Virus record (IMG/VR): IMGVR_UViG_3300008108_000098
Source: a virus
DNA length: 64,000 bases
Direction: 5' to 3' (one strand)
The notes under the pieces were generated by a model that made no database searches, had not been told where the DNA came from, and was given only the letters and a program-made list of their open reading frames with translations. Within the stretch, counting starts at the first letter, position 1. The number at the start of each line of letters is the position of its first letter. Made by a program: the position numbers and the translations under genes. Below, one piece after another: positions 1 to 64,000 of the stretch.

Positions 1-426
1 ACCACAACTAAAACACAAGTAATATGGGAACAAAATAGTTCGGCAGTTACTCAACACCAAAGAGCTTGTATGATTTTATTATCATCAGGTGTTGGTGGTT
101 TTAATGGTCAAAGTAATGATTTTCATAGTTCAGTACCATACTCAACAAACACATGGTATCATTGGGTTATAACAGTTGATAAAAATGCAGGAACTAATCC
201 AATAAAGATATATGTAAATGGTTCTTTATATACACAAGGAAACAGTAGTGCAAGTGCAAGTAATTTAAACGTTGGAACACATGGATCCGCTATAGGATAT
301 AAACTAAATGCAAATGATGAATATTTTGCTGGAGAAATTCCTATTGTTAGAGTTTACAACAGAATACTTCAACCAGATGAAATAAGTTTGAATTTTGCCG
401 GATATAAAAGAAGATATAATATATAA
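1..426 (+). CDS. C-terminal part of LamG/ConA-like jellyroll-domain protein (gene continues upstream of window)
   Basis: Frame open from nt 1. C-terminal motif ...YNRILQPDEISLNFAGYKRRYNI shared with the next two ORFs. Confidence 0.55.
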   Translation, partial: TTTKTQVIWEQNSSAVTQHQRACMILLSSGVGGFNGQSNDFHSSVPYSTNTWYHWVITVDKNAGTNPIKIYVNGSLYTQGNSSASASNLNVGTHGSAIGYKLNANDEYFAGEIPIVRVYNRILQPDEISLNFAGYKRRYNI

Positions 427-1078
427 TAATATGTCAGTATACGGAGGATCGAAAATATCAAAATTGGATTTAGTATTTAGTGTAGATGCCGGATCATACC
501 GTTCTTATATTGGTACAGGAACAGCATGGAACGATTTAAGTGGTAATAAATACAATGGAACCTTAACAAATGGACCAACATTTAGTGCAAATAATGGTGG
601 ATATTTTTCATTTGATGGTACAAATGATTATGTCGACACAACATATCCAGCTACTGACATAAGTTTCCCAACATTTGAAGCGTGGGTATATAGAACAAGA
701 AATGATGGTGCATATAAATCAATAGTGCAAATTAATAATAACTCTGATGATGCGTTGTACGCTTATCCCGGAAATAACTTAGGATTTTGGCCGTGTAGCT
801 CATCTTCACTTACTGTTCCATTAAACGAATGGGCATACGTTGCGGCTTCTTTTGATGGTACAAATATAACTTATTGTGTCAACGGAACAATGGAAGTTGT
901 TTCTAATAGTAGTTGTAGTCACATTACTGATTTTGATTATATAAGACTTGCGGCAATCAATGGAACTGATAGTGAAATATGGGGGGGAAGGATTGCCTCA
1001 GCAAGAGTTTATAAAAGATCTTTAAGTCAAACTGAAATGACACAAAACTATAATTCACAAAAAAGAAGATTTATATGA
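395..1078 (+). CDS. LamG/ConA-like jellyroll-domain protein, tandem paralog
   Basis: Ends ...ARVYKRSLSQTEMTQNYNSQKRRFI. Overlaps neighbours (ATGA at 1075). Confidence 0.55.
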   Translation: MPDIKEDIIYNNMSVYGGSKISKLDLVFSVDAGSYRSYIGTGTAWNDLSGNKYNGTLTNGPTFSANNGGYFSFDGTNDYVDTTYPATDISFPTFEAWVYRTRNDGAYKSIVQINNNSDDALYAYPGNNLGFWPCSSSSLTVPLNEWAYVAASFDGTNITYCVNGTMEVVSNSSCSHITDFDYIRLAAINGTDSEIWGGRIASARVYKRSLSQTEMTQNYNSQKRRFI

Positions 1079-2583
1079 AAGTTGGTCTTAATATAGTACA
1101 ATCAGGTCTTGTATTTGGAATAGATGTTGGAAATCACAGATATTATCCTGGTGAACCAACAACCAATCTTTTACCAAATGCTTCGACAAACGCAATCCCT
1201 AAACTTGGAAATGGGTGGGGGACATACAATACAAATCAATATGGTAGTGGAACATATTTTTCTATCGGTACTGTCAGTAGTGTATCAAGTAATATTGTAA
1301 CAATGTCTTTAGCTCATTCATTAAGAACATATGATGTTATGCAACCACAGACAACTGGAGGTGGAGTAACGGCAGGAACAAACTATTTTATAAAAAGAGT
1401 TAGTAGTACTCAATTCTCTTTACATGAGTACAATAGTAGTCAAGATGGGTCACAAGGTTATATAAATAGTACAACCGGAATGCATAAAGTACATGACAGT
1501 ATTGCAAATGACACAAGAATTTCAATAAACTCAACTAATTTTCCAACGATGTGGTGGGGATATCCACACTTACCAAATTCAGGATTGGTAAAAGAAATTA
1601 TTACAAATGGTTTCACTAATCCATTAACAGGAGAAGTTACAGATTGTATAAGACAACACATAACAAGAGATAGTGGTGCGGATCACATGGCGTATGGAGT
1701 AGATGCAAGTTTTACATCAAACTCACCTATATATTGTTCATTTTGGGCAAGATCCGTTAATGCTGCGGCAGTTGGTAAAAGTATAAATTATTATCATTAT
1801 ACCTACGGGGTACAGTCTGCAACTGCATATGCGGTTGGTTGTACGTTAGGTCCAGTTGGAGAATGGCAAAGATTTGGATACACTTTTACATCACCCAACA
1901 ACACAGCGATTTCATACTGGTTTAATCCCGATGGACCATACAAATATGATATTGCAAATATCCAAATAGAACAAAAAGATCACCCGACTAAATTTACAAC
2001 AGGAAGTAGGTCATCAACAGAATGTCTATTAGACATTGCCAAAGCATCAACAGTGAATGTATCGAACGCATCATTTAGTTCAAATAATTTTTTAACTTTT
2101 GATGGTACGGATGACAGAGTATCAATTGCAAATAATTCGTCAATTAATATTGCAGGTGATATAACAATAGAATTGGTTTTAAAAAGAACCTCAGGACAAA
2201 ACGGTGTTCCAATTCATAAAGAAGTACAATATACAATTAGAATTTACGATGATAATACTATTACATATGCCGACAGTAGTTTGTGGTCATATGCAACTTT
2301 CGGAGCACATGGAAATGCGGTAACACCTGGTGTATACCATCACATAATTGTAACAAAATCTGGCTCAACAGTAACAATATATGTTGATAACAGTGTTGTT
2401 ATTTCAAAATCCTTCGGAAGTGCGATAACACAAACCAATAATACATTATATATAGGATCTTACGACGGAAGTTCTAATTATTTCAAAGGTGATATACCCG
2501 TTGCAAGAATATATAACAGAGCTTTATCTTCTAATGAAGTTGCACAAAACTTTAATTCTTATAAAAAAAGGTTTAATATTTAA
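1075..2583 (+). CDS. Large LamG-like protein (502 aa), putative fibre/receptor-binding protein
   Basis: Ser/Thr/Asn/Gly-rich. C-terminal ...ARIYNRALSSNEVAQNFNSYKKRFNI matches the paralog motif. Confidence 0.55.
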   Translation: MKVGLNIVQSGLVFGIDVGNHRYYPGEPTTNLLPNASTNAIPKLGNGWGTYNTNQYGSGTYFSIGTVSSVSSNIVTMSLAHSLRTYDVMQPQTTGGGVTAGTNYFIKRVSSTQFSLHEYNSSQDGSQGYINSTTGMHKVHDSIANDTRISINSTNFPTMWWGYPHLPNSGLVKEIITNGFTNPLTGEVTDCIRQHITRDSGADHMAYGVDASFTSNSPIYCSFWARSVNAAAVGKSINYYHYTYGVQSATAYAVGCTLGPVGEWQRFGYTFTSPNNTAISYWFNPDGPYKYDIANIQIEQKDHPTKFTTGSRSSTECLLDIAKASTVNVSNASFSSNNFLTFDGTDDRVSIANNSSINIAGDITIELVLKRTSGQNGVPIHKEVQYTIRIYDDNTITYADSSLWSYATFGAHGNAVTPGVYHHIIVTKSGSTVTIYVDNSVVISKSFGSAITQTNNTLYIGSYDGSSNYFKGDIPVARIYNRALSSNEVAQNFNSYKKRFNI

Positions 2584-2608
2584 TAATATAAAATAAAAAT
2601 TTAAAATT

Positions 2609-2953
2609 ATGTTTGAAAATAGAAGGTGGTTAATTATACCAACAAGTTTAACAGGATCAATAAATTTCAGTGAGGTCCTTGAATCGGGTCCAGATTCTTT
2701 ACGAACATCAAATGATGGTTCTTTGACCTTTGTAAAATATGACACATACTATAGACAGTCTGATGAAGAAAAGACGTTTTTAAACCCTGAAACGGGGTTA
2801 ATTGAAACAGTAACATTACCTGAAGGTTTATATGGAAGACCATCATTTTACTCCGATAATTACCAAGAATGTAACCATGAAACGATACTTGAAATTTTAA
2901 ATGGTCCTGATTGGAGTAAAGAAGCAGATTACGGCCAACAAATTGGAAATTAA
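2609..2953 (+). CDS. hypothetical protein
   Basis: 114-aa ORF in the same-strand block. Confidence 0.4.
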   Translation: MFENRRWLIIPTSLTGSINFSEVLESGPDSLRTSNDGSLTFVKYDTYYRQSDEEKTFLNPETGLIETVTLPEGLYGRPSFYSDNYQECNHETILEILNGPDWSKEADYGQQIGN

Positions 2954-2992
2954 GGTATTTATAAAGAGTATTTATAGTAAATAGAAAATAGT

Positions 2993-3211
2993 ATGCCAGG
3001 TACTCTCCCCAACACGGGACAAGAAATTAGTTTAGGAAGAATCGGATATGCTTTAGGTATAAATCCAAATGCGACGACTCAAACGAGATTGAATGCTGAC
3101 GTTGGCGTTGGTAGAAATAGATCATTATCTGGTGTGGCAAGTATCGCTTCGGGATCCCAATCCGCTGAAAGTACGGATTTTGGTGGTTTACAAACTCCAA
3201 ACACATATTAA
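2993..3211 (+). CDS. hypothetical Gly/Ser-rich protein
   Basis: 72-aa ORF. Confidence 0.3.
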   Translation: MPGTLPNTGQEISLGRIGYALGINPNATTQTRLNADVGVGRNRSLSGVASIASGSQSAESTDFGGLQTPNTY

Positions 3212-3246
3212 TTTATTTTTTTAATTTTTTTTGTTATATTTTTTAT

Positions 3247-3693
3247 ATGTTTCTCACATATAAAAATTTTTCGTCTAAATATGAATTGTTCTATATAAAA
3301 TGGAACGGAATTGAGTTTGATAAGGAAAAACTAATAAAGTTTGTAAAAAGAATTAATTTACTCAAAATTACCTCCATTTTTATAAAATCTCATCGAGAAG
3401 AACTTAAAATTCTCCAAGAAATCTATTATTCATATAATGAACATAAATTAAGAGGTTTATTACAAAATGATTCACAAATTTCAAGATTATCACTAATTGA
3501 AAAATGGTCAAGAATTGGTGCTGTTGATATACTTTTGACCGGAGTTTTTTCAAGAAATACCTATACAGTTTTAATAAATTTACCCAATAAAGATTATCAA
3601 CTTGCAATGAAGAGAGTTGAGGAATTAGTTAAATTAGGTAAAGAAATGTCATATCAAACAGAAAACATAACCGATAACATACCAGGAACATGA
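3247..3693 (+). CDS. hypothetical protein
   Basis: 148-aa ORF; ATGA overlap with the next gene. Confidence 0.45.
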   Translation: MFLTYKNFSSKYELFYIKWNGIEFDKEKLIKFVKRINLLKITSIFIKSHREELKILQEIYYSYNEHKLRGLLQNDSQISRLSLIEKWSRIGAVDILLTGVFSRNTYTVLINLPNKDYQLAMKRVEELVKLGKEMSYQTENITDNIPGT

Positions 3694-4325
3694 TAAAATC
3701 AAATTTCAATAGAAGTGTTTGGGATTCGAAACAAACAAAATTATCAATATTAGTACCAACAAGAGAAATGATGCATTCACAATTTTCTTATTGTTTGGCA
3801 CAACTATTAAGAACAACAAGTGAAGTTAATTTAGACACTTATCTTTTTTTTGACTCAAGTACAATTTTACTGAATCAGAGAGAAAAATTAATTGAAAAGG
3901 CAAAAGAAGTGAGATCTGATTATGTTTTGTGGTTGGATAGTGATATGATGTTTCCATCAACGACCGCCATTCGTCTATTAGAACACGATAAGGACATTAT
4001 TGCATGTAATTACATGAAAAGGACTAAACCACTTAAAACGGTTGCATATACCGATTTAAATGATTGGGATAGTTGGTTAAAAATGCAACCACAGGATGAT
4101 TTAGTAAAAGTACAAGGTGTTGGTATGGGTTGTATGTTAATGAAAACGAAAGTATTTGAATCATTATCTAAACCTTATTTTGAATTTAGATATGATAATG
4201 AAACAAAAGATTGGCACGGAGAAGATTTCTTATTACAAAAAAAATTAAGAGATAATGGATATGAAATTTATATCGATACTTTATTGAGTATGGAAATAAA
4301 ACATGTTGGTTTATATGCGTATTAA
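3690..4325 (+). CDS. GT-A fold glycosyltransferase
   Basis: Motifs LSILVPTRE ... LWLDSDMMFP (DxD). Confidence 0.5.
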   Translation: MIKSNFNRSVWDSKQTKLSILVPTREMMHSQFSYCLAQLLRTTSEVNLDTYLFFDSSTILLNQREKLIEKAKEVRSDYVLWLDSDMMFPSTTAIRLLEHDKDIIACNYMKRTKPLKTVAYTDLNDWDSWLKMQPQDDLVKVQGVGMGCMLMKTKVFESLSKPYFEFRYDNETKDWHGEDFLLQKKLRDNGYEIYIDTLLSMEIKHVGLYAY

Positions 4326-5431
4326 ACTTTATTTCTAATTTCAATCATCATATTACCGAACTCATATTGACCAGGTTCATAATGTGGTAATGATAGTCTT
4401 AATCTATATAATTGAATTATATCTTGATCAGTAAAAGGTGATTTTTCATAAATCATAACGTCTACATTATCAGTCAGTATAAATTTTGATCTTAGATCAT
4501 ACCTTGTATTTTTCTGTTCGTTTTCTATATAATCATTAGGGATTTCACCAAGATCAATTTTATCGAATAGAGGTTCAACATCAAATAATCTTTCTCTATT
4601 TCTACTCGTTAATCCTAAATTAAATGTTTTAAATTCAAACTTCTCATCTTCCCAATATCGAATCTCATTAAAAACCGATATTGGTACTCCCCACTTTCTA
4701 ATAAAATTTCTATTTGAAGACAATTCAATTTTTAATCTGTCATTTTTATAATCATCACTAAACCTTGAGGTCTGCGAAACAAAATGATAAGTAATTGCCG
4801 ATTCTGTTGTTTTTAATTTATATCCTTTTAGTTTCGCACGAATAAGAAAATCATCATCTTCACAAAATGCGGGAACAAAACTAAACCCATCGAAAAATCC
4901 AACATCTTCAAACATTTTTTTGTAACCACTCATAAAGAAAACTGCACCATCATATAATGTTTTATTGTTTTTATTATACTCGACATAATGATCAAACTGT
5001 TCATATTTGAAATCATAAAAGGAACTACCAAGATCTTTAATTACTTTACCCGGTCTTTTATGTCCAGCAAAGATCGGTGGTTCAATTGTTGTATATGATA
5101 AAAGTGTGTTCTCATCTAAAAGTTCTTCTATATTCTCTAAGAAGTATCTACCAATTACCATGTCATTATGAATTAAAACCAATTTTTCTGTGTCAACAAG
5201 TTTAATGCCGACATTGTATGTTTCAGAAAATGTTAATCTATCGTCATCATGAAATATTGTCAAATAATCATCAACATCAGACATTTCCTCTAACCATTCT
5301 TTAGTTCCATCTGTAGATCCACCACTACTAATTACTAATGGTGCATTAGGATAAATCTCCCTTAATCTTTGATAACAACTTTTCGTTAGATCTAATTTAT
5401 TTAAAACTGCTAATACAAATGTTATATTCAT
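4322..5431 (-). CDS. family 2 glycosyltransferase (two-domain)
   Basis: N-terminus MNITFVLAVLNKLDLTKSCYQRL, HDDD motif. Convergent end-overlap with 3690..4325. Confidence 0.55.
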   Translation of the reverse strand: MNITFVLAVLNKLDLTKSCYQRLREIYPNAPLVISSGGSTDGTKEWLEEMSDVDDYLTIFHDDDRLTFSETYNVGIKLVDTEKLVLIHNDMVIGRYFLENIEELLDENTLLSYTTIEPPIFAGHKRPGKVIKDLGSSFYDFKYEQFDHYVEYNKNNKTLYDGAVFFMSGYKKMFEDVGFFDGFSFVPAFCEDDDFLIRAKLKGYKLKTTESAITYHFVSQTSRFSDDYKNDRLKIELSSNRNFIRKWGVPISVFNEIRYWEDEKFEFKTFNLGLTSRNRERLFDVEPLFDKIDLGEIPNDYIENEQKNTRYDLRSKFILTDNVDVMIYEKSPFTDQDIIQLYRLRLSLPHYEPGQYEFGNMMIEIRNKV

Positions 5432-5991
5432 CTTAATGAATTGTATGTTGATAAAATTTTATTTATGTATTTGTGACTATTTGATTTTTTAAAACATTCG
5501 GACGCAAAATATCCATCCGCTTCATATTTTGTTATATCAAATCTTGTGTTGTCAATAATATTTTTTTTGATGATGAAATTATGACTATCAATATTGTATA
5601 CACTTATCACATTACCTTTTAATCTAATTCGATGATCTTTTGTTTCTTGCATAAATGAGATAAAATCCTCAGTTGAATCTTTTATATTTTCCCATAAATC
5701 ATTATGAATTATGGTATCGTCATCATTGAAATATATGTATCCGGTTTCAATCATATCTAACGCAAAATTTCTTTGTGAGTGACCTGCAACACTTTTTACA
5801 TTCCTGTGTAGATAAACTTCACAGTTATCGGGAATTAAATCACTATCAGGTAAAGTATCACCATCATATATTATAACCCATCTATAATTTTCTTTAGGTA
5901 TGTTTATACTTTTAGAAATCGTTATTAGATTTTGTGGTCGACTACATGGTGTGATAATATTTAAAAACATCTTTATAATTTTTTTATCCAA
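5428..5991 (-). CDS. putative glycosyltransferase (GT-A-like)
   Basis: Motifs IIYDGD...FNDDDTIIHNDLW. Confidence 0.4.
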   Translation of the reverse strand: MDKKIIKMFLNIITPCSRPQNLITISKSINIPKENYRWVIIYDGDTLPDSDLIPDNCEVYLHRNVKSVAGHSQRNFALDMIETGYIYFNDDDTIIHNDLWENIKDSTEDFISFMQETKDHRIRLKGNVISVYNIDSHNFIIKKNIIDNTRFDITKYEADGYFASECFKKSNSHKYINKILSTYNSLR

Positions 5992-6518
5992 CTCGTATCT
6001 TTAAATGTTAAGTCGGGACTTCCTAATGTTTCATCAACGGCATCAATTACACCTTTCCATTTTTTGTGATAATCATGACCACCAATAAAACCATTAGAAT
6101 TTATTAATTGTATATAGTTTTTTATGTCTATTTTTACTTGATCATATGTATGTAAACCATCTATATAAACAAAATCAAATTTTTGATTTTTTAAATCCAC
6201 AAATGCCTCATCACTTGTTTTTTTTATGTGAGTGATGTTATCGTAATTAGATATCACTTCTACAAATTTATAATAGACATCTTCTAATTTCATATATGAA
6301 CATGTTATGTCATTTGGATCGTAATCATTTATGAAAGGATCGATTGAAATTACATTCTTGAAATATTTTGAAAAAAGTTCTGTAGATTCACCTACGTATG
6401 AACCAATTTCAATCATAGACAATTCTTTAGTATCTTGGTAACTTTGGATATGATTTATTAGATCAAGTAAACCATCCATGTACGATTCGCTTCTCATTTT
6501 ATAAACAACATCTACCAT
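5973..6518 (-). CDS. class I SAM-dependent O-methyltransferase (TylF/Methyltransf_24-like)
   Basis: Motifs IEIGSYVGEST ... YIDGLHTYDQV ... GGHDY. Confidence 0.55.
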   Translation of the reverse strand: MVDVVYKMRSESYMDGLLDLINHIQSYQDTKELSMIEIGSYVGESTELFSKYFKNVISIDPFINDYDPNDITCSYMKLEDVYYKFVEVISNYDNITHIKKTSDEAFVDLKNQKFDFVYIDGLHTYDQVKIDIKNYIQLINSNGFIGGHDYHKKWKGVIDAVDETLGSPDLTFKDTSWIKKL

Positions 6519-7129
6519 GTTTTTTGATTTAATATTGTGTTATGTGGATATATCGTACCATTAGTATAATCTTTAAAATTATTTAATATACGATCATTAT
6601 ATAAATGTATGTTATTAACATCTTTTATAAAAATTGAAATATAATCAGACCATATATCCGATTCCTTATCACTTGTATATTGTTCTATTACTGCCGTGTT
6701 ATAACCATTTCTTTTTGCCCAATTTGACATTGCATTTCCACTATCAGGAAAAAATCTCCAACAGTCTACTGGAAATCTATGAAAATCTCCATTAGATGGT
6801 GCGTTTAGATAGAATAATCCTGTTGGTTTTAAAACTCTAATTATTTCTAAAAACAACACCCAAAAAAATTCACTATGTTCAAAACAAGAAGAACTTATAA
6901 CATAATCAAACGAATTATCTTCAAAAGGTAATTTATATGGATCAGTTAATACAACATCAACACCAGGTCCTGGACCTAAATCTACACCAGTGTATTTTGA
7001 ATTTTCAGAAGATAATGAACGAATATTAAAACTACTCAAGTAAGAACCAATTTCCAAAAAAGTTTTACTTTCTTTAGGAACATATGTGTCAAAAAATCTT
7101 CTTGCGTTTTGTTCTGCGGTTTTATGCAT
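6512..7129 (-). CDS. SAM-dependent methyltransferase
   Basis: Motifs LEIGSY...GVDLGPGPGVD...RVLKPTGLFYLNAP. Confidence 0.6.
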   Translation of the reverse strand: MHKTAEQNARRFFDTYVPKESKTFLEIGSYLSSFNIRSLSSENSKYTGVDLGPGPGVDVVLTDPYKLPFEDNSFDYVISSSCFEHSEFFWVLFLEIIRVLKPTGLFYLNAPSNGDFHRFPVDCWRFFPDSGNAMSNWAKRNGYNTAVIEQYTSDKESDIWSDYISIFIKDVNNIHLYNDRILNNFKDYTNGTIYPHNTILNQKTW

Positions 7130-7132
7130 TTT

Positions 7133-7717
7133 TTAATTATGTACGTATAATAATTTATTTATTTTGACAACATCTTTTAATGGAAACTTTCTAATGTATT
7201 CCTCAACAAAAACACCATCAGCTTGCATATTAGTTACATCCAATCTCATCTGTTGTGCGTATTCTCTTTTAACCATAAAATTACCAACATCAATTTTACC
7301 CCATTTGGGTTGACAATCAATTGGGATATATTGAAAATCTGTCCAATTGTGTACCATGTTACAAAATACAAAATGTGAGTTGGGTGTTCCTAATGCCGCA
7401 TCAATCATGTTGTCCACAAAAACAGGTGTATAATAATTGTCTTCACCCGTCATTATAACCCAATCTTCGGTTGCATGCTCAAGACCGTAATTTCTTGGAG
7501 TGTGACCCCAATCATTATATCGTTTTGGTAATATTGTAAACTTTATTCTGTCGTCATCCTTATAAAAATCCATAATCTTGTCTAATGTACCTTCAGGTGG
7601 ACAATCAGCAACAACATGTATTTTCCATTTTTTACTACGTTGTGCCCTAATCGAACTAATGATACACATTAAGTGATCCGTTCTTTCATAAGTGGGTATT
7701 ATAAATTCTATTTTCAT
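7133..7717 (-). CDS. family 2 glycosyltransferase
   Basis: Motif IPTYERTDHLMCIISSIRAQ ... VVADCPP. Confidence 0.6.
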   Translation of the reverse strand: MKIEFIIPTYERTDHLMCIISSIRAQRSKKWKIHVVADCPPEGTLDKIMDFYKDDDRIKFTILPKRYNDWGHTPRNYGLEHATEDWVIMTGEDNYYTPVFVDNMIDAALGTPNSHFVFCNMVHNWTDFQYIPIDCQPKWGKIDVGNFMVKREYAQQMRLDVTNMQADGVFVEEYIRKFPLKDVVKINKLLYVHN

Positions 7718-7721
7718 AAAA

Positions 7722-8714
7722 CTATTTTTTCCAAAAATTATAAATTCCTTTTTCTAATTCGTAACTACTCCAAACAAATCTTTCTCTATTTGGTTGTTTT
7801 TTTGCCCATTCCCACATTAATTTTAATCCATCGTATAAAGATGTTTTATCTTCATAACCTAATAATTTTACAGATTTCTGCCAAGAAGGGATCGCATTTT
7901 TTACTTCGTGTCTTTGCTCTTCATATACAACCATAGAATCAGAAATAACCTCTCTTAAAACTTTATTCGCTTCATTGATTGTATAATGTTTTGTCCCACC
8001 AAGATTAATAATTTCTTTAGAACATTCAGGTAATTGAGATGATTTCCATAGACCTTCTAAACAATCATCCACAAAACTAAAAGATCGTTTTTGTTCACCA
8101 TTACCGAAAATTGTCATAGGTTGATTATTCATATATTGATACATCCAAATACCTAAAACATTTCTGTATTTATCCCAAATATTTTGTTTGATTCCGTATA
8201 CATTATGTGGTCTGATTATACACCAATCTAATCCATGTTGTTCACCTGCTACTTTAATATCCATTTCACATGCATATTTTGCGATACCATATGGATCAAT
8301 TGGGCATGGTATTTGTGATTCATCAAACACATCACCATTACCATGACCATAAACTGCCATAGTTGATGTGAAGATCAATCTTTTTACATCATGTTTTATA
8401 CATTCGTTAATAATCCTCGCAGTTGCAACTAAATTATTTTGATAGTTATAACTTCTTATGAATGGTGAAAGACCTTCGGCGGCATAAGCGGCAAAATGGT
8501 AAACGTAATCAAATTTATGTACCTCAAAACAATTTTCAATTGGATGAGAAACTAAATTCATTTGCCAAAACTCAACTTTAGGATTTATATTTTCACGATA
8601 TCCACCGCTTAAATCATCCATACCAACGATATGTACTTCAGGATGATTTTCAATAATCCAATCCGCAAGTCTTGATCCTATTAACCCCGCCACTCCTGTA
8701 ATTAATATCTTCAT
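7722..8714 (-). CDS. NAD-dependent sugar epimerase/dehydratase (extended SDR; RmlB/GalE-like)
   Basis: Rossmann motif MKILITGVAGLIGSRL and YGIAKYACE (YxxxK). Confidence 0.8.
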   Translation of the reverse strand: MKILITGVAGLIGSRLADWIIENHPEVHIVGMDDLSGGYRENINPKVEFWQMNLVSHPIENCFEVHKFDYVYHFAAYAAEGLSPFIRSYNYQNNLVATARIINECIKHDVKRLIFTSTMAVYGHGNGDVFDESQIPCPIDPYGIAKYACEMDIKVAGEQHGLDWCIIRPHNVYGIKQNIWDKYRNVLGIWMYQYMNNQPMTIFGNGEQKRSFSFVDDCLEGLWKSSQLPECSKEIINLGGTKHYTINEANKVLREVISDSMVVYEEQRHEVKNAIPSWQKSVKLLGYEDKTSLYDGLKLMWEWAKKQPNRERFVWSSYELEKGIYNFWKK

Positions 8715-9334
8715 AATGTATTATAATAATTGTTTTGTCTCTCTTGTTTTTCTATTGTTTTATGGTGATATATGAAATAAATTTCATCATCAGTTGGTAA
8801 AAGAGAGTACATCCTACCACTTGTGATTCTTTCGTGTACTTTACCAAACCATTGTAGACCTTTTTTATAAATTCTACCTTGAAAATCTGGAAAATTTATC
8901 CAACCTAATTCATTGACTCTCCATCTCCATTTGTTAATATGGTCTTCTGTTATACCATCAACCGTATTTTTCCTTGGTACATAAAATAAATCAACTTCAG
9001 GATTTAATTCTACAATTTCATATACGTTTTTAACTAAATAATCACTAATCATTTCATCTGCATCTAATTGAAAGATATAGTCACCATTACAATATGAGTT
9101 TAATTTATTTTTCCATTCTGCGAAATCATTATTAAAGCTAAAACCTCTATATGTTTGTACGTTTGGTAGTTTATTATAATCTAATAAGAATTTTAAAACA
9201 TCCTCATTACCATTTTTTTCATCAAATAAAATCACTATCTCATCCTCTACTCTTTTGTTTTCTAACAAAAATGGTAAAAGTTTTTTTATTTCTGTTAACT
9301 CGTTACATACTGTTATAGCAAAACTTATTTTCAT
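8711..9334 (-). CDS. family 2-like glycosyltransferase
   Basis: Motifs MKISFAITVCNE ... QLDADE (DxD). Confidence 0.55.
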   Translation of the reverse strand: MKISFAITVCNELTEIKKLLPFLLENKRVEDEIVILFDEKNGNEDVLKFLLDYNKLPNVQTYRGFSFNNDFAEWKNKLNSYCNGDYIFQLDADEMISDYLVKNVYEIVELNPEVDLFYVPRKNTVDGITEDHINKWRWRVNELGWINFPDFQGRIYKKGLQWFGKVHERITSGRMYSLLPTDDEIYFIYHHKTIEKQERQNNYYNTL

Positions 9335-9564
9335 ATTGTTTCTCTTGCAAAAATTTTAAATACTCTGTCATTATCGGTAAATGTGATATTTCCATTAGGT
9401 GTTGGTGATATTTGAATTCTTAACTCATTTGGACCCGTACCAAAAACTATTGGTTCATTATCATTAAATTGAAAACAAAACTCAACATTGTTTTGAAATA
9501 CGGGAGGATTGAATGTTAAAACCATTCTTTCCTGTTCACCTCTTAAAAATTTGAAATCAGACAT
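9331..9564 (-). CDS. hypothetical protein
   Basis: 77-aa ORF coupled within the glycan operon. Confidence 0.35.
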   Translation of the reverse strand: MSDFKFLRGEQERMVLTFNPPVFQNNVEFCFQFNDNEPIVFGTGPNELRIQISPTPNGNITFTDNDRVFKIFARETI

Positions 9565-10814
9565 TAACTTATTTTTTTTAATTGTGGTAGTACTAATTTT
9601 TTCTCTGTTGGTTTAATTATATAATTTTTTAAGATAGATTCAAACTTTTCCTTCATTTTTTCTGAAGAAAAATTCTCCATGTTGTCATTCTTTAAACTTT
9701 TTGATTTTTCTGTAAATTCGTCATATTTTTCATAAACTAATTTCATAACCGCAATAAATTCATCATAGTTTGCAGTAAACCACTTTGAACCATTAATTAT
9801 AAACTTGTCTTGCGAACTTTGATGGACATCAGTTAAATTACCACCAATTAATACTGCTTTATCTATTGGTAAAAAGTCTTTATGTCCTGACCAATTAGAA
9901 GCGAGAATGGGTTTACCTGTCATAGAAAACTCTAATAATGGTCTACCAAAACCTTCACCCTTAGTAATTGACACCATAGATTTTACTTTAGGATGATTGT
10001 ATAATTCATTCATCTCACTATCACTCAGTTCCCCAAAAAGTAAATAAATTGACGGTGGATTTTCTATTCCTTTAACAATAGTTTCAATTTTTTTTCTAAA
10101 GTTTTCTCTTTCTTTAATTGAAAAAACCGCTGAAGATGTTTTTAATATCAATGCTGGTTGAGACTCTTGATTTTTAAAGGCTTCTGCAAAACATTTTATA
10201 GTCATCCCAACATCTTTTCTATCTTGACCCATGTCACCCTTCAACCAATGACCAACAAATAAAAATGCAAAATCTTCTTTTATCTCCAAATCGATACCCG
10301 AATATTTGTCATTATATATTTCAGTGTTTACACCTTCAAATAAAATTTCAACAGGTTTAGTTATCTTATGTTGTTTAACTAATTTTTCAGTATTTTTTTC
10401 TACTTCATTATAAACAGAAGACAAAAGAACATCTCTTGAAAATACTGACGTTGTTATTACTAAATCCATAAGATTACAACCGTCTATCCATTCTTTAGGT
10501 GCAACGGTTGTTTCAATACCTGCGGTAACGCCTATATTAAATTTACCAATTCTTGTGAATTCATTGGGTACTGTTACTTGAATATAAACATCTGGTTGTT
10601 GAGATATATTAGTAACAATTCTCGATTCTATCCATTGATGAAAATTATTATCTTTATTTAGTGCGGTCATTGGAGTTCCTCCCCACCCACAACTATCAAT
10701 AATGATATCAAAAAAATCCATTTTATAAAGAGATTCTAATACATCTCTTGCGTGTGATCCATATCCACTTCTTGATTTAACAGGTCCCCTAAATAATAAT
10801 AAGTGTTTTTTCAT
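9564..10814 (-). CDS. GT4/GT1 glycosyltransferase
   Basis: C-terminal motif EGFGRPLLEFSMTGKPILAS. Confidence 0.6.
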   Translation of the reverse strand: MKKHLLLFRGPVKSRSGYGSHARDVLESLYKMDFFDIIIDSCGWGGTPMTALNKDNNFHQWIESRIVTNISQQPDVYIQVTVPNEFTRIGKFNIGVTAGIETTVAPKEWIDGCNLMDLVITTSVFSRDVLLSSVYNEVEKNTEKLVKQHKITKPVEILFEGVNTEIYNDKYSGIDLEIKEDFAFLFVGHWLKGDMGQDRKDVGMTIKCFAEAFKNQESQPALILKTSSAVFSIKERENFRKKIETIVKGIENPPSIYLLFGELSDSEMNELYNHPKVKSMVSITKGEGFGRPLLEFSMTGKPILASNWSGHKDFLPIDKAVLIGGNLTDVHQSSQDKFIINGSKWFTANYDEFIAVMKLVYEKYDEFTEKSKSLKNDNMENFSSEKMKEKFESILKNYIIKPTEKKLVLPQLKKIS

Positions 10815-12187
10815 ACTATTTTGTACAACTCATATTTTCTTTTTGGTGTGTAGTTTTTTGATGTCGTTTCAATTCCATCAATCATACTTTCACACATTAT
10901 TTTATTTGTTAAGTTTTTTAACATAAATTCTCTACCGAGTACTCCCCTACGTTTTCTTTCTTCTCGTGACCAATTATAAACTTTCATGATAGCGTCCGCA
11001 ACATCATAATCATTAACTCTGTCATCAAAAATGTATGGTGTTGCGGGTGAACCATTTATGTTATGTGCTGAAGACCATACAGGTACCACCCATTCACCAT
11101 AGTTTAAATGTCCCCATTTTGTTTTGTCGTGTAAAGTTCCAAATTTAACATAATCATCCGCAGAAAATTCTTTACCGTTTTCATTTAATCCCATTTGATC
11201 TTGAAGTCCACCTGTAACATTTGCAATGATAGGTGTACCCGACATCAACGATTCTGCAGTTGTTAAACCAAATCCCTCATTATTTGCAATGTTAATTGTA
11301 CAATCAACAATGTTATATAAATTATTCAAGACATCTGGTTCAACTTTCATGTTGGTAAACTTCACATTATACTCTGGACACAAATCATTAACAACAGCAT
11401 TTAAATCTGTACCGTTTGTATCCACTGGTGAAGTATGCATTAAAAGTAAACAACGATCGGATTTTTCTTTTGGGAGTTTATCACAAAATAATTTGAATGA
11501 ATAAATCACATCCGCAGGTAATTTTCTTCTGATATTTCTATTATTATAAAATAGAATAAAATCGAATTCCCTTTCACCAAAAATAATATCTTTTACTTTT
11601 TTATTTTCATCCGTAGAAGTTGGTTGAAAAACATTTGAGTTGATACCATGAGGAACATATGATATTTGCCAATCTTCTAATGGTTTATATGTTATATGAT
11701 CTTTTAATTTACCAACTCTATTAACTATTCCATATGTTTGTTTAGATATACAACCAATCCAATCACAACTTTCGTAGTAATCACGATTATATTTTGGATC
11801 AGGTAGATCATCCCATATGTGATAATATAGTACAGGTACCTCTTGTCTTATTTCATGTTCGTTATCATATAACCATTGCCAATAATGTGGATCGGTAAAA
11901 TGTAAGATAGCATCTGGTTTTTCCTGTTTGATTAATCTTCTCAACATAAGAATATCACCATATCCATTATATGGTATGATTTTAACATCGGCATCTTGAA
12001 CCCCTGTTCGCTCTCTGATGTCTTTATTTAAATCGACAATTTTACCATTTTCAGGATGATTAATTGCAGCACCCAATTGAACCCAATCGTACTTGTGTAC
12101 AGTTCCTAAAACAATTTCTTTAGATACTGTTGCAACACCTGAAGTCATTCTCAAATCATCAGATAATAGTAATATTTTTTTTTTCAT
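10811..12187 (-). CDS. GT4 glycosyltransferase
   Basis: Motif NEGFGLTTAESLMSGTPIIAN. Confidence 0.7.
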   Translation of the reverse strand: MKKKILLLSDDLRMTSGVATVSKEIVLGTVHKYDWVQLGAAINHPENGKIVDLNKDIRERTGVQDADVKIIPYNGYGDILMLRRLIKQEKPDAILHFTDPHYWQWLYDNEHEIRQEVPVLYYHIWDDLPDPKYNRDYYESCDWIGCISKQTYGIVNRVGKLKDHITYKPLEDWQISYVPHGINSNVFQPTSTDENKKVKDIIFGEREFDFILFYNNRNIRRKLPADVIYSFKLFCDKLPKEKSDRCLLLMHTSPVDTNGTDLNAVVNDLCPEYNVKFTNMKVEPDVLNNLYNIVDCTINIANNEGFGLTTAESLMSGTPIIANVTGGLQDQMGLNENGKEFSADDYVKFGTLHDKTKWGHLNYGEWVVPVWSSAHNINGSPATPYIFDDRVNDYDVADAIMKVYNWSREERKRRGVLGREFMLKNLTNKIMCESMIDGIETTSKNYTPKRKYELYKIV

Positions 12188-12190
12188 TAA

Positions 12191-12424
12191 TTAAAACTTT
12201 GAACCACTTGACGCAAGTCCGTTATGATTTGAAATCATTTCTCTGAATTTCTCATCCTTATTGAATAAATCTAAAGATCTGTTTACAAGTTTTTGTAAGT
12301 TGATCGACCCATCTAAAGACGTAATTTTAAATTTTTTGTAAACATCCTCAAGGATATTAACACTCGTTAATTTAGTTTCTGCTTTCATATTAGTATATAT
12401 ATTTTTATATATTATAACCGTCAA
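12191..12424 (-). CDS. hypothetical protein
   Basis: 77-aa ORF. Confidence 0.35.
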   Translation of the reverse strand: MTVIIYKNIYTNMKAETKLTSVNILEDVYKKFKITSLDGSINLQKLVNRSLDLFNKDEKFREMISNHNGLASSGSKF

Positions 12425-12454
12425 AAAAATTCACCAAAAGGTGAATTTTAATTT

Positions 12455-12631
12455 TTATTGTGACTGTTCGTTATTTTGTTCCTCTTCGACTGTTTTTAAT
12501 TTCTCCATGATCATATCAACAATCTGAGTGTCATTAGATGATTGTTGAGTTTCATTTTGTAATTGCACTTGATTTACATTTACTGTAGGAACTGTAGTCT
12601 GTGATTTGTTTTTTTTACATCCGCAACCCAT
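12455..12631 (-). CDS. small Gln/Asn-rich protein beginning MGCGCKKNK
   Basis: Start taken as the internal ATG. The longer ORF would leave only 9 nt to the divergent gene at 12722. Confidence 0.35.
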   Translation of the reverse strand: MGCGCKKNKSQTTVPTVNVNQVQLQNETQQSSNDTQIVDMIMEKLKTVEEEQNNEQSQ

Positions 12632-12721
12632 AATAATTTTTTTATAAATATTTTGTTTATTACTTTTTATTCGGTATATTTTAAATATAAAAAAATAAGC
12701 AACAAAAATCAATAGTAATAA

Positions 12722-13411
12722 ATGAAAATTGGGGTTGGTGGTTGTTCACATTCGTCTTCAGGTTATGGTAAACCTTGGCATTTTTATATGGGAAACAAAT
12801 TTGATGCCAAAATAGTTATATCCTCATCATCCGGTCAAGCCAATGAAATAAACATTGAAAAGGTCAAATACATATTTGAAAAGAATCCTGATTTAGATTA
12901 TTTCGTACTCCAATTAACTGAACCAAGTAGATTTCTTTTACCATTAAGAGAAGACAAGAAAGAAGATCTTATATTTTTAGAAAGTCCTGATACCTTTAAT
13001 GGTATGAAATTTTATAGTGCAAAGTATAATCAAAATGATCAGATCATTAGAAAATTAACAAAGATTGATGTAAAATTTAATGATTTTTTTAAAAATCATG
13101 TATACACATCGGATTTTAATGTGAAATATAAATTAATACATACGATGATGTCCATACAACATTTATCTGATCACTATAATAAAAAAATGATATTTTTTAG
13201 TTGGTTTGTAGATGTGAAAAAAATTGCACACTCCATAGGATATGAATCGATAATAAATAAAATGAATGTTTTAGATGGGTGTGTTGACACATTCATTAAA
13301 GAAAATAATGTTCAAAGTTTACCAAACGATTCACATTATGGATCAGAATCACACGAAATGATTTTTAATCAGTACATATACCCACAAATAAAAGATATTA
13401 TAAAACAATAA
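12722..13411 (+). CDS. SGNH/GDSL-like hydrolase family paralog
   Basis: N-terminus MKIGVGGCSHSS; C-terminus NDSHYGSESHEM (D-x-H). One of 4 paralogs. Confidence 0.45.
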   Translation: MKIGVGGCSHSSSGYGKPWHFYMGNKFDAKIVISSSSGQANEINIEKVKYIFEKNPDLDYFVLQLTEPSRFLLPLREDKKEDLIFLESPDTFNGMKFYSAKYNQNDQIIRKLTKIDVKFNDFFKNHVYTSDFNVKYKLIHTMMSIQHLSDHYNKKMIFFSWFVDVKKIAHSIGYESIINKMNVLDGCVDTFIKENNVQSLPNDSHYGSESHEMIFNQYIYPQIKDIIKQ

Positions 13412-13413
13412 GA

Positions 13414-14121
13414 ATGGATAACAATTTTAATTTAGTAAAAAGCGTTTATAAAAGTAATTTTGAAACTATTAGAAATATAATGGATTTGTATGGTATAGAA
13501 CAATTTGATTTAGACTGTACATATTCCAAAGGGAACTTTTGGAAAAACTTACCTCATCCAAAACATAAGTCGGATATCTATCCCATTAATGATACTGTTA
13601 TAAATGCGAGTTCAGAAAATCTACCATTTGAAGATAACTCCATGAAAAGTATTATGTACGATCCACCATTTGTAATTGTTGGGAGTGGTAAAGGACACAG
13701 AAATAGTAAAGAAGGAAGTTCTATAATTGCAAAGAGATTTGAGGGATATGGAACATTTGAAGAACTTAAATCAAACTATTATAATTCACTTAAAGAATTA
13801 TTTCGTATAACCGATAAGGGTGGTTTTGTGGTCATGAAATGCCAAGACACGGTTTCTGGTGGGAAACAACATTTTAGTCATGTTATGGTTATGAACATGG
13901 CATATTCAATAGGGTTTTACCCCAGAGATATGTTTGTTTTGACATCCAACATAAGATTAAACGCTTTCAACGGAACTAAGTGGACTAAACAATATCACGC
14001 AAGAAAATATCACTCTTATTTTTGGGTATTCGAAAAAGTAAAACCTAAAGTTACTTATGATTTTATACCACAGGGTTCTGTGGTGTACCAAGATACATAT
14101 TCACTCGATCCCCAACCTTAA
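13414..14121 (+). CDS. putative DNA N6-adenine/N4-cytosine methyltransferase (DPPF motif)
   Basis: Motifs IMYDPPFVIVGSG and RITDKGGFVVM. Confidence 0.5.
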   Translation: MDNNFNLVKSVYKSNFETIRNIMDLYGIEQFDLDCTYSKGNFWKNLPHPKHKSDIYPINDTVINASSENLPFEDNSMKSIMYDPPFVIVGSGKGHRNSKEGSSIIAKRFEGYGTFEELKSNYYNSLKELFRITDKGGFVVMKCQDTVSGGKQHFSHVMVMNMAYSIGFYPRDMFVLTSNIRLNAFNGTKWTKQYHARKYHSYFWVFEKVKPKVTYDFIPQGSVVYQDTYSLDPQP

Positions 14122-14428
14122 ATTTAGAGCAAGTACCACCAGGAAATTCTAATACATGATCTCCTATACCGGTATACCTTGGGGGATTTAACTGATGTGG
14201 ATCGGCTGGAGGACAATTATGATGTATTTTACTTATTCTGTTATTCAATATAAAGACAATATCTAATGGGATTAAACAGTTCTTCATCCAAAATGAATGA
14301 TGTCCCTTACCCATTTTAAAGACCATACAACCATCCAAAGAATCTTTTCCCATCATTCCCCTTCTGATTGATTCATCGTCTTGTAGATACTCCGCATTAA
14401 ATAATTTATCACCAATTCTAACTGACAT
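14063..14428 (-). CDS. DUF192 family protein
   Basis: Motifs GMMGKDSLDGCMVF ... FWMKNCLIPLDIVFI ... HVLEFPGG. Confidence 0.55.
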   Translation of the reverse strand: MSVRIGDKLFNAEYLQDDESIRRGMMGKDSLDGCMVFKMGKGHHSFWMKNCLIPLDIVFILNNRISKIHHNCPPADPHQLNPPRYTGIGDHVLEFPGGTCSKFKVGDRVNMYLGTPQNPVV

Positions 14429-14484
14429 ATCTATAACTATTTTGAAATATCAAAGTTTTTGTTTATTTTATAAAAAATGTCGAT

Positions 14485-15054
14485 ATGGATCTAATTGAAA
14501 GTATAAAAGAAGCTAAAAATAAATTTAATAATAAAAACGTAGTTGATGAAAACCTTCCTTTTTTACATTATACCGTAGAATGTTTTAACAAATGTTCACC
14601 TTCTTCATACGGATCTAAAATTCAAAGTAGAATAAAACGAGATTATAAATTTGAAAATTTAACAACATCAACAAATCAGGGAGACTGTGTAATAACCACA
14701 GATAGTTTAATAGAAAAATTTCCTTGTTTAAAGGTTGGGGATCGATTTGAATTGAAATCAAGTTACCTATACAAAGGACCATATAATGATTCGTACAATT
14801 TTATGCAATTAAGACCATACCAAGATTTTGAATATTATATGTTTTTGGCAATAGATATTGATTATAATGAAAATGAAGTTAATCATGAATGGTATATTTT
14901 AAATAAATCAGATGTTAACCCTGATAATTTTAAATTATATATTTCACATGGTACAGAAGAAACTATAAAAGAAAATAAAAATGTCGAATGGAAATTACAC
15001 ATTGTAAAAAATTCAATTTATCATGACAGGTTAAAAGAATTTAATTTATTATAA
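14485..15054 (+). CDS. hypothetical protein
   Basis: 189-aa ORF. Confidence 0.45.
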   Translation: MDLIESIKEAKNKFNNKNVVDENLPFLHYTVECFNKCSPSSYGSKIQSRIKRDYKFENLTTSTNQGDCVITTDSLIEKFPCLKVGDRFELKSSYLYKGPYNDSYNFMQLRPYQDFEYYMFLAIDIDYNENEVNHEWYILNKSDVNPDNFKLYISHGTEETIKENKNVEWKLHIVKNSIYHDRLKEFNLL

Positions 15055-15055
15055 T

Positions 15056-15244
15056 ATGGAAAATATTTTTGGTGGAATGATAGAATTCCAAAATGAAGAG
15101 GAGTTTGAAAGTTTTGTAAGTGAAATTAATCAAGAAAATGCATTCAAGATAATTGAGAAGGCAATTGAGTACGCATACTTAAACAATATGTTTACGGTAC
15201 AAGAAACATATGTAATATACAAATCACTTAAAAAATTAAAATGA
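15056..15244 (+). CDS. hypothetical small acidic protein
   Basis: 62-aa ORF. Confidence 0.35.
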   Translation: MENIFGGMIEFQNEEEFESFVSEINQENAFKIIEKAIEYAYLNNMFTVQETYVIYKSLKKLK

Positions 15245-15400
15245 AAAAAAAGTACGATAAAGATTTTTTTATATATAACAAAAGACATCATTGGTTTATT
15301 ATACCAACATTTGTATTTTTTTATAACAAAGAAACATTTTTGGAAACCGGTGTTTACACACCATCATGGGGAATTACGATTAGGTGGTTAACATTTATGA

Positions 15401-16525
15401 TTGGATTTCAAATTCAAGAAGTATATTAATATGAACAATATAGACAAACAATACCAACAACTCCTTAAAGATATAATCGATAATGGGGTTGAAAAAAAAG
15501 ATAGAACCGGAACAGGAACCATTTCAGTATTCGGCAGACAAATTCGTCATAAAATGAATGAAGGATTTCCATTACTAACAACCAAGAAAATGCATTGGAA
15601 TTCAGTTGTTGTGGAATTGCTATGGTTCCTTCGTGGAGATACTAACATCAAATTTTTATTGGATTACGATTGTCATATTTGGGATGGTGATGCTTATAAA
15701 AATTATTCAAAAAATATATTGGCAAATAATCTTGAATTGATGCCAGCATCTGATTTACCAAAAACAAAAGAAGAATTCATCAAAAGGATTAAAACCGATG
15801 ATGAGTTTGCTAAGACGTGGGGTGAGTTAGGACCAATCTATGGTAAGCAATGGAGAAATTGGGAAAGTGTGGATACCAGTCAATATTGGCAAGAAGATTG
15901 GAGTAGCAAAGATACTGACCAAATCGCAAACCTAATTGAACAACTCAAAACAAACCCAGATAGTAGAAGATTAATGGTTAATGCTTGGAATGTGGGTCAG
16001 TTAGATCAAATGGTTTTACCACCTTGTCATTATGGATTTCAAATTTATACGAGAGAGCTATCGATAATGGAAAGAGTTAATTTAGGTGATTTCAGATTTG
16101 GTTCAACTGTAACGGATGATATGTGTGATAAACAAGACCTTCCCAAAAGAGCAATCTCCTTAATGTGGAATCAAAGAAGTGTAGATACATTTTTAGGATT
16201 ACCATTCAACATCGCATCATATGGATTACTATTGGAAATCATAGCAAAGGAAGTGAATATGGTACCCGACGAATTGATTGGCAATTTAGGTGATGTTCAT
16301 TTATATTCTAACCATATTGAACAGGCGAAAGAACAGATTGGAAGAACACCATATGAATTACCATCAGTAAAGATCACCGAAAGAAACTGGTACATGCACG
16401 AAGCAGTTAAAGAACATTTAGGTGAAAAAACTTTGGATGAGAAACTTAAAAGTTATAGACCTGATTGTTTTGAATTAATAGATTACCAATCTCATCCTAA
16501 ATTAAGAGCACCATTATCTAATTAA
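15401..16525 (+). CDS. thyA: thymidylate synthase with extra insertions
   Basis: Motifs DRTGTGT, LLWFLRGDTN, LPPCH, LGLPFNIASY, DVHLYSNH. 374 aa. Confidence 0.9.
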   Translation: MDFKFKKYINMNNIDKQYQQLLKDIIDNGVEKKDRTGTGTISVFGRQIRHKMNEGFPLLTTKKMHWNSVVVELLWFLRGDTNIKFLLDYDCHIWDGDAYKNYSKNILANNLELMPASDLPKTKEEFIKRIKTDDEFAKTWGELGPIYGKQWRNWESVDTSQYWQEDWSSKDTDQIANLIEQLKTNPDSRRLMVNAWNVGQLDQMVLPPCHYGFQIYTRELSIMERVNLGDFRFGSTVTDDMCDKQDLPKRAISLMWNQRSVDTFLGLPFNIASYGLLLEIIAKEVNMVPDELIGNLGDVHLYSNHIEQAKEQIGRTPYELPSVKITERNWYMHEAVKEHLGEKTLDEKLKSYRPDCFELIDYQSHPKLRAPLSN

Positions 16526-16529
16526 AGAT

Positions 16530-17231
16530 ATGAAATTAGATTTGTTAAAAATAACCGCGATATGTTTACAAGGAAGGAAATCTGATTTTGATAATAATCT
16601 TATTTCAAGAGTAAAAAAGAATTTAACCTACATGACACGTTTCTTTAATTTTAAAGAAATAATCTACATAAGTGATATTGATCCTGAAGTAGAAGGGGTA
16701 AAGTTTATACATACGGATCCAATTAGTTACTACGAATATAACAAATGGTGTCTACATAATATATCTGATTATATTAACAGTGAATATGCATTATTATTTC
16801 AGGATGACGGTTGGCCAATCAATCCCGAATATTGGTCAGATGAATTTCTTGATTATGATTACGTAGGTGCACCAATCGGTGCTAAACAGAAGGGTGTGAT
16901 GTTTCATCCTGAAGATAGGATTGGTGGGGGCGGATTTACTTTAAGATCAAAAAGATTTATGGAATTCACAAAAAAATTTGAATTTCATGATGTATATGGA
17001 GATTCCCCTAATGAGGATACCTTCATTACATGTATGATTAGAAATGAGATCTTTAATAATGGTATGAAAATATGTCCATATAATATCGCAAGAAAATTTG
17101 TTGTGCAGATGCCAATAGACGATAATCACACCATTTACAATTCTTTCGGATATCACGGAAGAACTTTAGGTAACTTAGAGATTTCGGATTCTATTATATC
17201 GGAAAAATTAAAGTCTTTGGTGGAAACGTAG
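16530..17231 (+). CDS. hypothetical protein, possibly glycosyltransferase-like
   Basis: Motifs LFQDDGWP ... GGGGFTLRS. Confidence 0.35.
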   Translation: MKLDLLKITAICLQGRKSDFDNNLISRVKKNLTYMTRFFNFKEIIYISDIDPEVEGVKFIHTDPISYYEYNKWCLHNISDYINSEYALLFQDDGWPINPEYWSDEFLDYDYVGAPIGAKQKGVMFHPEDRIGGGGFTLRSKRFMEFTKKFEFHDVYGDSPNEDTFITCMIRNEIFNNGMKICPYNIARKFVVQMPIDDNHTIYNSFGYHGRTLGNLEISDSIISEKLKSLVET

Positions 17232-17235
17232 ATTA

Positions 17236-17370
17236 TTATCTACCTTGACCCCTATAGTTTCTTTCAGATCTGTCGTGTTTGTTCTTGGTTTTTGCAGCCT
17301 TTCCCCCTTTTCTTTTACCAAAAGAGATTTTTCTTGACTCACCACCTTTTGAAGATTTACCCTTAGCCAT
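17236..17370 (-). CDS. small highly basic protein (44 aa)
   Basis: Translates as MAKGKSSKGGESRKISFGKRKGGKAAKTKNKHDRSERNYRGQGR. Below the ORF-track cutoff. TTTTTTGTGAAAT element lies upstream. Confidence 0.35.
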   Translation of the reverse strand: MAKGKSSKGGESRKISFGKRKGGKAAKTKNKHDRSERNYRGQGR

Positions 17371-17444
17371 AAAATTAATTTTTTATATAAATAAGTATTT
17401 CACAAAAAATTTTCTTATATTTGTAATATAAATAAAATAAGATT

Positions 17445-19247
17445 ATGCAAGAACTTTTGACTCAAAAATTTCAGTATGCGGTCATAATTCCATATAAAGA
17501 TTATTGTAATATTTTAGACGAACCCGTTTTTAAAAATTTTAACGAAGATGAATACCTTTTTTCAAAAAGTCGACAGTTCCAAGTGGCGTTACCCCCACCA
17601 ACTAAAAAAAACATATCTTATTTTAACAAAGGGACAGAAAACGAAAAAGATATTAAAGTCAAACTAATAAACCCATTAAAAAGTGAGTTTTACACCACAA
17701 ATGATAGACAAATAAAGAGACACTTTGGGAGACCTTTTAGTGAAATATCAATCCATACGATTGAAAGAAAAATAGTAAAAAGAGGAGATAAGATAACCAT
17801 CAAAACATATAGAGGTCAAAAAATACGATCTGTTAATCACAAATTCTTTAGAAGGTTTTATACCAGCATATCAATCTCTATTAATATTAAAACGGGTAAT
17901 TTTATTATAACTAAATCTTCTAAGACAGGTAAGACCAGAAGTAGTACTTTCAAAACGAATTGTTTTAACCATTTAACAGAAAATTTTCTTGATCCAATGT
18001 TCTCAATAGGACTACACAGTTTAAGAGAAAAGGAGAAATCAAGATATAAAGTTGGTAAAATGTTTGAGAAACAATTTGACGATAAAGTTTTCATAACAGA
18101 ACTTGAAAAAGTATTAGGTGATCAAAGAGGAACACATAAGTGGGATAAGAAAAATTTTTATAATTCAGTTTTAAATTTATTTATTGATAAGAAAAAAATT
18201 AAAATACCAAACGGAAATTACAAATACTGGATCGAAAACTTTTATCCAACTGAAAAATATCTTAAAAAAAATGATAGAAAATTATTCGCATCTGTGTTAG
18301 ATATGATTGGTATTAAATCAAAAGTGACAGTAAAAATACTTCATGATAATCCTGAAATTGATTTACATGGTTTATATGTTATATGTAGATTATTTGGTAA
18401 TGATTATCAGAAATATGTTGGTAATATAAAAAGTGTGATTTTAACAAACTCATTAAGAGATTCATCCTCACATTTAAATTGTCAAAATAAACATTCAATA
18501 TTAAATGACACCATTAAAAATAGGATTTTTGACTTATCAACATCAGAAAAAGATTGTTTATTAAAATTAATAAATTCAACCAAAATAGGTGAGGATACTT
18601 TAATACAACATAATAAAATTAGTCTTCTAATGGATCATGTAAATATGATTCAAAAATTAAGACCGTTTGACCCTAACATTAAATTCAATGCAAGAAACAT
18701 GACGGAATTTCAAGACGAGCATAGAGAGTTTTCCAAAATGATTTCTGCAATTAGAAAGGGATGGGTCTTAGAATACAAATACGATGAAAGATTATTAAAA
18801 GAATTACAGGTTCCAATCAATAGTCATTATTTTCTCGATGAAAATGAAACTGAAGCGGCGATGGAAATAATATATCCTAAAGTACTAACAAGAGAGGAAG
18901 AATATGCCGAAGAGGGATCTTTCATGCATCACTGTGTGGCGAGTTATTCTGATAAAGATACATCAATGATAATTTCATTAAGAACCGAATCACATGAGAA
19001 TAGGGTAACTTGTGAATTTGAAATCCAAACAGGTAAGTGTATACAAACAAGACATTTTTGTAATGGAGTACCCCCGAAAATGTTTGATGAAGCAATTCTT
19101 ATTGTAAAAGAAAAGGTAATTAGGAATGCTAAATGGGGTACATTAAATTGGAAAGAAAAAATTAAAGTACCGGTGAAAGTTAATGGTAAAAGTATAGACA
19201 TTGAATTATTAAATCCAACCAGAAATGTTTTTGATATAATGTTTTAA
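17445..19247 (+). CDS. PcfJ-like protein
   Basis: C-terminus GSFMHHCVASYSDKDTSMIISLR. Central region paralogous to 19294..20688. TATATTTG -7 box at 17416-17423. Confidence 0.5.
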   Translation: MQELLTQKFQYAVIIPYKDYCNILDEPVFKNFNEDEYLFSKSRQFQVALPPPTKKNISYFNKGTENEKDIKVKLINPLKSEFYTTNDRQIKRHFGRPFSEISIHTIERKIVKRGDKITIKTYRGQKIRSVNHKFFRRFYTSISISINIKTGNFIITKSSKTGKTRSSTFKTNCFNHLTENFLDPMFSIGLHSLREKEKSRYKVGKMFEKQFDDKVFITELEKVLGDQRGTHKWDKKNFYNSVLNLFIDKKKIKIPNGNYKYWIENFYPTEKYLKKNDRKLFASVLDMIGIKSKVTVKILHDNPEIDLHGLYVICRLFGNDYQKYVGNIKSVILTNSLRDSSSHLNCQNKHSILNDTIKNRIFDLSTSEKDCLLKLINSTKIGEDTLIQHNKISLLMDHVNMIQKLRPFDPNIKFNARNMTEFQDEHREFSKMISAIRKGWVLEYKYDERLLKELQVPINSHYFLDENETEAAMEIIYPKVLTREEEYAEEGSFMHHCVASYSDKDTSMIISLRTESHENRVTCEFEIQTGKCIQTRHFCNGVPPKMFDEAILIVKEKVIRNAKWGTLNWKEKIKVPVKVNGKSIDIELLNPTRNVFDIMF

Positions 19248-19293
19248 TTAATTTAAACTACACATTTAAAATCCATCCATATATATTTTATGG

Positions 19294-20688
19294 ATGGATT
19301 TATTAATTAGGCACGAACAAGAAAAAAAAGATAAGAAGGGTACAGGAGTATCTATTTGTAAATTATATCTGTACTCGAATGATACAAACATACAATTCAA
19401 TTCAATGTTTGAATTAGACTATCATAGATATGGGTCCAAGAAACATATAACATTTGAACATTCATTTAATATTGATATAAAAAGTGGTGATCTTAAAACA
19501 TCATATAGAATTTTTAATGACGGATTAACCGATGATAAGTTATTTAGAAATTGTTATTTAGAAAAGTTAAATGACTTTAAATTATTTTTTGATTTAACAG
19601 AGAATGGTTTTTTACGTGGAGAAAAAAGAAATGGATTTTGGGGTGTAAAATACTATAAAGCAATTAATTCAGTGATCACTAAAACATATAACATTTTAAA
19701 AACTAATTTCATAAGTGATTATTATTTACAAAAAGATTACATAAATAAACCTGTGTTAAATTCTCTATATGATTTAATTGTGGATTTTCATTTAGATAGA
19801 AAAAAAATTAAATCACATGATAATGTCTACCATAACATACAATATGATTATCCCAAAAAGAAATATCTAATTGAGAATGATAACAAGTTTTTACCGGCAG
19901 TTCTTGATCAATATGGAATCAAATCAAAATATTTAATTTCCGAATTAAACAAACAAATTGATAGACCAATTTATATATCTACACTTAACTACATTTGTAA
20001 ATTATTCGGTGACAACTATCTTGATTATATAAAGAAATTTGATTGGGGGTTACATTGTTATGAATTACCATCAAATAGAAAAATTCACACGTTAAAAAAT
20101 GAATCAGAAAAAAGTTGTATGGTGAGTTTAATTAATAAATGGGAGAAAGACACACTTAGGACTGACTCGTTAGTTTATAACATAAATAAAATATTATCAA
20201 CAAGAGATCTATTAGAATCAAGAAATGTTAATTTGAAATTTAAAGCAAAGAACGATGCCGAATTCGAAAACCTAATGGAGACTTGGTCAGGTATCAAATT
20301 ACATTTTTCAAGAGGATTTAAAGTTAAATACAATTTTCCTGAATCATTTATTAAAGACATTGAAAGTCAAATAAAAATTGAAGACGATGTATATGAAGTT
20401 AAATTACTCACAAGCGAGGAAGATTTTAGAGTCGAGGGATTTGTTATGAAAAATTGTATGAGTAAACAATTTCCACACGGATCAATTTACATTTATGTCG
20501 CGGTCCAACATAAAAGAAAAAGAATAAATTTACAATATAGAAAAGGTAAACTTGTACAATCTTATGGAAAGGCAAATACACCAGTGACAGAAGATTTCGA
20601 GAACGCCATAGAAATATTAAGTAAAAGGTTTTATAATTATATGGATCTCGAATGGAACAAAGAAAAATATGACTTCCTAACCAATTGA
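19294..20688 (+). CDS. PcfJ-like protein, paralog
   Basis: Motifs GIKSKYLISELN...ICKLFGDNY and GFVMKNCMSKQF. Confidence 0.5.
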   Translation: MDLLIRHEQEKKDKKGTGVSICKLYLYSNDTNIQFNSMFELDYHRYGSKKHITFEHSFNIDIKSGDLKTSYRIFNDGLTDDKLFRNCYLEKLNDFKLFFDLTENGFLRGEKRNGFWGVKYYKAINSVITKTYNILKTNFISDYYLQKDYINKPVLNSLYDLIVDFHLDRKKIKSHDNVYHNIQYDYPKKKYLIENDNKFLPAVLDQYGIKSKYLISELNKQIDRPIYISTLNYICKLFGDNYLDYIKKFDWGLHCYELPSNRKIHTLKNESEKSCMVSLINKWEKDTLRTDSLVYNINKILSTRDLLESRNVNLKFKAKNDAEFENLMETWSGIKLHFSRGFKVKYNFPESFIKDIESQIKIEDDVYEVKLLTSEEDFRVEGFVMKNCMSKQFPHGSIYIYVAVQHKRKRINLQYRKGKLVQSYGKANTPVTEDFENAIEILSKRFYNYMDLEWNKEKYDFLTN

Positions 20689-20772
20689 TAGTCAATAAGT
20701 TATAAGATTATTATTGTACAATTTTTTATTTTCGAATTTATTTTCTATATTAGATATAAGTTATCAAACATC

Positions 20773-21054
20773 ATGGCAAAAAGTAAAAGACCAACAATAT
20801 TTGATATGGTGGACATATTATACAATTACCACCATGATTTATCAATTTCACTATACCCAAAAGGAACGGGTATTATGATTGATAGAACCATAACAAAAAT
20901 TGCATGTATTGCTTCAATCGAACACTGTGATCGTCAAATTAATACATTAAAGGAAAACAAAACAAAACCATCATATTCACCAAATAGATTTACGGATGAG
21001 TTAGTATATTGGATATCTGTAAAAGAAATTTTAAAAAACAAAATGTTATCATAA
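20773..21054 (+). CDS. hypothetical protein
   Basis: 93-aa ORF. Confidence 0.35.
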   Translation: MAKSKRPTIFDMVDILYNYHHDLSISLYPKGTGIMIDRTITKIACIASIEHCDRQINTLKENKTKPSYSPNRFTDELVYWISVKEILKNKMLS

Positions 21055-21220
21055 TGCAACCTAAAGAATCAAATTCAAAAACACATTTTTACATTAGTTT
21101 AGTTAAATCAGGATTTAGATTTGGTGCTGGGTTTACTTTAATTTTTGGTAATTTAGTATCTGCCGGTGCTTTGTTGATTATTGCTGAAACACTTGGAATT
21201 GCTGAAGAAATATTTTAAAT

Positions 21221-21529
21221 ATGAATTTTTATTTATTACAATCATTTATCAAAAAAATTAAAATGAAAACATTTAAAGATTTGGAATTTGAAAGTATGGT
21301 TTCCCCATTAATGAAAGGAAAAAAAACAAGAGTACATTTTAAAAATGGATACGGAGCCTCAGTTGTTTGTCATGACTTTTCTTACGGAGGTAAAGATGGT
21401 TTATATGAATTAGCGGTTTTGTTTGATAATGAACTTCATTATGATAATCCTGTTGCAAACGGTGATGTGAGAGGATATCTGACAGAAGAAGAAGTAACGG
21501 AATTATTAATTCAAATACAAAATTTATAA
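21221..21529 (+). CDS. hypothetical protein
   Basis: 102-aa ORF. Confidence 0.4.
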   Translation: MNFYLLQSFIKKIKMKTFKDLEFESMVSPLMKGKKTRVHFKNGYGASVVCHDFSYGGKDGLYELAVLFDNELHYDNPVANGDVRGYLTEEEVTELLIQIQNL

Positions 21530-21531
21530 AC

Positions 21532-21798
21532 ATGGATAAAATTACAGAAAAAACATTAAGAATTTTAATTGTTGTGTTTGGACTATTGTTTTGTTTTACT
21601 GCGATTATGTGGAGTAAAAAGGAACAAGAAGTAAAAATTCAAACAGTTACTATTGAAATTTTAAATAAAAAAGTAGATAGTTTAGGAGGTGAAATGTTTA
21701 TTAAAGACATTCAAATAGGATCCTATGAAATTATGTGGGGAATTTTAGAAGAAATAAACAAACCTTTGGCAGATTCAATAAACAATCAAGTTGAGTAG
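21532..21798 (+). CDS. small membrane protein
   Basis: Predicted N-terminal TM helix. Confidence 0.4.
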   Translation: MDKITEKTLRILIVVFGLLFCFTAIMWSKKEQEVKIQTVTIEILNKKVDSLGGEMFIKDIQIGSYEIMWGILEEINKPLADSINNQVE

Positions 21799-21800
21799 AA

Positions 21801-22100
21801 ATGGATTCAAATTATAATTTAACTAACAAATATGTTTCAATAAAAACGTCGACACTTGTAACGTTATCAGAACTTTTCATAGTTCAAACATTAGATGGTC
21901 CCATAACTTTAGAAGTTGAAATAAATGCAGATATGGAAAACATACCTGAAAGATATCGAGAAGTATTCTTAAATGTACTAACCTCAAAATATGCAAATCA
22001 GGTATCTTTTGGTGATAATCCCTTTTCAGAATGTAAACCTATTGTTAAAAGAAAGTGGTGGCAATTTTGGAAATCTAAATATTTTATGAGAAATCTTTAA
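21801..22100 (+). CDS. hypothetical protein
   Basis: 99-aa ORF. Confidence 0.4.
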   Translation: MDSNYNLTNKYVSIKTSTLVTLSELFIVQTLDGPITLEVEINADMENIPERYREVFLNVLTSKYANQVSFGDNPFSECKPIVKRKWWQFWKSKYFMRNL

Positions 22101-22236
22101 TTATGTTTTATATAGGCATCATATTCATTATAACTTCATTATGGATTGCGTATGAAATTTGGAGAGCACCATTGATGGAAGAAACTGAAGACGGTAAATT
22201 AATCACAAAAAGACCAACAAAAAAATTATCAGACCT

Positions 22237-22479
22237 ATGGCGAAAGCGATCTTAGAATATGATTTGAATGATTTTGATGACAAACAGGCCCATCTCCGTG
22301 CTGTTAAATCTTTTGATATGGCCGGTGCATTATGGGATATTACCCATAATACTAAAAAGAATTTAGAATGGTCTATGGAAGGAAAAGAAATGGATAAATA
22401 TGATGCTTTGGAAATGGTGTTTGATAAGATTTTTGAGATCCTTGAGGAACATGGAATAAAAACTGACGAATTATTTTAA
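22237..22479 (+). CDS. hypothetical acidic protein
   Basis: 80-aa ORF. Confidence 0.4.
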   Translation: MAKAILEYDLNDFDDKQAHLRAVKSFDMAGALWDITHNTKKNLEWSMEGKEMDKYDALEMVFDKIFEILEEHGIKTDELF

Positions 22480-22495
22480 TAAAATATTTATAATT

Positions 22496-22681
22496 ATGAT
22501 AGAATTTTTCAAAAAAAATCAAAAAAATATAACTATGGGAGGTGCAATTGTTCTCCTACTCATTTGTTATTTTCAACAAAAAGAATTGTCACGTCTCAGA
22601 AAGGAAGTACATTCTGTAAATGAGATAAAAACAGATAATAAGAGTTTAGACTCACTTTTGAATAAGGTGGAATTGAAATGA
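22496..22681 (+). CDS. small membrane protein
   Basis: TM helix. ATGA overlap with the IscA gene. Confidence 0.35.
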   Translation: MIEFFKKNQKNITMGGAIVLLLICYFQQKELSRLRKEVHSVNEIKTDNKSLDSLLNKVELK

Positions 22682-23010
22682 TTACTATTAGTGAAAGTGC
22701 ATTAAAACATTTGAAGGATCTTATAAAAGACGAAGGTATTGATATCCAAACTCATTTTTTAAGGGTCGGGGTAAAAGGTGGTGGTTGTAGTGGATTGTCA
22801 TATATTATGGATTTTGATGATAATAAAACCGACATGGATGAAGTAGTGGAAGTTGATGATCAATTAAAAGTGGTGATAGATAAAAAATCAGTTCTTTATT
22901 TGTTTGGTACTGAACTTCAATATTCCTCAGGATTAAATGGAAAAGGTTTTCAATGGGTAAACCCAAATGCCTCTCGAACCTGCGGATGTGGTGAAAGTTT
23001 CGCAGTATAA
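22678..23010 (+). CDS. A-type Fe-S cluster carrier (IscA/HesB family)
   Basis: Near full-length match to IscA: GGGCSGLSY ... NPNA ... CGCGESF. Confidence 0.85.
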   Translation: MITISESALKHLKDLIKDEGIDIQTHFLRVGVKGGGCSGLSYIMDFDDNKTDMDEVVEVDDQLKVVIDKKSVLYLFGTELQYSSGLNGKGFQWVNPNASRTCGCGESFAV

Positions 23011-23064
23011 TTTTTTTTATTACAAAATTTTTCTTATTTTTTTAAAAAACTAAATAGAATTACT

Positions 23065-23343
23065 ATGCCAGAATTTACAACAGAAATTGATATTGACCCA
23101 AGTGAATTTATTGATTTGTGCTCTCGTAAAGAAAAAGAGAGATTAATCGAAATTCTTATTGAGGATGGTCATATCCAACCAGATCAAACAACATTAAATG
23201 GTGAAAAAGTTCGCAAACAAAATATCAACGACAAGATATTTTTTGAGAGTTTAGAAAAACTATCCAAATGTCGTGACTTATTAACTCTTGAAGAAGAAAA
23301 TTTTATAAACAATCTTGCAAACAAATTTAAATATCTTAGATAA
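23065..23343 (+). CDS. hypothetical protein
   Basis: 92-aa ORF. Confidence 0.4.
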   Translation: MPEFTTEIDIDPSEFIDLCSRKEKERLIEILIEDGHIQPDQTTLNGEKVRKQNINDKIFFESLEKLSKCRDLLTLEEENFINNLANKFKYLR

Positions 23344-24103
23344 GATGTTCAACAAGATATATGTAAATGGTGGGAGTCAATGTATTGCCGCGGGATTCAT
23401 ATGGAATAACGTCAAAGATGTCTATAAAGAAAATGGAGTGGTTATAAATAATCATTTAGAATTTTCATATCCATACATATTATCAGAAAAATTGAATGTT
23501 GAATTAGTAAATGAGGGATCACCAGGTGGTTCGATTTCAAGAATGATAAGAAAAACCTATGATTATATTTTTAATAATGACGTTTCAAATACATTATTTA
23601 TTTTGGAAGTTCCACCAGGTTGGAGGGAAGAATATTTTTCATTGGAGTTGAATCGTTATGTTAATATGACCATAGGAAACATTTTATCTGCCGATGATGA
23701 AACTGATACGGCTTGTGGTCATAGTGGGAAAGATTTACATAAGATACATAAAAACATAACAAATTATTTTTATAATTTTATTGACGACAAAGTTGAATTA
23801 GAAAAAAATATGTTTCATTTATTAGGTTTGTTGTCTTATTTAAAATTGAATAATATAAAATATTTGATAATTGATACGGGTGATTTTCATACGTATCTTT
23901 ATAGAAGAAAACAACCATTAAATTATAATTTTGTTTGGTTTGATGTGGAACCAATGCCAATGTGGGATTGGATAAATAAAAACAATTTAAAGATTGTAAA
24001 CGAAACAAATGGTTTATCAAGAGATGAACATATGGGGATTGAAGGTAACAAATTAGTAGCTGAAAAACTTTTTAAAATAATAAGTAATGAAAATTTCAAA
24101 TGA
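23315..24103 (+). CDS. SGNH-like hydrolase family paralog
   Basis: N-terminus KIYVNGGSQC ...; C-terminus RDEHMGIEGN. Confidence 0.45.
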   Translation: MQTNLNILDKMFNKIYVNGGSQCIAAGFIWNNVKDVYKENGVVINNHLEFSYPYILSEKLNVELVNEGSPGGSISRMIRKTYDYIFNNDVSNTLFILEVPPGWREEYFSLELNRYVNMTIGNILSADDETDTACGHSGKDLHKIHKNITNYFYNFIDDKVELEKNMFHLLGLLSYLKLNNIKYLIIDTGDFHTYLYRRKQPLNYNFVWFDVEPMPMWDWINKNNLKIVNETNGLSRDEHMGIEGNKLVAEKLFKIISNENFK

Positions 24104-24776
24104 TCTTGTTGAGGGTGTTGTTGAGGAAGTTCTACCTAAAATATTTTGTGTATTTATTGATGACAGTTACCAAAGGTCAATGTTGTTTTGTAAATACCAA
24201 GAATTTTATGAGTCACCCTTTAAAGAAATAAGAGGGAAAACATTTACATTGGAACAATATATGTCATTGTATAGACAAAAGAATAACGAACAGGTTTTTA
24301 CATATCCAAAAGATTGGTCAGGTTTTAACATACCATCAAATATAATTCAAAAAGGTATGTCGGCCTTTTCAAAACGTGGGTGGGGACCCTATGACGAAAT
24401 CATGAGTGATATTTGGTATTCATGTGAAAACTATCCACTAAGATTTGAAAAACCAAGAACAAAATGGTACTTAATTGGATCAAGTAAGTGTGATCTCGAT
24501 ACCATGAAACATGAAATTGCTCACGGTTTATATTATACAAATAAAGAATATAAAAAAAATTGTGATAAATTATTAGATAGAATAAAAGCGAGAGATTATA
24601 AGTTTTTAAAATTATGTCTAATAGAAATGGGATATGCTGATGACGATAAAATTATATCTGACGAGATACAGGCTTTTATGTCAACAGGACTTTATAGTAA
24701 ATTAAAAACAGAAGAAACACAAAAATATACTAAAAAATTTATAGAAAACTTTAAAAATTTTTACAATGAAAAATAA
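24087..24776 (+). CDS. putative zinc metallopeptidase-like protein (HExxH)
   Basis: Motif MKHEIAHGLYY. Confidence 0.4.
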   Translation: MKISNDLVEGVVEEVLPKIFCVFIDDSYQRSMLFCKYQEFYESPFKEIRGKTFTLEQYMSLYRQKNNEQVFTYPKDWSGFNIPSNIIQKGMSAFSKRGWGPYDEIMSDIWYSCENYPLRFEKPRTKWYLIGSSKCDLDTMKHEIAHGLYYTNKEYKKNCDKLLDRIKARDYKFLKLCLIEMGYADDDKIISDEIQAFMSTGLYSKLKTEETQKYTKKFIENFKNFYNEK

Positions 24777-24902
24777 ATCAACCCTTGAAAAAATTATATT
24801 ATTTTTTGTATTCTTATTCGGTATGTATCTTTTATTTACCGGATTTAGAATGATTTTTTTTATGATAAGTGAAATATTCAAATAATATTTTATCTTTACT
24901 TA

Positions 24903-25430
24903 ATGAGACGAAAGGTTATTTTCATAGATGTAGACGGACCATTGGCATGGGGTACATGGGGAAACGGTAGAGTTACACTTAACGAAGGGACTTCTCATTT
25001 GTTTACAATACCATATCCTTGGGTTGAGGACGATTGCCAAGCCCTCCAAAAGATTTGCAATGAAACAAATGCAAGTTTGGTGGTTAGTTCAGATTGGAGA
25101 AAACATTTTAGTTGGATTCAATTGAAACGTATTTTTCAATACTATGGAATTACCGCACCTATTGTGGATATAACTACACATCAGGATCTATGGAATAAAT
25201 TGAGTAGACCGTCAATTGAGTGGGAAAGAGCCTCGGAAATTTGTAAGTGGGTTAAAGATAACAAAATCAGTAATTGGATTTCAATTGATGATATGAAGTT
25301 AGATCAACAATACAAGTGGATGAGACCGAGAGTCCCAATGTGGAGACACGTTCAAGTAGATGGTGATTGGGGAACAGGTGGTAGATTGAGGGACAAAATT
25401 GAAGAATGTATTTTTAAATTAAACCGTTAG
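24903..25430 (+). CDS. HAD-like hydrolase
   Basis: Motifs FIDVDGPL ... VVSSDWR. Confidence 0.5.
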   Translation: MRRKVIFIDVDGPLAWGTWGNGRVTLNEGTSHLFTIPYPWVEDDCQALQKICNETNASLVVSSDWRKHFSWIQLKRIFQYYGITAPIVDITTHQDLWNKLSRPSIEWERASEICKWVKDNKISNWISIDDMKLDQQYKWMRPRVPMWRHVQVDGDWGTGGRLRDKIEECIFKLNR

Positions 25431-25677
25431 TTATGAATTACTTAGTTGCCATTTTGATAACAATTATAATAGTTACACCAATTTCGTGGTTGTGGGTTAA
25501 AGGTATTGATAACATGAAAAAAAATCATCCTGATTATAAAGGCAATGATCTGTTTAATTGGGATGAAGATGACGATTCAAAGAATGTGTAGATAGTACAC
25601 GATGATTCGTAATATTTTAAAAAACCTTTGATATTATAAAATAATTTATATAAATTAGGTGTATAAAATTTACAATC

Positions 25678-26022
25678 ATGGGAAATCAACATGTACCACT
25701 TTCAATCAATGAAGATGGATTAGTAACATCAGTTGGAAAACAACAATTATCAGATGACGATTACGAAGTTTGTATCATCTGCGGAGGAAAAACAAACGTA
25801 CTAAAAACTACACACATCGATTATCGATATGGTTATGTAGAAGGTGCTGGTCAATGTTGTAGAGAATGTTACAACAAGTCGAGTGATAATTATAGTGACA
25901 GGATAATGAAACTTAGAACGACTTTAATTACCATATCGGCAGAAGATATTCAAAACACTCCAAACGATATGGAATTAGGTGCTCTTGTTAGAAACAAATA
26001 TTGGGATAGTTTAGAAAGATGA
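25678..26022 (+). CDS. Cys-rich zinc-finger protein
   Basis: Motifs CIICGG ... CCRECYNK. Confidence 0.45.
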   Translation: MGNQHVPLSINEDGLVTSVGKQQLSDDDYEVCIICGGKTNVLKTTHIDYRYGYVEGAGQCCRECYNKSSDNYSDRIMKLRTTLITISAEDIQNTPNDMELGALVRNKYWDSLER

Positions 26023-26483
26023 ATATTTTTTATTTAGATAAGAATGTAAGTAAATGTGCTCAATACCACAATGATAAACATGTGGTGAAGATGATACTTG
26101 AAACTGCCCAATTACTTTGTGGATCACATTGGGCAACTGGTGGGACCGCACCATATAAACTATCACATAAGAATCATCCCTGTTCTATATGGGTTAGAAG
26201 TGATTTGAATAACTATATGTGGTTATGTGAGTTGGGTATGGAGTTATGTGCGGAGTATACCTATAGGTACGGGAAGCATCATAAAACTGAGGAGGTTATT
26301 GATTGGTGTTGTCAAAATCATCCCGACATCCCAAATGTAAAATTTACTGAGCCTCCTTTGGCCATGCCTGATGTTTGTAAGATCGGTACAAGTACTATTT
26401 TATCCTATAGGAACTACTATATAATAGAAAAAAGATCGTTTTGTAGTTGGAAAAACAGAGATATTCCGGATTGGTTTAGATAA
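26019..26483 (+). CDS. hypothetical protein, possibly pyrimidine-dimer DNA glycosylase (Pyr_excise)-like
   Basis: Weak resemblance: YLD...KHVVKMILETAQLL ... HKNHPCSIW. Confidence 0.35.
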   Translation: MNIFYLDKNVSKCAQYHNDKHVVKMILETAQLLCGSHWATGGTAPYKLSHKNHPCSIWVRSDLNNYMWLCELGMELCAEYTYRYGKHHKTEEVIDWCCQNHPDIPNVKFTEPPLAMPDVCKIGTSTILSYRNYYIIEKRSFCSWKNRDIPDWFR

Positions 26484-26521
26484 CGAAGTATTTATATACA
26501 TATAAGTAAATTCGGAGTAAA

Positions 26522-27688
26522 ATGAAAGTAATTAAAGTTAAAAACCTAAAGAAGTTAGTCGAGGAAATTTCTTCCGATTATATGGAAATGGCCTATCAGG
26601 CCAAGGGAGTACAAAAAGCTAAAATTGACCCCAAAACAGGAGAAGAAATTATACCTAAGTATAAACCTTATTGGAAGGAGGGTAATGACACTCCAGTTCC
26701 TGATTATTGGATTATAAATAAAAATCAGGTTAAAGGTGAGGAGGTCTTGCTTGTTCCTTTAGATTGTTATGAATATGAACAATTCGTAAATGAAAATAGA
26801 GAATGGTTAGATCAAATTGGTGCTTTACATAATTTGAACCCGAGTTTAAATCCTTGTAAAAGAACAAAAGAACACCCAAGAAATAAAAAAGTTGGAACAA
26901 CATATGTTCCTTCAGGTGAAAAATACAGTTTACAGGAGAAATTAAAGAGAGATTTACATGATTTAGTTGAAAGATATTTGGGTAATGAGGAAGTATCTAA
27001 AAGATTGGAAAAATGTAGTATACCTGAAATCAAATCAAGGGACAGAAAACACTTGAATAGATACGGTAAAATGGATAATACATCAATTGAATATAACACA
27101 CACACTTTTAATTCATATACAAGTTCTAAACAATTTTTACAATTTGTAACTGCAAGAATTACAGGTAAACCTTTGGATCCACAATTTAAGTCCTATCACT
27201 TAGCAAGACAATTCAACGACATATATAGGAATTGGTCAGAAACAAAAAAGAATGATGTTCAGTATGTTGGAAAAACTGAGGCATACATGTTAGATAGATT
27301 TGGATTTGATCCTGATAACTTAGATGTAACAGTTAGAAGTGATTTCAGCATAAAAGGAGAAAACGATGCACAAAATAAAGTGTATAAATGGACAATAACT
27401 TTAACCACTAAATTTGGTAGAAAACTTAAAGAAGAATCCGCAATTGCTGGTAGAAAATTGAATCCTGACATTAACATTGTGATTCAAAAAGAGGCACAAT
27501 ATGAACTTGAAGAAAATGAAGTTTTCAATGAAATGAGAACCGTTTTAGATAAATTAGAAATCAAACAAGCACTTATTGAGGCATTAAGTGAACTCGCAGA
27601 TAAAATAATGACAGAAATTAAACCCGTCCAAGCCCTGAAATTGGCCAACGTCCAAAACTACGACATAACAAAAAAGAACGTCGAATAA
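26522..27688 (+). CDS. hypothetical protein (388 aa)
   Basis: Long ORF followed by an intrinsic terminator. Confidence 0.5.
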   Translation: MKVIKVKNLKKLVEEISSDYMEMAYQAKGVQKAKIDPKTGEEIIPKYKPYWKEGNDTPVPDYWIINKNQVKGEEVLLVPLDCYEYEQFVNENREWLDQIGALHNLNPSLNPCKRTKEHPRNKKVGTTYVPSGEKYSLQEKLKRDLHDLVERYLGNEEVSKRLEKCSIPEIKSRDRKHLNRYGKMDNTSIEYNTHTFNSYTSSKQFLQFVTARITGKPLDPQFKSYHLARQFNDIYRNWSETKKNDVQYVGKTEAYMLDRFGFDPDNLDVTVRSDFSIKGENDAQNKVYKWTITLTTKFGRKLKEESAIAGRKLNPDINIVIQKEAQYELEENEVFNEMRTVLDKLEIKQALIEALSELADKIMTEIKPVQALKLANVQNYDITKKNVE

Positions 27689-27692
27689 AGGA

Positions 27693-27720
27693 ATCCCCGA
27701 GAAATCGGGGATTTTTTTTT
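27693..27720 (+). terminator. intrinsic terminator: ATCCCCGA-GAAA-TCGGGGAT plus T9
   Basis: Perfect 8-bp GC stem with a T-run, seen directly. Confidence 0.8.
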
Positions 27721-27758
27721 GAAATATTTTGGGATATTCAAAATAATTTTTACATTTG
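27721..27758 (+). promoter_or_regulatory. class A promoter: GAAATATTTTGGGATATTCA element plus TACATTTG -7 box
   Basis: Matches the Bacteroidetes -33 TTTG / -7 TAnnTTTG architecture. Element recurs at 38790 and 41311. Confidence 0.55.
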
Positions 27759-27775
27759 TATAAACTTACTAACAA

Positions 27776-28276
27776 ATGGGTACAAATTATTACAGGATAC
27801 CCCCAAAAGGGGAAATGGAAGATAGAAAACGCGTTCTAATTCAACAAGTTACAGATTTAGAACTAACCCCTTCAAATATTCAAAGAGAGTTCAAAGTTGA
27901 AAAGTCATCATCATGGGACTATGAAAATCCTTGGGATGTTTTTCTTGAAGACACCAATATACATTTAGGTAAAAGAAGTGGGGGTTGGAAGTTTTGTTGG
28001 AATTTTCATAATAACAAATATTATTCTAACAAAGAACAATTACTTCGTTTCATTCGTACTGGTAGGGTTGTTGATGAGTATGGTGAAGAATGGAACGTTG
28101 AGGAATTTATAAGTATGTCACTTGAATGGAGTCAACCGAATGGATTAATTCTTAATGAAGAATATAGAAAAGATTTAATATCAAAAGGTAGTAAAATGTT
28201 TTGGTTGTATGATGAAAAACATGACGATTTAAATATTGATGGACTAAGGGTAAGTACATCAAATGCGTTTTCATAA
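27776..28276 (+). CDS. hypothetical protein
   Basis: 166-aa ORF; HLGKRSGGWKFCW motif not recognised. Confidence 0.5.
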   Translation: MGTNYYRIPPKGEMEDRKRVLIQQVTDLELTPSNIQREFKVEKSSSWDYENPWDVFLEDTNIHLGKRSGGWKFCWNFHNNKYYSNKEQLLRFIRTGRVVDEYGEEWNVEEFISMSLEWSQPNGLILNEEYRKDLISKGSKMFWLYDEKHDDLNIDGLRVSTSNAFS

Positions 28277-28342
28277 TTAAAAAAAAAAGAAAAACGCTGA
28301 AGTGGAAATCGAGGTGGATCCTCAAAACGGACAAATGAATTT

Positions 28343-28996
28343 ATGATAAAGTTAGATCGAAATATAAAAGTATGGATTACCTCCGATACACACTATTCAC
28401 ATAAAAATATATGTAGAGGTGTAACTAATTGGCGTATGCCAGATGGTTCAGTACCCGAAAAACAAACTCGTCCGTTTGATACAATTGAAAAAATGAACTC
28501 ATCAATTGTTGATAACATAAATGAAGTTGTCGGTCAAGACGATGTGTTAATACATTTGGGTGATTGGTCTTTTGGTGGATTTGAAAATATAGAGGAATTT
28601 CATAACAGATTAATTTGCAAGAATATACATTTAGTTCTTGGTAATCATGATCATCATATTGATAGGAACAGAGGAAATGTAAGAGACCTATTCAAAAGTG
28701 TAAGTTGGTTTGAACAATTTGAATTTATGGGTGAAACAATTGAATGTTGTCATTACCCAATATCAAGTTGGAATGGTCTTCGTAAAGGTCGTATTCATTT
28801 ACATGGACATTGCCATTTACCACATGATCAAAAAATAAGTAACGGTAGAAGAATGGATATTGGTATGGACGGCAATCCTGATTTTGCACCGTATAACTTG
28901 CACGAAGTTATTAAGATGTTGAAAAAAAGAGAAATAGGTAGTGAGATGGGTCCTTTAGATCATCACTTAGATGATATTGTGGGAATTGTTGGTTAA
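28343..28996 (+). CDS. calcineurin-like metallophosphoesterase
   Basis: Motifs ITSDTHYSH ... GDWSFGG ... LVLGNHDHH. Confidence 0.75.
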   Translation: MIKLDRNIKVWITSDTHYSHKNICRGVTNWRMPDGSVPEKQTRPFDTIEKMNSSIVDNINEVVGQDDVLIHLGDWSFGGFENIEEFHNRLICKNIHLVLGNHDHHIDRNRGNVRDLFKSVSWFEQFEFMGETIECCHYPISSWNGLRKGRIHLHGHCHLPHDQKISNGRRMDIGMDGNPDFAPYNLHEVIKMLKKREIGSEMGPLDHHLDDIVGIVG

Positions 28997-29035
28997 GTAT
29001 TTTTTTATTTCAATTATTTTTTCTATATTTTTTAT

Positions 29036-29278
29036 ATGACTTTGGAAGAAATAATTGAAAGATATCCCGATACAGAAATTTTGAAGGCAGATGGATTTGA
29101 TGATGCGGTTATTGGGATAGAAGAAAGATCTGGTCGATTGGTTTATGATGTTGATATGATGATTCACATTCTTATAAAAGACGAAGAGATGAGTGAGGAA
29201 GATGCTATTGAATATCTTGATTATAATGTGATCGGGGCATATGTAGGAGAACAAACACCAATATACATAACAACATGA
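29036..29278 (+). CDS. small acidic protein
   Basis: 80-aa ORF. Confidence 0.4.
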   Translation: MTLEEIIERYPDTEILKADGFDDAVIGIEERSGRLVYDVDMMIHILIKDEEMSEEDAIEYLDYNVIGAYVGEQTPIYITT

Positions 29279-29305
29279 AGAAATTTATAAACTTTCTCAA
29301 ATTGG

Positions 29306-29800
29306 TTGAACATTACAGATTACTGTGTATGGAAAAATCAGGTTGGGGTAAAATCTAAAAATATGAATATTAAACAAGCACTTAAAAAGAAAAACAAACT
29401 CGTTGGGTTAATGACTGAAGAGTTTTACAAAGCAACTCAATATAATGTTGTTGATGAAGGTAATCCTCGTCCATATTCTGCAACTGAAGCTATTGGTAAA
29501 TGGATGCAATTATCAAATGAATTGATTGTTTTAAAAGCAAAAATCCATAAAGCAAATCAACCGGTTTATTATCAAATTTTTGAATTGTCGGAATTAAAAA
29601 GTCAGGTTAAACTTTTGAAATCACTAAACTGTACATCAGGTAAAGTTAGTGGAGGTAGATGGGGTGAAGGTGATCCTGTTGTGAAACATGCCGAAATCAA
29701 TGTAGTAGAAAAAGATCAAATGGTTAAAAATCTTGAATCAAGAATTGAACAGCTTCAAGATGAACTTGATCAATGGAATCATAATACACTAATTGATTAA
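29306..29800 (+). CDS. hypothetical protein
   Basis: 164-aa ORF with C-terminal coiled-coil-like segment. Confidence 0.45.
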   Translation: MNITDYCVWKNQVGVKSKNMNIKQALKKKNKLVGLMTEEFYKATQYNVVDEGNPRPYSATEAIGKWMQLSNELIVLKAKIHKANQPVYYQIFELSELKSQVKLLKSLNCTSGKVSGGRWGEGDPVVKHAEINVVEKDQMVKNLESRIEQLQDELDQWNHNTLID

Positions 29801-30026
29801 AAAATATTGGTTGGGGGATGAGGGACGATTTATAAATCAACAGAAATGGTTTCATACCATTTTGACAATCAATTCTATAAAGTCTGATAAAAAGATATCG
29901 TTAACGAATTCAAAAATTAACCAATCAAGATATCAACAGTTAAATGTCAAACTTTAAAATTCTATTAAGATTTATTTAATCAAAACTTTGAACCCAATCA
30001 TACTTTAACTTACTAAACTAAACACA

Positions 30027-30380
30027 ATGAACAATTTACTTAAAAAAATTTTTGATCGAAAAATCGTTAGTCCCGTTTTTGTTGGATTTGGTGGATTTGC
30101 AATATTCACATTTATTGTTTTTCCAGGATTAACCGTTGCAAATGGTGTATTGAATATTCTCTCATCACTTATTGGTATTTTTACTTTAGTTTATATTTTT
30201 TATTACATTGATGGTGATAAACTTTATAAATCTATTATTGAAATTGAGTCGGGTGAAACAGAATTAGATTATGTGAACCCTGATGAATTAAAACCAAAGA
30301 AAAAAAGAAACATTAAACAATTTCCTGAGGTTGAAAGTAAAGAACCCTTTGTAAAAACAAGAAAAAAATTAAAAAAATAA
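30027..30380 (+). CDS. membrane protein
   Basis: Two predicted TM helices and a Lys-rich tail. Confidence 0.45.
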   Translation: MNNLLKKIFDRKIVSPVFVGFGGFAIFTFIVFPGLTVANGVLNILSSLIGIFTLVYIFYYIDGDKLYKSIIEIESGETELDYVNPDELKPKKKRNIKQFPEVESKEPFVKTRKKLKK

Positions 30381-30582
30381 ATATGAAAAGATTTACAATT
30401 ACAGGTGTTAGAACTATAGATGAATATGTTACATATACCGTTGAAGCTGAAACCGAAGATGAGGCTATGGAAATAGTCGAGAACGGGGAAGTAGACGACA
30501 ATAATGATCATTGGCAACGGGAAACTTCTGGTGGTGAAGATTTTACCGTAACAAAAGTCGAAGATATAGAAAATTAAAAATT

Positions 30583-31527
30583 ATGGCAAAATTTAATAGG
30601 TACGACAATCGATGGGATAACCACGGTAATAAAAGGTCGGATGAAGAATTGGATCGAATGGAAAAAGAATACAATCAACAACAAAATATAATAAAACAAA
30701 AAATTATGAGAAACATTTTAATCGGGGTCGGAGTATTTTTTATATTAACTTTTTTATTTTTTTCTTGTGAAAGAATTGACGCAGGACACGTCGGAGTTAA
30801 GGTAAATCAATATGGTGATAACAAAGGTGTTAGTGATGTAGTAGAAGTAACGGGTATGGTATTTTATAACCCAATTACACATAGTATTTATGAGTTCCCA
30901 ACGTTTATTCAACACAAAGAATATACGGGAGATAATTCATTTGTGGTAAACTCCAAAGATGGTAGTGAATTTCATGTGGCACCTATCATCAATTATTCAG
31001 TACAAAGAGAGAAAGTTCCCGCAATCTTTTCGAAGTATCGTAGAAGTTTGGAACAGATTGAAGAAGGATTTTTAAAAACTGCGGTGTTTGATGCATTTAG
31101 ATTGGCAACCAACGTATACACAGCAGATGAATTGATTAGTAATAGAGAGAAATTCGAGATCGAAGTTCGTAAAATTTTAGAGTCACAATTAATGAAAGAA
31201 GGTTTTGTGGTTAATCAGTTTACATCTAATCTCGTTTATCCTGAAACATTTAAACAAGCAATCGAAGCCAAAAACAACGCAGTTCAAGCGGCATTAAGAG
31301 CTGAGAATGAAGTTAAAACTGCGGAGGCACAAGCGAAGATTAAAGTGGCAACTGCGGAAGGTAATGCTCAGGCAATGTTAACTTCAGCGAAAGCAGAGGC
31401 GGAGGCGAATCGATTGAAACAACAAACATTAACACCACTATTATTACAACTTGAATGGATTAATAAATGGGATGGTAAGTTACCAGTATATGGACAGTCA
31501 CCAATTCTCTATAAACCTGTAAATTAA
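30583..31527 (+). CDS. SPFH/band-7 (prohibitin/HflC-like) membrane protein
   Basis: TM helix, SPFH core and Ala/Glu-rich coiled-coil tail. Confidence 0.7.
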   Translation: MAKFNRYDNRWDNHGNKRSDEELDRMEKEYNQQQNIIKQKIMRNILIGVGVFFILTFLFFSCERIDAGHVGVKVNQYGDNKGVSDVVEVTGMVFYNPITHSIYEFPTFIQHKEYTGDNSFVVNSKDGSEFHVAPIINYSVQREKVPAIFSKYRRSLEQIEEGFLKTAVFDAFRLATNVYTADELISNREKFEIEVRKILESQLMKEGFVVNQFTSNLVYPETFKQAIEAKNNAVQAALRAENEVKTAEAQAKIKVATAEGNAQAMLTSAKAEAEANRLKQQTLTPLLLQLEWINKWDGKLPVYGQSPILYKPVN

Positions 31528-31532
31528 AATAT

Positions 31533-32111
31533 ATGGCAAAGTTCACAAAAAAATGGTTGAAAGATTTTGAAAAAAGGTACAAAGACGCCTTCAAATCAAT
31601 TAAGAGTTTAGAAGAAGAACATGCTGAAATGAGAGCGGATAATCCGGATGTTTATGAAATAAACGGTTTGTTTATGAACATCTCTCATTTAGAGTTTGAC
31701 AATTCATCTGATCTAACAATTTATCATAAAGAAAAATCAGATGAAAGTGATGAATATGTTGAAATTGGTGTAGATGGTAGTGAATTGGGTTCATTCGCTT
31801 TTAAAATTAAAAGTTTAAAAGAATTAAAAGAATTCAGAAATAAATTAATTGAAGCAATAGATAATTTTGAAAGACCGGTTGAGTTGGACAACACCATAGA
31901 TCCTGATGATTGTGAAGAGGAAGAGGGATGGGAAGACAATGAAGAAACGGAATATACAATTCAATGTAGTAGAACTTGTGTACAAAGTTGGACACATACT
32001 GTTATTGCAAAGACTACTTGTGAGGCAATAAGAAAGGCACAAGATGGTGAAGGTCATGATGAAAATGATGATTTTGATCAATATGGTGAAATAGATTATG
32101 AATCAATTTAA
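31533..32111 (+). CDS. acidic protein
   Basis: 192-aa ORF with Asp/Glu-rich C-terminus. Confidence 0.45.
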   Translation: MAKFTKKWLKDFEKRYKDAFKSIKSLEEEHAEMRADNPDVYEINGLFMNISHLEFDNSSDLTIYHKEKSDESDEYVEIGVDGSELGSFAFKIKSLKELKEFRNKLIEAIDNFERPVELDNTIDPDDCEEEEGWEDNEETEYTIQCSRTCVQSWTHTVIAKTTCEAIRKAQDGEGHDENDDFDQYGEIDYESI

Positions 32112-32113
32112 GT

Positions 32114-32653
32114 ATGAAATTTATTAAGACTGACATCGACGGATGTTACTTGATCACATTTAAGACGTTTCATGACGATAGAGGTTACTTTGGTGTTCCA
32201 TTCAATACTAATGACTTCAACGAAGGTGTTGGAAAGAAAGTTAATTTTGTTCAAGATAATATGTCCTATTCATATAAGAATGTGATTAGGGGACTACATT
32301 TTCAAAAAGGAGACTTTGAACAAGCTAAATTAGTTACATGTACATATGGTAGGGTTTATGATGTGGTAGTTGATATTAGAAAAGATTCGTATACATATGG
32401 AAACGTGGTTAAAGTTGAACTTGGCCTTGGATTAGAAAGACAACTCTTTATTCCAAGAGGATGTGCACACGGGTTTTCAGTATTAAGCGAGAAAGCTATT
32501 TTCCAATATAAAGTCGACAATATATATAATAAGGAGAGTGAAGGTGGAATCATATACAATGACAACGTTTTAAATATAAATTGGGGAGTAGAACGAAATA
32601 AAGAGATTGTTTCACCAAAAGACCTTGAATTACCCTCTTTTATTTCATTGTGA
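32114..32653 (+). CDS. dTDP-4-dehydrorhamnose 3,5-epimerase-like cupin (RmlC family)
   Basis: Motifs FHDDRGYF, IRGLHFQ, GRVYDVVVDIR, PRGCAHGF. Confidence 0.8.
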   Translation: MKFIKTDIDGCYLITFKTFHDDRGYFGVPFNTNDFNEGVGKKVNFVQDNMSYSYKNVIRGLHFQKGDFEQAKLVTCTYGRVYDVVVDIRKDSYTYGNVVKVELGLGLERQLFIPRGCAHGFSVLSEKAIFQYKVDNIYNKESEGGIIYNDNVLNINWGVERNKEIVSPKDLELPSFISL

Positions 32654-32947
32654 TATTTATATAAAAACGTCAAATTATGTCAAAGATCATTAAGTTAAAA
32701 CAGTCAGATATTGAAAATATTGTTGAGGATATTGTACAAAAGGAATTAGAAAAAATATCCGATGTATCCGAAACAGGAGATGTGTCATCCGCATCTGATG
32801 TTTTAATAGGAAAAGATGAAAAAACAGGTAAAATTGTTGTATTCAACAAAAACACAGGCACAGTTTTAGGTCAAAAATAACTAACCATATTTCAAATTGG
32901 TTTGGTTATGGTTTCGTATATTTCTTAATTTTTAATATATTTGTCTC

Positions 32948-33265
32948 ATGAGTTACATTATTGGGAATAAGTGTATATCTGTGTGCGACACAGCATGTGC
33001 AAAAGTTTGTCCTGTTGATTGTATAAACGGACCAATCGACATTCAAGGTATGGGATTGGAAATCAAATCAATGAGTAAGGAAGAAATTGATGGTAAACAA
33101 TTATTTATCAACCCAAACGATTGTATCGATTGTGGGGCGTGTGTACCTGAATGTCCCGTAGATGCGATATATTCTAACGAAAAAGAAGCAATAGATCTGG
33201 GTGATATTGAATCAGTTTATAAAAATTATAACTTTTACGGTCTCGAATATATCCAAAAAAAATAA
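32948..33265 (+). CDS. 2x[4Fe-4S]-type bacterial ferredoxin
   Basis: CxxCxxxCxxxCP and CxxCxxCxxxCP motifs. Leaderless-like TATATTTG box 4 nt before the ATG. Confidence 0.75.
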   Translation: MSYIIGNKCISVCDTACAKVCPVDCINGPIDIQGMGLEIKSMSKEEIDGKQLFINPNDCIDCGACVPECPVDAIYSNEKEAIDLGDIESVYKNYNFYGLEYIQKK

Positions 33266-33339
33266 AAAAATTTTTTTGATTTACGGATAATTCATTATTT
33301 TCGACTTCACATTTATTCTAAACCATAAAACCAAATTAC

Positions 33340-34245
33340 ATGTTGAAATTTAACAACGTATTGTCTTGTTTCGATGGAGCAAGTTGTGCTCAAATGGCAT
33401 TAAAAAGAGCAGGAATCAAGTACAAAAATTATTACGCAAGTGAAATTGAAGAATCGGCAATCACAGTTGCAGAACACAATTTCCCTAACACAATTAATTT
33501 AGGTGACATCAGAAACATCAAAGCAAAAGATCTACCAAAAATAGATATCATTTTTGCTGGTAGTCCTTGTACTGATTTAAGTATTGCGGGTGAAATGAAT
33601 GGAATGACAACAGAAGATGGTACAACTTTGACAACACTAAAATCATATCTCATTTGTAAAAAGAAGGGTGTTAAGTTTGTTGGTCAATCATATCTATTTT
33701 GGGAGTTTGTTAGATTGATCAAAGAGTTAAAACCAAAGTATTTCTTTTTAGAGAATACAAGAATGAGTAAAATCTATTTGTATATTATCACAAGAGAACT
33801 TGGTGTTGAACCGGTTTTAATTAACTCTTCAGTTCTATCCGCACAAAATCGTGAAAGATACTATTGGACAAATCTACCCGGATTCATACCTCCTGTTGAT
33901 AAAAATATCACATTAAATAAAATCATTCCTGGTGCGGTTTCTTGTGGAACAAGAGGCCGTAAATTGAAAGGTGACGATTTCTATACACAAGTATTCACAA
34001 AAAGAAATGATGGTAAAGCAAACTGTGTTGTAACAAGTCCCGGTTCAACAAACCAATATGTTAAAAACAACAAGGTTCATACGTATTCAATAGAACTCGC
34101 TGAAAAGTTACAAACTTGGCCCGTAGGTTATACCAATGTGAAGGGTGTTAGTAAAACAGAACGATACAGAATGATTGGAAATGGTTGGACCGTTGATGTT
34201 ATATCACACTTTTTAAGATGTGCAAACAAATTATTAAAAAAATAA
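33340..34245 (+). CDS. DNA (cytosine-5)-methyltransferase
   Basis: Motifs GSPCTDLS (PC motif), FLENT (ENV-like), QNRERYY (QxRxR). Confidence 0.75.
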   Translation: MLKFNNVLSCFDGASCAQMALKRAGIKYKNYYASEIEESAITVAEHNFPNTINLGDIRNIKAKDLPKIDIIFAGSPCTDLSIAGEMNGMTTEDGTTLTTLKSYLICKKKGVKFVGQSYLFWEFVRLIKELKPKYFFLENTRMSKIYLYIITRELGVEPVLINSSVLSAQNRERYYWTNLPGFIPPVDKNITLNKIIPGAVSCGTRGRKLKGDDFYTQVFTKRNDGKANCVVTSPGSTNQYVKNNKVHTYSIELAEKLQTWPVGYTNVKGVSKTERYRMIGNGWTVDVISHFLRCANKLLKK

Positions 34246-34251
34246 TTCAAG

Positions 34252-35184
34252 ATGTCAAGAGCAAAAAACTTAAGAGAAAATTCAGATAACAATTTGAATC
34301 TATATGAGTTCATTTCATTATTCACACCAGATAATAAATCAAAGTATGCTGAGTTATTATTAAAATTAATGAAAAAAACTCCTAATCTAAAATCTCATGT
34401 TGATGAGATTAGATATAGATTTAAAAATGAGTTTGGTGTAAATGAATCAAAATTAAATGATCTCAATGAGTTACATTTAATTATGTTTTATAGAATACTT
34501 GATACAACGTTTAATTTCAGTGATTTAAAATCTTTCCAAAAATTTTGTCAACTGAATGAGAGAAATTTAATAAATCAGAATGACCTTTCAAGGTATAGTA
34601 GTTTTGATGAAATAATTAATCAATTGAGTTTAGCTGAGATAAATGCAGAAACGAAAGATTTAGAAAAACAAGTCAAAATTATATTTGAAGATGATGAATG
34701 GATATTGGTTAGACCTTTAACATACCTATCATCAAAAAAATATGGTGCAAATACTAAGTGGTGTACAACTCAATACAACAACCCTGAATATTTTATAAAA
34801 TATTCAACTAAGGGAGTTTTGATATATTGTATCAATAAAAAGACCGGATACAAAGTTGCGTCATTCTATTCATTAGATCGTGAAAATCCTGAATTTTCAT
34901 TTTGGAATCAAAAAGATTCTCGTATAGATTCATTGGATACTGAGCTAACAGAAAGTCTAAAAAAGATTATTTTTACGGAATCTAAAGACATAAATGCAAA
35001 GACAAATAGATTTTTATTATCAGATGATGAGAGAATGAAAGAAGATCTGATTTTGGAGACTTTAAGAGAAAATGACGTGATGCTAAGACCAGTGGAAGCA
35101 ACAATGGATGTAAATGTGGAAGCTCCAATGAATGAAATTGCATCACCTGACATGGATATTCATGAACAAACAGAATTAAACTAA
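34252..35184 (+). CDS. PcfJ-like protein (third paralog)
   Basis: Motif KWCTTQYNNPEYFIKYSTKGVLIYCI. Confidence 0.4.
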   Translation: MSRAKNLRENSDNNLNLYEFISLFTPDNKSKYAELLLKLMKKTPNLKSHVDEIRYRFKNEFGVNESKLNDLNELHLIMFYRILDTTFNFSDLKSFQKFCQLNERNLINQNDLSRYSSFDEIINQLSLAEINAETKDLEKQVKIIFEDDEWILVRPLTYLSSKKYGANTKWCTTQYNNPEYFIKYSTKGVLIYCINKKTGYKVASFYSLDRENPEFSFWNQKDSRIDSLDTELTESLKKIIFTESKDINAKTNRFLLSDDERMKEDLILETLRENDVMLRPVEATMDVNVEAPMNEIASPDMDIHEQTELN

Positions 35185-35189
35185 ATAAT

Positions 35190-35561
35190 ATGGTAAGTCC
35201 TTATGTTTTTCCTGGTATTAAAGAATTACACAAATCAAATTGTAATTTCAAATTGAAGAGAAATGAATTTACACCACAAATTGTTATGGAGCTTGTGGCA
35301 AATAATTGTGGTTTAACAGTTAACGACATCGTTTCAAAAACAAGAAAGAGTATGATTGTTGATGCCAGATATATTTTTTGTGGAATTATGAAAAAATATT
35401 TTAACTATCCATACAAGAATATTGGTGATTTTGTTGGTCACAGGGATCACACTACTGCTATTCATGCAGTTAAGACCTTTCAAAATAGATATGATCTTGA
35501 GGATGGTTATAGAGAGTTAGTTGAATCAATCATTTACGATTTAAACATCAAATTTAAATAG
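35190..35561 (+). CDS. standalone DnaA domain IV (DnaA-box binding HTH) protein
   Basis: SKTRKSMIVDARYIFCGIMKKYF...IGDFVGHRDHTTAIHAVKTF matches the DnaA C-terminal signature. Confidence 0.7.
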   Translation: MVSPYVFPGIKELHKSNCNFKLKRNEFTPQIVMELVANNCGLTVNDIVSKTRKSMIVDARYIFCGIMKKYFNYPYKNIGDFVGHRDHTTAIHAVKTFQNRYDLEDGYRELVESIIYDLNIKFK

Positions 35562-35574
35562 TTATTTTAAAATT

Positions 35575-36120
35575 ATGAAAACACTAATCGTACATCCAAA
35601 AGATGAATCTACAAGTTTCTTGGATATTGTTTACTCACCCATAGAGAACAAAACTGTAATCACTGGTGGGATAACAAAGAATGAACTAAATAAACTAATT
35701 CAAGAACATGATAGAGTGATGATGATGGGACATGGTTCACCTGGTGGATTATTTTCTGTGGGTCAATTTAAAAATTCAGGTGGGTATATAATTGACAGAA
35801 CAAATGTTCCTTATCTAAAAAATAAACAGAACAATGTATACATATGGTGTAACGCCGATAAGTTTGTAGACGAGTTTGGATTAAAAGGGTTCTATAGTGG
35901 AATGTTTATTAGTGAAACATATGAAGCAAGTTATTGTGGTTTACCCGGCACACCACAAGAAGTTGTTGACGAATCGAATTTTGGATTCTGTAATATCATA
36001 TCAAAATATATTGACAATCAAAAAGATGTGATTTATGAGAATGTAAAAAAAGAGTACGGGTTAATCGCTGAGAATAATCCTGTTGCTTATTATAATAATA
36101 AAAGATTATACATGGCGTAG
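35575..36120 (+). CDS. hypothetical protein
   Basis: 181-aa ORF. Confidence 0.45.
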   Translation: MKTLIVHPKDESTSFLDIVYSPIENKTVITGGITKNELNKLIQEHDRVMMMGHGSPGGLFSVGQFKNSGGYIIDRTNVPYLKNKQNNVYIWCNADKFVDEFGLKGFYSGMFISETYEASYCGLPGTPQEVVDESNFGFCNIISKYIDNQKDVIYENVKKEYGLIAENNPVAYYNNKRLYMA

Positions 36121-36335
36121 TATGCAATCCCAATCCATAAAAGACGAAAAAGAATATTACAGAAAAAAAATTATTGAGATGTCTATTGAAAGTAAAAAAA
36201 CCATAACAATAGACACAGAAATGGTTTTAAGTTGTGAAGACTATTGTGAGTTGGGTAAGTTGATAACTGATTTAGTTAATAAAAAAATAAAAGATTGTGA
36301 TGATCACATAGAGCATATGAAAAACATCTAATTAA

Positions 36336-37439
36336 ATGTTATCAGAATTAAAAGGAAAAAAAATTATTTTTAATATTAGTGATGACGTTTCCAATTATTG
36401 GATTCATAGTTTGACTAAAGATCTTAAATTGTTAACCTCAACTAATTTTTATAATCTATTCTATTCAAGCAGATTCGATTTTTATGTTTTGAATTTTGAT
36501 AATAAACAATTTAGTTATGTTGTTTCACTAATAAATGATACTATAAAAAATAATTACGTACATTTTATCATATCGGATTTTACTGATATCAATGACCTTA
36601 TAAGTTATCTTGATGAAATTAAATCTGATAATTTTAATTATTCTTTTCTAAATTATTATTCCGAGGTTTTCTATGATGAGGATCCAATCGACATTACCAA
36701 GTTAAAAAATTTTAAATACCTTTTCACATCTGTGAATTTATTATCCAAGAAAGGTGGTACAATAAAAGAATCGGATCTCATTACACAATTAGGTGATAGG
36801 TACATTTTAGATTACAAATATTCTTTAATTTATTATTACATAAAGTTAGGGTTTTGTTATTTTCAAAAAGGAGAACACTTATTTGATAATTGCAATAGAC
36901 TTAACAAAGTTTTTATGTATACTAAAACTAAGGATGCACATAGAGAAAATCAAATTAATATTGCAATAGAAACAGGAAAAATTTACAACAAAGAATTTGA
37001 TCAGGATGATTGGTATTGGTATTATCACAATTACAACAATTATCACATACCATTTATAATCGATTATAATATATGTAAGTTGAATATCATTAACGAAACT
37101 AACCCCATAATATTTGAAGACGAAAAAAATACACCTCACTTCTTAAGTGAGAAAACATTGAAGGGTTTATTCGTACCAACGCCATCCTATTTATTGTTAC
37201 AAAAACAAGTATATAACGATTTAAAATCGTATGGATTTTATTTCCTGAATGAAGAGTTTGAATCTGATGGGATTGAGAATTATAAGAACTTTTGTAGTTT
37301 TTTAAAGAATGCGACAGATGATGAAATAGATCAGATGTATCAAAAAACAAAAGTTAAAAGTGAACAAAATAAAATTACATTAGAAAAATATATCTCATCA
37401 GATAAGACAAAAGAAATTAATTTACTTATTAATATATAA
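36336..37439 (+). CDS. hypothetical Asn/Tyr-rich protein
   Basis: 367-aa ORF. Confidence 0.45.
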   Translation: MLSELKGKKIIFNISDDVSNYWIHSLTKDLKLLTSTNFYNLFYSSRFDFYVLNFDNKQFSYVVSLINDTIKNNYVHFIISDFTDINDLISYLDEIKSDNFNYSFLNYYSEVFYDEDPIDITKLKNFKYLFTSVNLLSKKGGTIKESDLITQLGDRYILDYKYSLIYYYIKLGFCYFQKGEHLFDNCNRLNKVFMYTKTKDAHRENQINIAIETGKIYNKEFDQDDWYWYYHNYNNYHIPFIIDYNICKLNIINETNPIIFEDEKNTPHFLSEKTLKGLFVPTPSYLLLQKQVYNDLKSYGFYFLNEEFESDGIENYKNFCSFLKNATDDEIDQMYQKTKVKSEQNKITLEKYISSDKTKEINLLINI

Positions 37440-37474
37440 TTTTTTAATTAGAGTATTTTTTATTATATTTCATT

Positions 37475-37822
37475 ATGGACTATAATAAAATATTTTTTGG
37501 TATACTATTCGGTATATTCGGACAAATCGGAACATTTTTACAATTACAAGGATCTTACAAGTATGGTTGGCACGAAAAGTACCAATGGATTATTATTTTG
37601 GCAAGTGTACCTCTCGGTTTTTTGTACATTAAGTCTGTCAATTATTTTATCGAAGGATTTGGTGGACAGATATGGCCAAGTAGGTTAATTGGGTTTGGTG
37701 TCGGTGTAATCATTTTTACTTTGATGTCATATTATATCTTTAAAGAACCGTTGAACCTTAAAAACGTATTGTGTTTAATATTAGGGTTTTGTATTGTTTT
37801 GATCCAACTTTTTGTTAAATAG
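37475..37822 (+). CDS. integral membrane protein
   Basis: 3-4 predicted TM helices. TACATTTG box at about 37832 serves the next gene. Confidence 0.45.
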   Translation: MDYNKIFFGILFGIFGQIGTFLQLQGSYKYGWHEKYQWIIILASVPLGFLYIKSVNYFIEGFGGQIWPSRLIGFGVGVIIFTLMSYYIFKEPLNLKNVLCLILGFCIVLIQLFVK

Positions 37823-38056
37823 AAAATATTCGTTACATTTGTTATGAAATATTAAAACATGACAAAAAAAGGAAAAAAAATATCTGAATTTTATGAAGTG
37901 ATTTGTGATGAAGGCACTATAAAATATGAAGATTTTAAAAAGGCGGAAGAAAAAGTGAAAAGATTATACCAGTCAGAATCTTTTGGGTATTTAGTAAAAA
38001 AAGAAATCGACGAAACTGGTAAGATTTTATCTGAGTTGTTCGTCGGATAAGTTATT

Positions 38057-38773
38057 ATGAAATCATTATGGACATTTGGTTGTAGTTACACTGAGGGTTA
38101 CACAGAGACATCTAAAACCTTTCGAGAGTATAAGAGTTATTGTGGAGATAAGTTCCCAAAAACTTGGCCAGAAATACTCGCAGATAAATTAGAATTGGAA
38201 CTTAAGAATAGAGGTGAAGGTGCAAGTGGTAATCATCAAATCTTTCAAGAGTTTTGTAAACATTCAAATGAATTTTCACAAAATGATATTATAATAATTG
38301 GTTGGACATTCTTAGAAAGATATAGAATTGCAAAAGATGATCAAACGTGGATAAAACTTGGTTCAGGTAAGATCAATGAACAAATACCAATTTCAGAAGA
38401 ATGTCATGAGAGTTTAGTAGTAAACAGAACACTAAAACCCTACATAGACGAAATATACAATTATCAGAAATTAATAGATAGATTTTGTGAATCATTATCG
38501 ATCAATGTTTATTATTGGACAATGATAAACGAATTGATATATGACCAACCAAGAGACATTCTAAATAATAGGAAGTATCTAATAAATGATTTGATCAAAG
38601 ATCAATATGATAATGTTTTTACCGTATCAAAAAAATACGGTGGGTATAATATATTTGAAGAAACAAATGAATTAATTAACGATTTTCATCAAGGCGGAAC
38701 CGGACACGAGGTTCAAGCAAATTTATTTTATAATCATATAGTAGAAAATAATCGCAAGTGGACAAGTCTTTGA
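38057..38773 (+). CDS. SGNH-like hydrolase family paralog
   Basis: N-terminus MKSLWTFGCSYTEGY; C-terminus NDFHQGGTGHE. Confidence 0.5.
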   Translation: MKSLWTFGCSYTEGYTETSKTFREYKSYCGDKFPKTWPEILADKLELELKNRGEGASGNHQIFQEFCKHSNEFSQNDIIIIGWTFLERYRIAKDDQTWIKLGSGKINEQIPISEECHESLVVNRTLKPYIDEIYNYQKLIDRFCESLSINVYYWTMINELIYDQPRDILNNRKYLINDLIKDQYDNVFTVSKKYGGYNIFEETNELINDFHQGGTGHEVQANLFYNHIVENNRKWTSL

Positions 38774-38789
38774 TTATCAATTTGTTATA

Positions 38790-38827
38790 GAAATATTTTG
38801 TGATATCATAAATAATCCATACATTTG
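38790..38827 (+). promoter_or_regulatory. class A promoter: GAAATATTTTGTGATATCATA plus TACATTTG
   Basis: Same element as 27721 and 41311. -7 box 17 nt before the ATG at 38844. Confidence 0.55.
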
Positions 38828-38843
38828 TGTATAATATCAAAGT

Positions 38844-39134
38844 ATGAAAAAGTTTTCTTTTTTTAGAGGTTATGAAAATTCAGAATCACCAAACGTGATT
38901 TCTTATGCTGAATATCACAGATTAAGAGATCAGATGGCAGAAGAACAATATAGAATCAATTTCTATAAACAAATGATGGAAAGGGAACATAAACCATACC
39001 ATAGGAAAATCATTAGTTATTTCAAAAACAAAAGAGATAAACTAATTGAAAACTTCATGATTTTTATAGGGTCAATTGTTGCTTTTATATTCTTATTGGC
39101 CTTTATTGGTTTTATAACAATGTTTTTTAAATAA
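38844..39134 (+). CDS. small C-terminally membrane-anchored protein
   Basis: 96-aa ORF. Confidence 0.4.
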   Translation: MKKFSFFRGYENSESPNVISYAEYHRLRDQMAEEQYRINFYKQMMEREHKPYHRKIISYFKNKRDKLIENFMIFIGSIVAFIFLLAFIGFITMFFK

Positions 39135-39173
39135 CATCACTTAAATTTAAGTTACATGGGAAACACAATTCAA

Positions 39174-39227
39174 CCTATCAAACCATTAGAACCTATCAAA
39201 CCTCTTGAACCAATTAAACCATTAAAA
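39174..39227 (+). repeat. 3 x 18-bp tandem repeat (CCTATCAAACCATTAGAA-like)
   Basis: Seen directly. Lies in a 27-aa micro-ORF (39156..39239) encoding MGNTIQ(PIKPLE)3. Confidence 0.6.
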
Positions 39228-39413
39228 CCAAGAAATTAATATGTTTCTTGTTTTTTCGAATATTTATTATTACATTAATAAAATAAATAAAATTCGATGA
39301 GACAAAACAAACATATTACATCATCATTTAACTGGTCAAAATGGTCAGATGATCGTTCTACGTCCAAAAGTCTCAGAAATTAAAATATTTAAAGTTGTAA
39401 ACTTTAATACTAA

Positions 39414-39441
39414 CCCTGAGACAAAAATCTCGGGGTTTTTT
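39414..39441 (+). terminator. intrinsic terminator: CCCTGAGA-CAAAAA-TCTCGGGG plus T6
   Basis: 8-bp stem with one GU pair, then T-run. Confidence 0.7.
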
Positions 39442-39470
39442 ATTTTATAAATGGTTTAATGTCGGAAATA

Positions 39471-39508
39471 TCATGCATTAGTTAACAAAAATCATTTTAA
39501 TGCATGAA
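39471..39508. repeat. 10-bp perfect inverted repeat TCATGCATTA...TAATGCATGA
   Basis: 16 nt before tRNA-Trp. Possible processing or regulatory stem. Confidence 0.5.
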
Positions 39509-39523
39509 TTAAACGACAAATTT

Positions 39524-39596
39524 GCGGGTGTGGTGCAATGGTTAGCATAGAAGTCTCCAAAACTTTTGATGGGAGTTCGAATCTCTCCACCCGTGC
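39524..39596 (+). tRNA. tRNA-Trp (anticodon CCA)
   Basis: Hand-folded cloverleaf. Loop CTCCAAA with U33; T-loop TTCGAAT; CCA not encoded. Confidence 0.8.
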
Positions 39597-39609
39597 ACAA
39601 AATAAAAAT

Positions 39610-39856
39610 TATGGAACAGGATAACGTTTTAAGTAGATTAGTACCAAGATTAAAAAAGATAGGGATTACCATTGAAATGGTTGGTAACTATCCTTGGATC
39701 TATCTTGAGAAAGTTAATGGTAATAGAATCCAAAGGGAAGATTATTTCTGTGGGAATCACGGATTTACAATTGCATTCCTACCAATTAAGAATGATCAAA
39801 AAATGGAACTAACAGATATAAAAGAAGTTTTTAAAGTAATAAGAAAATATAAATAA
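39610..39856 (+). CDS. hypothetical protein
   Basis: Starts at the ATG just after the tRNA. The longer ORF uses a TTG inside the tRNA. Confidence 0.4.
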
Positions 39857-39857
39857 A

Positions 39858-40283
39858 ATGGAAACTGAAAAATTAGAGTTTATGATGAAGGCAGATGCCC
39901 AATTCAAACAACTTAAAGAAGAAAGATTAAAAAGGATTAAAGAATATTGGAATAATGAATTACCAAAATTCAACGAACCACATGATGTTCCAGATCTACC
40001 ACAAGTAGATGAAAAGGAATGGAAAGAATTTTATGTCCCTAAATTAATTGAGGCTGGTGCCATTCCTAAGAAAGATTTGATTGATGGTCAAATTTACATC
40101 GGTAACCACAGAAATACTACGGTTGCAAGATGGAATCAAGAGACCAATAAGTTTGATCATATGAGACACAAATTTGGTTGGAGAGAGGATGTGTGTAATC
40201 ATTTTGAAGATGATGATGGGTTTGCGTTATTTGTTCCAATTAGATTAGGAACACAAGAAGATTGGGATGAAAAAATAAAATAA
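39858..40283 (+). CDS. hypothetical protein
   Basis: 141-aa ORF. Confidence 0.45.
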   Translation: METEKLEFMMKADAQFKQLKEERLKRIKEYWNNELPKFNEPHDVPDLPQVDEKEWKEFYVPKLIEAGAIPKKDLIDGQIYIGNHRNTTVARWNQETNKFDHMRHKFGWREDVCNHFEDDDGFALFVPIRLGTQEDWDEKIK

Positions 40284-40334
40284 TTAATCAGTATATTTTG
40301 ATTTATAAAGAAAATTATTTATCTTTGTATATAT

Positions 40335-40406
40335 CGCAAGGTAGAGCAGCGGTAGCTTACGAGGCTCATAACCTCGGGGTCGGGGGTTCGAGTCCCTCCC
40401 TTGCAA
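40335..40406 (+). tRNA. tRNA-Met (CAT), initiator-like (C1-A72 mismatch, A11-U24)
   Basis: Hand-folded. Anticodon loop CTCATAA; T-loop TTCGAGT. Confidence 0.75.
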
Positions 40407-40596
40407 CAAAACAGGTGACGACGGCGGTGAAACCCCACTGTCTATAAATCTCAACACCCGCCTTGATTCGCGGTATTATAGCGGTGAGAGTAGAGTTACT
40501 ATAAGTCGGGAGTAGCTATCCAATGACGAAAATGTAACCACAGATATAGAGATATATTTGTTATGATGTACAAAAGGGTACGAAAAACCTGTTAAA

Positions 40597-40670
40597 GGAT
40601 CGGTAGTTCAGTTGGTTAGAATGCTGCCCTGTCACGGCAGAGGTCGCGAGTTCGAGTCTCGTCCGGTCCG
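40597..40670 (+). tRNA. tRNA-Asp (GTC)
   Basis: Hand-folded. Anticodon loop CTGTCAC; T-loop TTCGAGT. Confidence 0.8.
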
Positions 40671-40774
40671 CTCGAAGAGTTTTATAGATTTTCAAACCCA
40701 TTATGGGTCTCAATCGAAAATCCAATCATTGTCTCACTGGTGATTGGGCTAAATGTGAAAGAAAAAATCTATAC

Positions 40775-40862
40775 GGAGAGATGGCAGAGTTGGTCTATCG
40801 CACTTGACTTGAAATCAAGAGAACGGGAAACTGTTCCGTGGGTTCGAATCCTACTCTCTCCG
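40775..40862 (+). tRNA. tRNA-Ser (TGA), long variable arm
   Basis: Hand-folded. Anticodon stem CTTGA/TCAAG, loop CTTGAAA, 88 nt. Confidence 0.8.
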
Positions 40863-41224
40863 CATTAGAAAAGTATTTATTACTATGATCATCGTAGTAA
40901 TAGTTAGTGGAATGTTAATTGGATATATTGTAGGTTGTTTTTTTCTCGATAGATGGATTAATAACGAATCAGAACACATAGATAACCAATAAATAAAACT
41001 TATGACACCAAGGCAGTACAATGAATTAATGAGACAAGCTGATGTTCTTGAAAAAGATAAAATAAACAAAGAATTTCATGATTTGTGGGAACAGTTTACA
41101 ATTGAAAACCCAAATACTATTGGTGGTTTTAAAGAACAATTTGAGTCATTTAAATGGTTGTGGTTTAAATTAAAAGAAAATAAGAAATATTAAATATTTA
41201 ATTAATATAGGTGACTAATCATAA

Positions 41225-41254
41225 CCCCTTGAAAATCAAGGGGTTTTTTATTTT
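41225..41254 (+). terminator. intrinsic terminator: CCCCTTG-AAAATC-CAAGGGG plus T6
   Basis: Perfect 7-bp stem plus T-run. Confidence 0.8.
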
Positions 41255-41257
41255 GAC

Positions 41258-41291
41258 AAACTCGGAAGCAAAACACGTCCAAACTCGGAAG
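41258..41291 (+). repeat. direct repeat CAAACTCGGAAG x2, 22 bp apart
   Basis: Seen directly, just upstream of the class A element. Confidence 0.55.
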
Positions 41292-41310
41292 TTACGAATA
41301 AAATTATTTT

Positions 41311-41330
41311 AAAATATTTTGTGATATCAT
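41311..41330 (+). promoter_or_regulatory. class A element AAATATTTTGTGATATCATA
   Basis: Third copy of the element. The -7 box is degenerate here. Confidence 0.45.
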
Positions 41331-41370
41331 AACTTTTATGTATTTTTACATTACAATTAAATCATTGAAG

Positions 41371-41841
41371 ATGAAAAATAAATCAATTGTAAACCAACTG
41401 AAAAATTTTCCTAAAGATTCAGAAGTGTCTTTGAAATTGAAATTAACAAAATACTCTTTGACTGAGATTTGTTATCATTCAGGCATTTGGGACGGTAAAA
41501 ACTTTTTTTGTGAGTCACAATCAAATTGGAAACATTCGGAAGCCGAATCATCTGAAGTTAATCTCGAAGAACTTATTGAATTACTATCGAGTAAAACAAT
41601 AGATGAGATGTCAAGTGATAATTTTTCAAACTTATCTTTAGGTGATTCCACTGATGGTAATATTGAGGTTAGTGAAATTGAATGGGAAGGTGATATAAAT
41701 GAAGAAGAACAATCGGATGTAGATCCAATGGATCTATATTGGAATTCTGATATTAATGATTCGGACATTACATTTGCACCAAGTTCAATTTGGTTTATGG
41801 AAATTGATGTCAATGGTGAAAAGTTTTCAATTGAAAATTAA
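41371..41841 (+). CDS. acidic protein
   Basis: Start placed at MKNKSIV. Asp/Glu/Ser-rich. Confidence 0.4.
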   Translation: MKNKSIVNQLKNFPKDSEVSLKLKLTKYSLTEICYHSGIWDGKNFFCESQSNWKHSEAESSEVNLEELIELLSSKTIDEMSSDNFSNLSLGDSTDGNIEVSEIEWEGDINEEEQSDVDPMDLYWNSDINDSDITFAPSSIWFMEIDVNGEKFSIEN

Positions 41842-42013
41842 AACACTCATATGAAAAAGATATTCTTGTTTTTATTTGTTATGATAGTTTTAACATCATG
41901 TAATCCCATGATGCACATTATCGGAGTCGGTATGAGAAAATTCAATACCTCTCAAAACAAATATTCAAAATCAAATCCATATTACAAACCCAATCAAAAA
42001 AATAATTAGTTAT

Positions 42014-42541
42014 ATGTTAATCAGATCCACCATATTATTAATTTTTTTATTCTCATCTATAGTTGGGATGTCTCAAAATAATATCGACAAAGACTCCGTT
42101 CAATATTATTTTACAAAGATTCTTAATAACTATAGACAGTCTAATGGTTTATCTAATATTAAACTAAATGATAAACTAAAACAATTCTCGGATGATCATG
42201 CAAAATACATGGCAACTATTAATAGAGTAACTCATGGTGAAAATGAATATAGTTTCCATAATCGATTTAATAAAAATTTTGTTGGATATGGAGGAGAAAA
42301 TTGTAGTGAAGTTTTAATATCAAAAAACATAAGATCTAATTTCAATAATCTAAATGTTGTTTTAGACAAAATAACAACACAAGGAATAACTAATGAATTG
42401 TTTGCACAATACACATTCTTAACTTGGAAGAATTCAAATTCACACAATAAATTTCTTTTAGATAAAGAAGTAACGTGTTTTTATCTTTCATATGAGAAAG
42501 TTAAAAACACGTACTATCTTGAATATTTTGCAATGAAATAA
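42014..42541 (+). CDS. secreted CAP/SCP/PR-1-domain protein
   Basis: Signal peptide MLIRSTILLIFLFSSIVG; CAP motifs ...HAKYMATINRVTHG. Confidence 0.55.
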   Translation: MLIRSTILLIFLFSSIVGMSQNNIDKDSVQYYFTKILNNYRQSNGLSNIKLNDKLKQFSDDHAKYMATINRVTHGENEYSFHNRFNKNFVGYGGENCSEVLISKNIRSNFNNLNVVLDKITTQGITNELFAQYTFLTWKNSNSHNKFLLDKEVTCFYLSYEKVKNTYYLEYFAMK

Positions 42542-43816
42542 TTACCACTTTGGACACCTCGCGAATTTAGGTGTGACACTCATCAATCTACCAATTCTTA
42601 TAGTCGGAAGTTCAAAACGGAAACTTGGTATTTCGATATGTAATTTTTTTCTACCTGTTGCGGTAAATCTAATAATGTAATCATTAACAGTTTTGGGTTC
42701 ATATTCATCAGGAGACCCTGGTGTGGTTGTAACACTCTTTGATTCTTTTTTTGTATCGATAACAAATTGTAAATTTATTTTAGTGTATTTGTACTGATCA
42801 TAACTTTGTTTATCTGCCATGTTTCCCGACCATTCAGGACCACTTGTACCATCCCCATTTTGACCATTGGAATTGATTGATATTTCTCCTTTAGAAAAAT
42901 CAATTGAATTTCTTTTTAATTCATTTAAAACATAATTACGAGCAGCTTCCGCTCTTGCCTTAGACAACGTCATAAATGTTGGACATGCTGCATATGGTTT
43001 TTTTGTTCTTGGATCTATTGCACAATCTTTTCCATCATTTTGTACGGTTCTACTTGGACCATTTTTTAACTTAGAACAAGATGATTCAACCACCATATTA
43101 ATTAACTTTCCTGTATTCAAACCACCTTTATCTTGTAACGCCTCTTTTGCTCTTTGTAGTGCCGCAACAATATGTTCGTTTACGAAAGTTCTAAATTCAG
43201 GTGTAAGTGTTGCCTCATTATCCACAAAAAAGTTAGATGTTTTTACTCCATCAATAGTTGATAAAATATAACCCGGTTCAATAACCTCATTTGTGACAGG
43301 TTCTGTTCCTTTTTTTACTAATTGTTTTTCTATTGTTTCCACATTGTCAACAACAATTTTTTTATCTTTTACCCCTCTTTCACTTTGAAAATCCAATTGA
43401 AAACGTTTTAAAACATGAAAATAAAACTTACGTAAGTTTTCATCTGAACTTTGTGATAATTTATTGAACGCATCTTTAGAATCAGGATCCATTCTACTTA
43501 CCATAGATTCAACAAGTTTGTAATAATCTTTGGATTCGTCTTCTTTAATTGCACCAGCGGCACCGTATTTTTTTATTTCTTCTCGAGTCCGTGCTCTATA
43601 CAAGTACGCACGTCTTTCTAAATCAATTAGTTTTGCGTTTATGTATTGTCTTTGAGTTTTAGGATCTTTTGTGGAATAGAAAAGATTTATATCTTTATTT
43701 TTTTCAATTGATATAAGTTGTTCAGATAAGATATAGTGATTTTTAGTCGCGTCTTGGTGTAATTTTAGAATTCTTTTAGATTCTTCTTCACTTAAATTAA
43801 AATTCTGTTTTATCAT
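42542..43816 (-). CDS. hypothetical protein (424 aa), opposite-strand insert
   Basis: N-terminus MIKQNFNLSEEESKRILKL carries the leader motif shared with 4 neighbours. Confidence 0.5.
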   Translation of the reverse strand: MIKQNFNLSEEESKRILKLHQDATKNHYILSEQLISIEKNKDINLFYSTKDPKTQRQYINAKLIDLERRAYLYRARTREEIKKYGAAGAIKEDESKDYYKLVESMVSRMDPDSKDAFNKLSQSSDENLRKFYFHVLKRFQLDFQSERGVKDKKIVVDNVETIEKQLVKKGTEPVTNEVIEPGYILSTIDGVKTSNFFVDNEATLTPEFRTFVNEHIVAALQRAKEALQDKGGLNTGKLINMVVESSCSKLKNGPSRTVQNDGKDCAIDPRTKKPYAACPTFMTLSKARAEAARNYVLNELKRNSIDFSKGEISINSNGQNGDGTSGPEWSGNMADKQSYDQYKYTKINLQFVIDTKKESKSVTTTPGSPDEYEPKTVNDYIIRFTATGRKKLHIEIPSFRFELPTIRIGRLMSVTPKFARCPKW

Positions 43817-43879
43817 TTTAAGAGTTTTTTATATAAATATTTGAAAAGTTATTAGGTTTTATAAATATATTTATTAAGA

Positions 43880-44416
43880 GTGAATTTACAAGAAAACATA
43901 GAAAGAATCAAGGAAATGATGGACATTTCATCACAAAATGTCAAATATGATGCTATTCTTATTGGTGGATTAGATTATAGAAAGGATAAAAAGGGGAAAT
44001 TAATTGACAAAACTATAGATGAACAAGTAGAATTATTAAAACAAGGTTTTGGGAAAGATAAAAAGATAAAAGGTTTTCAATTTAATGTCAGTTCTTCTAC
44101 ATTACTTGAATTTTTAGAGACGAATCCCAAAGTTCCTGTGTTTTTATTCAGTGCAGGTTGTAAAATGGCTTTTGATATATCAAGAAGTCCATTTGTGGAT
44201 AAGAAGAAGATTTACATAATTGAACCTTGGGGTCTTGGGGAGATCACTCCTAATATTGTAAAAAATGCGGTTAAAGGTGGTGTACCACCAAGACATGTAT
44301 TTGTTGGAATAAGTAAAGGTACGGGTGTTGGTATTGTAGATGGGGCTGTCCCATCTGGTGCAACAGATCATTGGAGTGCACTTACTCTTGTGGGTAAAAT
44401 GATGAGTACAAAATAA
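43880..44416 (+). CDS. hypothetical protein
   Basis: N-terminus MNLQENIERIKEMM. Confidence 0.45.
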   Translation: MNLQENIERIKEMMDISSQNVKYDAILIGGLDYRKDKKGKLIDKTIDEQVELLKQGFGKDKKIKGFQFNVSSSTLLEFLETNPKVPVFLFSAGCKMAFDISRSPFVDKKKIYIIEPWGLGEITPNIVKNAVKGGVPPRHVFVGISKGTGVGIVDGAVPSGATDHWSALTLVGKMMSTK

Positions 44417-44443
44417 AACATATTTTCTCTATTTATATATAAC

Positions 44444-45658
44444 ATGAAGAAGATTATCATTACCGAATCACAATTAAAAAGAATATTTCTCGAAGAACAA
44501 TCTGAGGAATATGTTGAACATAAACTTTATGAAGATCATTTGGTAAAGACCACATATTTTGCACCTAAGGATAAAATCTCAAAGTTATTTCATGGTCATG
44601 GGTATACATTTACAATTGATATTTTAAACAAATCAAAATTACCTATGACTCTTTTGGCTAAGACACCATCAGATTGGGGTTATAGAGGAGAAAAAGATTT
44701 GAATTTTTCAAAACATGCGGTACGTCCAAATGATTTAGGTGAGGTTGAATTCAGTATTGACGCAAATAAAAGAAGTGAAGGCGGTTTCTTTACAACAACA
44801 GTGAATATCACATATATTATTGGGAAAACAAAGAAATCATTCGATGTTAGTTTATCTTTTCAAAAACCAAGTAGAGAAGAAACTATAAATTATTGTAAAA
44901 AGTTTTATAATGATGGTGTTTTGAACAAAGCTAAATCAACAGTATTGAAGTGGTTAGATGACCCAATAACCATTCAAAAATATATAAAGAATTGGGATAT
45001 GTCAAAATCTGTAGTGGATTATTATTTTCATCACTATAAAAAGACAATAAAAGATGTCAAATTAGAATATGTGATTGATCCAGATGGTGAATATTTGGCC
45101 CAAGTTGCACCAAGAAATTTTAACAAAATATTCAATACTGCAAAGTTTGTTCCTGTAACAATAAATTGTGTTGATAAGTATTTAAACCAATCTTTAAATG
45201 CGAAAGATTTTGAATCGGTATTAATACATGAGATGCAACATTTATTAAATATAATACATCCGTGGCATCCTGAGTCTGAATCACCGATAAAAAAAACTTC
45301 TAATCTTTACGACATAGCAAAATCACAGATAGGTAAAATCACAAATACTGATCAAAGTTTTTATATTATTAAAAGATTAATTAGTGATGGATTTAATGAA
45401 AAAGACGCAAAAACCTTGGCCACGGATTATGTTTGGTCAAGTTATTTAAAATCACATACAGAATATTTGAATAGTGGTAATGAACTTGCGTCATTCGTAT
45501 TAGGACTAAGAAGATCTTTAAATTTAAGACCAGGACAAGAAATTACTAAAGACAATATTATTAAGAATATAGATAATCCAAATGCGACTTGGATAATAAG
45601 ATTCTATATTAAAAGTGAATTACCTCTTGAGACATTCCTAAGAAGAACAGATTCTTGA
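44444..45658 (+). CDS. putative zinc metallopeptidase (HExxH)
   Basis: N-terminus MKKIIITESQLKRIFLEE; motif IHEMQHLLN. Confidence 0.5.
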   Translation: MKKIIITESQLKRIFLEEQSEEYVEHKLYEDHLVKTTYFAPKDKISKLFHGHGYTFTIDILNKSKLPMTLLAKTPSDWGYRGEKDLNFSKHAVRPNDLGEVEFSIDANKRSEGGFFTTTVNITYIIGKTKKSFDVSLSFQKPSREETINYCKKFYNDGVLNKAKSTVLKWLDDPITIQKYIKNWDMSKSVVDYYFHHYKKTIKDVKLEYVIDPDGEYLAQVAPRNFNKIFNTAKFVPVTINCVDKYLNQSLNAKDFESVLIHEMQHLLNIIHPWHPESESPIKKTSNLYDIAKSQIGKITNTDQSFYIIKRLISDGFNEKDAKTLATDYVWSSYLKSHTEYLNSGNELASFVLGLRRSLNLRPGQEITKDNIIKNIDNPNATWIIRFYIKSELPLETFLRRTDS

Positions 45659-45855
45659 ATATAGTATAATGATTGACAGTTTGATGGATGAACAACATTA
45701 TTTCCTCGAGTATTTAAAAATTGAAAAACAATGGAACTATCCGAAAGAGAAAAAGATGACATATGGGCAGGAGTAATTGTGATTACTATGGTGTCTTTTT
45801 TTATTATCATGAGTTTTATGTCAACATAAACCCGGTGAAGAATTCGGCCACTAAC

Positions 45856-45884
45856 TATATAATGGGCATGATGTGATCCAAGAA
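45856..45884 (-). pseudogene. remnant of the 3' end of an SGNH-family gene
   Basis: 27/29 nt identical to the last codons and stop of 47095..47712. Encodes ..VLGSHHAHYI* versus ..QILDHIMPNI*. Confidence 0.45.
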
Positions 45885-45930
45885 CTAATCACGGATTCTT
45901 TTATTTATACTTGTTGAATATTTATAAAAG

Positions 45931-47088
45931 ATGAGAATTTTAGTCACTGAAAACCAATTATTAAGATTAATTGAAGAATCAAAACCGGGACCCCTTCAAT
46001 ACTTAGGTAAGAAATTAGCAAGTGCCGCTAAAGATGCATTAGGAATGACACCTAAGGTTACAGATCTAAGAGATCTCAGGTTTAAATATTTAAAATTAAA
46101 AGATGCAATTGGTAGGTTCAAATATGAGTATATAAAAAAGAATTCATCCAACAAATACGATGAATTGGTCTCAAAATATAAACTTGGATTAATTTCTTCA
46201 GATGATTTTATCAAAACTTTAGAGATAGGAACAAGAATAAACTTTATAAAACCCGTTACTAAAGTTTATTCATATAAAGGCGTGAAGTTTAGTGAAAAGG
46301 AACACGATGACATTATAAAAATTCTTGATCAAATTGATTACAGGGTAAATAATGGTGGTATAAACACAAATGAGGCCCAGGTACTTGGTTCGTTAGAAAT
46401 AAAAACAACAAGAGGAAATGAAAGTGATATAATTGGATATAACGATCAATGGGTTGATAATGTTGCCAAACAATATAATTGGGATCAGATATCCATCGAT
46501 GCTTGGAAGAGTGCTGGTGGATTTGCACCTGACGGAACATCAAATATTTATATCAACCTTCAAAAAATATATTACACAAAACCGGATTTGAGGTTCATAT
46601 TTTTTCATGAGTTTGCACACATGAAAGATCCGGCAATGATACCATCAGTATCACCTAAATATCGTAAAAATTATGTTCCAAAAGATTTTCCACTCACAAA
46701 AAAATATGAATTTCACCAAGCAGAATTGGTTGCAAATAGGGCATCTTTAGTAAATTCTATTGTAGACATAACGAATACTTGGTTAAAAAATAAAGTACCT
46801 AAACAAACCATTATATTAAAGTTACAAGAGTTGGTAAAACTTCTTCGACAAGGTAAAATTGATAAAGAATCTGTTGGAAAAGTTATCGGGAACAATGAGG
46901 CTGAGGGGTACATTTCAGATAAATTACATATCTTTTTTTCAAAAAAGAAAGAATTTCCTAAAGAAGTAAATAAAACCATAACAGATTTGGTTGTACAAAT
47001 AGACAGGATTATATTACAACTAAATAATCAAAGATTAAAGGAATCTGTACATTCTTCCGAGTCTATTATGGTGACCCATTTCCGTTAA
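45931..47088 (+). CDS. putative zinc metallopeptidase (HExxH), paralog of 44444..45658
   Basis: N-terminus MRILVTENQLLRLIEESK; motif FFHEFAHMKDP. Confidence 0.5.
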   Translation: MRILVTENQLLRLIEESKPGPLQYLGKKLASAAKDALGMTPKVTDLRDLRFKYLKLKDAIGRFKYEYIKKNSSNKYDELVSKYKLGLISSDDFIKTLEIGTRINFIKPVTKVYSYKGVKFSEKEHDDIIKILDQIDYRVNNGGINTNEAQVLGSLEIKTTRGNESDIIGYNDQWVDNVAKQYNWDQISIDAWKSAGGFAPDGTSNIYINLQKIYYTKPDLRFIFFHEFAHMKDPAMIPSVSPKYRKNYVPKDFPLTKKYEFHQAELVANRASLVNSIVDITNTWLKNKVPKQTIILKLQELVKLLRQGKIDKESVGKVIGNNEAEGYISDKLHIFFSKKKEFPKEVNKTITDLVVQIDRIILQLNNQRLKESVHSSESIMVTHFR

Positions 47089-47094
47089 CCAAGA

Positions 47095-47712
47095 TTATAT
47101 ATTGGGCATAATGTGATCCAAGATTTGACCTTGGACTCCTTTGGTATAATGGCAACACTGATGTTTATTATATCCATTATCAACCAACCACCGATTAAAT
47201 CCAACATCGAACTTGATGTGTTTACCGCATTTTAATAACTGATCCGACCATTCGGTGTTCTCGTTGTAGATATAAAATATCTTAACTCCCCTACTTTCCA
47301 ACTGTTCAAAGATTATATTGAATTGGTGGAATAGTCTTCTATTATAATCCTCACTATAATCTAAAAGGTGGGTGATGATATCAAACATATGTTTTTCATT
47401 AGTCAGGATCTTTCCATTCTCGTCCATACCATCCACATAGAATCTGTTGGTTGATTTGATTTCGTTATCGTTTTTATCGTAGAAACATCCTCTAACGAAA
47501 TAACTGAAGTTAAAGAATAGGATATCATTTGGTTTGAACTCGAATAGTTTTTGTAGGAGACGATGGAGGATCATTTCGTTGGATCCGCCGGGGAGTATAC
47601 TGTTATTACAATTATATTCATAACCAATTCTATGGGACAGAAGTTCAACGAAGTGAGGTTCCTTATTTTCTGTGTACCCATAACTGTCCCCGAAGTGATA
47701 TATTGTGTTCAT
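47095..47712 (-). CDS. SGNH/GDSL-like hydrolase paralog
   Basis: N-terminus MNTIYHFGDSYGY. Convergent with 45931..47088 with a 6-nt gap. Confidence 0.5.
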   Translation of the reverse strand: MNTIYHFGDSYGYTENKEPHFVELLSHRIGYEYNCNNSILPGGSNEMILHRLLQKLFEFKPNDILFFNFSYFVRGCFYDKNDNEIKSTNRFYVDGMDENGKILTNEKHMFDIITHLLDYSEDYNRRLFHQFNIIFEQLESRGVKIFYIYNENTEWSDQLLKCGKHIKFDVGFNRWLVDNGYNKHQCCHYTKGVQGQILDHIMPNI

Positions 47713-47781
47713 ATGTTTAAATAATAAATAAATTTTGGGATATTGCGAATAATATTATATATTTGGGGTATAATACTAAAT

Positions 47782-47910
47782 TATGGATATGTTTCAATTT
47801 ATTTGGGGATTCTTAATAGGAATCGGAGTAGGTTTTATAATTGGGTTGCTTATAGCAAAACGAATTGTAAAAGATACAATTAGAAAAGTTTTAAATAATG
47901 TGAGACCATG
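47782..47910 (+). CDS. small YneF/UPF0154-like membrane peptide (42 aa)
   Basis: Translates MDMFQFIWGFLIGIGVGFIIGLLIAKRIVKDTIRKVLNNVRP. ATGA overlap with the next gene. Not in the ORF track. Confidence 0.4.
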
Positions 47911-48222
47911 AGCAATTTTAATTTGGTACCAGACAACGGTAGTTTGACAATGAAAGGAAGTGGTTTGGTGAAAATCAAAACCCGAATAAAGATTTATGGT
48001 ACGGGTACGGAATTGCCGGTGGAGATTACTGCAGACTTTAACAACATACCACATCATTTACACCAATCCTATCTTCAATCCTTAACCTACCAATACAATA
48101 CATCGGTTAGTGTATATAACAACACAGAAGAAGAACCATACCCAATGACAATTAAAGAGAGACAAAGGGAATGGAGATTGAATAAGATTGTGGATATTAT
48201 TTGTAAAGGATTAAAAAAATAA
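47908..48222 (+). CDS. hypothetical protein
   Basis: 104-aa ORF. Confidence 0.4.
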   Translation: MSNFNLVPDNGSLTMKGSGLVKIKTRIKIYGTGTELPVEITADFNNIPHHLHQSYLQSLTYQYNTSVSVYNNTEEEPYPMTIKERQREWRLNKIVDIICKGLKK

Positions 48223-48225
48223 AAT

Positions 48226-48411
48226 ATGTCAGGAGATATTGAAATGGGTAAATGTGATTTCTGTAAAGAAATTAAACCTGTACAAAGAACGTACTTGGAA
48301 CCAACCAAATATTCAAAACCCGAACATCCCAACAATGTTAAATTATATAATGAGGGTAATTACTTTTTCATTATAAGAACTTGCAGTGATTGTGGTGAAC
48401 CAAAAATATAA
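48226..48411 (+). CDS. zinc-ribbon small protein
   Basis: Motifs CDFC ... CSDC. Confidence 0.4.
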   Translation: MSGDIEMGKCDFCKEIKPVQRTYLEPTKYSKPEHPNNVKLYNEGNYFFIIRTCSDCGEPKI

Positions 48412-48498
48412 ACATATGTCACAATCAGATGGGATTTTATTTTTTATTGCAATATGGATTCTTGGATTTTTGGCTGGATACTTTAAAGGAAAAAATAA

Positions 48499-49098
48499 AT
48501 GATAGACAACATTGAATTAATAAAACCATTATTAAACTTTGAGAAAGAAGGTGACTTCTATATGCTTTATGTTTTCAAACGTAAGAAAGATCAACCAGAG
48601 GATGAGAGAGATAATCATCAGTCGGTAAGAACTATTAAAACATATTGTATTGAAAGTATTGATCATCTTAATAGAAGGTACGATGAAATCAAACAGTTAT
48701 GTGAAATGTTCAAAGCACGTGCATACATTCATGTTCAGAAACAGAATCACTTTGACGTATCATTGAGTATGATGGTTGATCTTGCTCAACGAATTCAGAA
48801 TGGACAACACAATCAAAAAGGATTGTTTGATAGTGTTGTTGGTCAAATTAAAACACAAGAAAAAAGATGGATTGTTGATTTAGATACAAAGGATGAAAAT
48901 GAAATTGTAAGAATGACTAAAGTAATCAATGTTACAAGACCTGAAGGTGATAAAATTGAGGCAATTATTCCTACAAAGAATGGTTACCACTTTATCACTA
49001 AAAGATTTGATGTTCAGATGTTTGGTAATGTTTATCCTGATATTGATATTCAAAAAAAGAACCCAACATTACTTTATCTTCCAAATTCTTTAAATTAG
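48499..49098 (+). CDS. hypothetical protein
   Basis: 199-aa ORF. Confidence 0.45.
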   Translation: MIDNIELIKPLLNFEKEGDFYMLYVFKRKKDQPEDERDNHQSVRTIKTYCIESIDHLNRRYDEIKQLCEMFKARAYIHVQKQNHFDVSLSMMVDLAQRIQNGQHNQKGLFDSVVGQIKTQEKRWIVDLDTKDENEIVRMTKVINVTRPEGDKIEAIIPTKNGYHFITKRFDVQMFGNVYPDIDIQKKNPTLLYLPNSLN

Positions 49099-49404
49099 GA
49101 AAATAATATGATACAAAAACTTTCAATAAAAGGATGGAGAATAAACTTTGTTTTCAGACACAAGTTTGAAAAAGAAATGGAACTCCTTGACAAAATGCGT
49201 TGGAATAAATACGAACTTGGACTTTGGTTTAAGAAATACAAAGCAATTGGTCGTCCCAAAGAAGGTCCAGCAATAATCGGAAAGGATGCACATTTAACCA
49301 ATTGTTATATGTTCGGAGTTGAGTTACTCATTTGCAAGTTTTGGATAGACATTTCCTATAGACCACTCACATTAAAGATTGATTAAATTTTAAAAACAAA
49401 TAAT

Positions 49405-49740
49405 ATGAAAAATCAAATGATTGAAACTGAAATTAACTATGACTACATCAATGCTTTGGTAGAAATTGAACAAAAAAAAGCAGAGTATGAAATGGGTCAT
49501 CCGTTACCAACAATAGCACAAACATTTATTGAACTTGGTCAAAAAAGAGGTATAGCCATAGATATTGAGTATGGCGTATCTAAAAACACGGTTGGATATT
49601 TTATTACCGCCTTTGACAAGAGATTATTTCTACCTGATTTATGGATAGAAGATAATTCTCCTTCTAATGTAGCTATGGCTACACAATGGTTTGAAAATAT
49701 GCTCAACAAATTATCTTCCCCTAACACACAAAACAAATAA
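49405..49740 (+). CDS. hypothetical protein
   Basis: 111-aa ORF. Confidence 0.4.
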   Translation: MKNQMIETEINYDYINALVEIEQKKAEYEMGHPLPTIAQTFIELGQKRGIAIDIEYGVSKNTVGYFITAFDKRLFLPDLWIEDNSPSNVAMATQWFENMLNKLSSPNTQNK

Positions 49741-50179
49741 TATGAAACTATATACAGAAGAACAAGTAAAGAACTTTCTTAAAGAAAGAACATTTATGAC
49801 AGAAGATGCTATTGATAAATTATGTGCTCCTTTGACACCAATAGAACTACCAAGTGATGAGTATATTGATGAAGTATTTCAACCAATGACAGAGTTACAC
49901 CAATATTACAAAGATGGGTTTATTAATGGTGCTAAATGGATGAAAGAACAAATACTTAACCAAAACAAATAATATGTCACAACAAACACCGGTGGAGTGG
50001 CTTGAGAAATTATACAAAGAAGGGATATTGATTCCCAAATCATTTGAATTGGCCAAACAAATGGAACAAGATATTATCTCCGAGTCATGGAACGATGGAA
50101 ATCTAATTGGAAGGAATGGATGGATCATAGAGGAATATAGCACGGGGAAACAATATTATAAGAAGAAGTATAAGGATAA

Positions 50180-50497
50180 ATGAAATCATTTAAGTTTTTG
50201 GATAACAATGGGGATGACTACACCTTAATACCTGATGAAACGGCATCATGGATGTGGCATAATGACTTTATGTTAAGAGATAACATAGAGGGTTACACTT
50301 GGCAGTTAAAAACAATTAGGTGTGATGGAATAATCAATTTTTTGAATCAGTTTCCAAATTTGTACATTGTTCCCGTATATTCGATCACGGGGAATAACAT
50401 TCGTCACGATTCATTTAATCAGGGACACGGCTGGGGTTTTAATATACAAACGGAACATTTAAATATAGAATACTTTCAATTGGTACCAAATAATTAA
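50180..50497 (+). CDS. hypothetical protein
   Basis: 105-aa ORF. Confidence 0.4.
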   Translation: MKSFKFLDNNGDDYTLIPDETASWMWHNDFMLRDNIEGYTWQLKTIRCDGIINFLNQFPNLYIVPVYSITGNNIRHDSFNQGHGWGFNIQTEHLNIEYFQLVPNN

Positions 50498-50554
50498 ATA
50501 GTTTAGGTGATAGTGTGTGAAGATGGAGAAATATAATAGGATATTTATAAGGAT

Positions 50555-50953
50555 ATGGATAAGATTGACACAGAACATAAAAAAGGAATACGTGATCTTG
50601 CGATTATGATGGAAATTATCATAAGAGATGGAATGGAGGATATTCATGCGAGTGGTGAACTTGATCAGGAGGATATGAAGAGTATGAACATATCCCTAAG
50701 AAATAATTTCTTTACTTATTTAACAAGAACTAATAAATTTGACATCCATGATGTTCACGGTATGTTAAAGAAGGTCATGTTACCATTTCGTGATAAGGTT
50801 AAAAATAAACGAAACTTTGATAAAGCACTTTTAAATGCGGTTCACGAATTGAGAACAATATTAAAAGACGCCCTTAAAGACCCGAGTATTTTAAGTATAC
50901 TATATGCGAGGGTAAAAGGATTTAAGTACGAGGAACCTGAATTTATAATATGA
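50555..50953 (+). CDS. hypothetical protein
   Basis: 132-aa ORF; ATGA overlap with the next gene. Confidence 0.4.
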   Translation: MDKIDTEHKKGIRDLAIMMEIIIRDGMEDIHASGELDQEDMKSMNISLRNNFFTYLTRTNKFDIHDVHGMLKKVMLPFRDKVKNKRNFDKALLNAVHELRTILKDALKDPSILSILYARVKGFKYEEPEFII

Positions 50954-51294
50954 AAATCTTAATCACCGAGCAACAGTATAATAGATTGATGGAAGGGTTT
51001 GTGGACATTCCGGTGGAGGAAGATATTACACTTGAACTATGGGAAGATAAGAATAGATTGGAACTATCCACAATAGTAATTCCCAAACATCTAAGAGGTC
51101 AGGGTAAGGGAACTGAGATAATGAATAAGGTTATTGAATACTCCGAACAAGTTAACAAACCGATCTATCTAACCCCTGACACCAGTTTCGGGGGAACATC
51201 TATAAACAGACTTAAAAGATTCTATAGAAGATTCGGATTTACAAAGAACACAGACCAAGAGGTTTCACATAGTATGGTGAGATATCCTAATTAA
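50950..51294 (+). CDS. GNAT-fold acetyltransferase-like protein
   Basis: N-terminus MKILITEQQYNRLMEGF; motif RGQGKGTEIM...FYRRFGF. Confidence 0.5.
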   Translation: MKILITEQQYNRLMEGFVDIPVEEDITLELWEDKNRLELSTIVIPKHLRGQGKGTEIMNKVIEYSEQVNKPIYLTPDTSFGGTSINRLKRFYRRFGFTKNTDQEVSHSMVRYPN

Positions 51295-51414
51295 GAAAGT
51301 CCTCACCTGTAATGGGTGGGGATAATTGGGAGAGAATAGAGAGATAGGTACCAGAAGACAGGAAAGATTTTCACTTCTTTAAAGGTTCACACTTTCCCGA
51401 ATAGATCCCCTGAA

Positions 51415-51432
51415 GGGGTCCGTCAGGACCCC
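51415..51432. other. perfect GC hairpin GGGGTCC-GTCA-GGACCCC
   Basis: Seen directly. Overlaps the CCCCTGAAGGGG hairpin at 51407-51418. Confidence 0.7.
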
Positions 51433-51682
51433 GTAAATTACCCCCGATTTATTCCGTCTAACTACCCTGAAAACCCTATAAAATTCCCCCTGTTTTTAGG
51501 TACATTTTGTCGTAGTTATTTTATATACAGATATAACCATATAAACTTGTTAAATTCCGTGTAGGATATATACCAGCCACGATTTGGGGAAAAAGTGGGG
51601 AAAAGTGGTAATATGTGGGGGATTGACCCTTGCGTGAATTAAGACCCATATTATAAAAATTTATATGCATAACTGTTATTGC

Positions 51683-51699
51683 GGGGTCCTTCGGACCCC
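51683..51699. other. perfect GC hairpin GGGGTCC-TTC-GGACCCC
   Basis: Same stem sequence as 51415. Confidence 0.7.
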
Positions 51700-51847
51700 T
51701 TCAGGACTGACATAGTGTCCGTTTTCATTATATATACGTATATATTATATGTGTAATACGGTGAGTGTCATACGATTAGTTTCTACTTAACATAATCGTA
51801 GTTATAAGACACAATATAACCCCCTCACGTCATACGAACGGGATGAA

Positions 51848-51866
51848 GGGCCACCGAAGGTGGCCC
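51848..51866. other. perfect GC hairpin GGGCCACC-GAA-GGTGGCCC
   Basis: 8-bp stem, seen directly. Confidence 0.7.
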
Positions 51867-51911
51867 GTAATTCTGTTTAACTTTTTAAGATCGTTGTTTA
51901 AACAACTATTA

Positions 51912-52006
51912 ATATTGTCTGGCAAATGTCATACGAAGTTTTTGCCAAACAATATTGGCGAGGACCAGTCTGACCCCAGTGTTGTCATACGAATGTTGTT
52001 TGGCAA
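51912..52006. repeat. IR-family copies: ATATTGTCTGGCAA ... TTGCCAAACAATAT ... TTGTTTGGCAA, with GTCATACGAA x2
   Basis: Seen directly. Same half-sites as the copies in the 52-64 kb block. Confidence 0.65.
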
Positions 52007-52018
52007 AATGGTCGGGTA

Positions 52019-52987
52019 TTAACTAAAGTCGATTTCGTATTTAGCGAACTGTTTTTTTAGGTGATCTTTAATTTCTCTATAAAGGTCCCAATCATCAGTT
52101 GCTGTAAGTGGTTTCCCGTCATACGACTCAAATGACGCAGTAAGTGAAATACTATAATCGGGGATGATGGTATTTGTTCGAGGGTCTATCAATGTTGCGG
52201 GATTATAGTCGTATTTGCTGGTTGAATATAGATATATACCATTACCCATACCCATTCGTAATACGTATGGTTTCCCTTTGTACATACCCTTGGATAATGC
52301 TTTGAGAATTACTTTTCCTCTTTTAACGGATCTTAATCTTTCCTCATCAAAATTATCAGAGAACTTAGCAATTAAGTTTTCAGGGATAACAAGTGTATTA
52401 CGAATGGCCTGTCTTTGAAAACTATTTAAATCATTAAACGACTTAACCTCTTGTTTGGGTACGTCGAATATGTTTTCCTGTATTGTTTGTCCGTGACCGA
52501 AAAGAAACTTCATATCTAATTCCGTCATCAAAGTTTTTGCAACCTGACTTGGAATTACTTCTCTTAAATTAAAATTAAACGAACCATTGTCATACGTTCT
52601 AAACCCTTCGATTGGATAATCCACATCTGGCATTGACATTGACATTTTACCATTACCTATGGCTTCATTGGTGAACAGGTGTAATCCATGTTTTATACCT
52701 AAGTTATATATGTGTACAAAAATATCGAACATACATGTGGGACTTATTTGTGCACCTCCGTCTAATCTAAAATCAGGTAATATTCTTAAGTTACCCTCAT
52801 GGGAACTACTTGAGCTGATTGCACATTTTGCTTCAGCGTTTTCAATTCTGAAGTCTAACGATGAAAAGTCTTTTGAAATTTTAAATATAGCCTCTTCAAA
52901 ATCAACCTTACTATCATTGAATTCAAATTCCTTCTTTGGTTCTTGGTTCTCCCCGTCTTCCATTAGTATGTCATACATCTTGATCAT
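52019..52987 (-). CDS. hypothetical protein
   Basis: Start moved to the first ATG (MIKMYDIL). The track start is a TTG inside the repeat. Confidence 0.45.
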   Translation of the reverse strand: MIKMYDILMEDGENQEPKKEFEFNDSKVDFEEAIFKISKDFSSLDFRIENAEAKCAISSSSSHEGNLRILPDFRLDGGAQISPTCMFDIFVHIYNLGIKHGLHLFTNEAIGNGKMSMSMPDVDYPIEGFRTYDNGSFNFNLREVIPSQVAKTLMTELDMKFLFGHGQTIQENIFDVPKQEVKSFNDLNSFQRQAIRNTLVIPENLIAKFSDNFDEERLRSVKRGKVILKALSKGMYKGKPYVLRMGMGNGIYLYSTSKYDYNPATLIDPRTNTIIPDYSISLTASFESYDGKPLTATDDWDLYREIKDHLKKQFAKYEIDFS

Positions 52988-53056
52988 AATAATAAATACT
53001 TTTGCCAAACAATATCTACCGTCTTCTTGGATCCTGAATCAGGAGACACTGTTTAA

Positions 53057-53083
53057 TAAAAAAATCCCAAGTGCAGACTTGGG
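53057..53083 (-). terminator. intrinsic terminator (minus): CCCAAGT-GCAG-ACTTGGG plus U-run
   Basis: 7-bp stem. A-run on the plus strand gives a U-run for minus-strand transcripts. Confidence 0.65.
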
Positions 53084-53149
53084 GGTCTACACGTTGGGAT
53101 TTAACGACCGATATATAATTAAAGGGCTTTAAAACCCTCAAATCATATA

Positions 53150-53338
53150 TTAGGCTGTTGCAAGGAGCTGATTGCGATAAGCAATTGCATTTCTCTTAGA
53201 AGAGAAATTCTTGCTGTATTTAGTTCCAGCTACACTTACACGTACACGATAGGATGAACCATCGAAGTACACATTGCTTGAAACCGGTACATAAGTAGTT
53301 TTAGTACGACGGTTTCGGTTGGTTGTTGATTTTTTCAT
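53150..53338 (-). CDS. AP2/integrase-arm-type DNA-binding domain protein (62 aa)
   Basis: YFDGSSYRVRVSVAGTKYSKNFSSKRNAIAYRNQL fits the 3-strand-plus-helix AP2-like pattern. Confidence 0.5.
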   Translation of the reverse strand: MKKSTTNRNRRTKTTYVPVSSNVYFDGSSYRVRVSVAGTKYSKNFSSKRNAIAYRNQLLATA

Positions 53339-53639
53339 ATAACATTTGGTTTATATTAAAATATAACATCCAAAAGTCATAAAAAAAAATATCCGGCAAC
53401 TTTTTTTAAAAAAGTTTTTGCCAAGCAATATCGCCCGATCATCTCCTCCCTCAGGGTTTCTTCTTATATCGAGAACCCCACTTGATGGACATGTATGCAT
53501 CATACCTGTGTCTCTTCATCCCATTGAAGAGAAAGTACACAAAGTAGTAATCCCAAATCCATTCCAACTCTTTAAAGAACTTCTTCATAAGCATAATTTT
53601 GCCAAACAATATCCGACAGACTCATCCTGATCTGAACCG

Positions 53640-53840
53640 TCAGATATTATTATGATACTCGAGATCTTCTTTGTTTATTGATTCAAGATTGAACTCATCG
53701 TACAATTGTTTCAGGACCCTGAGTTCACCTTCAGATCGATACTCTTCTTCAGGGCTGTCGAAATATCCTAAATCAATTCTGTTTGTTAATGAGTCGATCT
53801 TAGTAACGATCCACAACATTAAAATGGGTTTATTTATCAT
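53640..53840 (-). CDS. hypothetical acidic protein
   Basis: 66-aa ORF. Confidence 0.35.
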   Translation of the reverse strand: MINKPILMLWIVTKIDSLTNRIDLGYFDSPEEEYRSEGELRVLKQLYDEFNLESINKEDLEYHNNI

Positions 53841-53886
53841 GATATAATAGTTTTACAATTTTATGGGACAAAAAAAAGGACTCTTG

Positions 53887-54474
53887 TTAGAGTCCGTGTA
53901 AAGCTGGATGAATCTTTCCTTTTACTCCCCTTGGTCGATACTTACCCTCCTCATCGATGTAGAAGTCAATAATCAATCCAACCACCTTACGGTTAACTCT
54001 TGCCACATACAGTGTATATGACCCATCTCCAATTCCTGAACGAGTCACCACACCATTTTCATATGAACCCCACTCAAGTTTTGCTAAAGTGATCTTACAC
54101 ATCTTCAGGTACCAATCGTCCCCGTCTTTGGTGACAGGAAGCTCGAACGGTCTTCCATCATATGTTTCTGTTGGTACATCCATATCAATACCGTCGACTC
54201 TGTAAGTTTCCTTACTGAAGATACCGGCCTGACCTGAATCAACACCAATCTCAGCAGAATACTTTCTCCACGTGAGATCCTGATCAAGATAATCCTCGTG
54301 GATAGCTGTTAGATACGCAATTCTGTTGCCCCAACCATCTGTTTCCATTTCAGTGGCATTAGCAACATAGGATCCAGGTAATACATTCTTTACAATGGCT
54401 TGGCACCAAGTTGGAATGGTGTAGCAGGGATCGGATACTACTACTTCTTTTCCGAGTGTGATTTTGTTTGTCAT
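53887..54474 (-). CDS. hypothetical protein
   Basis: 195 aa. Start embedded in the conserved TATTCGTATGACA context. Confidence 0.5.
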   Translation of the reverse strand: MTNKITLGKEVVVSDPCYTIPTWCQAIVKNVLPGSYVANATEMETDGWGNRIAYLTAIHEDYLDQDLTWRKYSAEIGVDSGQAGIFSKETYRVDGIDMDVPTETYDGRPFELPVTKDGDDWYLKMCKITLAKLEWGSYENGVVTRSGIGDGSYTLYVARVNRKVVGLIIDFYIDEEGKYRPRGVKGKIHPALHGL

Positions 54475-54479
54475 ACGAA

Positions 54480-54710
54480 TCAGGGTTTTAATGTTTCTAA
54501 TATTCTTTCGTAAATCTTTCTTGTTAAAGAACTGTCCACTGTTCCACCAGGTATTACACGGTCCCTACAGACGATATCACCTGATAAACAATCAACCTCT
54601 TTTACCAAAACAGAATCAAAAAGTATTGGAGATGGGAATCTAACAATACCCTTTGTTCCTTTTGATAATCCAACTTGGAGTGCTTCATTTCTAAGCTCTA
54701 AGAATTCCAT
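54480..54710 (-). CDS. hypothetical protein
   Basis: 76-aa ORF. Confidence 0.35.
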   Translation of the reverse strand: MEFLELRNEALQVGLSKGTKGIVRFPSPILFDSVLVKEVDCLSGDIVCRDRVIPGGTVDSSLTRKIYERILETLKP

Positions 54711-54746
54711 ATGATAAAGGTATTACATTAACTGGAATATTCCAAA

Positions 54747-55247
54747 TTAATTTGTGATATTTTTATAGATGCTTTCGTACTTCTTGATATTCTCCTGAAT
54801 TTCAACATCCATAGCTTTTACTAACTTGGAATATGCTTTATCCATAAAGTCCTGATTGCCAGACAATTTATCAAGATCACCGTCCCAAAACTCGAGGTTA
54901 TCTACAATGACACGTATATCCTTAGTTGTCTTATCAGTTCTAAAAAATGGACAACGAGCGTAGATATATTCATTACGTACTATGTTGAGCTTGATGTCAT
55001 CGTTCGTCAGATTTTCCTTGGACCTGATTTGCATGATGATCACTTCAAGATCAGCAAGTTGCTGAATCTCTGTCTTTGTCTTCGTGATTAGATCCTGATA
55101 TGATTTAACAAACTGACCCAACTTCTTGGATTCCTTATTTGCCAGTGAACTTCCATAATCCATGAACCTGTCGTAAGAACTTTTTTCTTTTTCATTACCT
55201 ACGACATTTACAAACACACCTTCGATGTTCTTGTTTACTCTACCCAT
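54747..55247 (-). CDS. hypothetical protein
   Basis: 166-aa ORF. Confidence 0.45.
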   Translation of the reverse strand: MGRVNKNIEGVFVNVVGNEKEKSSYDRFMDYGSSLANKESKKLGQFVKSYQDLITKTKTEIQQLADLEVIIMQIRSKENLTNDDIKLNIVRNEYIYARCPFFRTDKTTKDIRVIVDNLEFWDGDLDKLSGNQDFMDKAYSKLVKAMDVEIQENIKKYESIYKNITN

Positions 55248-55478
55248 AATTGCAGTTTTTGTTTTTTGTTTTAAAAATTATTTTGCCAAACAATATTGGA
55301 CATCTCCTCAGATCTGTTGTTCTTGAGATGTTCAATGTACTCGAGAAACGTCATTCCGAATCCATTCGGAACATCGTGCAACCTCCTACCGACATTGAAT
55401 TCGTTAATCCAATCTTGTTCCGATGGTTGATCCACGGGATACGTGCTTGTCATGATGTTAATACTCATTTGTTATGAT

Positions 55479-55709
55479 TTAACGGTTATAAATTTTTTTA
55501 TATTCCTTATCGGTCAAGAACCTGAAAGGTGAAGTAATCTTCTTACCAAGAAGCAAGAGTCCCATCACATGGTCAATTTTCTCGATGTCATCAATAAGAG
55601 CTCGATTACCCTGTGCAGGATGTTTGATGTTGTTGATTGTTGTGTACAATCTTTCTTCGATGGAATCAACTACATAAGTTGACTCGAAGGTTTCTTTTTT
55701 CTTTGCCAT
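55479..55709 (-). CDS. hypothetical protein
   Basis: 76-aa ORF. Confidence 0.4.
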   Translation of the reverse strand: MAKKKETFESTYVVDSIEERLYTTINNIKHPAQGNRALIDDIEKIDHVMGLLLLGKKITSPFRFLTDKEYKKIYNR

Positions 55710-55721
55710 GGTTTTTTGTTT

Positions 55722-56140
55722 TTAAAATTTAGTTACGAAAAGTTTATAATCAACTGTACCGATTTCAATGAAACTAAGGTTATCCGCATTTACACTATCA
55801 TTATAAATCCAATTGGGATTCTCTCTCGGATTATATTTCAACCTAACACACATGGAGTACGTGTCATACGGATCAAACCCATCAAACTTTACATCTATCG
55901 AATCACACAAGATCCATGCACAAACTGTCTTGTGTTCACCGTCAAAGATCTTCTGTGCGGTCTTCTTATTGTTCTTGAGTGTACATCCTTTCATCACGAG
56001 CTGCGTTGATGTAGGTGATACATATTCCACCTCACCAGATGGATACTGTATTTTCCATTTCATATAATTCTGACCTCGCCCAAGATTAAAACGAACTTTA
56101 ATTTTCTTGCTCATGTTTTTGATCTGTGTCATACGAATAA
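55722..56140 (-). CDS. hypothetical protein
   Basis: Start moved to MTQIKNMSKK at the conserved TATTCGTATGACA motif. Confidence 0.45.
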
Positions 56141-56207
56141 TATTAGGAGTTACAAAGATATAACAGGGATACGAATATACCAAATATATCCCTGTTATTT
56201 TTTTATA

Positions 56208-56987
56208 TTATTGGATTACAAATTTATTTGTATCCACGAGTTTATTTCGGACCCGTTTAAATTTCAAACCGACAATGACGTTTTTATCATCTCTGTACCT
56301 CATGTCATAAAGATCTCCATTGATTACAGGACGACCCCAAAAGGTTTCGGGTACATCTTTAAAAACTACCGCCACCCTGATGTCATTGTTCAACATACTA
56401 ATACAGTCCTGAAAATTAGAACCACTGTAGGAAAATGTGATATCATAATTCGGATACTTCTTTACCAACTCCAAACGTTTAGCAACCTTTGTGTAATCGT
56501 AAAATTGAACGTCAGAAAAGATCTCCAAAATATTTTGTTTGCGACCGTCAACATCTAAGTAAAATGATTCAGGTGAGATGTCACTCGTGTTATTCAGACG
56601 TACACTGAAATGAAGATCTTCATTGATCGATCTTTGCCAGGCATTATAGATCTCATCGATCATCCACTTCATAAAGAATTCTCGATGTTCAAAAAACAGT
56701 TTTGTCTTCTTGATTCGTGATGCATTAATCTTGTTCTCCTTAACGTCCATTTTATTACGCCCTGATTCATTCAAACACAATTGTGTACATTCAGGGGTCC
56801 TTTTCGGACAAACTTCGTATCCACTCATTTTAGCAGGTGCGAGATAAAGTGTGTAAACAAGTTCGTCATACTTATAAGCTTTCTCATGTTTGGTCGAATT
56901 GTTAACCATTCCGAGGTATGACAAACCTGTCAACTTCTTTGCTTGTGCAATTGATTTGTATTCCATATAATTTGATTTGTGATACAA
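56208..56987 (-). CDS. hypothetical protein with Cys cluster (CPKRTPECTQLC)
   Basis: 259 aa. TATCTTTG -7 box upstream. Confidence 0.5.
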   Translation of the reverse strand: MYHKSNYMEYKSIAQAKKLTGLSYLGMVNNSTKHEKAYKYDELVYTLYLAPAKMSGYEVCPKRTPECTQLCLNESGRNKMDVKENKINASRIKKTKLFFEHREFFMKWMIDEIYNAWQRSINEDLHFSVRLNNTSDISPESFYLDVDGRKQNILEIFSDVQFYDYTKVAKRLELVKKYPNYDITFSYSGSNFQDCISMLNNDIRVAVVFKDVPETFWGRPVINGDLYDMRYRDDKNVIVGLKFKRVRNKLVDTNKFVIQ

Positions 56988-57016
56988 AGATATAAATTTT
57001 ATTTAATTCTACAAAA

Positions 57017-57628
57017 TTAATCCTCAGCTTTAGCAACTTCCTGCATGTCCTCAATAAATTGTGCAACAGATTTAGGGAGTTGTTTCAGGTCATATGACTT
57101 GATCATTTTAACAGGTGAATACTCTCCCTCATTTTTCATGTGATAAAATCTATCTTCTTTAGTTAAAGGATTTGTATTAAAACCCTCATAGATCTCGAAA
57201 GTATTCTTATCAAGGTCGATAACATAAGCCCACTCACAGAACAAACTATCTGCAGCAAAATCCTCGCTATTGTTCAGCCAAATAAGTTTATCCGTGTCAT
57301 CCTCATAAACCATGTTCAAAATATTTGCACCATTGTCACGAGTAAGGAGTGGATATTTTTTATGATACTTTTGTGCTTGTTCACCATTCATCCAACCATC
57401 AGAAGCGTCGATTTTTGCCAGAAAATTTTCCATCTCCTTTTGCTTCCGTGGACTCTTTTCAATAAATCGGCAACGTTCCAAAGTTTGTTTAAACTTTTCC
57501 ATGTCGGAGTTCAACAAAAATTCTACAACTGTTACCCCTTGTCCTGATGGATACCCATCCCATTGTCCGTACTGTGCGATCTTGGTTTCTCCGTTTGAGA
57601 TTACCATCGTGAGGTTTCTTGTTCCCAT
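57017..57628 (-). CDS. hypothetical protein
   Basis: 203-aa ORF. Confidence 0.5.
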   Translation of the reverse strand: MGTRNLTMVISNGETKIAQYGQWDGYPSGQGVTVVEFLLNSDMEKFKQTLERCRFIEKSPRKQKEMENFLAKIDASDGWMNGEQAQKYHKKYPLLTRDNGANILNMVYEDDTDKLIWLNNSEDFAADSLFCEWAYVIDLDKNTFEIYEGFNTNPLTKEDRFYHMKNEGEYSPVKMIKSYDLKQLPKSVAQFIEDMQEVAKAED

Positions 57629-57640
57629 GTGTGTGTTTAT

Positions 57641-57961
57641 TTAAAGTAAAGCAATGATTTGTTTTCTTTTATCTACGTATTTTACAAGTCGTTTGATAAA
57701 TGCATCGGCACCCTGTTTGCTCTTGAAGTAAGCAAAGAATTGACAGTACTCACTATCCTCGTCCGCAGATTTAGTAAGAACTTTGTTTTCTTTAAGACGT
57801 TCAACAACATCGTAATTACTTTCGCAGTTGTCAAATGTTTCGAGTGCTCTAAGATCTGCAGTGACGGTCCAATGTTTGTCATCACTACCCTTGTACGGTT
57901 TCAAACTTTCAGCCTTAAATGATCTCCCTTCTGTTGAGAGAGAATAGAATACTTTGTCCAT
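57641..57961 (-). CDS. hypothetical protein
   Basis: 106 aa. First gene behind a class B promoter. Confidence 0.45.
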   Translation of the reverse strand: MDKVFYSLSTEGRSFKAESLKPYKGSDDKHWTVTADLRALETFDNCESNYDVVERLKENKVLTKSADEDSEYCQFFAYFKSKQGADAFIKRLVKYVDKRKQIIALL

Positions 57962-57981
57962 GGTTATAATGTTTTAGGATA

Positions 57982-58039
57982 CAAATATACTACGTATAAA
58001 TTGATAATCCAAATTTAATTTGTTAAAATTTTGTGAAGG
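57982..58039 (-). promoter_or_regulatory. class B promoter: CCTTCACAAAATTTTAACAA element, -33 TTG, TATATTTG -7 box
   Basis: Bacteroidetes-type TTG-N20-TAnnTTTG. Near-identical copies at 59548, 60297, 62615 and 63605. Confidence 0.6.
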
Positions 58040-58066
58040 TGAATTCACCTGTGCCGGGATTCGTTG

Positions 58067-58119
58067 ATATTGTCTGGCAAGTCGAGTAGATCCCGTCCAA
58101 CCTATTTGCCAAACAATAT
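58067..58119. repeat. inverted-repeat pair ATATTGTCTGGCAA-N25-TTGCCAAACAATAT
   Basis: Seen directly. 31-nt right arm plus flank identical to 60418-60448. Confidence 0.7.
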
Positions 58120-58163
58120 CCTTAGCTGTTGCTGCGCACAGTAGAAGATGAGGTAACAGCAAT

Positions 58164-58191
58164 AAAAAACCCCCTGAAACCAGGGGGTTTT
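58164..58191 (-). terminator. bidirectional intrinsic terminator: A6-CCCCCTG-AAAC-CAGGGGG-T4
   Basis: Perfect 7-bp stem flanked by A- and T-runs. Confidence 0.8.
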
Positions 58192-58226
58192 GACACTTAC
58201 TAAACCATTAGAAAAAAAACCAAATG

Positions 58227-58460
58227 TTACTTCTTTTTCACAGTAACGATTTCGAATAGGTTCTTATAGTTGTTATTTATAATTTCATCTTGGTACATCA
58301 TAGCATCATCTAATGAAAGTTTGGACTTTGATATTTCCCAATTCTTCTTTGTTTTAGATGTCCATACTTCCCAATACTTTTTCGCATCGTCTAATTTGAT
58401 ACGAACGAAAACTTGTTTGGAGTGATCAAACAATGCTTTTCTTTTTTCTGGTTCTACCAT
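58227..58460 (-). CDS. hypothetical protein
   Basis: Start set to the ATG (MVEPEK). The track start is a TTG. Confidence 0.4.
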   Translation of the reverse strand: MVEPEKRKALFDHSKQVFVRIKLDDAKKYWEVWTSKTKKNWEISKSKLSLDDAMMYQDEIINNNYKNLFEIVTVKKK

Positions 58461-58646
58461 ACGTTTGTTTTTTTGGTTATGCAAAAGTAGTGAAATATAT
58501 TAAATAAACAATAAAATATTTTAAATGTTTAATTTTAGGTAAAAAAAAACTAAACAAATCTTTTATCTAATTGATTACCATTGTCATACGAATTGCCAAA
58601 CAACTTGTGCGATCGGATTTCCCGCTGCGGGTTTTAGGTAATACAA

Positions 58647-58673
58647 ATAAAAAGGGACACCTTTCGGTGCCCC
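58647..58673 (-). terminator. intrinsic terminator (minus): GGGACACC-TTTC-GGTGCCCC
   Basis: Stem with one mismatch. A-run on the plus strand. Confidence 0.6.
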
Positions 58674-58704
58674 TCTGTTCTTACTAACACTATTCACAAC
58701 AAAC

Positions 58705-59490
58705 TTAAATCAAACGAAGATTCAACTTCTCATTTTCCCTACGGCGATAATTGTAAATGTCCTCAATCATCACAGAGTAAGCTCTCTTATCACCGCAAAG
58801 ATGAATTGAACCCGGACGAAGTTTAACCTTATGGATAAATTCATCAAACTTAAATCCCTTCTTCTTCTCGGCAATAGTGAGAATTGCTCTCACAAAGTTT
58901 GACTTATTGTACCCCTTTTCAAAGTAAGGTTTAATTTCAAGAAGGTGATTTGCCCACTTCTCAGCGGTTTTCACACTTGCGATATTAAACTTACCTTTTT
59001 GGAATTGCTCCGTACTTGGATGCTTTGTTCCGCTATTTTGCAGAAGCATCATTCTTTCGGTAAGTGAGAACATTGGGTACTTATCACCAAACTCTTGGAG
59101 AATTTGGAAGTTCTCATTTCCCATTTCGGAGTAACCATGAATATAATCGTTCTTACGAACTTTCTTCTTCCACATATTATATTTGAGGAAGGCGTCAAAG
59201 ATACCCTTTTTGGTGAGAGGAATTTCCTCATCAATTACATAATACACACCAACACCCGCGAGTCTTGCTGCGGACAATCTATGTTGTCCATCGGCAGTCC
59301 AATGAACACCATTCTTATCTTTTCTTGTTACAACAATAGGTTCAGTATAACGAAACCCATTGACCTTCATGTCATCAGCGATTTCACGAATTTGGTTTTG
59401 AGATTGAGAATCCGTGATTTCACGATTAACTTTTACGAGTTGAAATCTATCAAGATTCGTTTCGTAGAGAATACTTTTATTCTTACTCAT
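58705..59490 (-). CDS. ParB-like nuclease (ParB/Srx) domain protein
   Basis: Motifs YTEPIVVTR ... ADGQHRLSAARLAGV. Confidence 0.65.
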   Translation of the reverse strand: MSKNKSILYETNLDRFQLVKVNREITDSQSQNQIREIADDMKVNGFRYTEPIVVTRKDKNGVHWTADGQHRLSAARLAGVGVYYVIDEEIPLTKKGIFDAFLKYNMWKKKVRKNDYIHGYSEMGNENFQILQEFGDKYPMFSLTERMMLLQNSGTKHPSTEQFQKGKFNIASVKTAEKWANHLLEIKPYFEKGYNKSNFVRAILTIAEKKKGFKFDEFIHKVKLRPGSIHLCGDKRAYSVMIEDIYNYRRRENEKLNLRLI

Positions 59491-59547
59491 AGTAAGTGAT
59501 GTTCAGAACACCTGTCCCCGTGTTTGTTGTGAATTTGTTTACGAGTA

Positions 59548-59618
59548 CAAATATATAACATTAATAACTCCAATCCAAATTTATTTTTTTATATTCTGTT
59601 AAAATAATGTTAAGGTAA
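59548..59618 (-). promoter_or_regulatory. class B promoter (TATATTTG) with degenerate upstream element
   Basis: Plus-strand CAAATATA at 59548-59555. 5' UTR shares AAACACGGGGACAGGTNTTCTGAACA with the 63566 copy. Confidence 0.5.
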
Positions 59619-59672
59619 TACAAATGATATCTTGATGACACCAGTCTGATCGCCTGGGCTGCCTGGGCAATG

Positions 59673-59725
59673 TTGTTTGGCAAATTGATCTACTCGAGAT
59701 CTCCTCACTGTTAATTGCCAAACAA
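59673..59725. repeat. degenerate IR pair TTGTTTGGCAA-N31-TTGCCAAACAA
   Basis: Spacer contains GATCTACTCGAG, the reverse complement of the spacer in the 58067 copy. Confidence 0.55.
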
Positions 59726-59762
59726 ATTTCGTAATCCGATGACGATCGTCAACATCTTGGAA

Positions 59763-59792
59763 ATAAAAAAGGGAGATACGAAATGTATCTCC
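59763..59792 (-). terminator. intrinsic terminator (minus): GGGAGATAC-GAAAT-GTATCTCCC
   Basis: Perfect 9-bp stem with A-run. Confidence 0.75.
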
Positions 59793-59872
59793 CAAACAAA
59801 ACACCAAACACAGATTATGAACAACTAATAAAATATAGTTATATTATTTCAATAAATCAAGTGTACTATCAA

Positions 59873-60079
59873 TCAAATAGTTTTGAATGTACAATAATCT
59901 TCTAAACGATCTAATGAAATTCTACCATAGTTTGTTGAACTATAATAACCTTGAACGGAATACCTTTGTTTCCATTTGTTGAAGGACTCCATCATTTGTT
60001 TCTTTGATGGATATGTCCACTTGTCGAACTCAATAGTAAAACCATCGGGTGACAATACTTGATACTTTTTATTTTTCAT
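59873..60079 (-). CDS. hypothetical protein (68 aa)
   Basis: Start set at MKNKKYQ. 11-nt overlap with the upstream gene. Confidence 0.4.
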   Translation of the reverse strand: MKNKKYQVLSPDGFTIEFDKWTYPSKKQMMESFNKWKQRYSVQGYYSSTNYGRISLDRLEDYCTFKTI

Positions 60080-60278
60080 CTTCTTGTGTTTTAATAATTG
60101 TTTGTGAATATTCAACCTCAATTCGTGTATCCATATGTTGCATACCACTATATCGGTTTTGTCTATGAATTTCGACAACCGAATGTCCACCAAATGGTTT
60201 CCATCCTTCTTGAATAAATTCATTTACTTTTCTTGTCAGTTCTTCGGGAGAACGTGATGATACGATTTTGTATTCCAT
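60069..60278 (-). CDS. DUF1737-like small protein
   Basis: MEYKIVSSRSPEELTRKVNEFIQEGWKPFGG pattern. Confidence 0.45.
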   Translation of the reverse strand: MEYKIVSSRSPEELTRKVNEFIQEGWKPFGGHSVVEIHRQNRYSGMQHMDTRIEVEYSQTIIKTQEDEK

Positions 60279-60296
60279 TGTTATTAATTTAGATTA

Positions 60297-60354
60297 CAAA
60301 TATACAACGAATAAATTAATATTCCAAATAATAATTGTTAAAAATTTGTGAAGG
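60297..60354 (-). promoter_or_regulatory. class B promoter
   Basis: Contains TTGTTAAAAATTTGTGAAGG ... TTGGAATAT ... TATATTTGTA. Confidence 0.6.
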
Positions 60355-60389
60355 AAATCAATGGTTTCAGCCGATCTGATTCGGCGCCA

Positions 60390-60440
60390 ATATTGTTTGG
60401 CAAGTGAATATGGTCGTCCAACCTATTTGCCAAACAATAT
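60390..60440. repeat. IR pair ATATTGTTTGGCAA-N23-TTGCCAAACAATAT
   Basis: Seen directly. GC hairpin GCCGA-TCTGAT-TCGGC sits just upstream. Confidence 0.7.
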
Positions 60441-60473
60441 CCTTAGCTCACGGTACCCCAAATTGCACAAAAC

Positions 60474-60497
60474 AAAAAACCCCAGCAAGTGCTGGGG
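60474..60497 (-). terminator. intrinsic terminator (minus): CCCCAGC-AAGT-GCTGGGG
   Basis: Perfect 7-bp stem with A6 on the plus strand. Confidence 0.75.
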
Positions 60498-60524
60498 TAA
60501 ATCAAAAACACTATGAAAACAAAA

Positions 60525-61223
60525 CTAACTTTCCAACTCCAAAAGAGTTTTATATTCTTCTTCGGTAAGGTGTCGTGTATTTTCACTTCTTACTCCTTCC
60601 TTCTTCTTAATCAAAATACAATCACCTTGCCTAACAATCTTTTCAATACAACCCTTTGGAATATCAGTTTGAATTGTCCAAGCAATTGCGTCAATTGCCG
60701 TGATTTTACTTCCATAATCATCTTCACTACTATACCAACGATTTGTTGTTCTGTTATCGTTTGTTTCAAACACACTACGGGCGTCAATCCAAATCATATA
60801 CTCTCTATCGGTTGAGGTGTCTTTACACTTTACATAATAAACTGGTTGTGGTTTCCGCCAAGCGTTCTCAACTCCTTTACTCCAAACATCGCCATCTACT
60901 TTGTAAAGTTCATAAGTATCGTTGAACTCTTTTGTAATCAACTCACCACTTTGAGTTACCCAAGTAGTTTGTTTCTTCAAAGTTTCCTTATCAATCAATT
61001 TAGGTTTGACTTCTTTAACCAATCTTTCCAATCCAAGACAACCAACCGCCACTCGTCTCTGTTCTGTATTACGAAACAATGTGGCAATTTCTTTGAAGGT
61101 CATTGGAACAATATCGTTCCAAATATCTTCAATCTCTTTCATTGGACATTCGTTATATTTCAATTTCAAAAGGCGACAACCTTCGTTGTACGGAAATTCA
61201 ATGTTGTTGATAATAATTTTCAT
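60525..61223 (-). CDS. hypothetical protein
   Basis: 232-aa ORF. Confidence 0.5.
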   Translation of the reverse strand: MKIIINNIEFPYNEGCRLLKLKYNECPMKEIEDIWNDIVPMTFKEIATLFRNTEQRRVAVGCLGLERLVKEVKPKLIDKETLKKQTTWVTQSGELITKEFNDTYELYKVDGDVWSKGVENAWRKPQPVYYVKCKDTSTDREYMIWIDARSVFETNDNRTTNRWYSSEDDYGSKITAIDAIAWTIQTDIPKGCIEKIVRQGDCILIKKKEGVRSENTRHLTEEEYKTLLELES

Positions 61224-61244
61224 TTGTTTTGTTTTTAATTGTTT

Positions 61245-61925
61245 TTAATCTTCGCTTGGTCTGTAAATAGTAAAACTGCGACTGACTTGAATTGTAATAC
61301 CTTTCTTTGTGAACTCCATATCTGTTTCACTATTTTCCAAGTTAGTAGTCCAATTAAACCACTCACTCGCCTCGCCATTAGTATCTTCGTTTGTGAAAGT
61401 ATGAGTGTCGGCTTCATATTCAAACTTTTTCAAAAGTTTATCAATGATATTAGCTTCATCATTGTTAATCACACAATCAATTTTGTAATTAACATTCTTC
61501 TCGCCATCACCGCCATTCATACTACCAATCTTTGATTGTAATACTTCCTTTTCTTCTTTACTCAAAACAACTTCAAAAGTATCAGTAAAGGTTTCACTAA
61601 ACTCAGCCTGAGCGTCTTTGTGATAATCAAAGTCAGGTTCATCTTCATCATCATTAAATGTAATGATAACCTTACCAGCTTCACCCATATAGTAGCCATC
61701 ACTATTCACATAGAACTCCACACGCTTAAACACTTCGTCCTCAAAGAAATTTTTAAGTTCTTCTGTTTTCTTATTACTAATCTTCTTTGCTTTACTATCG
61801 TAAAAATTAAATTCATAGTCGTTCATACTATCGCCACCAGCGGAAAATTCCATTTCACACTCAGCGACTTTTGCTTCTTTCCAAAGCAACATTTCGGGGG
61901 TAAGTTTCAAGTTTTCAGTTTGCAT
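61245..61925 (-). CDS. highly acidic protein
   Basis: Asp/Glu/Phe-rich. Start trimmed to MQTENLK. Confidence 0.45.
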   Translation of the reverse strand: MQTENLKLTPEMLLWKEAKVAECEMEFSAGGDSMNDYEFNFYDSKAKKISNKKTEELKNFFEDEVFKRVEFYVNSDGYYMGEAGKVIITFNDDEDEPDFDYHKDAQAEFSETFTDTFEVVLSKEEKEVLQSKIGSMNGGDGEKNVNYKIDCVINNDEANIIDKLLKKFEYEADTHTFTNEDTNGEASEWFNWTTNLENSETDMEFTKKGITIQVSRSFTIYRPSED

Positions 61926-62313
61926 GAATTTTGTTATTAAGTTGTTGAACAATAAGTTTTCCTTCTTCGGTATCAAGTTCTTTTACTCCATTACACATCC
62001 AGGGTTGGACTTCCAAATGTTTCAAATAATCTTGTGGTGTTGGTACGAACTTCATACGAAAGTCCTCTGCGATATGTAACATCGCCACATCAACTACATC
62101 AACACTTTTGCCATCACTATTAGTGATATTGTAACCAAAAATTTTTGGTACAATAGTATAAGCGAACCAAGTGTTATGAGTAAGGAGCCGTGAACTATTA
62201 TTGTTCATTGTCGCTTTTGGACTATCAATCAATTCGTGGATAGCGAGGTAATCTTCTACTTTACCACCCCAACGCTTGACCGAAGATTTTGAATGAATGA
62301 GAGGATTTGCCAT
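61915..62313 (-). CDS. hypothetical protein
   Basis: 132-aa ORF. Confidence 0.45.
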   Translation of the reverse strand: MANPLIHSKSSVKRWGGKVEDYLAIHELIDSPKATMNNNSSRLLTHNTWFAYTIVPKIFGYNITNSDGKSVDVVDVAMLHIAEDFRMKFVPTPQDYLKHLEVQPWMCNGVKELDTEEGKLIVQQLNNKIHAN

Positions 62314-62331
62314 AGTGTTTTGTTTTGTTGG

Positions 62332-62595
62332 TTAATCCCAAACTCTTTCAATAGTTTGTGTAAATGGATTGTACTCAACTTGTTTTCCCATTGACCACTC
62401 ACCTTTTTCAATTTTCAATGTTTGGTGTTCATTACTGAATGAGCCGTCAGGTTGTTCGTGTTTCAACAAACTATCTTTTGTTACAACCAGATCAGTAAAT
62501 TCGGTTTCCGTTTCATCAATTTTGAAATCACCATACAAAGTGTGTTGATTTACTCCTTCACCTTTGAGGAGCGTGTGTTTCTTTTTTGCTTTCAT
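62332..62595 (-). CDS. hypothetical protein (87 aa)
   Basis: First gene behind a class B promoter. Confidence 0.4.
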   Translation of the reverse strand: MKAKKKHTLLKGEGVNQHTLYGDFKIDETETEFTDLVVTKDSLLKHEQPDGSFSNEHQTLKIEKGEWSMGKQVEYNPFTQTIERVWD

Positions 62596-62614
62596 TGTTT
62601 AATAATTTAGAATA

Positions 62615-62672
62615 CAAATATAAAGATAATAAATGAATAAAACAAATTTATTTTGTTAAAATTTTGTGAAGG
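62615..62672 (-). promoter_or_regulatory. class B promoter
   Basis: Contains TTGTTAAAATTTTGTGAAGG ... TATATTTGTATTC. Confidence 0.6.
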
Positions 62673-62698
62673 AAGAAGACAGGTGTGGCCCAGTTTTG

Positions 62699-62800
62699 AT
62701 ATTGTCTGGCAACCCCTTCCACATCTGTCCCTGTCATACGAATCTTTGCCAAACAATATCGGCGCATGCGCACGCTGCGATCGACAGCAACTTCAGAGCA
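62699..62800. repeat. IR pair with GTCATACGAA, then GC-rich palindrome GCGCATGCGC
   Basis: About 75 nt near-identical to 63663-63735. Confidence 0.7.
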
Positions 62801-62853
62801 TAAAAAAACCCCACCATTTCTGATGAGGTCTTTCTATTATGAACCACTAATGT

Positions 62854-63555
62854 TTATCTTTTAGTTAATATTGTTAAATCAGACACTTCAAAATATTCAT
62901 CATTCATATTTTTTGATTCGTAAACTTTTTTTGTGTCAAAATCTTTACCATCATAAAGGGTTGTTGGTAATAAAAATCGATAAACAATTTTACCCTCTGA
63001 CATTGTTTTCTTTATTTTCATTACATAATTAAATTTAGATGATTTTTTATTTAACACATCTTTTAATCTAACTCTTAATCCTCTATCAACAATATCTACA
63101 TTAGACTCGTCGATGTTTGTTATACTCTCACATCTAATTGTTTGTATTGTTAATTCACCTTCAATATTTTTTAATTTATTAAAATCGGATTCATCTATAA
63201 CATAACCAGTAATTTTTTTAAATTCAACAGGGTCTTGTCTAATAGCAGGATATTTGTAATAATTATCTAATTCATCAATTAATAAAACATAATAATTTTT
63301 ATTCTCAAAATTTAAATTTTTGATTTGAATCTTTGTAAAATTAACCGAACCATAAAACATATAATTAAGTTTTTTTGGGTATATCATATTTTCATTACCC
63401 ACCCATATTCCCATATCGGTATTATATTTCCATCCAGTTGATTTAAGAATCGGTTGATACTCACCACTCCAAGTTGGGATTGTTGTATTAACTCTGTCTT
63501 GTCCGTATGATACGAACGATACTAAAACCATTGTTAATACTAATAACTTTTTCAT
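62854..63555 (-). CDS. secreted protein (N-terminal signal peptide)
   Basis: N-terminus MKKLLVLTMVLVSFVSYGQD. Confidence 0.55.
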   Translation of the reverse strand: MKKLLVLTMVLVSFVSYGQDRVNTTIPTWSGEYQPILKSTGWKYNTDMGIWVGNENMIYPKKLNYMFYGSVNFTKIQIKNLNFENKNYYVLLIDELDNYYKYPAIRQDPVEFKKITGYVIDESDFNKLKNIEGELTIQTIRCESITNIDESNVDIVDRGLRVRLKDVLNKKSSKFNYVMKIKKTMSEGKIVYRFLLPTTLYDGKDFDTKKVYESKNMNDEYFEVSDLTILTKR

Positions 63556-63604
63556 AATAGATTGTGTTCAGTAAACCTGTCCCCGTGTTTGATTGGTTAG
63601 AATA

Positions 63605-63662
63605 CAAATATACAATGTATATAATCATATTCCAAATAATAATTGTTAAAAATTTGTGAAGG
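63605..63662 (-). promoter_or_regulatory. class B promoter with conserved 5' UTR element
   Basis: TATATTTG box. UTR has AAACACGGGGACAGGTTTACTGAACA (plus 63566-63591). Confidence 0.6.
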
Positions 63663-63735
63663 TGTCATACGAATCTTTGCCAAACAATATCGGCGCATGC
63701 GCGCGCTGCGATCGACAGCAACTTCAGAGCAAAAA
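63663..63735. repeat. duplicate of the 62733-62800 segment (GTCATACGAA, TTGCCAAACAATAT, GCGCATGCGC)
   Basis: Seen directly, with only a few mismatches. Confidence 0.7.
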
Positions 63736-63738
63736 AAA

Positions 63739-63760
63739 GCCCCTCGTAGAAACGAGAGGC
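63739..63760 (-). terminator. intrinsic terminator (minus): GCCCCTCG-TAGAAA-CGAGAGGC
   Basis: Stem with one mismatch. A8 on the plus strand. Confidence 0.6.
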
Positions 63761-63800
63761 GTGGTTAAAAAGATTAACCTAAACCAACATCTTATGTCTT

Positions 63801-64000
63801 ACACCAGTTGAGCCAAGTCATTAAAGATTTCAAGTTCTCTTTTACCATACACATTAAACATCTTCTCATCAGACCTATCATCTTTTGAAACCGAATGTGT
63901 AGTGTATTTTGTTACGCCACTAAACAATCCCCAAAGGTTCTCACCCTTTGTTCTCAATTCACCATTAAGGTCAATATAAAAGCGAGAGAGTTTGTTACGA
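63801..64000 (-). CDS. hypothetical protein, 3' part (gene continues beyond window)
   Basis: Open frame to the window edge; ends ...DLAQLV*. Confidence 0.4.

Follow-up and report, generated by a model that had tools for sequence, protein, structure and literature searches.

Asymmetric repeats in the gene cassettes of an uncultivated jumbo phage are candidate binding sites of a phage regulator

The window analysed here is a stretch of 64,000 nt of viral DNA which comes from an uncultivated jumbo phage of Bacteroidota. The genes between 51.9 and 63.7 kb are all on the minus strand and belong to a module of at least 12.7 kb, in which small, separately transcribed genes are punctuated by repeated cassettes. 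From the host-type promoters, the terminators behind each gene and the gene content we infer that these genes are early or accessory. The following half-sites, related elements and genes were located.

46463–46476, minus strand: half-site, the sole exact copy outside the module, inside the 385-aa ORF 45931–47088
51912–51955, minus strand: inverted pair, ATATTGTTTGGCAA-N16-TTGCCAGACAATAT on the minus strand, with TTCGTATGAC in the spacer, at the end-of-module junction
51993–52006, plus strand: single half-site ATGTTGTTTGGCAA, directly next to GTCATACGAA; it follows the stop codon of the module's final gene by 13 nt
53002–53015, minus strand: single half-site, 51 nt after the terminator 53066–53083; the ATG of gene 52019–52987 follows 14 nt later
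53150–53338, minus strand: gene of a 62-aa basic AP2-like protein
53418–53431, minus strand: half-site ATATTGCTTGGCAA whose GGCAA is part of a terminator-like hairpin; the AP2-like gene begins about 80 nt downstream
53599–53612, minus strand: single half-site, 8 nt ahead of the ATG that opens the small conserved ORF 53451–53590
54470–54479, minus strand: TTCGTATGAC supplying the ATG start codon of gene 53887–54474
54856 and 60627: copies in coding DNA, two mismatches each to the ATATTGTTTGGCAA form
55283–55296, minus strand: single half-site, exact copy, overlapping the last codons of ORF 55271–55468; a clade-universal 166-aa gene (54747–55247) has its ATG 35 nt further on
56128–56137: second start-codon TTCGTATGAC, gene 55722–56132
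58067–58119, minus strand: inverted pair with a 25-nt spacer, between the terminator 58166–58191 and the promoter with -7 box 57982–57989
58593–58606, minus strand: half-site AAGTTGTTTGGCAA with two mismatches, fused to TTCGTATGAC (58583–58592), 45 nt after the terminator 58651–58676
58705–59490, minus strand: gene of a ParB-like protein, DGQHR type
59670–59728, minus strand: inverted pair AATTTGTTTGGCAA-N31-TTGCCAAACAACAT, one to two mismatches per arm, upstream of the ParB-like gene and 43 nt after the terminator 59771–59793
60390–60440, minus strand: perfect inverted pair (spacer 23 nt) that follows the terminator 60479–60498 at 39 nt
62699–62759, minus strand: inverted pair with a 33-nt spacer containing TTCGTATGAC, preceded by GCGCATGCGC, CGATCG and a terminator (about 62804–62831, found by eye and containing G.U pairs)
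62732–62812: 81-nt direct repeat, 96% identical to 63663–63743, containing TGTCATACGAA, a half-site, GCGCATGCGC, CGATCG and the start of a terminator
63677–63690, minus strand: single half-site, then aga and TTCGTATGAC (63664–63673), 49 nt after the terminator 63739–63760

All five pairs and seven single sites listed by an earlier sequence-only reading were recovered, the pair at 59.7 kb now being placed at 59670–59728; the exact copy at 46463–46476 was absent from that list. Spacers had been given as 17–39 nt and measure 16, 25, 31, 23 and 33 nt for the five pairs in coordinate order. Allowing up to two mismatches, the half-site ATATTGTYTGGCAA has 23 matches in the window against 2.74 expected by shuffling (maximum 7 in 100 shuffles), so the family is genuine. 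Of these matches 19 fall within the module, where non-coding DNA makes up only 23.5% of the sequence yet holds 16 of them; the three module copies in coding DNA are those at 54856, 60627 and 55283. The half-sites are non-random, intergenic and orientation-biased. Outside the module the 14-nt word is not depleted, and stray binding is therefore evidently harmless. The remark that the repeat accounts for the peptide IVWQ in several ORFs was correct, since these four residues are the translation of ATT GTT TGG CAA. The palindromes of high GC content reported near the sites are likewise real: GCGCATGCGC occurs twice and GGTGAATTCACC once, and CGATCG has four copies in the module against one in the other 51 kb.

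The earlier reading had suggested that a dimeric protein could bind the inverted repeat of two 14-nt arms. Relatives of the phage point to another unit: the functional element appears to be an asymmetric monomer site, RAWnTTGTTTGGCAA, and a weight matrix from 510 unique sites describes a short asymmetric motif, GC-rich in its 5' flank and AT-rich in its 3' flank. In the relatives this site occurs singly, as a tandem of about 52 bp, as a tight palindrome or as a wide inverted pair. We counted 33 tight palindromes with a gap of 1–2; wide convergent pairs have gaps of 30–42 and tandems of 36–45, divergent pairs are few, and most half-sites are single or tandem. Centre-to-centre distances of 30–47 bp show no helical phasing. 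In L141, a syntenic relative of about 73% nucleotide identity, the arms are kept while spacers (31 vs 28 nt, 25 vs 30 nt) and terminators are replaced, as at the 58.1-kb pair, which retains its arms there around a new spacer. Conservation resides in the arms rather than the spacers. Together with the non-random intergenic placement, these conserved arms support the proposal that the half-sites are operator-like and probably sequence-specific sites.

The 14-nt arms of the five pairs could also form stems, and in four of them the arms differ just once, by what would be a U.G wobble on the sense strand. Hairpins acting in processing, stability or termination, whether as RNA stem-loops in read-through transcripts or as DNA cruciforms, are nevertheless highly improbable. 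Across 110 unique pairs the arms are not selected for complementarity: T.T, A.A and A.C mismatches dominate, and G.U makes up only 14.5% of the non-Watson-Crick positions. Recurrent tight palindromes join TTGTTTGGCA to TGCCAATCAA, which creates a T.T mismatch. The sequence itself is conserved without compensatory change, the sites sit behind intrinsic terminators, and the predominance of single and tandem sites does not fit a stem.

The cassettes have a regular order. Read on the coding strand, a stop codon is followed by an intrinsic terminator, a GC-rich spacer of about 45 nt, the site or sites, an UP-like block, a promoter and the next gene. The first site has the coding orientation; YGTATKACA is often joined to it, and an inverted partner often comes next. 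The spacer is palindrome-rich and free to vary in sequence. Promoters conform to the TTTG/TAnnTTTG consensus established for Bacteroides and Flavobacterium.

56153–63612, minus strand: eight Bacteroidetes-type promoters (TTTG, about 20 nt, TAnnTTTG) with -7 boxes at 63605–63612, 62615–62622, 60297–60304, 59548–59555, 58482–58489, 57982–57989, 56985–56992 and 56153–56160, all 19–58 nt before an ATG
58020–58039, minus strand: UP-like block CCTTCACAAAWTTTTAACAA, adjoining the -33 TTTG on its upstream side, with further copies at 60335–60354, 62653–62672 and 63643–63662 (CTTTAACAAAAYTTTAACAAA is the equivalent in the relatives L011 and L066)

The distance from terminator to first site has a median of 45 nt (IQR 39–52, 135 unique cases), and the first site is in coding orientation in 117 of these 135; such fixed orientation and spacing argue for selection on position. 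The distance from site to promoter is looser (IQR 41–88). Placement between a terminator and a promoter had been claimed for every site. It holds for the cassette-type copies at 58.1, 58.6, 59.7, 60.4, 62.7 and 63.7 kb, and fails for 53002, 53599 and 55283, which lie 9–36 nt before start codons with no intervening host-type promoter; 53002 does follow a terminator, and 53418 overlaps a terminator-like hairpin. As most sites are located 45–150 nt upstream of the -33 box, their position does not match that of a simple repressor blocking RNA polymerase. Nor does a classical operator model predict positioning by the terminator instead of the promoter.

The module also holds a second word. GTCATACGAA, with at most one mismatch, has 13 matches against 3.5 expected; 12 lie in 51.7–63.7 kb, all in one orientation, eight matches are exact, and five are 0–5 nt from a half-site. 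In relatives GTATKAC starts 1–9 nt downstream of 37 of 256 half-sites, so that the association noticed in the sequence is real. YGTATKACA is universal among the lineages. In the module its copies favour one strand, and elsewhere in the genome it is missing from both. Such confinement would suit a short promoter word, and both words are biased toward coding-strand orientation. One or both could accordingly be initiation signals for a phage-specific sigma factor or phage RNA polymerase, in the manner of the short, conserved words that serve as early promoters in jumbo phages encoding their own polymerase; in jumbo phages with virion RNA polymerases the early motifs are AT-rich and about 10 nt long (PMC7598289, PMC5312081). 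We consider this very unlikely, because a canonical host-type promoter already stands at normal distance before each gene, the spacing between either word and the start of a gene varies, and many copies are inverted, in tandem or inside genes. The scanned parts of the window contain no RNA polymerase or sigma gene, and by eye the half-site resembles neither TAnnTTTG nor the sigma-54 -24/-12 pattern.

Three encoded proteins had been named as possible binders of the inverted repeat. The 62-aa protein is predicted, as proposed, to adopt an AP2/integrase-arm-type fold (mean pLDDT 85.5; integrase arm-binding and AP2 domains as nearest folds). With 68–93% identity across 38 aligned homologues it is far more conserved than its neighbours. 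It co-occurs with YGTATKACA in every lineage, including L102 and L138, which have no canonical half-site, and is therefore a better candidate for YGTATKACA than for the inverted repeat; we regard it as the most plausible reader of that word. The DnaA-domain-IV protein is real (Pfam, 9e-18) but is encoded outside the module, and no close relative was retrieved from viral contigs.

The ParB-like protein, a DGQHR-type ParB/Srx relative (PHROG 12305, 1.4e-14), is encoded within the module behind its own inverted pair. The sites might be parS- or OB-like centromere or silencing sites at which this protein loads or from which it spreads, globally regulating the cassette promoters in the manner of KorB at its plasmid RK2 operators; we consider this unlikely. 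KorB operators lie at variable distance from promoters, which the variable site-promoter distance resembles. Relatives do have true palindromes, TTGTTTGGCA-NN-TGCCAAWCAA, and the word is present in all loci with a ParB-like protein of 37–70% identity: these carry 8–50 TTGTTTGGCA core matches (at most one mismatch) per 11.5–21 kb, as against 0–4 where identity is 29% or less. This co-occurrence is, however, confounded by shared ancestry. L047 (70% identity) uses TTAGTTTGGCA and L066 (36%) the window's word, so the variant in use does not follow ParB similarity. The window has half-sites and wide pairs but no compact palindromes, and the protein has no Pfam ParBc match, no PDB relative and, by eye, neither a canonical GxxRxxA CTP-binding motif nor a recognisable HTH.

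At the end of the module the sites form a junction with features of its own.

51560–51806: conserved non-coding block, 70–83% nucleotide identity across subclades, matching nothing in Rfam and lacking a consensus RNA fold
51753–51993, minus strand: cluster of five same-orientation GTATKAC words (at 51753, 51767, 51829, 51928 and 51984)

Relatives show the same accumulation of five to nine same-orientation words here, which in L048 is a 19-nt tandem array of iteron-like appearance, and L141 conserves the three-site layout. The canonical pair is retained at the junction in other subclades even where the cassettes use another word, and in an unrelated phage group (L001–L007) the only canonical inverted repeat is at a convergent junction, with no recognisable shared regulator in the available flanks. 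The sites could thus derive from, and act like, a junction element that is part of a replication-origin, packaging or DNA-entry (injection-stop-like) signal, the cassette copies being secondary. This seems quite unlikely: an origin or pac site would not be expected to occur as dozens of scattered copies linked to terminators and promoters, and no replication or terminase gene is adjacent. Cumulative GC skew does turn at the junction, but only because the gene strand changes.

The explanation we favour, with somewhat better than even confidence, is that the repeats are asymmetric putative binding sites of 13–14 nt for a phage regulator, set in PeSL-like cassettes. A phage-encoded sequence-specific DNA-binding protein would occupy RAWnTTGTTTGGCAA sites, of which inverted pairs would be only one of several deployments. 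Bound just behind the terminator and upstream of the promoter, it may co-ordinately control those units of the module that host RNA polymerase transcribes, with shut-off or insulation as the likeliest mechanism. The neighbouring YGTATKACA would be read by a second protein, for which the 62-aa one is the most plausible candidate.

The cassette grammar is common to a whole jumbo-phage clade, whose contigs reach 335 kb; L011 has 29 sites in 8 kb. Subclades C–G carry different words in the cassette slots, so cassette function is independent of this particular word, and the slot of the 53418 half-site is filled by the lineage's own word in every subclade. All copies in one genome carry that lineage's word, as concerted evolution would give. 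The repeats might then be selfish or recombinational sequence undergoing gene conversion among PeSL-like cassettes, with no binding function of their own and the shuffling of gene cassettes as their sole role. We hold this, too, to be rather improbable. Both among the copies of one genome and between genomes of 73% identity, only 13–14 nt are conserved and the flanks and spacers are not; gene conversion would make longer tracts alike. The constant orientation and terminator distance likewise speak against it. Besides carrying the putative binding sites, the terminator-promoter cassettes allow the exchange of gene cassettes, and they are the break-points at which near-identical strains have gained or lost them. 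L092, L093, L095 and L096 lack 62813–63662, the cassette of a 233-aa gene, and the deletion ends exactly at the 81-nt repeat, its junction falling inside it. Further strain indels adjoin sites: L092 has an extra 92 nt with one more half-site at the 60390–60440 pair. The 385-aa ORF around the copy at 46463–46476 is absent from L092 and L095.

The half-site, a 14-nt repeat, is strongly enriched in the window. A search of its whole length with ATATTGTYTGGCAA, allowing up to two mismatches, gave 23 matches against 2.74 expected, the maximum in 100 shuffles being 7, and recovered every half-site coordinate proposed in the sequence-only reading. Nineteen copies lie at 51.9-63.7 kb, the minus-strand gene stretch that we call the module, and 16 of them fall in non-coding DNA, which makes up 23.5% of that stretch. 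In the five inverted pairs the arms are separated by 16, 25, 31, 23 and 33 nt. Short, sequence-specific, dispersed, intergenic and present far above chance, the word behaves as expected for an operator array, with 510 unique sites in relatives. A reading as MITEs was discarded, as inspection by eye showed no target-site duplications and spacers of just 16-33 nt. The only exact half-site outside the module lies within an ORF at 45931-47088 (385 aa, HEFAH motif). This ORF (region 45884-47095) is missing in the strains L092 and L095 and has a 47-nt direct repeat on both sides (45856-45902 and 47096-47142).

Between 52019 and 64000 every gene is encoded on the minus strand, and the plus-strand genes stop at 51294. 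The two features needed for the following description are:

51300-52019: convergent junction at the end of the module, non-coding, 720 bp
62813-63662: 233-aa gene cassette with its promoter, 850 bp, present in the window and in strain L094 and missing in four near-identical strains

The long intergenic regions of the module share one plan. Read on the minus strand, the stop codon is followed by an intrinsic terminator, a GC-rich stretch with the short palindromes GCGCATGCGC, CGATCG and GGTGAATTCACC, and then ATATTGTTTGGCAA, often with TTCGTATGAC and an inverted partner, TTGCCAGACAATAT, behind it; the 3' part consists of the UP-like block CCTTCACAAAWTTTTAACAA, TTTG, about 20 nt, TAnnTTTG, a short leader and the ATG. 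The elements TTTG and TAnnTTTG form the promoter of the primary sigma factor in Bacteroidetes. Eight such promoters were found in the module, 19-58 nt upstream of start codons, together with seven terminators detected by scan and one by eye. A scan for sigma-70-type promoters returned 61 against 51 expected, which is background. The half-site itself fits neither a sigma-54 element nor a TAnnTTTG element when compared by eye. CGATCG occurs at 58610, 59743, 62778 and 63709, each time in the GC-rich spacer that separates the terminator from the first half-site, and once in the other 51 kb.

The claim that the sites always lie between a terminator and a promoter holds for the cassette copies but not for four single sites (53002, 53418, 53599 and 55283), which are located 9-80 nt before start codons; those at 53002, 53599 and 55283 are the only ones adjoining a start codon. 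Within the cassettes of the window the last site ends 45-96 nt 5' of the -33 TTTG (measured by eye) and does not overlap the promoter, and clade-wide the spacing between last site and -7 box varies broadly (median 61 nt, IQR 41-88). From the terminator stem to the start of the first site the median is 45 nt with an IQR of 39-52 nt in 135 unique cases, and 117 of these 135 first sites have the orientation of the coding strand.

Megablast of 24 kb of the window against INPHARED gave no match to the DNA of deposited phages. The exact 62-aa protein encoded at 53150-53338 (minus strand), AP2-like, also occurs on a metagenomic contig of 178.6 kb and in several strains that are near-identical, and relatives of this gene and of the ParB-like gene (58705-59490, minus strand) reside on viral contigs of up to 335 kb. 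Contigs from metagenome-assembled genomes with relatives of module genes were binned as Bacteroidota (L011) and Chitinophagaceae (L037). Contig size and binning together point to an uncultivated jumbo phage of Bacteroidota as the source. The module encodes the ParB-like DGQHR protein, DUF932, DUF1737, DUF6915, GP88 and L5 gp82-like proteins and many small unknowns; this gene content and the layout of one promoter and one terminator per unit suggest an early or accessory region. The rest of the window (39524-40863, 15431-16525, 4322-12187) carries four tRNA genes (Trp, Met, Asp, Ser), thymidylate synthase, two PcfJ-like proteins, a block of glycosyltransferase and epimerase genes and a DNA methyltransferase.

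In relatives the half-site was counted in loci that differ in the identity of their ParB-like protein. Where this protein is 37-70% identical, the core TTGTTTGGCA with up to one mismatch has 8-50 matches per 11.5-21 kb, as opposed to 0-4 in loci where it is at most 29% identical; L011 reaches 29 half-site copies per 8 kb. The 510 unique sites give the asymmetric motif R-A-W-n-TTGTTTGGCA-A, whose surroundings are GC-rich on the 5' side and AT-rich on the 3' side. Neighboring sites are arranged in several ways: as tight palindromes with a gap of 1-2 nt (33 cases in relatives, none in the window), as wide convergent pairs with gaps of 30-42 nt and as tandems with gaps of 36-45 nt (period about 52 bp), divergent pairs being rare. 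The word also varies between subclades, which use TTGTYTGGCA, TTAGTTTGGCA, TTTACTGGGG, CTTTACTGGA, ATGACTGGC, ACTGGAAA or TTGTTTCGCA in the same slots, for example 5' of the 62-aa gene. Most subclades with another cassette word nevertheless keep the canonical half-site pair at the junction. Literature searches for the motif strings returned primers only.

A reading as structured RNA or REP-like hairpins was rejected on the mismatches between arms. The arms of 110 unique convergent pairs are not kept complementary: their mismatches are mostly T.T, A.A and A.C, and G.U accounts for only 14.5%. A tight palindrome recurring in L011 and L066 places TTGTTTGGCA opposite TGCCAATCAA with a T.T mismatch. 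In L141, a syntenic relative of about 73% nucleotide identity, both arms are preserved in the pairs 5' of the ParB-like and 106-aa genes. Their spacers have another sequence and another length (31 vs 28 nt and 25 vs 30 nt), and the terminators are swapped for unrelated hairpins. Conserved but non-complementary arms with changing spacers and terminators are the signature of a sequence-specific protein site and not of a hairpin. An Rfam search of the window matched the four tRNAs only, and the junction gave no match even at E up to 1.

An operator of a host regulon was considered and rejected. When 185,579 genomes were scanned for the inverted repeat, 39 loci were returned, and most of these are chance hairpins with no relation to it; the only true relatives among them are the two contigs L011 and L037, which bear relatives of module genes. 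The matches in Flavobacterium (L010 4415-4461 and five other genomes) were rejected since they lie within coding sequence, where the arms encode LVWQ and IARQ. There the inverted repeat TTGTTTGGCAA-N25-TTGCCAGACAA is part of the coding sequence ...MLVWQKQKNNWILIARQ... and is a coding coincidence, not a regulatory site. In the flanks searched, the phages L001-L007 and the window have no module protein in common. The only protein common to the window and these otherwise unrelated phages, which also carry one canonical inverted repeat, is a very basic 44-aa ORF (MAKGKSS...YRGQGR; window 17236-17370, minus strand; L007 721-843; 54% identity).

These data describe a genuine, clade-wide family of predicted protein-type binding sites in repeated, recombinogenic terminator-promoter cassettes. 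Protein-type sites are thus still predicted, as in the original proposal of a palindromic operator for one dimer, but that picture is too narrow because the unit is used in several arrangements. Operators of phage P1 C1 are asymmetric words in the mid-teens of nucleotides, monovalent or bivalent, located at many sites in the genome and read by a monomeric protein. The half-site resembles them as one asymmetric word scattered over a phage genome, single or in inverted pairs of varied geometry. P1 operators overlap the promoters they repress, whereas most sites here are 45-150 nt upstream, just behind a terminator, and the phage carrying the cassettes appears to be lytic, in contrast to P1. The KorB/OB system of plasmid RK2 and parS/ParB share with the module many copies of one site at variable distances from promoters; their gene set is co-regulated and includes a ParB-family gene, while that of the module would be co-regulated and includes a ParB-like gene. 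OB and parS form compact palindromes. The unit in the module is the half-site, and pairs in the window have spacers of 16-33 nt, although tight palindromes are common in relatives; in the ParB-like protein, of the DGQHR type, neither an HTH nor a CTP-binding motif was detected. The unusual parts of the family are its link with a 7-mer excluded from the rest of the genome and its fixed offset from terminators.

This 7-mer is the core of a second word. GTCATACGAA, allowing up to one mismatch, has 13 matches in the window against 3.5 expected, 12 of them at 51.9-63.7 kb and all in one orientation. It is the local form of YGTATKACA (454 unique sites without further flanking consensus), which is among the most widespread 8-mers in nine of nine subclades. 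Module DNA of 19 relatives (L097-L138; 133 kb) contains GTAT[GT]AC 288 times, with 230 copies (80%) on the coding strand and 58 on the opposite one, and the window contains it 26 times at 51301-64000. Past the junction the 7-mer is absent from both strands, in 69 kb of the same 19 relatives (about 17 expected) as well as in window positions 1-51300 (about 11 expected). With 0 against about 28 expected overall, its absence outside the module is not a composition effect; the half-site, in contrast, is not depleted there. Such complete absence of a 7-mer from the rest of a genome is a strong and unusual signal that could expose a separation of early and late genome functions. Possible causes are a promoter word of a dedicated polymerase, iterons, or a target that is harmful elsewhere.

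YGTATKACA is strand-biased and restricted to the module, with no fixed distance to gene starts; two copies in the window even provide start codons (54470 and 56128). Five to nine copies of GTATKAC in the same orientation pile up at the junction. At the module end of L048 (13799-13943) copies start at 13799, 13818, 13837, 13856, 13884, 13911 and 13943, with an eighth at 14062, the first four forming a tandem array of 19-nt period with an iteron-like look. The two words are connected in position, YGTATKACA beginning 1-9 nt downstream in 37 of 256 forward-oriented half-sites, and are alike in sequence (TGTTTGGCA vs TGTATGACA). Early-promoter words have been described for the jumbo phages phiKZ and AR9, which encode their own RNAP (PMC7598289, PMC5312081). 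Like these, YGTATKACA is short, conserved, AT-rich, strand-specific and confined to one, presumably early, part of a jumbo-phage genome; unlike these, its offset to gene starts varies and every unit has a host-type promoter. The window proteins scanned did not include a phage RNAP.

The 62-aa protein, one of the candidate readers, fits the second word better than the half-site. Its family comprises about 255 proteins of about 60 aa each, and 38 aligned homologues are 68-93% identical to the window protein with 24 invariant columns. Its neighbors are much less conserved; between the window and L066 it is 80% identical and the ParB-like protein 36%. The predicted model (pLDDT 85.5) combines four strands (residues 17-45) and a C-terminal helix (48-61) with a basic tail. 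The protein has no sequence match in Pfam or PDB; in a fold search the best matches included the integrase arm-binding domains 3jtz and 3rmp, AP2 domains and lambda Int, although the matches, including 3jtz, 3rmp, 3igm, 7et4 and 5j0n, are not significant (TM about 0.5, E 0.5-2.5). Arm-type sites of lambda Int and HPI/P4-like Int (3jtz, 3rmp, 5j0n) are read by an AP2-like N-terminal domain. That domain is small, a three-stranded sheet plus helix, and its asymmetric sites, about 9-10 bp long, recur in varied orientation and spacing; the model of the 62-aa protein resembles such domains best. In contrast to tyrosine integrases, the 62-aa protein is free-standing with no recombinase attached and its fold similarity is below significance (E 0.5-0.9), and its putative sites number dozens and are tied to transcription signals.

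As a reader of the inverted repeat the 62-aa protein is weakened by the fact that it is nearly identical across subclades with quite different cassette words, and partly rescued by the survival of the canonical pair at the junction of most subclades. L102 and L138 possess the protein and YGTATKACA without the canonical half-site. Given this pattern and the variation of the word, the protein accompanies YGTATKACA without exception but the half-site only in part. The 62-aa protein with either word makes a concrete, testable candidate protein-DNA pair. The leader of its gene, (T)TGTTATATTTTATATATAAAC (window 53339-53400; L097-L138 at about 5880-6000), is kept in most subclades and is unlike the TAnnTTTG promoters of the other cassettes.

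The ParB-like protein, another candidate reader, has a ParB-like PHROG match (1.4e-14) and a DGQHR motif; no Pfam match at E up to 0.01, no PDB relative and no HTH or CTP-binding motif were detected. The third protein named in the sequence-only reading, with a DnaA domain IV, is real, but is encoded outside the module, and no close relatives of it were retrieved from viral contigs. A clade-universal 166-aa protein was set aside as a binder since its good model (pLDDT 86.6) resembles neither a DNA-binding fold nor any other informative one. Among the module proteins, no HTH or other DNA-binding domain was detected with Pfam, PHROG or PDB sequences. A speculative and rather unlikely interpretation is that the module is a labelled genome compartment, in which the 62-aa protein would read YGTATKACA and a second factor, variable between lineages, would use the half-sites as partner sites, the two words acting as a DNA 'address'. 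Such an address could keep some activity within the region that a jumbo phage expresses first, be it dedicated transcription, DNA-entry arrest, silencing or cleavage. We know of no DNA 'address' system of this kind.

Besides the two words, the junction contains a conserved non-coding block (window 51560-51806) with 70-83% nucleotide identity across subclades whose proteins are only 35-60% identical. It contains a core TGGGTCTTAATTCACGCAAGGGTCAATCCCCCAC and CCACTTTTCCCC repeats and showed neither an Rfam match nor a consensus RNA fold. Its counterparts in relatives are:

L066 19313-19550: junction block
L106 7523-7752: junction block
L107 6617-6869: junction block

Comparison of close relatives revealed that whole cassettes are gained or lost. 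The strains L092, L093, L095 and L096 match the window at 99.7% identity or more in the aligned module segments but do not contain 62813-63662, and the alignments flanking this deletion overlap by exactly an 81-nt direct repeat (62732-62812 and 63663-63743). PeSL, the promoter-early stem-loop cassettes of T4-type phages, are short composites of a terminator and an early promoter that recur between variable genes of small size (Arbiol et al. 2010, PMC2839356; Comeau et al. 2014, PMC4122927). The module likewise has terminator-promoter composites repeated between small genes and indels among close relatives bounded by repeats, as in the loss of the 850-bp cassette at the 81-nt repeat. It differs from PeSL in phage lineage and host, in a promoter of the Bacteroidetes -33/-7 type and not the T4-type sigma-70, and in a far longer cassette (150-450 bp). 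Half-site, YGTATKACA, UP-like block and GC palindromes are additions to PeSL as described, and the distance between terminator and half-site is fixed at 45 nt. PeSL-like cassette shuffling is thereby seen beyond the T4 group, and terminator, fixed spacer, binding word or words and host-type promoter constitute a first regulatory grammar for a widespread, uncharacterised clade of freshwater Bacteroidota jumbo phages. A smaller change was found in L092, where 92 nt (L092 2790-2881) are inserted at window position 60457/60458, adding one extra half-site and (GGGTACTTC)x4 in tandem. Similar 9-nt repeats (GAAGTACCC, GATGTTCCC) fill intergenic regions in L011 and L066.

Follow-up and report, generated by a model that had tools for sequence, protein, structure and literature searches.

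An accessory-gene region on the minus strand of a viral DNA window (the whole stretch analysed, 64,000 nt, IMG/VR record IMGVR_UViG_3300008108_000098) is divided into small units of one to four genes, each between copies of one junction type. Our best overall explanation, to which we give a probability of about 70%, is that these composite junctions insulate the units transcriptionally and that recombination between them makes the cassettes plastic. The source is an uncultured, large phage, most likely of a member of the Bacteroidota, seen here in its early/accessory region; the best cultured-phage matches of its ParB-like protein are from Flavobacterium phages (29% identity). Expression of the block would be early.

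Junction anatomy and motif enrichment

Six long junctions (57962-63798) have one common order of parts, which in the sense of transcription is an intrinsic terminator, a GC-rich island, motif A, element C and a Bacteroidota-type promoter (Table 1). Motif A (ATATTGTTTGGCAA, written as WWTTGNTTGGCAA in the junction consensus) is often accompanied by an inverted counterpart (A') and, centrally, by motif B (TCGTATGACA, consensus form YGTATKACA), and the junction model has a second GC-rich spacer between A/A' and C. Element C (CCTTCACAAAWTTTTAACAA) consists of two TTMACAA direct repeats 11 bp apart and is fused to the -33 element of the promoter, TTTG-N20-TATATTTG (also given as TTTGG-N20-TATATTTG), after which comes a short leader without a Shine-Dalgarno sequence. 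The five junctions of the initial annotation are present where it placed them and with the order of parts that it described, and C is exact in all but the 59.6-kb junction, which has only a degenerate copy; a sixth junction (58461-58704) and motif B had been missed. Two shared segments reported as 31 and about 75 nt are real and measure 34 nt (58094-58127 and 60415-60448, 100% identity) and 81 nt (62732-62812 and 63663-63743, 96% identity), while the inverted recurrence of the spacer GATCTACTCGA is an 11-nt match (58082-58092 and 59687-59697) whose 12th base differs.

Table 1. Features of the minus-strand block, in the sense of transcription (terminators and promoters are predicted).
Feature	Position	Strand	Remarks
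Variable 931-bp cassette	62732..63662	-	From strain comparison
Junction J63.7	63556..63798	-	5' of 233-aa gene
J63.7 terminator hairpin	63739-63760	-
J63.7 81-nt repeat copy	63663-63743	-	GC island; A 63677-63690; B 63663-63672
J63.7 C	63643-63662	-
J63.7 -33/-7 promoter	63605-63636	-
J63.7 leader	63565-63587	-	With CACGGGGACAGGTTTACTGAACA
233-aa signal-peptide gene	62854-63555	-
Junction J62.7	62596..62853	-	5' of four-gene unit
J62.7 terminator	62809-62830	-
J62.7 A; B; A'	62746-62759; 62732-62741; 62699-62712	-
J62.7 C; promoter	62653-62672; 62615-62646	-
Four-gene transcription unit	60525..62595	-	87 aa; DUF6915, 132 aa; acidic, 226 aa; 232 aa
Junction J60.4	60279..60524	-	Terminator 60479-60498
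J60.4 A; A'	60427-60440; 60390-60403	-
J60.4 C; promoter	60335-60354; 60297-60328	-
Junction J59.6	59491..59872	-	5' of ParB-like gene; terminator 59771-59793
J59.6 A-like; A'	59715-59728; 59670-59683	-
J59.6 degenerate C	59596-59615	-	CCTTAACATTATTTTAACAG
J59.6 promoter; conserved leader	59548-59579; 59500-59522	-
ParB-like protein, 261 aa	58705..59490	-	PHROG match only
Junction J58.6, variant	58461..58704	-	Terminator 58651-58676
J58.6 A-like; B	58593-58606; 58582-58591	-
J58.6 AT-rich promoter	58482-58511	-	With TACTTTTG
Junction J58.1	57962..58226	-	A 58106-58119; A' 58067-58080
J58.1 terminator	58166-58191	-	A-run 5' and T-run 3' of hairpin
J58.1 C; promoter	58020-58039; 57982-58013	-
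Two short junctions	within 56153..57015	-	Promoter alone, without terminator
Promoter before GP88-family gene	56985-57015	-
Promoter before L5_gp82-like gene	56153-56184	-	Overlaps hairpin 56163-56195
Single forward A copies	55283-55296; 53599-53612; 53418-53431; 53002-53015	-
Terminators in A-only part (53002..55296)	53878-53895; 53066-53083	-
62-aa basic protein, pI 11.1	53150..53338	-	A copies on both sides
Block-end cluster	51912..52006	-	A'-B (51983-52006), then compact A-B-A' (51912-51955)

With up to 2 mismatches, motif A (TTGCCAAACAATAT) has 21 matches in the window against 2.0 +/- 1.3 expected, an approximately 10-fold over-representation that is confined to the block (19 of the 21 fall in 51.9-63.7 kb). 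The minus strand carries all exact copies of C (n = 4; expectation 0.13 at up to 3 mismatches) and of B (n = 8). The pattern TTTG-N17-21-TAnnTTTG occurs 14 times (4.8 expected), and half of these matches are on the minus strand at 56.1-63.6 kb, each just 5' of an ATG. Terminator-like hairpins number 15 (6.9 +/- 2.8 expected), at least seven of them on the minus strand just 3' of a gene end. Downstream of 56.1 kb the style of the block shifts to short intergenic regions with one forward A; the four single copies lie 5-89 nt 5' of start codons, each after a GC-rich stretch, and no -33/-7 promoter was found in this A-only part.

Several protein functions had been proposed from the sequence, the cassettes being seen as candidates for host takeover or anti-defence. 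The very acidic protein has a pI of 4.35, the ParB-like nuclease takes its name from a PHROG match, and the 233-aa protein is predicted to be secreted from its N-terminal hydrophobic segment only. For the AP2-like DNA binder, the 62-aa basic protein, support is weak at the level of the fold (AP2- or integrase-arm-like) and none exists at the sequence level.

Cassette gain, loss and rearrangement

Most strains that are 99.8-100% identical lack a 931-bp unit comprising C, the promoter, the 233-aa gene, its terminator and the second 81-nt repeat copy, and have one chimeric junction in its place. The unit is present in the window, L044 and L056 and absent from nine strains (L043, L045, L046, L048, L054, L055, L057, L058, L059), as the proposal of cassette gain and loss at junctions had predicted. 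Window positions 64000-63663 and 62812-60458 map to L043 6328-6665 and 6585-8941, segments that overlap by exactly the 81-nt repeat; at its left the single L043 junction shows the SNP of the 63.7 type and at its right sequence of the 62.7 type, which places the crossover inside the repeat. The cassette-less chimeric junction recurs in independent assemblies from JGI, ENA and NCBI, and the unit is currently polymorphic in natural populations. J63.7 itself is a mosaic, its island resembling J62.7 (0.97), its promoter J60.4 (0.83) and its leader J59.6 (0.80-0.86). J60.4 has a polymorphic point at 60457/60458, where other strains have an additional 92 nt (an A-like motif and 4.5 copies of GGGTACTTC) and L044 lacks 60458-60559.

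As near-identical strains differ by exactly one junction-bounded unit, the junctions also serve as recombination points, doubling as sites of gene addition and removal. Junction copies are near-identical over 34-81 nt, so homologous recombination between them moves whole cassettes, of which the 931-bp unit is one. One clean repeat-to-repeat event was found. In more distant relatives, whose cassette order and presence the initial annotation had proposed to compare, the same transcription units occur in different orders (L023, L040, L006, L018 and the L010 group), with whole units moved; the four-gene unit is kept whole and its position relative to the ParB-like gene varies. Selection against breakpoints inside genes would by itself favour rearrangement at the level of units.

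Of six further structural differences among the strains, three fall in coding sequence or away from junctions (deletions of 70 nt, 131 nt and, at 49971-50143, 173 nt).

Conservation of the junctions and the proposed role of motif A

Uncultured phages of 200-335 kb form a clade throughout which this junction family is kept. At the related loci the top-ranking 10-mers are variants of GCCAAnnnA, with L041 and L042 as the sole exceptions, and the order of terminator, A-B-A', GC, C and promoter recurs in L040 and, in about 10 copies, in L023, whose ParB-like protein is 40% identical. Across the clade A is strongly co-oriented with transcription (254 forward versus 87 reverse copies), and 62 of the 87 reverse copies have a forward copy as partner. 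Upstream of the -33 element A occupies distance classes of 7-8, 16-19, 28-29 and 39 nt (L009, L010, L017, L018, L020, L021), and the distal half of C (TTCACAA), 17 nt from -33, could be read as filling a place that matches one of these classes. In the window, 70-110 nt separate the A/A' pair from the -33 element, and no phasing is obvious. Spacing classes within one phage could partly reflect copy-and-paste ancestry of junctions rather than selection. The A and A' arms show no pairing-preserving covariation (within-phage permutation P = 0.09) and their consensus differs at position -5, so protein recognition fits better than a hairpin.

In the mechanism that we propose, an intrinsic terminator would close the upstream unit and each cassette would be transcriptionally insulated, driven by host RNA polymerase from a sigma-A(Bfr)-type promoter. 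Both activities are predicted from consensus matches, the promoters resembling the Bacteroidota -33/-7 consensus TTTG/TAHHTTTG, with its transcription start 4-5 nt after the G (PMC6847099). A, and probably also C, would be protein-binding sites that mark this promoter class off from the rest of the genome; for A, the likeliest role is that of an upstream activator or recruitment site whose action depends on orientation. The conserved 62-aa basic protein is a candidate binder of A, and the ParB-like protein an alternative one for the A-B-A' sites. Homologous recombination between junction copies deletes, inserts and reorders whole self-sufficient cassettes.

A possible though doubtful alternative makes A the centre of another promoter class that is specific to the phage (GC island, WWTTGNTTGGCAA, start 4-5 nt after TTTG) and is read either by a phage polymerase or by the host enzyme under the direction of a phage factor; long junctions would contain two promoters in tandem (A-type and host sigma-A type), and A alone would drive the distal half of the block. 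The co-orientation of A with genes agrees with this, as do single copies 0-27 nt before start codons, some abutting the ATG directly (TTGGCAATG, TTGGCAAATG), which would give leaderless mRNAs with starts as the -7 rule predicts. The motif is also uniform within a phage and differs at 1-2 positions between phages, as the specificities of phage polymerases or sigma factors do. Four phages keep the order terminator, GC island, A and ATG, with no -7 box, in front of the g52987 homolog (single A copies right next to start codons were noted in the window, L018, L020 and L021), and there a promoter-like role fits better than an upstream activator. However, A' faces A head-on at 3-45 nt, which is senseless for promoters, A misfits the host -7 element (G at -9 and AT at -12/-11 versus TAHHTTTG), several A variants coexist in one phage (L010), and independent promoters would not be expected to show spacing classes of ~10.5 nt to a downstream -33; the scan of window ORFs revealed neither a phage polymerase nor a sigma factor.

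An unlikely reading makes the A-spacer-A' units intergenic repeats of a selfish or structural kind (MITE-like, or REP/BIME-like with a site for a bending protein), which would spread without a role in transcription and create recombination hot spots as a side effect. They do have inverted 14-nt arms with variable spacers, many spacers of 36-37 nt in relatives contain AATAAAATCAAT, several fit the IHF consensus WATCAANNNNTTR, the units lie just 3' of terminators as BIMEs do, and four of five single strands have stable predicted folds (z -3.7 to -5.1). Yet A is mostly solitary and co-oriented with transcription, several phages keep it at a fixed distance from the -33 element, and it holds its position beside orthologous genes even where the proteins of the phages compared share only 40-70% identity. 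The block yielded neither a transposase nor a RAYT, and target-site duplications were not observed.

Still less probable is a dedicated site-specific recombinase (integron- or lox-like) that targets A-B-A' and moves cassettes as circles. Compact copies (51912-51955, L040, L023) consist of inverted arms of 13-14 nt that enclose an asymmetric core of 9-14 nt, and the 81-nt repeat and the similarity in three junctions end on the right exactly at the 3' end of B. The short contigs L050 and L053 carry cassette end, repeat and cassette start, as expected of a circle or tandem copy, but may both be chimeric since their heads are unrelated sequence. The duplicated flank of 81 nt includes the GC island, which argues for homologous rather than core-limited exchange; spacers range from 3 to 45 nt, the cassettes differ from those of integrons in having a promoter each, and the block's 23 ORFs showed no integrase/recombinase domain. 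That A-A' acts in RNA, as a long hairpin serving as an RNase III-type processing site or mRNA stabiliser, is the least credible reading: 14-15-bp stems are predicted and the arms sit between genes, like the repeats of the T7 early region, but the pairs sit between terminator and next promoter and would thus be transcribed only by read-through, compensatory covariation is absent, with the same arm position consistently mismatched in L023 and L009/L010, and most A copies are partnerless.

Comparison with known systems

Among generally known systems, operators of KorB, a ParB-family protein, are reiterated across plasmid RK2, and P1 parS has box A and box B around an IHF site. The junctions are similar in having a short operator at many promoters or intergenic sites of one replicon, two motif types per site, sometimes a bend-site-like spacer, and a ParB-family gene in the region; unlike the palindromic KorB operators, A is mostly solitary and orientation-biased, and no partition function is implied. 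T4 MotA boxes are phage-specific upstream promoter elements that mark a temporal promoter class, and A resembles them as a clade-specific, orientation-dependent motif at fixed distance classes upstream of polymerase-binding elements. It differs in lying further upstream (motif centre about -48, -58 or -69) beside an intact -33 element, and in occurring also in inverted pairs and alone beside start codons. With integron attC sites and REP/BIME the block shares small cassettes bounded by imperfect, intergenic inverted repeats 3' of genes, whereas here each cassette has its own promoter and terminator, no integrase or RAYT gene was found in the block, and, unlike attC, the motif has no R''/L''-L'/R' structure and is co-oriented with transcription.

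The closest counterpart is the promoter-early stem-loop (PeSL) cassette of T4-like phages (Arbiol 2010, PMC2839356; Comeau 2014, PMC4122927), an analogy already drawn in the initial annotation. In both, composite terminator and early-promoter junctions are reiterated between small accessory genes and cluster in a plastic region, cassettes are transcriptionally self-sufficient, and a cassette between two junctions corresponds to a single chimeric junction in a near-identical strain, the same topology as ORFan192 in RB49 versus phi1 (PMC2839356). Nothing found here marks the phage as T4-like, the promoter is of the Bacteroidota -33/-7 type and not sigma-70, and the inverted repeat, rather than being a PeSL component, belongs to a conserved, orientation-biased, clade-wide motif family. 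Junctions here are also much longer (240-380 nt, an estimated contrast) than a compact promoter and stem-loop unit, with GC-rich islands, A(-B)-A' and C between terminator and promoter that have no PeSL counterpart. We regard the block, where mini-circles would be hypothetical, as PeSL-like, though from another lineage of phage and host and with the extra conserved elements A-B-A' and C.

Architecture of the block junctions

The − strand of the block is crowded with 23 ORFs from 64000 down to 52019, and its six long intergenic regions have one common order of parts; five of them had been listed in the initial annotation. Read in the sense of transcription, each of these junctions begins with a G+C-rich hairpin and T-run, a GC-rich island and motif A (ATATTGTTTGGCAA) and ends with a second GC-rich stretch, element C (CCTTCACAAAWTTTTAACAA), the promoter TTTGG-N20-TATATTTG, a leader of 17-57 nt and the ATG. 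An inverted copy of motif A (A') follows 23-33 nt past A in four junctions, and element C is exact in four and degenerate in J59.6. A further motif, B (TCGTATGACA), has eight exact copies in the window, all eight on the − strand; it stands after A in three junctions and is enclosed by A and A' at 51912-51955, and at two genes it falls on the start codon (ATGACA at 56127 and 54469).

Long block junctions, named by their kb position, and their terminators
Junction	Coordinates	Strand	Terminator
J63.7	63556-63798	-	hairpin, 63739-63760
J62.7	62596-62853	-	imperfect hairpin, 62809-62830
J60.4	60279-60524	-	hairpin, 60479-60498
J59.6	59491-59872	-	hairpin, 59771-59793
J58.6	58461-58704	-	hairpin, 58651-58676
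J58.1	57962-58226	-	hairpin, 58166-58191

These elements are not the product of chance. Motif A has 21 matches in the window against 2.0 expected, 19 of them within 51.9-63.7 kb, and element C has four exact copies against 0.13 expected; the −33/−7 pattern is matched 14 times (expected, 4.8), with seven sites on the − strand of the block, and 15 terminator-like sites compare with 6.9 expected. One exact A copy at 46463-46476 was set aside as a chance match, as it lies within a + strand gene and lacks a GC island. Parts of the junctions are near-identical, with 34 nt at 100% identity common to 58094-58127 and 60415-60448, and 81 nt at 96% identity common to 62732-62812 and 63663-63743. Below 56.1 kb the intergenic regions of the block are short and lack a −33/−7 promoter; forward A copies occur there singly, 5-89 nt ahead of start codons and each behind a GC-rich stretch.

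Two smaller features were seen in the promoter and leader regions. The string CACGGGGACAGGTnTnCTGAACA is common to the leaders of the 233-aa gene (63565-63587) and the ParB-like gene (59500-59522), and a related GGGGACAGACTTACTGAACA precedes the ParB-like gene of the relative L023 at about 6180; the string may exert control at the level of the leader. At 56163-56195, an 11-bp inverted repeat without mismatches (ACAGGGATATA ... TATCCCTGT) overlaps the −33 element and spacer of the promoter before the L5_gp82-like gene and may represent a separate operator.

Promoter type and probable host

Housekeeping promoters of Bacteroidota consist of a −7 TAHHTTTG element and, about 19-21 nt upstream of it, a −33 TTTG, with transcription starting 4-5 nt after the G (PMC6847099). 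The block promoters (TTTG-N20-TATATTTG, seven − strand sites) match this sigma-A(Bfr) type by consensus, and sigma-70 −35/−10 promoters were not enriched (61 found versus 51 ± 7 expected). The junction leaders have no Shine-Dalgarno sequence, which is typical of Bacteroidota. The best cultured-phage matches of the ParB-like protein were to Flavobacterium phages at 29% identity, the IMG/VR relatives are contigs of 200-335 kb from environmental metagenomes, and the exact ParB-like protein was also present on a 178.6-kb contig (Ga0568938_000001). Given this promoter type, the leaders, the Flavobacterium phage matches and the large size of the relatives, the window is part of an uncultured large phage, probably of a Bacteroidota host. 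DNA searches of the phage collection, near and distant, gave no useful match, and PHROG and Pfam scans of 20 large window ORFs revealed neither a hallmark structural or replication gene that would place the phage nor a polymerase or sigma factor. Three + strand −33/−7 promoters outside the block (27728-27758, 38797-38827 and 47734-47765) share another extended form, TTTGGGATAT ... AATAAT ... TAcATTTG, and have no motif A nearby, which suggests a separate promoter class.

Conservation and direction of motif A

L041 and L042 apart, variants of GCCAAnnnA were the top over-represented 10-mers in all related loci. The relative L023, with a ParB-like protein at only 40% identity, shows the part order of the window in about ten junctions: terminator, GC island, AAATTGTTTGGCAA, CGTATTACA, TTGCCAATCAAT, about 50 nt of GC-rich sequence, CCTTTAACAnnATTTTAACAAGATAAATTTGG, N19 and TATATTTG. 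In the relative L040, compact A-B-A' units carry both arms in that contig's own variant (TTGGTTGGC ... GCCAACCAA), and several motif A variants coexist within the phage L010. As judged by sequence comparison, the junction is thus a conserved, clade-wide design that goes beyond local duplication. An exact IMG/VR scan for element C gave four single unrelated matches, all without motif A.

Across 12 distinct phages we counted 254 forward and 87 reverse A copies. Of the 87 reverse copies, 62 are paired with a forward A and just 25 stand alone, so A is directional as a signal, with A' in an accessory role. Single forward copies precede the −33 TTG by 7-8, 16-19, 28-29 or 39 nt (L009, L010, L017, L018, L020 and L021), in steps of about one helical turn, as a site that acts from one face of the helix would give. 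The distal half of C (TTCACAA) sits at the same 17-nt position before the −33 element in the window. Our preferred reading is that a clade-conserved protein would bind A as an upstream site whose action depends on orientation, and that A would mark this class of promoters; the roles of B and C are likewise putative.

The main rival, that A is itself the promoter of a second class, appears doubtful to us. The single A copies near start codons would then produce leaderless mRNAs or very short leaders, and the order terminator, GC island, A and ATG, without a −7 box, is kept before the homolog of block gene g52987 in four phages; the head-on A/A' pairs and the spacing classes of A speak against it. 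Known promoter types were tried for A and rejected. Compared to the canonical host −7 element, A carries a G at −9 and AT in place of TA at −12/−11; as a −33 element with TAAATTTG as the −7 of an upstream promoter, the spacing is 16 nt compared to about 20 nt in the block; and as a sigma-54 promoter together with B (TGGCAC-N5-TTGCW, invariant spacing), A and B are separated by anything between 3 and 10 nt, and AC replaces the −12 GC.

A function as RNA hairpins is less likely than binding of a protein to A. Single strands of A/A' are predicted to fold, yet the arms show no pairing-preserving covariation (P = 0.09, within-phage permutation) and differ in consensus at one position, which argues for protein recognition over a selected hairpin; hairpin selection on A/A' was rejected for want of compensatory changes. 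A search of Rfam at E ≤ 1 over 51-64 kb returned only two sub-threshold chance matches. The A-A' spacers of 36-37 nt in L009, L010, L017, L020, L024 and L040 share AATAAAATCAAT or its reverse complement, and several of these spacers fit the IHF consensus WATCAANNNNTTR; the window's own spacers lack this.

Candidate binding proteins and other products of the block

Two proteins are candidate binders of A. The first is a basic protein of 62 aa (53150-53338, pI 11.1), whose gene is flanked by A copies in all relatives. Its family, unusually conserved, has 255 matches with 23 invariant positions and 66-92% identity among 40 aligned members; for some of the longer ones the annotation reads 'intein-encoded DNA endonuclease-like'. 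The AF2 model (pLDDT 83.8) consists of a beta sheet and a C-terminal helix, and its top Foldseek matches, which include 3rmp, 3jtz, 3igm, 7et4 and 6sy0, are integrase arm-binding and AP2 domains, all weak (E = 0.56-3, TM 0.35-0.56). With no Pfam family and no sequence match in Pfam or PDB, the AP2-like DNA binder of the initial annotation is retained as a weak hint at the level of the fold. The second candidate, of 261 aa (58705-59490), matches PHROG 12305 'ParB-like partition protein' at 1.4e-14, and its ParB-like label stands on this match; there was no Pfam match at E ≤ 1 and no PDB sequence match.

Among the other products that had been named as putative host-takeover or anti-defence proteins, the DUF1737-like protein was recovered at 8e-6 and the very acidic protein has a pI of 4.35; for the putatively secreted protein the only sign is an N-terminal MKKLLVLTMVLVSFVSYGQ segment. 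Further identifications in the block are DUF6915, the GP88 family, an L5_gp82-like protein and a weak DUF4241, and the gene running off the window end encodes DUF932.

Gain, loss and reshuffling of cassettes

Contigs encoding an identical ParB-like or DUF6915 protein were 99.7-100% identical to the window over 10-20 kb, and the identical ParB-like protein is encoded by more than 80 contigs. In L043, L045, L046, L048, L054, L055 and L057-L059, an 87-aa gene directly follows the DUF932 gene; window 64000-63663 corresponds to L043 6328-6665 and window 62812-60458 to L043 6585-8941, and the overlap is the 81-nt repeat. The single junction of these cassette-less strains has the 63.7-type SNP (GCGCGCGC) on its left and 62.7-type sequence (GGGGGACAGATG ... 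A') on its right, so the exchange lies within the last ~40 nt of the repeat (GCGCATGCGCCGATATTGTTTGGCAAAGATTCGTATGACA), that is, in A plus B. The additional 931 bp in the window, L044 and L056 comprise C, the promoter, the 233-aa gene, its terminator and the second repeat copy. Several independent assemblies attest both haplotypes, and samples that contain the two include GCA_031545155.1, GCA_031545195.1, 3300008262 and 3300057212; in four assemblies the cassette also appears as an orphan contig of 1.1-1.3 kb, as expected of a repeat-flanked variable segment. Cassette gain or loss at the junctions had been predicted beforehand, and this indel with its crossover in the 81-nt repeat bears it out; the relatives do not all keep one gene order without gain or loss, and the prediction withstood the check set for it.

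Junction J60.4 is polymorphic at 60457/60458, where most near-identical strains have 92 more nt (L043 8942-9033) with an A-like motif (GTAATTTGTTTGGCAAACAGATC) and 4.5 tandem copies of GGGTACTTC. The string GGGTACTTCGGGTACGAGTGG of this insert is found again at about 4340 of L043, in another junction, which lies upstream of the window end. Further small deletions separate strains that are 99.8-100% identical: L044 is short of 102 nt of J60.4 (60458-60559), the terminator of the 232-aa gene among them, and of 70 nt within a gene upstream (L054 4312-4381), and L046 has gaps of 173 nt at 49971-50143 and of 131 nt at the 3' end of the DUF932 gene (L054 7318-7448). As the 70-, 131- and 173-nt deletions are all in coding DNA, the junctions are hot spots, yet not the only variable sites.

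Larger units also move. The four-gene unit 62595-60525 is intact in relatives; it stands ahead of the ParB-like gene in the window, L010 and L040 and behind it in L023, and is absent between DUF932 and ParB in L006, L018, L020 and L021; the DUF1737 gene and the g57961 gene shift position as well. J63.7 is a mosaic with an island like that of J62.7, a promoter like that of J60.4 and a leader like that of J59.6.

Two of the 1.1-1.3-kb contigs, L050 (GCA_031545155.1) and L053 (GCA_031545195.1), lead from the cassette end through a 62.7-type repeat to element C and, past the promoter, to the beginning of that same cassette (L050 1076-1274, L053 899-1079). An excised mini-circle of the kind ascribed to PeSL cassettes would give such a junction, as would a tandem duplication, and a misassembly would look alike; both contigs open with unrelated sequence (262 nt in L050, 57 nt in L053) that has no match among the fetched sequences. 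The 233-aa protein has 10 homologs among 5.8 billion proteins, in other phage contexts without motif A, and these reveal no cassette donor. In L063, an unrelated Bacteroidota-type phage contig, a 29%-identical homolog is framed by a direct repeat of ~230 nt with a promoter (TATTTTTG; 1300-1640 and 2420-2760), so phages of this kind may often have cassettes set between repeated promoter junctions.

Each unit would be insulated by its own terminator and driven by a host-type promoter, and with both the cassettes would be self-sufficient and junction recombinants would stay viable. The 34-81 nt of junction homology are ample for phage recombination systems. That such homology suffices has also been argued in PMC2839356. 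A dedicated site-specific recombinase acting at the junctions is less likely, as is a reading of the motifs as selfish repeats.

Comparison with known cassette systems

We regard the system as PeSL-like in function and evolutionary behaviour and as strictly outside the family of promoter-early stem-loops (PeSL) of T4-like phages. As in PeSLs, the six junctions each have a G+C-rich hairpin and T-run followed by a promoter, and near-identical relatives differ by indels at junctions (the 931-bp cassette and two inside J60.4). The single chimeric junction of the cassette-less strains has exactly the topology of RB49/phi1 ORFan192, the precedent for a PeSL cassette (PMC2839356). In contrast to PeSLs, terminator and promoter do not adjoin but are separated by 100-190 nt, the junction far exceeds the compact promoter-plus-stem-loop unit in length, the promoter is a Bacteroidota −33/−7 instead of a sigma-70-like −35/−10 with an AT-rich upstream region, and the conserved A(-B)-A' and C elements have no PeSL counterpart. 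The PeSL analogy of the initial annotation holds for junction behaviour and the order of terminator and promoter; the promoter type and the spacing differ. Among the window ORFs scanned there was no hallmark gene that would place the phage with T4-like viruses. Integron cassettes are promoterless, end in attC and adjoin an intI integrase and attI, whereas each cassette here has its own promoter, and no integrase domain was found in the ORFs of the block.

A conserved noncoding stretch beside the block

At the convergent junction adjoining the block, ~650 bp (51200-51860, − strand reading) are free of ORFs. About 270 nt of this stretch are ~80% identical to 19290-19700 of L024, a relative whose proteins are 37-80% identical to those of the window, and its core TACCACTTTTCCCCACTTT occurs in six IMG/VR contigs (L064-L069). 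Several of these have a perfect DnaA box (TGTGGATAA) upstream, together with an AT-rich run, hairpins rich in GC (GGGGTCCGAAGGACCCC) and B-type motifs in repeated copies (CGTATTACA / GTATGACA). Rfam gave no match to the stretch, which from its sequence is a candidate for an origin of replication or for some other noncoding element under conservation.

Implications

Something new could, at rather long odds, lie in a motif that is clade-wide, directional and helically phased and has two companion motifs. Similarly speculative, and in our estimate improbable, is that WWTTGNTTGGCAA and B (YGTATKACA) form the code of an undescribed transcription or DNA-organising system of large Bacteroidota phages, with a small AP2/arm-like or ParB-like binder that would act as a promoter-class switch or as an A-type specificity factor for leaderless mRNAs, and with A-B-A' as preferred crossovers for cassette circles. 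To our knowledge, nothing is known about gene regulation in this phage group, for which defined cis elements (A, B and C) and two candidate binding proteins are now at hand. The junctions explain why accessory genes of these phages appear as short orphan contigs in metagenomes. Portable promoter/terminator cassettes are extended from T4-like phages of Proteobacteria to an unrelated lineage of uncultured large phages from fresh water, whose promoters are of the divergent Bacteroidota type, with one cassette caught as a live presence/absence polymorphism in natural populations.
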